This document shows, one piece after another, positions 1 to 21,869 of a stretch of 21,869 nucleotides of DNA (positions are counted from its first letter, which is position 1; each line of letters starts with the position of its first letter). The notes below the pieces were generated by a model. The model searched no databases, was not told where the DNA came from, and worked only from the letters and a program-made list of their open reading frames with translations. The stretch is from Macrostomum lignano (taxonomy: Eukaryota): positions 1-21,869 of the forward strand of contig NIVC01005200.1 of assembly GCA_002269645.1 (NCBI GenBank), read 5' to 3'. A program made the translations under genes and the position numbers.

Positions 1-229
1 ACTCGCAATCAGTCCCTATCGCGCGGTCTCCGACGCCTGTTTGAACAAAACTAGGATGGTCTGTCGCCTGCTGCTGCTGCTCATTGTGTCCCACTGCATC
101 TTGGATCGGTGCGCTTATTATTTTCAAGTGATATTCAGCCTTACGTTGCATAAGTGAGTAACATTTTCCGTGAATTGAGCTCGATGTGGTTCAGAGCGTT
201 GCTATTGGCAACTCCACAGTGAAATTATT

Positions 230-1459
230 TCATATCAATGTTATTTTACGAAACAAAGGTTTATATTAAATTAGCACCGGCTTTTACATAAGCAACATTA
301 ATTACATTAGTAACATTTTAATTACATTAGCAACAACAGGTTACTTAGCAACATTAATTACATTAGCAACAACAGGTTACTTAGCAACATTAATTACATT
401 AGCAACAACAGGTTACTTAGCAACATTAATTACATTAGCAACAACAGGCTACTCAGCAACAACAGGTTACTCAGCAACGACGAGTTACTTAGCAACAACA
501 GGTTACTTAGCAACGACAGGTTACTTAGCAACGACAGGTTACTTAGCAACGACGAGTTACTTAGCAACGACGAGTTACTTAGCAACGACGAGTTACTTAG
601 CAACGACAGGTTACTTAGCAACGACGAGTTACTTAGCAACGACAGGTTACTTAGCAACGACGAGTTACTTAGCAACGACGAGTTACTTAGCAACGACAGG
701 TTACTTAGCAACGACGAGTTACTTAGCAACGACAGGTTACTTAGCAACGACGAGTTACTTAGCAACGACAGGTTACTTAGCAACGACGAGTTACTTAGCA
801 ACGACAGGTTACTTAGCAACAACAACGTCAGTCCAATTCGCTTCCAATTTTGCAGCAGCTTGATTTCGCTGCAAGAAGCCGCTCTAACCATCGGAAGAAT
901 GATCCTGATCAGCACCGGAAGTTACATGCGCAGTGCCGGAAACTTCTACGAAAGTCTTCTAACTGGCAGATTAGCGGTAGACGACGTCCTTAGCCAGGAG
1001 CTGCTCCTACACGACGTGTATCCGCTGCTGCTCAGCTCGCCGACAAGTTTCATTCAAGGAGCCAAATCTTGCAATGCCTGGTGGAAGATTAAACTGAGTT
1101 TACAGCGAATGTTCGAATTTAGAATAGCACCGCTGCTCAGTACAAAACTGTCGCACACGGTGTTTCTACTGCTGCTGCGAGTCATCCAGAATGGCCGACA
1201 AGAGATGCTGGTCTTTGTCTGCCTACTGATGGTGAACCTGCGGCGTAGGGAACGCTTGAACTTGCTGATGTCTCTGCCGAAGCTGGCGCTGTGCCACGTG
1301 GCTGTACTGGTGCTGGTGCTTGTTATTGTCAACTTCGTCACTTCCGTGGAGATGTTCTAAGCTTCCGCCTGTATGGACTGTTTTGTAACATTGAGTGACT
1401 TGTTACCGTCTAATTTTATTGGAGGGGGCCGCAATCCGTAGGATTTTTCTAATCTGAGG
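230..1459 (-). CDS. Candidate terminal exon, ~410 codons: His/Gln-rich region followed by VAKQPV/VAKQLV repeats (table 6)
   Basis: Frame has no TGA from 1459 to the TGA at 232-230. Unique part reads ...HQHQYSHVAQRQLRQRHQQVQAFPTPQVHHQ(TAG)ADKDQHLLSAILDDSQQQ(TAG)KHRVRQ...EQQRIHVV(TAG)EQLLAK..., with in-frame TAR at 884, 959, 971, 1007, 1100, 1166, 1223 and 1403. Candidate acceptor gtgcacacag|CCT at 1460/1459. The acceptor and the 3' end (2-nt irregularity at ~316-319) are uncertain. Confidence 0.55.
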
Positions 1460-3183
1460 CTGTGTGCACCCTGGCGCACTTTAAGCGACATTGTCACACA
1501 ACCGGCGAGAGGCATCACTGCCCATTCCGCAGACTCCCCTGAGCAGGCACACAAGCGCGCGGATACGTACGCAGTCATACGCACAGGCACACACACACAA
1601 ACGTGCACGAGGCACTTATTGGCCAAGTGTGCAAAAGCTTGCACATATTGGGACTGCTCCGACACACGAAAAATCACACACACACACGTCCCCACACAGG
1701 CAATTTTCAACCCACCAAATCGATTTTTATTGACAACATGCTTTTGGCTTACTGAAAACAGTTGGAAAGCATTTTTCGAGGTGCATTGAACTCACAACAG
1801 ATTGTACATGTATACTTGTCTAAAACAGAATTAAAAAACCCTGGTGTCTTGCTGAATTCCACTTAAGGCAATAATATCAGCGCGTCAAATTTCACCAGAT
1901 AATTTCAGCGATCATAGATTATAGAAGACAGGATGGTAAATGGCAAGGGACTTTAAGGTTATCGAAAACAAACGACATTGACACATATCAAAAAAATTTT
2001 ACGATCTGAATAAACAAAATTTGCTACATTTAGTGCCACTGGGAAAAAACAATTCTGTAGCGAAACTCCACTGTTCATAAAAATGTACTTTATTGATTAT
2101 GACACAATCACTAGAATTACTCAAAAGGTACATGTCAGCTATTCGGACCCACAGAATGCTATGTAAAAGGATGCGGAAATGAACCACACTATAGCAGAAG
2201 CCAGCACACACTATAGTATAGGGCTGTCCCAACAATTCCACCATAGCCAGTGTGGATGGGGCTGTCCCAACAATTCCACCATAGCCAGTGTGGATGGGGC
2301 TGTCCCAACAATTCCAGCATAGCTTGAAAAAGAATATACACAAATACTATAAAAAGCAAATGCTAGAGCTCTACCGCGGTCATTGCACCGGGTTTTATTA
2401 GAAACAGACTGCAAAAAAATGCGTCCTCTGAATAATATTCCAGTGAAGCACACAACAGTTAATCGGCTTCTCGATTCAGAAACTTAAAAAATAACCAGCT
2501 CCGCCAGAAAACTCATCAATTAACTGACTGCCGGCACGGATAGCGGCTGCTGCTGCTGCTGCTGCTGCTGCTGCGGCTTGTGAGCAGCAAGTGAACCAAA
2601 TGACGGATGCAGCGGCGAGATCAGAATGCTCGCTGCTGATCGTTAAAGCGCATTCTTGTCTCTTAGGCATGTCGCTGGCGTTGCTGACTTCAGAAGCTGC
2701 GAGGAAAAGAAATCAATTAAGATAGGCTTGCTTTAGTAATCATTAATAGGCTATAAAGGAACCCTTTAATAGAACGTGTTCAACTAATGCTGGGTCTGTT
2801 TTGAAAAGTCAGAACTCAGAAGTAGTCGCGATTAGAATCAGTATTGTCCCAATAAGTGCGACCCAACAAATGCTGTTCAAAAAATAGGCCTGGCTGCAAT
2901 GTCCCAATAAATGCCCAACAAATTACTAGCCTTGAGCTAGGCTGGGCTGTGTTTACTATTCATTGCGTTTGTAGCTTGTGTCCCAACAATGCCACTGAGA
3001 TTGTTGCATTGCTTTTGAATTGTGCTCTACCAGGTAACACAAGTACTCTGGTGTACAATACTTCTACAGCAGATAATACTCACCCAAAACAGATCGTCTC
3101 TTTCTCTTTAATCCTGTGCCAGACGGGTTTTCTTCAGATCCACCAGAAAATTCACAAATAGACTGACTGCCTGCACGGATAGC

Positions 3184-3216
<33 letters not shown>

Positions 3217-3827
3217 GGCTTGTGAGCAGCAAGGGAACCAAATGACGGATGCAGCGGCGAGATCAGAATGCTCGCTGCTGATCGTTAAAGCGCATTCTTG
3301 TCTCTTAGGCATGTCGCTGGCGTTGCTGACTTCAGAAGCTGCGAGGAAAAGAAATCAATTAAGATAGGCTTGCTTTAGTAATCATTAATAGGCTATAAAG
3401 GAACCCTTTAATAGAACGTGTTCAACTAATGCTGGGTCTGTTTTGAAAAGTCAGAACTCAGAAGTAGTCGCGATTAGAATCAGTATTGTCCCAATAAGTG
3501 CGACCCAACAAATGCTGTTCAAAAAATAGGCCTGGCTGCAATGTCCCAATAAATGCCCAACAAATTACTAGCCTTGAGCTAGGCTGGGCTGTGTTTACTA
3601 TTCTTTGCGTTTGTATAGCTTGTGTCCCAACAATGCCACTGAGATTGTTGCATTGCTTTTGAATTGTGCTCTACCAGGTAACACAAGTACTCTGGTGTAC
3701 AATACTTCTACAGCAGATAATACTCACCCAAAACAGATCGTCTCTTTCTCTTTAATCCTGTGCCAGACGGGTTATCTTCAGATCCACCAGAAAATTCACA
3801 AATAGACTGACTGCCTGCACGGATAGC

Positions 3828-3863
<36 letters not shown>

Positions 3864-5511
3864 GGCTTGTGAGCAGCAAGTGAACCAAATGACGGATGCA
3901 GCGGCGAGATCAGAATGCTCGCTGCTGATCGTTAAAGCGCATTCTTGTCTCTTAGGCATGTCGCTGGCGTTGCTGACTTCAGAAGCTGCGAGGAAAAGAA
4001 ATCAATTAAGATAGGCTTGCTTTAGTAATCATTAATAGGCTATAAAGGAACCCTTTAATAGAACGTGTTCAACTAATGCTGGGTCTGTTTTGAAAAGTCA
4101 GAACTCAGAAGTAGTCGCGATTAGAATCAGTATTGTCCCAATAAGTGCGACCCAACAAATGCTGTTCAAAAAATAGGCCTGGCTGCAATGTCCCAATAAA
4201 TGCCCAACAAATTACTAGCCTTGAGCTAGGCTGGGCTGTGTTTACTATTCTTTGCGTTTGTATAGCTTGTGTCCCAACAATGCCACTGAGATTGTTGCAT
4301 TGCTTTTGAATTGTGCTCTACCAGGTAACACAAGTACTCTGGTGTACAATACTTCTACAGCAGATAATACTCACCCAAAACAGATCGTCTCTTTCTCTTT
4401 AATCCTGTGCCAGACGGGTTATCTTCAGATCCACCAGAAAATTCACAAATAGACTGACTGCCTGCACGGATAGCGGCTGCTGCTGCTGCTTTTCTTTCTT
4501 TCTTTCTTTTTCGGGTCACGGACATTGTAGCTAGACGTAGCTAATAGGACCGGGGGCGTAGCCCCATGCAGCCGGGGCGCTGACCCTGCGCGGGCGGGCA
4601 GTAGACGGCGGAATCCAATTTGCGGCCTGCGGCGGGTGGCCAGAGAGCGTGGGGACCCGAGTCCCGGTGCGCAGGGCTCCTCCGCAGACCGACTTACGCT
4701 GTAAAAACCGCCATCCACCGCCAACCCAACGTTGGGGGACAGCTCTCCCAGGCTGCATACCCGGAGGTGAGACCAATTCGTCACCCCGTCGATGGCAGGG
4801 ACGCACGGAGCTCCTGCCACATTGGCGGGGTGTCCAGGGGCGCGACGTGGACGCTGGTCTCGTGCCACCCGCTGCTGCTGCTGCTGCTGCCGCTGCTGCT
4901 GCGGCTTGTGAGCAGCAAGTGAACCAAATGACGGATGCAGCGGCGAGATCAGAATGCTCGCTGCTGATCGTTAAAGCGCATTCTTGTCTCTTAGGCATGT
5001 CGCTGGCGTTGCTGACTTCAGAAGCTGCGAGGAAAAGAAATCAATTAAGATAGGCTTGCTTTAGTAATCATTAATAGGCTATAAAGGAACCCTTTAATAG
5101 AACGTGTTCAACTAATGCTGGGTCTGTTTTGAAAAGTCAGAACTCAGAAGTAGTCGCGATTAGAATCAGTATTGTCCCAATAAGTGCGACCCAACAAATG
5201 CTGTTCAAAAAATAGGCCTGGCTGCAATGTCCCAATAAATGCCCAACAAATTACTAGCCTTGAGCTAGGCTGGGCTGTGTTTACTATTCATTGCGTTTGT
5301 AGCTTGTGTCCCAACAATGCCACTGAGATTGTTGCATTGCTTTTGAATTGTGCTCTACCAGGTAACACAAGTACTCTGGTGTACAATACTTCTACAGCAG
5401 ATAATACTCACCCAAAACAGATCGTCTCTTTCTCTTTAATCCTGTGCCAGACGGGTTTTCTTCAGATCCACCAGAAAATTCACAAATAGACTGACTGCCT
5501 GCACGGATAGC

Positions 5512-5547
<36 letters not shown>

Positions 5548-6155
5548 GGCTTGTGAGCAGCAAGTGAACCAAATGACGGATGCAGCGGCGAGATCAGAAT
5601 GCTCGCTGCTGATCGTTAAAGCGCATTCTTGTCTCTTAGGCATGTCGCTGGCGTTGCTGACTTCAGAAGCTGCGAGGAAAAGAAATCAATTAAGATAGGC
5701 TTGCTTTAGTAATCATTAATAGGCTATAAAGGAACCCTTTAATAGAACGTGTTCAACTAATGCTGGGTCTGTTTTGAAAAGTCAGAACTCAGAAGTAGTC
5801 GCGATTAGAATCAGTATTGTCCCAATAAGTGCGACCCAACAAATGCTGTTCAAAAAATAGGCCTGGCTGCAATGTCCCAATAAATGCCCAACAAATTACT
5901 AGCCTTGAGCTAGGCTGGGCTGTGTTTACTATTCTTGCGTTTGTAGCTTGTGTCCCAACAATGCCACTGAGATTGTTGCATTGCTTTTGAATTGTGCTCT
6001 ACCAGGTAACACAAGTACTCTGGTGTACAATACTTCTACAGCAGATAATACTCACCCAAAACAGATCGTCTCTTTCTCTTTAATCCTGTGCCAGACGGGT
6101 TTTCTTCAGATCCACCAGAAAATTCACAAATAGACTGACTGCCTGCACGGATAGC

Positions 6156-6188
<33 letters not shown>

Positions 6189-6797
6189 GGCTTGTGAGCA
6201 GCAAGTGAACCAAATGACGGATGCAGCGGCGAGATCAGAATGCTCGCTGCTGATCGTTAAAGCGCATTCTTGTCTCTTAGGCATGTCGCTGGCGTTGCTG
6301 ACTTCAGAAGCTGCGAGGAAAAGAAATCAATTAAGATAGGCTTGCTTTAGTAATCATTAATAGGCTATAAAGGAACCCTTTAATAGAACGTGTTCAACTA
6401 ATGCTGGGTCTGTTTTGAAAAGTCAGAACTCAGAAGTAGTCGCGATTAGAATCAGTATTGTCCCAATAAGTGCGACCCAACAAATGCTGTTCAAAAAATA
6501 GGCCTGGCTGCAATGTCCCAATAAATGCCCAACAAATTACTAGCCTTGAGCTAGGCTGGGCTGTGTTTACTATTCATTGCGTTTGTAGCTTGTGTCCCAA
6601 CAATGCCACTGAGATTGTTGCATTGCTTTTGAATTGTGCTCTACCAGGTAACACAAGTACTCTGGTGTACAATACTTCTACAGCAGATAATACTCACCCA
6701 AAACAGATCGTCTCTTTCTCTTTAATCCTGTGCCAGACGGGTTTTCTTCAGATCCACCAGAAAATTCACAAATAGACTGACTGCCTGCACGGATAGC

Positions 6798-6830
<33 letters not shown>

Positions 6831-7438
6831 GCTTGTGAGCAGCAAGTGAACCAAATGACGGATGCAGCGGCGAGATCAGAATGCTCGCTGCTGATCGTTA
6901 AAGCGCATTCTTGTCTCTTAGGCATGTCGCTGGCGTTGCTGACTTCAGAAGCTGCGAGGAAAAGAAATCAATTAAGATAGGCTTGCTTTAGTAATCATTA
7001 ATAGGCTATAAAGGAACCCTTTAATAGAACGTGTTCAACTAATGCTGGGTCTGTTTTGAAAAGTCAGAACTCAGAAGTAGTCGCGATTAGAATCAGTATT
7101 GTCCCAATAAGTGCGACCCAACAAATGCTGTTCAAAAAATAGGCCTGGCTGCAATGTCCCAATAAATGCCCAACAAATTACTAGCCTTGAGCTAGGCTGG
7201 GCTGTGTTTACTATTCATTGCGTTTGTAGCTTGTGTCCCAACAATGCCACTGAGATTGTTGCATTGCTTTTGAATTGTGCTCTACCAGGTAACACAAGTA
7301 CTCTGGTGTACAATACTTCTACAGCAGATAATACTCACCCAAAACAGATCGTCTCTTTCTCTTTAATCCTGTGCCAGACGGGTTTTCTTCAGATCCACCA
7401 GAAAATTCACAAATAGACTGACTGCCTGCACGGATAGC

Positions 7439-7471
<33 letters not shown>

Positions 7472-8078
7472 GGCTTGTGAGCAGCAAGTGAACCAAATGA
7501 CGGATGCAGCGGCGAGATCAGAATGCTCGCTGCTGATCGTTAAAGCGCATTCTTGTCTCTTAGGCATGTCGCTGGCGTTGCTGACTTCAGAAGCTGCGAG
7601 GAAAAGAAATCAATTAAGATAGGCTTGCTTTAGTAATCATTAATAGGCTATAAAGGAACCCTTTAATAGAACGTGTTCAACTAATGCTGGGTCTGTTTTG
7701 AAAAGTCAGAACTCAGAAGTAGTCGCGATTAGAATCAGTATTGTCCCAATAAGTGCGACCCAACAAATGCTGTTCAAAAAATAGGCCTGGCTGCAATGTC
7801 CCAATAAATGCCCAACAAATTACTAGCCTTGAGCTAGGCTGGGCTGTGTTTACTATTCATTGCGTTTGTAGCTTGTGTCCCAACAATGCCACTGAGATTG
7901 TTGCATTGCTTTTGAATTGTGCTCTACCAGTAACACAAGTACTCTGGTGTACAATACTTCTACAGCAGATAATACTCACCCAAAACAGATCGTCTCTTTC
8001 TCTTTAATCCTGTGCCGACGGGTTTTCTTCAGATCCACCAGAAAATTCACAAATAGACTGACTGCCTGCACGGATAGC

Positions 8079-8111
<33 letters not shown>

Positions 8112-8720
8112 GGCTTGTGAGCAGCAAGTGAACCAAATGACGGATGCAGCGGCGAGATCAGAATGCTCGCTGCTGATCGTTAAAGCGCATTCTTGTCTCT
8201 TAGGCATGTCGCTGGCGTTGCTGACTTCAGAATCTGCGAGGAAAAGAAATCAATTAAGATAGGCTTGCTTTAGTAATCATTAATAGGCTATAAAGGAACC
8301 CTTTAATAGAACGTGTTCAACTAATGCTGGGTCTGTTTTGAAAAGTCAGAACTCAGAAGTAGTCGCGATTAGAATCAGTATTGTCCCAATAAGTGCGACC
8401 CAACAAATGCTGTTCAAAAAATAGGCCTGGCTGCAATGTCCCAATAAATGCCCAACAAATTACTAGCCTTGAGCTAGGCTGGGCTGTGTTTACTATTCAT
8501 TGCGTTTGTAGCTTGTGTCCCAACAATGCCACTGAGATTGTTGCATTGCTTTTGAATTGTGCTCTACCAGGTAACACAAGTACTCTGGTGTACAATACTT
8601 CTACAGCAGATAATACTCACCCAAAACAGATCGTCTCTTTCTCTTTAATCCTGTGCCGGACGGGTTTTCTTCAGATCCACCAGAAAATTCACAAATAGAC
8701 TGACTGCCTGCACGGATAGC

Positions 8721-8756
<36 letters not shown>

Positions 8757-9363
8757 GGCTTGTGAGCAGCAAGTGAACCAAATGACGGATGCAGCGGCGA
8801 GATCAGAATGCTCGCTGCTGATCGTTAAAGCGCATTCTTGTCTCTTAGGCATGTCGCTGGCGTTGCTGACTTCAGAAGCTGCGAGGAAAAGAAATCAATT
8901 AAGATAGGCTTGCTTTAGTAATCATTAATAGGCTATAAAGGAACCCTTTAATAGAACGTGTTCAACTAATGCTGGGTCTGTTTTGAAAAGTCAGAACTCA
9001 GAAGTAGTCGCGATTAGAATCAGTATTGTCCCAATAAGTGCGACCCAACAAATGCTGTTCAAAAAATAGGCCTGGCTGCAATGTCCCAATAAATGCCCAA
9101 CAAATTACTAGCCTTGAGCTAGGCTGGGCTGTGTTTACTATTCATTGCGTTTGTAGCTTGTGTCCCAACAATGCCACTGAGATTGTTGCATTGCTTTTGA
9201 ATTGTGCTCTACCAGTAACACAAGTACTCTGGTGTACAATACTTCTACAGCAGATAATACTCACCCAAAACAGATCGTCTCTTTCTCTTTAATCCTGTGC
9301 CGACGGGTTTTCTTCAGATCCACCAGAAAATTCACAAATAGACTGACTGCCTGCACGGATAGC

Positions 9364-9396
<33 letters not shown>

Positions 9397-10004
9397 GGCT
9401 TGTGAGCAGCAAGTGAACCAAATGACGGATGCAGCGGCGAGATCAGAATGCTCGCTGCTGATCGTTAAAGCGCATTCTTGTCTCTTAGGCATGTCGCTGG
9501 CGTTGCTGACTTCAGAAGCTGCGAGGAAAAGAAATCAATTAAGATAGGCTTGCTTTAGTAATCATTAATAGGCTATAAAGGAACCCTTTAATAGAACGTG
9601 TTCAACTAATGCTGGGTCTGTTTTGAAAAGTCAGAACTCAGAAGTAGTCGCGATTAGAATCAGTATTGTCCCAATAAGTGCGACCCAACAAATGCTGTTC
9701 AAAAAATAGGCCTGGCTGCAATGTCCCAATAAATGCCCAACAAATTACTAGCCTTGAGCTAGGCTGGGCTGTGTTTACTATTCATTGCGTTTGTAGCTTG
9801 TGTCCCAACAATGCCACTGAGATTGTTGCATTGCTTTTGAATTGTGCTCTACCAGTAACACAAGTACTCTGGTGTACAATACTTCTACAGCAGATAATAC
9901 TCACCCAAAACAGATCGTCTCTTTCTCTTTAATCCTGTGCCGGACGGGTTTTCTTCAGATCCACCAGAAAATTCACAAATAGACTGACTGCCTGCACGGA
10001 TAGC

Positions 10005-10045
<41 letters not shown>

Positions 10046-10649
10046 GTGAGCAGCAAGTGAACCAAATGACGGATGCAGCGGCGAGATCAGAATGCTCGCT
10101 GCTGATCGTTAAAGCGCATTCTTGTCTCTTAGGCATGTCGCTGGCGTTGCTGACTTCAGAATCTGCGAGGAAAAGAAATCAATTAAGATAGGCTTGCTTT
10201 AGTAATCATTAATAGGCTATAAAGGAACCCTTTAATAGAACGTGTTCAACTAATGCTGGGTCTGTTTTGAAAAGTCAGAACTCAGAAGTAGTCGCGATTA
10301 GAATCAGTATTGTCCCAATAAGTGCGACCCAACAAATGCTGTTCAAAAAATAGGCCTGGCTGCAATGTCCCAATAAATGCCCAACAAATTACTAGCCTTG
10401 AGCTAGGCTGGGCTGTGTTTACTATTCATTGCGTTTGTAGCTTGTGTCCCAACAATGCCACTGAGATTGTTGCATTGCTTTTGAATTGTGCTCTACCAAG
10501 TAACACAAGTACTCTGGTGTACAATACTTCTACAGCAGATAATACTCACCCAAAACAGATCGTCTCTTTCTCTTTAATCCTGTGCCGGACGGGTTTTCTT
10601 CAGATCCACCAGAAAATTCACAAATAGACTGACTGCCTGCACGGATAGC

Positions 10650-10693
<44 letters not shown>

Positions 10694-11297
10694 GTGAGCA
10701 GCAAGTGAACCAAATGACGGATGCAGCGGCGAGATCAGAATGCTCGCTGCTGATCGTTAAAGCGCATTCTTGTCTCTTAGGCATGTCGCTGGCGTTGCTG
10801 ACTTCAGAATCTGCGAGGAAAAGAAATCAATTAAGATAGGCTTGCTTTAGTAATCATTAATAGGCTATAAAGGAACCCTTTAATAGAACGTGTTCAACTA
10901 ATGCTGGGTCTGTTTTGAAAAGTCAGAACTCAGAAGTAGTCGCGATTAGAATCAGTATTGTCCCAATAAGTGCGACCCAACAAATGCTGTTCAAAAAATA
11001 GGCCTGGCTGCAATGTCCCAATAAATGCCCAACAAATTACTAGCCTTGAGCTAGGCTGGGCTGTGTTTACTATTCATTGCGTTTGTAGCTTGTGTCCCAA
11101 CAATGCCACTGAGATTGTTGCATTGCTTTTGAATTGTGCTCTACCAAGTAACACAAGTACTCTGGTGTACAATACTTCTACAGCAGATAATACTCACCCA
11201 AAACAGATCGTCTCTTTCTCTTTAATCCTGTGCCGGACGGGTTTTCTTCAGATCCACCAGAAAATTCACAAATAGACTGACTGCCTGCACGGATAGC

Positions 11298-11341
<44 letters not shown>

Positions 11342-11942
11342 AGCAGCAAGTGAACCAAATGACGGATGCAGCGGCGAGATCAGAATGCTCGCTGCTGATC
11401 GTTAAAGCGCATTCTTGTCTCTTAGGCATGTCGCTGGCGTTGCTGACTTCAGAATCTGCGAGGAAAAGAAATCAATTAAGATAGGCTTGCTTTAGTAATC
11501 ATTAATAGGCTATAAAGGAACCCTTTAATAGAACGTGTTCAACTAATGCTGGGTCTGTTTTGAAAAGTCAGAACTCAGAAGTAGTCGCGATTAGAATCAG
11601 TATTGTCCCAATAAGTGCGACCCAACAAATGCTGTTCAAAAAATAGGCCTGGCTGCAATGTCCCAATAAATGCCCAACAAATTACTAGCCTTGAGCTAGG
11701 CTGGGCTGTGTTTACTATTCATTGCGTTTGTAGCTTGTGTCCCAACAATGCCACTGAGATTGTTGCATTGCTTTTGAATTGTGCTCTACCAAGTAACACA
11801 AGTACTCTGGTGTACAATACTTCTACAGCAGATAATACTCACCCAAAACAGATCGTCTCTTTCTCTTTAATCCTGTGCCGGACGGGTTTTCTTCAGATCC
11901 ACCAGAAAATTCACAAATAGACTGACTGCCTGCACGGATAGC

Positions 11943-11983
<41 letters not shown>

Positions 11984-12587
11984 GTGAGCAGCAAGTGAAC
12001 CAAATGACGGATGCAGCGGCGAGATCAGAATGCTCGCTGCTGATCGTTAAAGCGCATTCTTGTCTCTTAGGCATGTCGCTGGCGTTGCTGACTTCAGAAT
12101 CTGCGAGGAAAAGAAATCAATTAAGATAGGCTTGCTTTAGTAATCATTAATAGGCTATAAAGGAACCCTTTAATAGAACGTGTTCAACTAATGCTGGGTC
12201 TGTTTTGAAAAGTCAGAACTCAGAAGTAGTCGCGATTAGAATCAGTATTGTCCCAATAAGTGCGACCCAACAAATGCTGTTCAAAAAATAGGCCTGGCTG
12301 CAATGTCCCAATAAATGCCCAACAAATTACTAGCCTTGAGCTAGGCTGGGCTGTGTTTACTATTCATTGCGTTTGTAGCTTGTGTCCCAACAATGCCACT
12401 GAGATTGTTGCATTGCTTTTGAATTGTGCTCTACCAAGTAACACAAGTACTCTGGTGTACAATACTTCTACAGCAGATAATACTCACCCAAAACAGATCG
12501 TCTCTTTCTCTTTAATCCTGTGCCGGACGGGTTTTCTTCAGATCCACCAGAAAATTCACAAATAGACTGACTGCCTGCACGGATAGC

Positions 12588-12634
<47 letters not shown>

Positions 12635-13235
12635 AGCAGCAAGTGAACCAAATGACGGATGCAGCGGCGAGATCAGAATGCTCGCTGCTGATCGTTAAAG
12701 CGCATTCTTGTCTCTTAGGCATGTCGCTGGCGTTGCTGACTTCAGAATCTGCGAGGAAAAGAAATCAATTAAGATAGGCTTGCTTTAGTAATCATTAATA
12801 GGCTATAAAGGAACCCTTTAATAGAACGTGTTCAACTAATGCTGGGTCTGTTTTGAAAAGTCAGAACTCAGAAGTAGTCGCGATTAGAATCAGTATTGTC
12901 CCAATAAGTGCGACCCAACAAATGCTGTTCAAAAAATAGGCCTGGCTGCAATGTCCCAATAAATGCCCAACAAATTACTAGCCTTGAGCTAGGCTGGGCT
13001 GTGTTTACTATTCATTGCGTTTGTAGCTTGTGTCCCAACAATGCCACTGAGATTGTTGCATTGCTTTTGAATTGTGCTCTACCAAGTAACACAAGTACTC
13101 TGGTGTACAATACTTCTACAGCAGATAATACTCACCCAAAACAGATCGTCTCTTTCTCTTTAATCCTGTGCCGGACGGGTTTTCTTCAGATCCACCAGAA
13201 AATTCACAAATAGACTGACTGCCTGCACGGATAGC

Positions 13236-13283
<48 letters not shown>

Positions 13284-15361
13284 GAGCAGCAAGTGAACCA
13301 AATGACGGATGCAGCGGCGAGATCAGAATGCTCGCTGCTGATCGTTAAAGCGCATTCTTGTCTCTTAGGCATGTCGCTGGCGTTGCTGACTTCAGAATCT
13401 GCGAGGAAAAGAAATCAATTAAGATAGGCTTGCCTTTAGTAATCATTAATAGGCTATAAAGGAACCCTTTAATAGAACGTGTTCAACTAATGCTGGGTCT
13501 GTTTTGAAAAGTCAGAACTCAGAAGTAGTCGCGATTAGAATCAGTATTGTCCCAATAAGTGCGACCCAACAAATGCTGTTCAAAAAATAGGCCTGGCTGC
13601 AATGTCCCAATAAATGCCCAACAAATTACTAGCCTTGAGCTAGGCTGGGCTGTGTTTACTATTCATTGCGTTTGTAGCTTGTGTCCCAACAATGCCACTG
13701 AGATTGTTGCATTGCTTTTGAATTGTGCTCTACCAAGTAACACAAGTACTCTGGTGTACAATACTTCTACAGCAGATAATACTCACCCAAAACAGATCGT
13801 CTCTTTCTCTTTAATCCTGTGCCGGACGGGTTTTCTTCAGATCCACCAGAAAATTCACAAATAGACTGACTGCCTGCACGGATAGCGGCTGCTGCTGCTG
13901 CTGGCTGCTTGTGAGCAGCAAGTGAAATAAATGACGGATGCAGCGGCGAGTTTGAATGCGGACGAACCTGTGCGTGGGCGCACAAAAGAAAAATCACTTA
14001 TTGAGAAATCTGTCTGATTTGTTTGAAAACAGATTTAAATGTCGCTGTTCTAATAAATGCTTCATTGTCAATGAAATTTTACTGTACAATTAAAATACTC
14101 GTAGTTTGTCCCAACGGTGCTGCTTGTGTGAGTCAGATGGAGTATGTACAAATTTCACTTTCTCGATAGTGCCGCAGCAACTTACTTTGCCCTTAGCTGA
14201 CTGCAGGCAGGCTTGCTTGTTTTAATAATGCCCTAGAAAACAAAACACTTATTGCAATTAAGTTTCAGTTACTGGGAGTTGCAATTTTCTGAGATCCTAT
14301 CTCTTTGCTGACCGCCCATCTTCCCAATCAGATGAGCTTCTTTTTTGTTGCTGACTCTGCCCTGCTTTTCTTTCGGCGTTTGCCTTTGCAGTAAGCTTTG
14401 TTTCTCGTTCTAGAATGCTGTCATTTTATACTGTTCTTTAGTTATGTAATAATACTGCTTTGAGTAGAAAAATAATTTGACTATCGAATTATAACAGTAA
14501 TATATTATATTAGTTGCCCAGCAAACTCACATGGTATTTCTCCAAGTCTCTAGTACTGTGGGCGATGTGTCATGCGAGATTTCTTTCCTAAATGTTTTGA
14601 TTGAAACTTTTAGTAAAATTTGTTCTTCCTAGAAGTGTAAATTTTGCCTACTTATGATTGCTCAACTGGCTGTTGTAAATTAATTGATAAATAAGGTGAT
14701 CGTGCCGCCTCTCTTATATTTCACTGAGCTCAGAGTATTACTAGGCTGCTTATTATTTTTTTCAACGTACAAAAAATACGACATATACGAGTACGAGACA
14801 AGACTTACTTGACAATGAAGGCAAATCTGTTTGTTATAGAAGAAAACGGTAGCTTATCGATATCAACGTATCTGGAATTTTAGAAAAGTACATATGTAAA
14901 TTCCAGTTAAGTTTTTATTTAATCATAAAATTTTAAAAAGAATTTTAAATTCTACTTACATATGTGTAATGGTTCCTAGCCAAGTCTTTTCATGCCAGGT
15001 CATGCATGGAAACTCTTGTGACGTGGCACATTTTGTCTGTGTAGTGCAGGTCTCGTAAATGAATTATATTCGTTTGAACATATGCAGTACGCCAGTACGC
15101 CGTTTGTCAAAGGGAACTTCTACATGTACCTTTCCGTTAGAATTGGCTCTTCCTCTTGTAGGCCTCAACTTCAGTGTAAACTTTATCCTGACTCCCTTGC
15201 GCCCGCCTCTCCTCCCCGCTTCCCCCCGCCGCGATAGGAATGTACGCGTGGCCTGGGTAAGGGATTGCCTGGGTCTTGTACACGCTTGTCCTAACACTTC
15301 TGCACTGTACGTGGGTTTATCTTTACGATCCAAGATAAGCAGAATTGTTTTTCAGGAAGGC
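230..15361 (-). CDS. Candidate multi-exon gene for a large Gln-rich repeat protein, readable only with TAA/TAG=Gln (5' end and exact boundaries uncertain)
   Basis: Manual exon chain in transcript order, with splice phases: 15361-15130 (0>1), 14871-14809 (1>1), 14454-14186 (1>0), 13967-13787 (0>0, one extra nt near 13903), 16 array exons (0>0), 2696-2496 (0>0) counted separately as the last array exon, and 1459-230 (phase 0, ends TGA). Junctions are GT/AG. The unique exons have no internal TGA, and TAA/TAG often lie next to CAA/CAG. No family recognised. Confidence 0.6.
291..826. repeat. 18-bp minisatellite (~29 units; agcaacgacaggttactt / agcaacgacgagttactt, with an agcaacattaattacatt variant at the left end)
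   Basis: Directly visible tandem repeat; unit length is a multiple of 3. Confidence 0.97.
2221..2323. repeat. 38-bp tandem repeat, ~2.7 copies (gggctgtcccaacaattccaccatagccagtgtggatg)
   Basis: Exact copies at 2221-2258 and 2259-2296, partial copy from 2297. Confidence 0.95.
3084..3338 (-). CDS. Representative array exon (255 nt, phase 0-0): LLKSATPATCLRDKNAL(TAA)RSAASILISPLHPSFGSLAAHKP-Q10-PLSVQAVSLFVNFLVDLKKTRLAQD(TAA)RERDDLFW
   Basis: Acceptor ttgatttcttttcctcgcag| and donor TGG|gtgagt are present in the array units. Equivalent exons with lengths divisible by 3: 3728-3985, 5412-5669, 6056-6310, 7339-7593, 8621-8878, 9905-10162, 10550-10810, 11198-11455, 11843-12100, 12488-12748. A poly-Ala frame of the same exon is also open, in the standard code. 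Confidence 0.65.
4491..4870 (-). mobile_element. SINE-like non-autonomous non-LTR retroposon (380 bp) with a 5' HDV-like ribozyme and an (AAAG)n tail, inserted into a (CAG)n tract
   Basis: GC-rich block absent from all other array units. 3' tail AAAAAGAAAGAAAGAAAGAAAA on the minus strand. Flanked on both sides by (GCT)n, with ~14 nt excess over a normal period (1039 - ~645 - 380), consistent with a target-site duplication. No Pol III A/B boxes recognised. Confidence 0.88.
4769..4870 (-). ncRNA. HDV-like (delta-like) self-cleaving ribozyme
   Basis: Minus strand: P1 GGGTGGC; J1/2 AC; P2 GAGACCA; P3 GCG; L3 TCCACGT; P3' CGC; P1' GCCCCT (G1-U wobble, T4 bulged); P1.1 GG; P4 CACCCCG...TGGCAGG...CCTGCCA...CGGGGTG; J4/2 ACGAAT (putative catalytic C at 4780); P2' TGGTCTC. 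This matches the nested double-pseudoknot topology, including U20/G25 and C21C22:GG. Confidence 0.88.
13787..13967 (-). CDS. First exon of the array (divergent 5' part VRPHSNSPLHPSFISLAAHKQ...)
   Basis: Has its own acceptor tgatttttcttttgtgcgcccacgcacag| and the standard array donor TGG|gtgagt. Length is 181 nt, i.e. one extra base in the CAG tract (~13903). Confidence 0.5.
14186..14454 (-). CDS. Candidate exon (phase 1>0; table 6): ...LERETKLTAKANAERKAGQSQQQKRSSSDWEDGRSAKRQDLRKLQLPVTETQLQQVFCFLGHYQNKQACLQSAKGK
   Basis: Acceptor tttttctactcaaagcag| and consensus donor AAA|gtaagt. Six in-frame TAR, e.g. TAA TTG CAA TAA; no TGA. Confidence 0.55.
14809..14871 (-). CDS. Candidate 63-nt exon
   Basis: Acceptor tacttttctaaaattccag| and donor CAA|gtaagt. 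The phase 1-1 reading TLISISYRFLL(TAA)QTDLPSLS fits the neighbouring exons. A phase 2-2 reading YVDIDKLPFSSITNRFAFIV is also open. Confidence 0.55.
15130..15361 (-). CDS. Candidate exon (phase 0>1; table 6): AFLKNNSAYLGSQRQTHVQ...SGEERRAQGSQDKVYTEVEAYKRKSQFQRK
   Basis: Acceptor actaactactag| (CTAAC branch-like motif just upstream) and donor AAAG|gtacat. Three in-frame TAA; no TGA. Confidence 0.45.
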
Positions 15362-15547
15362 CTAGTAGTTAGTTTTGGGCCAACTAGTCATCGATTTCGA
15401 CTTTACAGTGACAGTGACACGCAAACATGTGCTAGCAGTCCATGCAGTCATCTTAAGTTTCTTGGTATCTCAGTACATTTCAGTATACCAGACGATAATT
15501 ATCATAATTCTAGGAAAAATTTTGCTACATAGTATAGCTGCCCAAAC

Positions 15548-15680
15548 CCAGGCCAATAAGGAAGTCATTTAAAGCCTTAGAGATTAAACGTTTCCCTCTA
15601 ATACTCGTCCTCGGTTTTCTCGGGAAATGCAAAGTTTTTCTTTGCCCTTTATTTCTTTGCTCTAAAAGCGCTTCATAAGA
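15548..15680 (-). CDS. Possible further upstream exon
   Basis: Acceptor attctcacag|. The phase 2>0 frame LMKRFQSKEIKGKEKLCISRENRGRVLEGNVQSLRLQMTSLLAW has 3 TAR. The donor |gtttgg is non-consensus, and another frame is open in the standard code. Confidence 0.25.
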
Positions 15681-16426
15681 CTGTGAGAATTTCCACCGGA
15701 AAACTACCTCACTCAAAGTGTCACTTTACGTTAATGGCCTCCAGTCACTAACTTGAGTCAGTTAATACCCATTCACATATGACAAATAGATTAATGCAGC
15801 TGACTGAAAACGAGAATTTCAGTTAAAATGGCCGAGGGCACAGGCGGATGTAACCTTAATTTGCCATGTTTCGTGTATAAGTGAAATTGGAAGCTAATGA
15901 ATTTAGATGCTAGCTGTTTCTATGCAAAAATCTAAATATACTAAATCTATAAGGTTTGTATGCTTGATTGTAATATTCTAAATCTTTATTAAATTATTTC
16001 ATATTTTATAGTAAACACGATGCCAAATGTCAGGATCCTTTCAAGTGTCGATTGGCAGCCCTGTGGAGAACCTCTATCTGTTACTTGTAGTAGACTTTCT
16101 TGATATTGTAAGAAATATTGTAATAAAACGAGAATTCCGATTTGAGACCCAATTGTTCTGTTGGATCAGACCATCAGTTCGCATAATTTTTTAAACTTCT
16201 TAGGACACTGCAAATCATTAGATTCCCCGTGTTTGATTAAAAATATGAAAAAATGACATTGATTTTTGAAAGGAGAATCGAAAGACGGTTCCAATGAATA
16301 TTTTTTCATTTCAATAGAATTCATTTTTGGAAGTGTCGGGACGCACTTATTGGGCCTGGCCCAACACATTTTTGGTCCTAATAGCACGGGTCAGTTTATA
16401 CACGCTTGTCCCAAGAAATGCCTAAT

Positions 16427-16427
<1 letters not shown>

Positions 16428-16465
<38 letters not shown>

Positions 16466-16625
16466 GACAGACAGACAAACACAGACACACACAGACAGAC
16501 AAACACACACACAGATAGACAGACACACAGACAGGCAGACAGACACACAGACAGACGCAGACAACAGATACAGCAGCACAGACACACAGACAACGCAACA
16601 ACAGACAGACAACAGACAGACAGAG
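16428..16625. repeat. Compound (CA)n/(CAGA)n microsatellite
   Basis: Pure (CA)n at 16428-16460, followed by degenerate CAGA/CA repeats. Confidence 0.95.
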
Positions 16626-17149
16626 ACAACCAATTTCATTGTCACAGACACATCAGACTGTCTCGACACAGAACAGAGACATTACACAGAGTCGACAATA
16701 GCAGGATTGAGCAGTGACACCAAGCGAGGAGCATGTCGTTGAGGTCGCATGGGGGTGATGGTTGAGTTTTGATGAGGGTGGGAGATAGTCATCGGTCGAT
16801 GTGGCACACTTGTCATGAAGTGAGCACATGTGGATGATAGTGAGCACAGTGGGGCAGATAGGGCCACGCGGAAGATAGGAGTAGCATGTGAGGTCGATAG
16901 GGTCACGTGCAAGATAGGAGTACCGGGGTCTGAAGTGAGACAGAATCAAGATAGTTCACGATGTCAGTGTGTCAGCAGTGGAGAGTCCTGATAAGAGGTG
17001 ATGGATTCAGAATGGGGAGGAGAGTGAGTGGAAGAGGTGGAGATAAGCGGTGATGTGAGCAAAGACAACCTGTACAGAGATGGAGAGAGCGACAGTAGAA
17101 TTGAGAAGAAATTTGAGGATGGATTTAGTCATGAATTGTTTAAAAAGTT

Positions 17150-17983
17150 AAGCTACCTAAAACTCTACCCAACTACAGCAAAACCTACCTAAATCTTACC
17201 CTAATTACAGCAAAAGCACCGTAATCAGAATTACAGCAGAAGATACCTAAATCTCACCCTAATTACAGCAGAAGCTACCTAAATCTCACCCTAATTACAG
17301 CAGAAGCTACCTAAATCTCACCCTAATTACAGCAACCTACCTAAATCTCAGCTTGATTACAACAAAACCGACTTAAATCCCACTCTAATTACAGCAAAAG
17401 CTACCTAAATCTCGGCCTGATTACAGCAAAACCTACCTAAATCTCTCCTAGTTACAACAAAGCTACCTAAATCTCATCCTAGTTACACAAAGGCTACCTA
17501 AATCTCATCCTAATTACAGCAAAAGCTACCTAAATCTCATCCTAGTTACAACAAGCTACCTAAATCTCACTCTAATTACAGCAAAAGCTACCTAAAATCT
17601 CGGCCTCCCTGATTTACAGCAAAGCTACCAAAATCTCACTCTAATTACAGCAAAAGCTACCTAAATCTCACTCTAATTACAGCAAAAGCTACCTAAATCT
17701 CACTCTAATTACAGCAAAAGCCAACAAAATCTCACTCTAATTACAGCAAAAGCTACCTAAATCTCACTCTAATTACAGCAAAAGCTACCTAAATCTCACT
17801 CTAATTACAGCAAAGCTACCTAAATCTCACTCTAATTACAGCAAAAGCTACCTAAATCTCACTCTTAATTACAGCAAAAAGCTACCTAAATCTCACTCTA
17901 ATTACAGCAAAAAGCTACCTAAATCTCGGCCTGATTACAGCAAAAGCTACCTAAATCTCACTCTAATTACAGCAAAGCTACCT
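17150..17983. repeat. ~32-bp minisatellite (caaaagctacctaaatctcactctaattacag), ~26 copies
   Basis: Period 32 (ctaattacag at 17641 and 17673). More degenerate at the left end. Confidence 0.96.
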
Positions 17984-18020
17984 TGTAAAATGACAATGAA
18001 AATCACATCTAGAAATACAT

Positions 18021-18348
18021 GTATCAGGGGCGGGTTTAGTGGAGTATCAGGGCGGGTTTAGTGGAGTATCAGAGGCGGGTTTAGTGGAGTATCAGGGGCG
18101 GGTTTAGTGGAGTATCAGGGGCGGGTTTAGTGGAGTATCAGGGGCGGGTTTAGTGGAGTATCAGAGGCGGGTTTAGTGGAGTATCAGAGGCGGGTTTAGT
18201 GGAGTATCAGGGGCGGGTTTAGTGGAGTATCAGAGCGGGTTTAGTGGAGTATCAGAGGCGGGTTTAGTGGAGTATCAGAGGCGGGTTTAGTGGAGTATCA
18301 GAGGCAGGTTTAGTGGAGTATCAAGGGCGGGTTTAAGGGAGTATCAGG
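18021..18348. repeat. G-rich 23-bp minisatellite (gtggagtatcagRggcgggttta), left part, ~14 copies
   Basis: Directly visible; ends at the transposon left end. Confidence 0.96.
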
Positions 18349-21300
18349 CATAGTTGCCACCCAGTTTTTAAAGAAAAGTAGCGCAAGGACTAATTTTTAG
18401 CGCAGGTCTTAAAAAACTCGCATCCTTCCCACAAACCAGTTTTTCTTTTCACTATGACAGACATTTAGTAAATTCGAAAACAAAAATGGTTTACATGTAC
18501 AAGGAAAATTGTTTCAAGTTGCGCAGACAAAAATAAAAAGAAGCACCTCAGACAATAAAGACTACAGCATGAAGCTTAGAGTTATAGTTACTACAAACAT
18601 TCAGTAAATTTTAAGCTGATAAAATGTACAAACATAGTCATTTCTTCTTCTTCTTTGATTTTGCTTCTTCACTGTCACCATGCCGCTTGCGTAGGGCATG
18701 CTCCTCCTTATCAGCAAGTGCGAGCATGTCCTGAGCCTTCTTGCGCATTTCGTCAATCTTTGTTTGGGCCTTTGCCTGCTTTTGTTGCTTCTGCTGCTGG
18801 AGCTCTTTCTCCTTTTCAGTAACCAGTCGTCGCTGCTCCTCCAGTGCTTGCTGAAGTCGCTTCATGGCCTTTTCGTTTTGCTTAGCTCGTCGTCGCTCAT
18901 CGGCTTTGCTTTTGGCTTGAAAAGCTGTGTCCAGCAGGTTAGAATCAATAGTGACCTTGGCTGGGCCAGTGCTGTTGCATTTCATCCAAACTTTCACAGC
19001 CAAAATCGAGTCCAGCGTAACTTCTCCTAGCCTATTGCGCTGCTTGGTCAAGTTGTTGGCCACCCATTTCAAAACTCGTTCACTATCTGCATTACCGTGC
19101 GGTATGCAGCAGGCAGCACGACCTAGTTTAGAAAGATGAGGATAATCTTCAACAGAAAGCTGTGCCCAAAAAGCCTCTGGTGTCTCCTTTGCTTTCTCAG
19201 TTGGGCAGGTCAGTCGAAGCCTTGTAGCTTCCAGCCGGATATTATCCAGCAAGTCGGCAGAAATGACTGTGCTCATAGCACGCCCAACACGTAGAATGCT
19301 GTTGTCAAAGTTGAAGTCTGATCCCAACATGTATTCAGGATCCACAAACTGAAGGCCAGAAAGCACCTTGTTGTTGAAAGGTAAGTAGGCAAACAGTCGA
19401 CTAATAATTTCAGAAAAGAAGCAGCGAACTGACTTAAAAAAGCCAATCTGCTCCATCTGACGTAACGTGCAACAGTCTCACGGGTGGCCGAGCCGATGAT
19501 TAGATCTTTGTTCATTAGTTGATTGTTGCGATCAGTAGCCCTGTCAACCAGGTCTGAAAGAGAGCGGCTGTTTTCAACAACTTCACTCGCATGAAGCAAA
19601 GAAGAATGTCACTAAAAAGCTTTTCCAGCGAAGAAGCCAAGTGGTGAACCTGAGTGCTCTCCCGCTGAAAAATTTTCTCGAATGCTTCGCATCTTGGCAG
19701 CACTTGGCTTAAGAACTGGAGCTTGGCTAGCATCTCATCAGTAAGGGCCAGCTTGATTCGTCGTGCCCGAATGTTGTCCAGTTCTGAGGCACTAGCTTTC
19801 TCAAAGTGCAGCTTCAGGGCCTCCCATTGCTCTAGAATCCGTCGAATGACGTTTAGAATCTGGAGCCAGCGAGTTTCGACTCGGCGGATGAACACGTGTT
19901 CAGCCAGGTCCAGTGCATCCTGAATCTAAAAATTTTAATTTTGTCAGGGAAGAAAAGCACATTCAAGATTAAGCAAAGTTTAAATTCATACCTCATGGAA
20001 TGCTCCGCGCCTTTTCACAAATCGGAAATAGTTATAGACATCATCCATCAGTCCTTCAGCCTCGCCAGTGCTGTCAAATGCTTAGTTGCATATTGAACAC
20101 TATTATGTACATGATGGAGACTGCAGCCTCCAACATAATAAGCTGCGGCATAGCATCTTTCAGCTTGGTGAGAAGTCCATTGTGGATGCCTGAAATGTGA
20201 AAGGTGAATTATTTTAGGGACAGGATCTTTGTCAACAAGGATTACTCATCAAGCTATCTCGCATACCTCTCATTGCATTGCAGGAATCTGTCATCACGGA
20301 AATAACATTCCTTGCAGGCAATTTGGCTTGGGATAGCAACGACAAAACTGTGTCCTTCATATTTGACGCCGATGAATTTTAAGCTCCTCTGAACCAATGT
20401 AGACAAGAATTGCCTTCTGCCTTTCAATGCAGAAAGTGCGGGCCAGTAAAACCAGCCAGCAGCGGTCACGTTTCGTGCCCTCATCAAGCAGAATTGAAAA
20501 GGGAGAGTCACGAAGGCTCTTAAACATTTCCTCCTTAGCATGTGGGGCAAGTGCATCAGTGACCAGGTACGTTGTCTTGGTTCTTCCACATGAAAAGTTC
20601 TGAGCAACACTGCTATCAGGAATAGCAACAGGCAGTGTTTCAGAAATTTCGTCCATAGTTTTGAATGATAGGTCTTTCCGAACAACAAGCAGTCCGAATC
20701 GTAGGCTCGCCGCCATGGTCTGTTGGGGCAAAGATGCCTCTGCCTCCACTTTTTTAGTTGTTGGTTCTCAGATGGAGTGATTGGGAAAAAAGCATTGATT
20801 TTTTGCTGACTGTAAGCAGCAACCATAGCCCGAGAAAGAGCCTTGTGCTTTGCACCATCAGCATGTTGTCGCAAAGCAGCAATGCCATGTTGACGAAATT
20901 TACTCCACGTTGCACAATCTACATGTGGCTTCATCGTCATTGTCGTCGTCTTTCTGGCACCATCGTGATATTTTGACCCCAGAATGGTCATGTTCAGATA
21001 ACCAGGTAGCATTACACTTCGTTTTTCGATCAGTGGCATTAGAATGTGGCTGAAATGTGACTTGAATTTTATACGAGCGTAGTACCTAAACTACTACTTC
21101 CCTAGATTCCCACTTTAGTACTTTCACTACTTATACATATAATATACTTATACATAGACTTATACGTATAAGTTTATAGAGAAATATTACAAAAATAATG
21201 ACCCAAAAAGTATAGGAACAAGAATCATTTTGACCTTTCTTACTTTATTTAGAATGACTTTTAGCAATAGAAGTAAAAAATAGACAAGCAAAAAAATAAT

Positions 21301-21398
21301 TACTTTTTTGAGCAGAACCAAATAAAATTGAGCATTTGAGCAGCTTAAATTTTTTTGAGCAATTGCTCAAAATTTGAGCAGGGGTGGCAACTATAATG
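18349..21398 (-). mobile_element. hAT-superfamily DNA transposon, 3050 bp
   Basis: Left end CA-TAGTTGCCACCC (18349-18362). Right end GGGTGGCAACTA-TAATG (21382-21398). 8-bp GTATCAGG on both sides (18341-18348, 21399-21406). Subterminal repeats tagcgca (left) and ttgagca (right). Encodes a hAT transposase. Confidence 0.95.
18638..21049 (-). pseudogene. hAT transposase with two introns (20266-20190, 19991-19926), frameshifted in this assembly
   Basis: Exons 21049-20267, 20189-19992, 19925-18638 (TGA). Motifs: Zn-finger-like CRLC...ALRQHADGAKH; PDS..A..FSCGRTKT; FSILLDEGT (catalytic D); TDSCNAMRG (D); GCSLHH (CxxH); ETRWLQ; dimerisation domain FW...YPHLSKL...IPHGNADSER (E)...KQRNRL. The acceptors at 21050 and 20190 share tcacatttcag. 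Seven frame breaks at about 20900, 20752, 20378, 20137, 20064, 19587 and 19460. No start-codon exon identified. Confidence 0.9.
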
Positions 21399-21869
21399 GT
21401 ATCAGGGGCGGTTTTCAAAGTAAGTGTCAGGGGCGGGTTAGTGAGGATCGGGTTTAGTGGAGTATCAGAGGCGGGTTTAGTGAGTATCAGAGGCGGGTTT
21501 AGTGGAGTATCAGAGGCGGATTTAGTGAGTATCAGAGGCAGGTTAAGTGGAGTATCAGGGGCGGGTTTAGTAAAGTATCAGGGGCGGGTTTAAGGGATAT
21601 CAGGGCGGTTTAGAAGGAGTACTCAGAGGGGGGGGGGAGTGGAGCATCAGGCGCGAGTTTGGAGATATAAGGGCGGGTTTTAGTCGAGTATCAGGGGCGG
21701 GTTTAGGGAAGTATCAGGGCGGGTTTAGTGGAGTATCAGGGGCGGGTTTAGTGGAGTATCAGGGGCGGGTTTAGTGGAGTATCAGGGGCGGGTTATTGAG
21801 TATCAGGGGCGGGTTTAGTCGAGTATCAGGGGCGGGTTTATTGAGTATCAGGGGCGGGTTTAGTGGAGT
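21399..21869. repeat. G-rich 23-bp minisatellite, right part, running to the window end
   Basis: Same unit as 18021-18348, more degenerate. Confidence 0.96.

Follow-up and report, generated by a model that had tools for sequence, protein, structure and literature searches.

The window, a stretch of 21,869 nucleotides from a Macrostomum lignano contig, contains a head-to-tail repeat array of about 11.5 kb on the minus strand (about 2496-13967), with unit periods of 640-651 bp (Table 1). Each unit holds a complete exon, its splice sites and an intron: the acceptor (TTGATTTCTTTTCCTCGCAG/) is intact in 17 of 17 cases and so is the donor (TGG/GTGAGT), and both junction variants, ...TTTTGG/CTTCTGAAG and /ATTCTGAAG, are present. 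A first-pass annotation had read this apparent satellite as a tandem array of exon-intron cassettes with a strong acceptor, a consensus donor and these same two junctions, and the analysis bears it out on each of these points. Its exon length of 255-261 nt, varying in steps of three, applies to 11 of the 16 full exons (255, 258 or 261 nt) but not to the other five, of which three measure 254 nt and one 263 nt, while the last is interrupted by a 386-bp insertion with no tRNA or Rfam match. The CAG tract ranges from 10.7 to 15.3 repeats across the units. Every array exon has its own ATG (MPKRQE...), and a poly(A) signal is found only distal to the array. The motif ATTGTTGGGAC occurs four times per intron and again in the 5' terminal inverted repeat (TIR) and in the 38-bp repeat on the 3' side. 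The splice sites, the open frame and the spliced RNA-derived gene models set the array apart from classical non-coding satellite DNA.

Table 1. Features of the window copy, in the direction of the minus strand
Feature	Position	Strand	Remarks
TIR-bounded block, multi-copy	1603..16430	-	~14.8 kb; putative non-autonomous mobile element; limits are the shared homology ends
5' TIR	16393..16430	-	GTGCATTAGGCATTTCTTGGGACAAGCGTGTATAAACT; compared with the reverse complement of the 3' end
Macrosatellite	2496..13967	-	16 full ~0.64-kb units and two partial edge units; exon about 255 nt, intron 387 nt
Exon 1 (5' edge unit)	13787..13967	-	own acceptor (...gcgcccacgcacag/G); repeat-unit homology from unit position about 55-68
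Exon 2	13136..13398	-	263 nt; frame-broken, Ala frame to Gln frame to stop
Exon 3	12488..12748	-	261 nt; Ala frame intact
Exon 4	11843..12100	-	258 nt; intact
Exon 5	11198..11455	-	258 nt; intact
Exon 6	10550..10810	-	261 nt; intact
Exon 7	9905..10162	-	258 nt; intact
Exon 8	9265..9518	-	254 nt; 1-nt deletion, premature stop (..ENPSAQD*)
Exon 9	8621..8878	-	258 nt; intact
Exon 10	7980..8233	-	254 nt; 1-nt deletion identical to that of exon 8
Exon 11	7339..7593	-	255 nt; intact
Exon 12	6698..6951	-	254 nt; 1-nt deletion directly before the tract, premature stop
Exon 13	6056..6310	-	255 nt; intact; reference unit for the analyses
Exon 14	5412..5669	-	258 nt; intact
Exon 15	4375..5024	-	broken by an insertion within the CAG tract
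Insertion in exon 15	4487..4872	-	SINE-like; 386 bp; GC-rich; (GAAA)n tail
Exon 16	3728..3985	-	258 nt; intact
Exon 17	3084..3338	-	255 nt; intact
Terminal exon, coding part	2476..2696	-	...AAAIRAGSQLIDEFSGGAGYFLSF; stop codon 2476-2478; C-terminus identical to GenBank model P0002; repeat homology stops at 2496
Polyadenylation signal	2394..2399	-	AATAAA; about 80 nt past the stop codon
38-bp repeat, 3' unique region	2221..2323	-	2.7 copies; contains ATTGTTGGGAC
3' TIR	1603..1639	-	...AGCTTTTGCACACTTGGCCAATAAGTGCCTCGTGCAC then GTTTGTGTGTG (common to all copies)

Reading frame and spliced gene models

The sole open frame of the exons is one in which the CAG tract encodes poly-alanine (the Ala frame) and the introns are in phase 1-1. 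It is open over approximately the extent of the exon, reaching 16 nt further upstream and 17 nt further downstream, and its modules end in KRKRRS. An open sense frame appeared in 6.5% of shuffles of the 255-nt exon. The first-pass annotation had instead proposed a poly-glutamine protein built of phase 0-0 exons with a predicted amphipathic helix, AVSLFVNFLVDLKK. This is rejected, since the Gln frame that holds the helix is closed in all units by two TAA codons, at nt 52 and nt 229 of the exon, and the helix is seen only in frame-patched ab initio models.

With 11 of the 16 full exons intact and five broken, the longest ATG-initiated open reading frame in a fully spliced RNA of the window copy has 499 aa, so that about 5-6 consecutive modules are the most that this copy could encode, not the suggested ~17 in one protein. 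The idea that any subset of exons could be skipped survives insofar as the exons are phase-symmetric and the skipping of an intact exon keeps the frame, although the phase is 1-1 and not 0-0. Similarly, the two tunable levels envisaged for the protein correspond to unit number and tract length, both of which do differ among genomic copies, but the tract is not poly-Gln.

Matches to database gene models numbered 30, all from Macrostomum lignano, and contained the junctions RSVL-A-SEVSNASD and RSVL-D-SEVSHASD. The GenBank BOX15 models were built from RNA-seq data and a de novo transcriptome, with open reading frames called by TransDecoder (PMC5730564), and these RNA-derived models read the Ala frame. 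Model P0004 is the exact product of splicing one paralogous copy, L002, at the predicted sites, and P0002 was regenerated in the same way save for the tract length. The splice junctions of the transcript-derived models are thus precisely those predicted, from a donor to the acceptor that follows, as the first-pass annotation had anticipated for spliced transcripts; the models stem from paralogous loci rather than from the window copy, are partial and cover the last 2-3 units only. All models are 5'-partial, and for the array gene neither a 5' exon nor a promoter or signal peptide was found. Some carry names such as g13 and g2 and lie inside larger transcriptional units.

Module and paralogue families

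In the mRNAs from the paralogous copies, the modules are arranged in tandem, are 80-87 aa long and follow the pattern SEVSNASDMPKRQECALTISSEHSDLAAASVIWFTCCSQ-(Ala)n-IRAGSQSICEFSGGSEENPSGTGLKRKRRSVL-[A/D]. An exhaustive HMMER search yielded two diverged families, B (P0038) and C (P0033, P0036, P0037), with all members from M. lignano. Over its full length (residues 1-80), the module of family B can be aligned with the Ala-frame translation of the window exons, with 51-57% identity (E about 1e-18). Amino-acid identities among families A, B and C are 28-54%, and the KRKRRS end is invariant in all three, placing an R-X-K/R-R site (KRKRR/S), as a sequence motif only, at the module boundaries. Family C contains at least 10 perfect modules followed by a Kazal-like C-terminus. 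The module belongs to a lineage-specific family, in which at least two diverged M. lignano paralogue families share the frame, the module boundaries and the KRKRRS end.

Structure prediction of the module, which the first-pass annotation had proposed, gave no confident fold with AlphaFold (pLDDT 42), and a Pfam search of the module returned no credible domain, with a marginal FTR_C match over the poly-Ala tract only. A cleavage site is one reading of KRKRR; a nuclear localisation signal and a purine-rich splicing enhancer are equally plausible ones.

Multi-copy block and decay of the array

Together with unique regions of 2.46 kb on its 5' side and 0.9 kb on its 3' side, the array forms a larger block. 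Five places carry this block; four of them could be checked, and their flanks are unrelated, with no residual similarity past the block ends. Homology of the window to the copies L001, L003 and L004 ends at identical nucleotides, the 5' end being common to the window and all three and the 3' end to the window, L001 and L003. Identity among copies of the block is 96.7-99.3%, and it reaches 99.3% between those of the window and L003, whose flanks are unrelated on both sides. An imperfect TIR of 38 bp, in which 28 of 38 positions match, begins at both exact block ends, and its score was reached by 1 of 2000 shuffles. As regards target-site duplication, GTTT adjoins both TIRs in most copies, but the ends are embedded in GT-rich microsatellite sequence, and no such duplication was identified. 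A hAT remnant (18638-21039) lies near the block, outside it.

The presence of the block at several unrelated sites makes a non-autonomous mobile element the most likely interpretation of its sequence. Since no transposase partner was found for the block, we infer mobility only from the common ends and the differing flanks.

Unit numbers in four arrays are 7, 10, at least 16 and 17, differences that are between paralogous genomic copies; the fifth array is cut short. The fraction of intact exons was 11/16 in the window, 5/6 in L001, 3/16 in L002 and 8/9 in L003. A TGG to TAG change is present in 11 units of L002, where 13 of 16 exons are broken. Nucleotide diversity was not lower in exons (pi = 0.0087) than in introns (pi = 0.0060), and Ala-frame variants comprised 9 nonsynonymous and 2 synonymous changes. 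There was no sign of selection on the exons among recent copies, which appear to evolve without detectable protein-level constraint.

Each of the three 1-nt deletions in the window exons falls in a run of two bases (CC or GG), and the 2 additional nucleotides of the 263-nt exon are located at the CAG tract. Long-read assembly error is a possible source of all four, in which case the window copy would look more decayed than it really is.

Origin of the array and comparison with known systems

We consider the array to be, more likely than not, a young M. lignano macrosatellite whose exon-intron cassettes are spliced in the poly-Ala frame, carried within a mobile-like TIR-bounded block and partly decayed in the window copy. 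Because the array is partly decayed and sits in a multi-copy, transposon-like block, we favour a young lineage-specific repeat gene over a tunable poly-Q protein. Each unit consists of one exon (about 237-263 nt) and one 387-nt intron with canonical splice sites, and each donor would be joined to the next acceptor in transcripts, as in those of the paralogous copies, with the CAG tract translated into poly-Ala and the introns in phase 1. Unequal exchange within each copy would make the array grow, shrink and homogenise, and may have produced the differing unit numbers (7, 10, >=16, 17) along with tract lengths typical of each locus.

It is unlikely, in our view, that the array is purely non-coding: a transposon-borne satellite whose transcription and splicing are incidental, caused for example by read-through from neighbouring units, with a frame that is a relic or due to chance and models that are ORF-calling artefacts. 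The lack of detectable constraint among recent copies, the many broken exons, the partial models inside larger transcriptional units, the frequency of open frames in shuffles and a module with neither a confident fold nor a credible Pfam domain are all consistent with it, but three families at 28-54% identity keep the same frame open, together with the module boundaries and the KRKRRS end, and the open frame is coextensive with the exon. The opposite proposal, rather improbable to us, transfers the idea of the first-pass annotation to the Ala frame: a functional, length-tunable modular protein, either a polyprotein or a repeat protein, that includes all or many exons, is dosed by module number and poly-Ala length, and might be cleaved at the multibasic KRKRR/S into ~80-aa units or be directed to the nucleus by KRKRR. 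It draws on the symmetric phase 1-1 exons, 11 of 16 with lengths divisible by three, on the invariance of KRKRRS across the divergent families, on the perfect modules of family C ahead of the Kazal-like C-terminus, on the variable unit number and on the largely intact L003 array. Against this weigh the broken exons of the window (5/16) and L002 (13/16), an exon diversity that is not below that of the introns, variants counted as 9 nonsynonymous and 2 synonymous, the signal peptide and 5' exon that were not found and the low pLDDT, while the conserved AAGAGAAAGAGA that encodes KRKRR could be a purine-rich exonic splicing enhancer. To phase 0-0 poly-Gln exons with ~86-aa modules we give next to no credence: some UniProt (WormBase ParaSite) models do contain poly-Gln segments with AVSLFVNFLVDLKK, but only via internal alternative acceptors or donors or in frameshifted copies, and, besides the two stops in every unit, the RNA-derived GenBank models are in the Ala frame and the diverged paralogues align in it. 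With the full exon included this reading is already refuted; an internal acceptor (atcagcag/CG) is the remaining candidate route.

A separate doubt concerns the movement of the block. Its copies could conceivably be immobile: the known genome duplication in the DV1 line would have left them as homeologues or segmental duplicates, and repeat turnover would since have scrambled their flanks. We find this explanation doubtful yet worth keeping in mind. Duplicated blocks with identities of 95% or more make up 180 Mb of the M. lignano genome (PMC5730564), the copies of the TIR-bounded block stand at 96.7-99.3%, and the flanks are rich in fast-evolving minisatellites. Scrambling agrees poorly, however, with homology that breaks off at one and the same nucleotide, in four places at the 5' end and in three at the 3' end, and leaves no similarity beyond it, with ends that form an inverted repeat, and with the near identity of the block copies in the window and L003 between unrelated flanks.

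If the array is a macrosatellite of spliced cassettes, its nearest counterparts are VNTRs of coding exon cassettes, among them human LPA kringle IV-2, the NBPF Olduvai (DUF1220) repeats and the DMBT1 SRCR repeats. As in these, each tandem unit contains whole exon(s) and an intron, the intron phase is symmetric so that unit number sets module number, and unit number differs among gene copies; mRNAs joining consecutive units were found at paralogous copies only, and the phase 1-1 exons of the M. lignano copies are intact in the fractions given above. The M. lignano array differs in its much smaller unit (0.64 kb, one exon), in a low-complexity module that has a trinucleotide tract inside it and lacks a recognisable fold, in the many units with frameshifts or stops and no detectable constraint, and in being carried in a multi-copy TIR-bounded block.

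Tandem polyproteins cut at multibasic sites, such as nematode polyprotein allergens of the ABA-1 type and multi-copy neuropeptide precursors, similarly have near-identical modules ending in a furin-type R-X-K/R-R (here KRKRR/S), but for the M. lignano module no signal peptide was found, cleavage is putative and there is no known fold. D4Z4/DUX4 and CT47 are transcribed macrosatellites with an ORF per unit, and share with the array kb-scale tandem units of variable copy number, an ORF in each and a poly(A) signal in distal position only; the M. lignano units, however, are cis-spliced into one frame and are not separate genes. Tetris of Drosophila virilis and the MITE- and Helitron-derived satellites of bivalves are examples of DNA transposons or MITEs whose internal tandem repeats seed satellites. 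They resemble the block in having TIRs that bound unique arms and an expandable internal array, a TIR-like motif in every unit, and copies at unrelated loci with varying unit numbers, whereas the internal repeat of the M. lignano block is a spliced exon-intron cassette with a conserved open frame.

Cassette structure and reading frame

The first-pass annotation had read positions 2496-13967 as a tandem array of cassettes, each an intron plus a poly-Gln exon, and the array and its coordinates were confirmed, with the cassettes on the minus strand. Tandem Repeats Finder placed a GCT/CAG microsatellite at intervals of ~640-650 bp between 2546 and 13282 in the window. The splice-site strings were likewise recovered by exact search of the minus strand, which gave 17 acceptors (TTCCTCGCAG/, where a slash marks the splice boundary) and 17 donors (TGG/GTGAGT), and both junction variants quoted at first pass, ...CTGTTTTGG/CTTCTGAAG and /ATTCTGAAG, are present. 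There are 16 complete acceptor-to-donor exons, plus edge exons at both ends of the array, the one at the 3' end being a terminal exon. The unit period is 640-651 bp with a single exception of 1037 bp. The proposed exon lengths of 255, 258 or 261 nt held for 11 of the 16 exons; of the remainder, three measure 254 nt, one measures 263 nt and one carries an insertion. Rfam and tRNA scans of the window found nothing, including in the SINE-like insertion, of which there is no second copy in the window or in L001 and L002, two contigs with paralogous copies.

The reading frame proposed at first pass did not survive a three-frame translation of every exon. The phase-0 frame, in which the CAG tract reads as poly-Gln, contains TAA stops at exon nt 52 and 229 in every unit, and AVSLFVNFLVDLKK, from which an amphipathic helix had been predicted, sits in this closed frame. 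Only one frame is open, and in it the tract encodes poly-Ala, SEVSNASDMPKRQECALTISSEHSDLAAASVIWFTCCSQ(A)nIRAGSQSICEFSGGSEENPSGTGLKRKRRSVL. The open stretch of this frame coincides almost exactly with the exon, overshooting it by 16 nt upstream and by 17 nt downstream. In 6.5% of shuffles, chance yielded one or more open sense frames. The Ala frame leaves one nucleotide over at the exon end, which puts the introns in phase 1 and not 0-0 as suggested, with a junction codon of either G/CT (Ala) or G/AT (Asp). The expected protein of about 17 modules was not obtained; the longest ATG-initiated ORF of the fully spliced conceptual RNA from the window is only 499 aa and covers exons 3-8, counted 5' to 3' on the minus strand.

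Pfam gave only a marginal FTR_C match over the module's poly-Ala tract, and we treated this match as spurious. Structure prediction, recommended at first pass, returned no confident fold when AlphaFold was run without an alignment on P0003, a predicted protein matching the module (pLDDT 42). Variability was scanned along the 2.46-kb 5' arm in search of a conserved block that might mark a first exon, with no decisive outcome; alignment windows contained 0-15 variable sites, and the only one with none covers exon 1.

Transcript-based models and diverged families

A query of two spliced Ala-frame modules matched 30 predicted proteins, all from Macrostomum lignano, within which the junctions read ...RSVL-A-SEVSNASD... 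and ...RSVL-D-SEVSHASD.... Three of the 30 are GenBank BOX15 models, and a fourth such model, P0031, came from an exhaustive HMMER search. The GenBank annotation was built from RNA-seq (StringTie/TACO) and a BLAT-mapped de novo transcriptome, with gene boundaries set by TBONE and ORFs called by TransDecoder (Wudarski et al. 2017, PMC5730564). Splicing L002 at the predicted donors and acceptors (10001-10223 + 10610-10855 + 11241-11341) reproduced the model P0004 perfectly. The analogous splice of L001 reproduced P0002 except for the middle module, which has 13 Ala in the genome versus 7 in the model, and we infer that the transcript behind P0002 came from another copy. The idea of an exon-plus-intron cassette is thus supported and already embodied in RNA-derived public gene models, and splicing is documented for the family through models of paralogous copies. 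A satellite-looking stretch of the repeat-rich M. lignano genome is in this sense a spliced, annotated transcription unit.

In many of the UniProt (WormBase ParaSite) models, frames are patched through the internal sites IRAG/gtcagt (GGCA/GTCAGT) and atcagcag/CG, which accounts for their poly-Gln stretches; we regard these poly-Gln models as prediction artefacts on frameshifted copies. A CAG tract need not mean poly-Gln, and a tempting misreading is here corrected. Among the UniProt entries P0015 and P0024-P0030, several are named as Dymeclin, UCH, BAF250_C, Rho-GAP or DRIM domain-containing, and six (P0015, P0024-P0026, P0029 and P0030) consist of the repeat module only; the domain names are probably annotation artefacts. 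For annotation this means that a single repeat lies behind the many fragments listed as "hypothetical" or under wrong names (Dymeclin, UCH, DRIM and others). No mention of the locus tags was found in papers or supplements, and searches of the literature on Kazal and on satellites in M. lignano turned up no description of the array.

The exhaustive HMMER search with P0003 also identified two diverged repeat families, both in M. lignano only. Family B is A0A1I8HX90, with the module SKVSNASDMPKRED...GCSQSIDDLSCGAKDNSSGKGLKRKRRSVLA, and family C is A0A1I8HFW1, named "Kazal-like domain-containing", in which a Cys-rich C-terminus is preceded by at least 10 modules reading SEVESSADAS...AGFSQTV...SANAKRKRRSAQA. 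Two further matches, P0032 and P0035, were judged spurious, being bacterial-looking with Cys-rich and PKD-like tandem repeats. Identity among family A, the type in the window, and families B and C is 28-54%, and in all three the module opens with SEV or SKV, has G.SQ[ST][IV] midway and closes with an invariant KRKRRS. Residues 1-80 of the family-B module aligned end to end with the window exons in the Ala frame (tblastn, 51-57% identity, E ~1e-18), which supports the Ala frame as the ancestral coding frame, with one exon corresponding to one module. Profile searches (A/B/C and B/C) did not turn up a GenBank locus for family B or C, and P0038 (family B) had no contig record in the index.

Judged from the motif, KRKRR/S fits a furin-type site, suggesting a cleaved polyprotein, and might just as well be a nuclear localisation signal. 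The sequence coding for KRKRR, AAGAGAAAGAGA, lies just upstream of the donor and could also act as a purine-rich splicing enhancer.

A dispersed block and variation among its copies

Four GenBank contigs besides the window contain the same array and the same unique arms, and the homology starts and stops at the same nucleotides across copies, the terminus string being GTGCAYKAGGCA. Beyond these ends the sequences are unrelated at the four places with flanks (window, L001, L003 and L004), which are filled with differing minisatellites; the L002 contig ends inside the block. The copies compared all have the same unique arms, and we therefore rejected a dispersed satellite. That the window is simply the L003 locus (NIVC01000257.1) was also rejected, since the two are 99.3% identical yet have unrelated flanks on both sides. 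The block ends form an imperfect inverted repeat (28 of 38 positions), a score reached by 1 of 2000 shuffles. Each intron contains four instances of a TIR-like motif, WTTRTTGGGAC, which also recurs three times in a 38-bp repeat of the 3' arm and is present in the 5' TIR; 77 matches were observed versus 4.7 expected. The ends are embedded in GT-rich sequence, where a target-site duplication is not definable, and no transposase partner was identified. From the shared ends and differing flanks we infer a non-autonomous, TIR-bounded mobile block, within which the cassette array would expand, contract and homogenise by unequal exchange. The L003 copy of the block lies within a gene model of >20 kb on the opposite strand (L003 1-20371) that encodes a TIR_2-domain protein, and is presumably an intronic insertion in that gene.

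Unit number varies from 7 in L001 and 10 in L003 to 17 in the window and at least 16 in L002, up to the contig end; L004 stops inside an intron after ~4.5 units. The length of the CAG tract is locus-typical; the window has Ala runs of 13-16, L001 of 11 and L002 mostly of 7. Identity of the 5' arm among copies is 96.7-99.3%, and the window is as near to the other copies as those are to each other, L003 being the nearest. The 5' arm shows mosaic haplotype patterns among copies, which suggests conversion or recombination between them.

For the same copy pairs, divergence between loci was 0.8-0.9% for array units (2700-13780 in the window) versus 1.5-2.8% for the 5' unique arm, which could result from conversion between copies or from constraint on the whole cassette. 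Across 37 aligned units (window, L001 and L002), the intron had a nucleotide diversity of 0.0060 and the exon outside the tract one of 0.0087, with 13 of 387 and 11 of 219 sites variable, respectively. Nine Ala-frame variants were nonsynonymous, including TGG>TAG in 11 L002 units, versus two synonymous. Of the 16 exons in the window 11 are intact; L001 has 5 of 6 intact, L002 3 of 16 and L003 8 of 9. By these measures recent copies show no detectable protein-level constraint. In the window, the 1-nt deletions of exons 8, 10 and 12 each fall within a CC or GG doublet and the 2 extra nt of the 263-nt exon 2 fall at the CAG tract, and these indels may therefore stem from assembly error; the nonsense substitution in L002 is unlikely to have arisen in this way.

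Three known kinds come nearest: coding exon-cassette VNTRs (LPA KIV-2, Olduvai), transcribed macrosatellites, and transposons that contain internal tandem arrays. The M. lignano array combines the first and the last of these. We consider it unlikely that an active TIR-bounded element carries the spliced exon-intron macrosatellite and spreads a lineage-specific, KRKRRS-delimited modular gene through the genome, with unequal exchange rapidly altering module number and tract length, and constraint or conversion keeping the cassettes similar. Were it so, a transposon would both generate new repeat-protein genes and disperse them. The mobile block, if real, would be a compact transposon-like carrier of an expandable exon-cassette array and would bear on the origin and spread of lineage-specific repeat proteins.

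Neighbouring repeats and antisense ORFs

Features of the window by position
Feature	Position	Strand or orientation	Remarks
18-bp minisatellite, TTACTTAGCAACGACAGG	284-824		
3' block end	1603/1592		...GTGCCTCGTGCAC/GTTTGTGTGTG
Insertion, 386 bp, GC-rich, SINE-like	4487-4872		(GAAA)n tail; inside CAG tract of one unit
Antisense ORF, 101 aa (one example)	5184-5489	plus	GTG-initiated; spans intron and exon
5' edge exon (exon 1)	13787-13967	minus	own acceptor
5' unique arm	13968-16430		
5' block end	16430		.../GTGCATTAGGCATTTCTTGGGAC
(ACAG)n/(GT)n microsatellite	16431-16624		directly adjoins 5' block end
32-bp minisatellite, 26 copies	17150-17983		strong strand asymmetry, GC skew ~-0.36
23-bp minisatellite, GTATCAGGGGCGGGTTTAGTGGA	18021-18348 and 21449-21869	same orientation	both sides of hAT remnant
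Degenerate hAT-type transposase, at least 3 ORFs	18638-21039	minus	Pfam Dimer_Tnp_hAT in 18638-19456

The 23-bp arrays may be subterminal repeats of the hAT element. Twelve of the window's 17 unit copies retain the antisense ORF in its full length and the other five have an 84-aa form; all L003 units retain it in full. Its persistence is probably no more than a sign of how young the repeats are.

Follow-up and report, generated by a model that had tools for sequence, protein, structure and literature searches.

Ribozyme-headed LINEs and internally deleted derivatives of such LINEs have been documented (PMC3414825; PMC3774820; PMC5786205). In the R2 SIDEs of Drosophila, which are short and non-coding and have an HDV-like ribozyme at the 5' end, cleavage of a co-transcript by this ribozyme yields the exact 5' end, a LINE reverse transcriptase recognises the 3' end, and TPRT takes place in trans (Eickbush and Eickbush 2012; PMC3414825). 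The location of these elements is the R2 or R1 site of 28S rDNA, and their ends are those of known R2 or R1 elements (PMC3414825). In the RTE, Ingi and R2 clades, bipartite non-autonomous LINEs consist of the 5' and 3' ends of a LINE without the ORFs, and the fact that they keep their true 5' end has been tied to a 5' self-cleaving ribozyme (Kojima 2018; PMC5786205). An HDV-like ribozyme, Pr77, heads both L1Tc and its short non-autonomous derivative NARTc (PMC3185411; PMC3383444). Animal retroposons that process their RNA with a self-cleaving ribozyme of another class are also described, namely the hammerhead SINE-like elements and retrozymes (Sm-alpha; PMC7229834; PMC4918200) and, in flatworms, the LINEs of Schistosoma with a small ribozyme of the twister-variant type (PMC8501958). 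The published cases of flatworm retroposons that we found are tied to hammerhead and twister ribozymes only.

We analysed a stretch of 21,869 nucleotides of Macrostomum lignano DNA (contig NIVC01005200.1), here called the window. In it, a single unit of a 643-bp satellite holds a 381-bp insert at 4490–4870 on the minus strand, which is missing from 16 other units. The GCT run is 51 nt long in the insert-bearing unit and 40 nt in each of two neighbours. Since the surplus of 11 nt is no multiple of 3 and its removal restores the repeat phase, the flanks of the insert are an 11-bp duplication. This TSD is in phase (4479–4489 equals 4871–4881) and adjoins A4490 and G4870. The features of the insertion are as follows.

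4490–4870, minus strand: whole element, 381 nt, 65% GC, ends set by the TSD and the repeat phase
4871–4881, minus strand: 5' copy of the TSD, GCAGCAGCAGC on the element strand
4479–4489, minus strand: 3' copy of the TSD, a repeat of GCAGCAGCAGC
4490–4512, minus strand: purine-rich tail of the (GAAA)n type, GAAAAAGAAAGAAAGAAAGAAAA

An earlier note on this DNA had taken the cleavage-site G1 of a ribozyme, at 4870, to be the first base of the insertion. This was borne out by the TSD that adjoins G4870, by the repeat phase and by the contrast with the 16 empty units. The region 4490–4870 has the empty-site contrast, the TSD and the simple-repeat 3' tail of a retroposon. It is an insertion of very recent date and, in its perfect in-phase TSD and the empty units of the same array as control, an unusually clean case. 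The target of this copy is a (CAG)n tract inside the satellite. No further copies of the element were found in the window.

The first 102 nt of the element hold the complete set of parts of an HDV-like double pseudoknot: P1, P1.1, P2, P3, a long P4 and the J4/2 cytosine. From 4870 to 4769 the minus strand reads GGGUGGC-AC-GAGACCA-GCG-UCCACGU-CGC-GCCCCU-GG-A-[P4, 51 nt]-ACGAAU-UGGUCUC, with the following parts.

4769–4870, minus strand: HDV-like ribozyme, element nt 1–102, predicted cleavage 5' of G4870
4864–4870, minus strand: 5' strand of P1, GGGUGGC, with G1 at 4870 and U4 (4867) bulged or mismatched
4855–4861, minus strand: 5' strand of P2, GAGACCA, 7 Watson-Crick pairs with 4769–4775
4842–4854, minus strand: P3 GCG/CGC and L3 UCCACGU, whose C4850 and C4849 are the 5' side of P1.1
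4834–4841, minus strand: 3' strand of P1, GCCCCU (4836–4841), then GG of P1.1 (4834–4835)
4782–4832, minus strand: P4, a long interrupted hairpin, CACCCCG.../...CGGGGUG, with inner UGGCAGG/CCUGCCA
4776–4781, minus strand: J4/2, ACGAAU, with C4780 (C91) at the catalytic-cytosine position
4769–4775, minus strand: 3' strand of P2, UGGUCUC

All helices pair, in agreement with the fold proposed in the earlier note. P1 is formed by nt 1–3 and 5–7 with nt 30–35 (G1.U35, G2-C34, G3-C33, G5-C32, G6-C31 and C7-G30). The energy of P1, P3 and P4 together is −37.8 kcal/mol with U4 bulged, as in that proposal, vs −34.5 kcal/mol in the register with a U.C mismatch. The helix opens at the purine of the cleavage site, its closing pair being G.U as in HDV, and is imperfect; the bulge or mismatch could weaken or abolish the predicted activity. 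P2 (nt 10–16 with 96–102) consists of 7 perfect base pairs and is present in both the MFE and the centroid folds. P3 pairs nt 17–19 with 27–29, and P1.1 pairs C21C22 of L3 with G36G37, again as in HDV. P4 (nt 39–89) has an energy of −28.3 kcal/mol when folded alone. In the alignments, the cytosine C91 (4780) stands opposite the catalytic C in the GCGAAU of the HDV consensus in Rfam, and J4/2 also aligns to the CGAAU of CPEB3. The MFE of the ribozyme region is no better than that of shuffled sequences (z = −0.71), a figure of limited weight, as a pseudoknot lies outside what nested-fold energies can score.

A query of 601 nt was scanned against all 4227 Rfam families. The HDV_ribozyme model (RF00094) aligned with all its positions (1–89 of 89) to 4872..4768 of the minus strand, with 26.8 bits and E 0.087; this score leaves P2 and P1.1 out of account and is below the gathering score of 50. 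CPEB3_ribozyme (RF00622) reached 14.4 bits (E 0.72), below its gathering score of 35, and the scanned region had no matches at gathering thresholds. We also used a descriptor consisting of P1 with or without one bulge, P2 of at least 6 bp, P3, CC in L3, GG, P4 of at least 5 bp, and C-N-R-A. On both strands of the window it has one site only, with G1 at 4870. The earlier note had looked to searches of these kinds for confirmation, which came as a full-length Rfam alignment and a sole descriptor site, and not as a score above the gathering level.

GC-rich sequence pairs easily and the Rfam match is sub-threshold, both of which would suit a GC-rich insert that resembles the HDV fold by mere chance. 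In random DNA, the descriptor had 2 sites in 5 Mb at 65% GC and none in 5 Mb at the composition of the window. The rate at matched GC, ~4e-7 per nt, corresponds to ~3e-4 expected sites in the insert on both strands, and the coincidence of the motif start with the first inserted base brings in an extra factor of ~1 in 381. So complete a motif is very unlikely to arise by chance. In addition, an independent family carries the same core at its own 5' ends. The probability of a chance likeness is almost nil, and this explanation is effectively refuted by the descriptor rate and by the ends and covariation of the related family.

This related family is ~0.8 kb long and occurs in animal-derived metagenome contigs, with ~57 copies among 120 loci; judged from a 7tm_1 ORF, its host is an animal. 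Metagenome data scanned first with a CpG-tolerant pattern of 28 nt for the ribozyme gave no matches. Homology among the copies begins at GGTGGC, and the upstream flanks are all different. A TSD of 11–15 bp is present in 12 of 17 complete copies and adjoins G1 in 10 of these 12. The copies are all short (0.76–1.1 kb) and end in a tail of the same purine type as that of the window element. Their structure cells are paired in 95.4% of cases vs 27–44% with the partners slid. Two pairs of P2 change on both sides (UA 19/GC 12 and AU 21/GC 10), and a compensatory variant is present in the 3' hairpin. The covariation and shared 5' ends that the earlier note expected among copies are therefore seen in this related family; of the window family itself two copies are known, one of them as protein only.

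The identity of P3 and L3 between the window element and the metagenome family is by construction of the search. Outside the search pattern, the two have in common the 5'-terminal GGUGGC, 8 of the 10 bases that follow the 18-mer, the C-N-A-A-U of J4/2, and a 3' end in which 26 of 30 bases are identical (the metagenome family ends ...CUGCCCCGAAGAG(A/G)n) and which has the same type of tail. Four of the six P2 pairs differ between the families on both sides yet still pair. The bodies have no similarity outside the two ends. Rfam gave no HDV-type match on one copy of the metagenome family, even at E <= 10. A covariance model trained only on the metagenome family has an effective sequence number of 1.12, a large J1/2 hairpin and a different P4. 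In the window it found only the shared 16 nt (11.6 bits, E 0.05), a match that is no test of homology because the model is too family-specific.

The P1 strands of the metagenome family are GGUGGC/GCCACU, followed by GG. It had been suggested that GCCCCU in the window is GCCACCU with a lost base. The related family has GCCACU, which is of equal length, so that the difference in the 3' strand of P1 is an A->C substitution instead. This change comes with one extra 5' G in the window element, and a shifted register is possible.

The same comparison bears on whether an internal promoter sets the 5' end, the ribozyme-like sequence being a relic or having a role in promoter function, translation or protein binding. 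Dual promoter-plus-ribozyme 5' ends are documented, and the role of the Pr77 region in L1Tc/NARTc is debated (PMC3383444), so that there is precedent for such an arrangement, and a bulged or mismatched P1 might impair catalysis. However, P2 matters for the RNA fold only, and compensatory changes keep it in the related family. Between the families it has changed on both strands and is still paired, and the 5' ends match G1 to the base. We therefore regard a promoter-set 5' end as unlikely.

Two further structures are predicted downstream of the ribozyme.

4566–4758, minus strand: long imperfect hairpin in the body, element nt 113–305
4513–4551, minus strand: 3' terminal hairpin with inner stem UAGCUA/UAGCUA, terminating ...GACCCGAA

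The body has an MFE of −137 kcal/mol (z = −5.35). The z value of its hairpin is −4.6 in the sense orientation vs −2.7 in the antisense, and the hairpin contains 9 G.U pairs. Such a long rod-like body, with its z of −5.35, would be in keeping with a retrozyme- or viroid-like circular RNA, in which a ribozyme-excised unit is circularised and occasionally reverse-transcribed, and the insert does extend exactly from the predicted cleavage site up to the base that, in a multimer, would stand just before the next one. Retrozymes, however, are tandem and circularising, whereas the window element stands alone, as one dispersed copy that has a TSD and a tail. It has one ribozyme rather than two flanking ones, and there are no tandem units here or in the ~57 related copies. 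The linear fold is more stable than the circular one (−185 vs −178 kcal/mol). Variable purine tails and TSDs are hallmarks of LINE-type TPRT, and those of the copies described here point to that process. An origin from a circular RNA is in our judgement extremely improbable.

The Pfam search of the element gave no matches, the protein search found no homologues of its open frame, and exact-sequence database look-ups of the window ORFs returned no record. The only homologue of the element ORFs was an M. lignano copy embedded in a gene model. An exhaustive representative search with another frame gave that copy again and, besides it, one weak match (E 9e-4 over 25 residues). An open frame of 126 codons was considered as coding and rejected, being by estimate expected by chance at 65% GC and having no homologues. 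ARAGORN found no tRNA in the element, and Rfam had no match to a pol III head of the tRNA, 5S or 7SL type even at E <= 10. A tRNA-derived or classical SINE was therefore rejected. The earlier note had spoken of a ribozyme-headed SINE; the element can still be called ribozyme-headed and non-autonomous, but the lack of a tRNA, 5S or 7SL head means that, strictly speaking, it is no SINE.

The embedded copy is in UniRef100_A0A1I8HT69, an M. lignano gene model that holds element nt 1–63, 121–135 and 134–286 in translation, with 100% amino-acid identity to the window element over the translated segments. It begins at G1 (GGN-TGG-CAC), directly after a polyQ run (QQQQQQQPQR), and its collinearity with the window copy extends from nt 1 through nt 286 or beyond. 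This gene model and a hAT match of 62% identity are suggestive of M. lignano as the source of the window. A collinear copy with an identical translation means that the short architecture is present at a second locus. This is difficult to reconcile with a one-off, dead-on-arrival cDNA, internally deleted from an autonomous ribozyme-headed LINE and belonging to no propagating family. Such an origin has in its favour that there is a single DNA copy and that SIDEs are known to arise by internal deletion of LINEs (PMC3414825). Besides the gene-model copy, the metagenome family, which is made of short copies only (0.76–1.1 kb), argues against it, and we give the one-off origin very little credence. 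The proposal of a family mobilised in trans gains support from the second M. lignano copy, from the lack of coding capacity and from the G1–TSD ends of the related family.

A preference of the flatworm family for (CAG)n tracts is possible, as both of its two known copies lie in such tracts. The microsatellite targets in the published cases that we found are ACAY, AC, TC, TTC, TAA and TG; (CAG)n is not listed among them.

We consider it likely, from the sequence features described above, that the insert is a recent non-autonomous non-LTR retroposon copy with an HDV-like ribozyme as its first 102 nt. It has no RT or other ORF, and its 5' end is the predicted ribozyme cleavage site. The reading that fits it best is a ribozyme-headed non-autonomous LINE derivative, either a SIDE or a bipartite non-autonomous LINE, which is a kind already described. 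Like the R2 SIDEs, it is short and non-coding and has a predicted 5' HDV-like ribozyme (Eickbush and Eickbush 2012; PMC3414825). Unlike them, it lies in a (CAG)n tract of a satellite and has a (GAAA)n tail and an 11-bp TSD as in APE-type LINEs. With the bipartite LINEs it shares the possession of ends without ORFs; it is a putative member of that class, which requires a parent LINE that has both ends in common with it (PMC5786205). L1Tc and NARTc differ from it in that Pr77 is also an internal promoter and in their poly(A) ends, and they have no sequence similarity to it. By its predicted fold, the element is a new example of a known mode by which retroposons trim their own 5' end.

In the cycle that we propose, a genomic copy would be transcribed inside a longer RNA begun in upstream host DNA. 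The ribozyme would fold co-transcriptionally and cut 5' of G1, by which the upstream part would be removed and a 5'-OH RNA starting at the first base of the element would be left. We infer the cut at G1 from the fold and from the start points of the copies. A partner LINE may then supply a reverse transcriptase that recognises the 3' hairpin together with the CCCGAA motif and the (GAAA)n tail. The partner would nick the target, prime on the tail and copy the RNA to its 5' end by TPRT. The new copy would start at G1 and have a duplication of ~11 bp on its flanks, which is the insertion anatomy observed in the window.

An autonomous LINE with the same ends, as envisaged in the earlier note, did not turn up in 230 kb of metagenome-host contigs that were searched by 3'-end BLAST, a relaxed descriptor, a tail regular expression and ORF/Pfam analysis. 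All that these searches brought up was a LINE-like ORF fragment, in L046, with no Pfam class. From the type of tail and this unclassified ORF, our guess is that the partner LINE is RTE-like.

The ribozyme and the 3' end are two modules common to otherwise unrelated families from different animals. If nothing but the two ends is needed for function, families are expected to have just these in common. Families that are alike at their ends alone suggest that the minimal cis-requirements are a ribozyme head and a 3' hairpin with tail, and this could aid the identification of the partner LINE.

The window element does not overturn current understanding. It extends predicted ribozyme-set 5' ends of retroposons to a macrostomid flatworm, and the metagenome sister family, absent from Rfam matches, provides covariation support for the fold as well as base-precise 5' ends.

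As for individual ribozymes, the predicted fold resembles that of the HDV ribozyme (RF00094) in the nested double pseudoknot, the G.U at the cleavage site and the C-G-A-A-U in J4/2. It differs in the sequence of L3, in a much longer P4 and in the bulge in P1, and the context of the HDV ribozyme is viral rolling circle whereas that of the window element is a genomic retroposon. The core sequence of the mammalian CPEB3 ribozyme (RF00622) bears a striking similarity, in that AGCGU(C/U)CACGUCGCG...CCCCUG and CGAAUU match its Rfam consensus. There are 27 identities in 37 positions over P1-P3-L3-P1', with P3 the same and L3 one base off. Unlike the window element, the CPEB3 ribozyme is single-copy and intronic and has a short P4. 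It is rather doubtful that the window element, the metagenome family and CPEB3 represent one old animal lineage of HDV-like ribozymes heading (GAAA)n-tailed retroposons; if they did, the CPEB3 ribozyme would be an exapted retroposon 5' end. The likeness of the core to CPEB3 is a lead, as is the insertion of both copies in (CAG)n. The shared core of the CPEB3 type reads GCG-U(C/U)CACGU-CGC...CCNCUGG...CGAAU.

The sequence of the window appears eukaryotic. Its 643-bp satellite comprises 17 units (approximately 2543–13900, identity 99–100%), every one with a (GCT)10-15 run whose length changes in steps of 3; a mechanical ORF of 101 aa recurs in most units. The spacing is about 643 bp except once, where a GC-rich insert in the unit that begins near 4465 extends it to 1039 bp. 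Empty units read ...GATAGCGGCT(GCT)nGCGGCTTGTGAG, and the GCT-type run amounts to 15 + 36 = 51 nt in the filled unit versus 40 nt in each neighbour. This excess of 11 nt is no multiple of three, and removing one GCTGCTGCTGC copy gives back an in-phase 40-nt run; 4479–4489 and 4871–4881 are therefore an 11-bp target-site duplication (TSD). The inserted DNA is exactly 4490–4870, 381 bp, read on the minus strand from its first base, G4870, to its 3′ end, GAAAAAGAAAGAAAGAAAGAAAA. With boundaries defined by the TSD and the repeat phase, the insertion opens with the predicted cleavage-site G, in agreement with the earlier note. No further copy of the element was found elsewhere in the window, whose other repeats and transposase remnant are the following.

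18638–21039, minus strand: decayed, frame-broken hAT transposase remnant (Pfam Dimer_Tnp_hAT); best named match a Macrostomum lignano protein, 62% identity
18021–18348 and 21449–21869: two equally oriented arrays of one 23-bp unit, GTATCAGGGGCGGGTTTAGTGGA, flanking the hAT remnant on both sides
284–824: 18-bp minisatellite, about 28 copies
16431–16624: (ACAG)n tract
17150–17983: 32-bp tandem array, about 26 copies

The insert begins GGGUGGCACGAGACCAGCGUCCACGUCGCGCCCCUGGA... on the minus strand, where all elements of the HDV-like fold could be placed (numbered from G1, G4870).

P1: nt 1–3 and 5–7 with 30–35, with a G1.U pair and U4 bulged
P2: nt 10–16 with 96–102, 7 Watson–Crick pairs
P3: GCG/CGC, with L3 UCCACGU
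P1.1: C21C22 with G36G37
P4: interrupted hairpin of 51 nt
J4/2: A-C-G-A-A-U, its cytosine at window 4780

An Rfam search at gathering thresholds gave no match to the element. The HDV model aligns over its full length, at 4872..4768, with 26.8 bits (E 0.087 in a 601-nt search; gathering score 50) and the CPEB3 model scores 14.4 bits, so that membership in either family is ruled out by its threshold. Since both models leave P2 and P1.1 unscored, a custom descriptor was written with both. On the two strands of the window it finds a single site, with G1 at 4870; on random sequence it finds 2 sites in 5 Mb at 65% GC and 0 in 5 Mb at window composition. The fold claimed in the earlier note is thus borne out. 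The MFE and centroid folds both contain P2 and P4; the nested-fold energy (z = −0.71) is an uninformative measure for such a pseudoknot.

A metagenome scan with a 28-nt pattern returned 0 matches, and the 18-mer CAGCGTCCACGTCGCGCC, used as the pattern of another scan, gave at least 120 loci. Roughly half of the 120 listed loci are chance matches in high-GC bacterial contigs, and about 57 among the matches listed belong to one repeat, from a few samples (Ga0209149, Ga0209339, Ga0209338, Ga0209122 and others). The JGI contigs carrying this sister family have a GC content of 43% and code for a receptor of the rhodopsin type, which makes the host an animal; they have no repeats in common with the window. 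Homology starts at GGTGGCGAAAG..., and the sequence upstream differs in every copy. The HDV-like ribozyme at the head of the sister family, which Rfam does not detect at all, has the following parts.

P1: GGUGGC/GCCACU
J1/2: 48 nt, containing an 11-bp hairpin
P2: GUGACA/UGUCAC
P3 and L3: identical to those of the window element
P1.1: GG
P4: CCGCAGGAAUC...GAUUCC...UGCGG
J4/2: G-C-N-A-A

Over 33 copies, 95.4% of cells are paired in this fold versus 27–44% with slid partners. Two pairs of P2 covary on both sides (UA 19/GC 12 and AU 21/GC 10), in three haplotypes (GUGACA/UGUCAC, GUUGCA/UGCAAC and GUUACA/UGUAAC); P3, L3 and part of P1′ were fixed by the search pattern, and invariance there carries no weight. 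The element is of about 0.8 kb; its copies are 0.76–1.1 kb long (for example L042:1302–2129, minus strand), and their 3′ ends comprise a hairpin, CCCCGAAGAG and a tail of the (GAAA)n or (GAGAA)n type. A TSD of 11–15 bp is present in 12 of the 17 complete copies and adjoins G1 without an extra base in 10 of these 12, so the predicted cleavage site is the sister-family 5′ end to the base.

The sister-family 3′ hairpin, CAGACAGC-UUAA-GCUGUCUG, lies in the last ~40 nt (L042, L085, L025, L088 and others), and one subfamily has the compensatory variant GGGCAGC/GCUGCCU. This suggests a conserved stem, recognised by the reverse transcriptase and placed immediately 5′ of CCCCG and the purine tail. At L119:1984–2614, two partial or complete copies lie ~190 bp apart with the same flank, agtaattaagtaag, before each, which looks like a local duplication and not a tandem ribozyme array.

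Outside the 18-mer the two families have in common the 5′-terminal GGUGGC, 8 of the 10 bases 3′ of the 18-mer, C-N-A-A-U in J4/2, and 26 of the 30 bases of the 3′ end together with the tail type; their bodies are unrelated. Counted outward from P3, 4 of 6 P2 pairs are changed on both strands with pairing kept. A covariance model of the metagenome family only, too narrow to test homology, matches just the common 16 nt in the window. The 3′ strand of P1 is GCCCCU in the window and GCCACU, of equal length, in the sister family, which makes the difference a substitution instead of the base loss that had been suggested. The window element has one extra 5′ G, which lies inside the insert and which a second copy, in M. 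lignano, also appears to have. Together with the substitution, it makes possible a shifted register of P1 in which U4 is bulged (−37.8 kcal/mol versus −34.5 kcal/mol with a U.C mismatch).

That second copy came from a search whose query joined translations of the element in several frames; the search gave a single protein match, the M. lignano WD-repeat gene model UniRef100_A0A1I8HT69. Its residues 271–347 correspond to element nt 1–63 (frame 0), 121–135 and 134–286 (frame 1) at 100% amino-acid identity. This match makes it likely that the window comes from Macrostomum, the genus also of the hAT remnant's best named match. Because GGN-TGG-CAC immediately follows ...QQQQQQQPQR, the copy starts at, or within ~3 nt of, G1; KQQK follows the copy. 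As seen from the protein alone, it sits in a polyQ-coding tract. CAG-type tracts harbour 2/2 copies of the window's family (the second by way of polyQ), unlike the sister family, which is inserted at unrelated sites. PMC3812793 and PMC4640811 do not include such a tract among the microsatellite targets that they list; CAG-tract targeting is possibly new, a lead and no finding.

The element has 65% GC; for its open frames Pfam gave no match, and no homologues turned up. Its body 3′ of the ribozyme is a long imperfect hairpin (4566–4758, minus strand, ~190 nt; z = −5.35 versus shuffled), more stable on the sense (z = −4.6) than on the antisense strand (z = −2.7), and a short terminal hairpin adjoins CCCGAA and the tail. 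The ribozyme-headed SINE of the earlier note holds as a ribozyme-headed non-coding retroposon; strict SINE identity was rejected, as neither a tRNA-like head nor one from any other known RNA is present. The observation in the earlier note is confirmed and its interpretation supported, with minor corrections.

Fold, insertion anatomy, non-coding nature and second copy are established for the element, as are covariation and base-precise 5′ ends in the sister family. The best reading for the element is the documented mechanism of ribozyme-headed non-LTR elements. Read-through transcription would start in upstream DNA, the ribozyme would cleave itself co-transcriptionally 5′ of G1, a putative LINE reverse transcriptase would recognise the 3′ hairpin and tail, and target-primed reverse transcription would proceed as far as the RNA's 5′ end. 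No autonomous partner LINE was found in 230 kb of sister-family host DNA; our guess is an RTE-like one. An ORF fragment at L046:1–633 (plus strand), ~600 bp upstream of a sister-family copy, carries the motif …KLKLYNTCILRIFLYGSDCW…; Pfam leaves it unclassified, and no link to the sister-family 3′ end was found. Its motifs resemble those of LINE ORF2 proteins in their C-terminal part.

The element's kind is already known, since 5′ HDV-like ribozymes have been described in R2, R1, R4, RTE, Ingi and LOA elements, as have short derivatives that keep the two ends only, namely SIDEs (Short Internally Deleted Elements) and bipartite non-autonomous LINEs (PMC3414825, PMC3774820, PMC5786205, PMC3185411). 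In the papers cited here, flatworm retroposons are associated with hammerhead and twister ribozymes only (PMC6765202, PMC8501958), and a literature search for Macrostomum and ribozyme returned nothing relevant. A flatworm host for an HDV-like-ribozyme-headed retroposon is possibly new, again a lead and no finding. Likewise possibly new, and as a lead only, the core of the element resembles the CPEB3 consensus far more closely than it does HDV.
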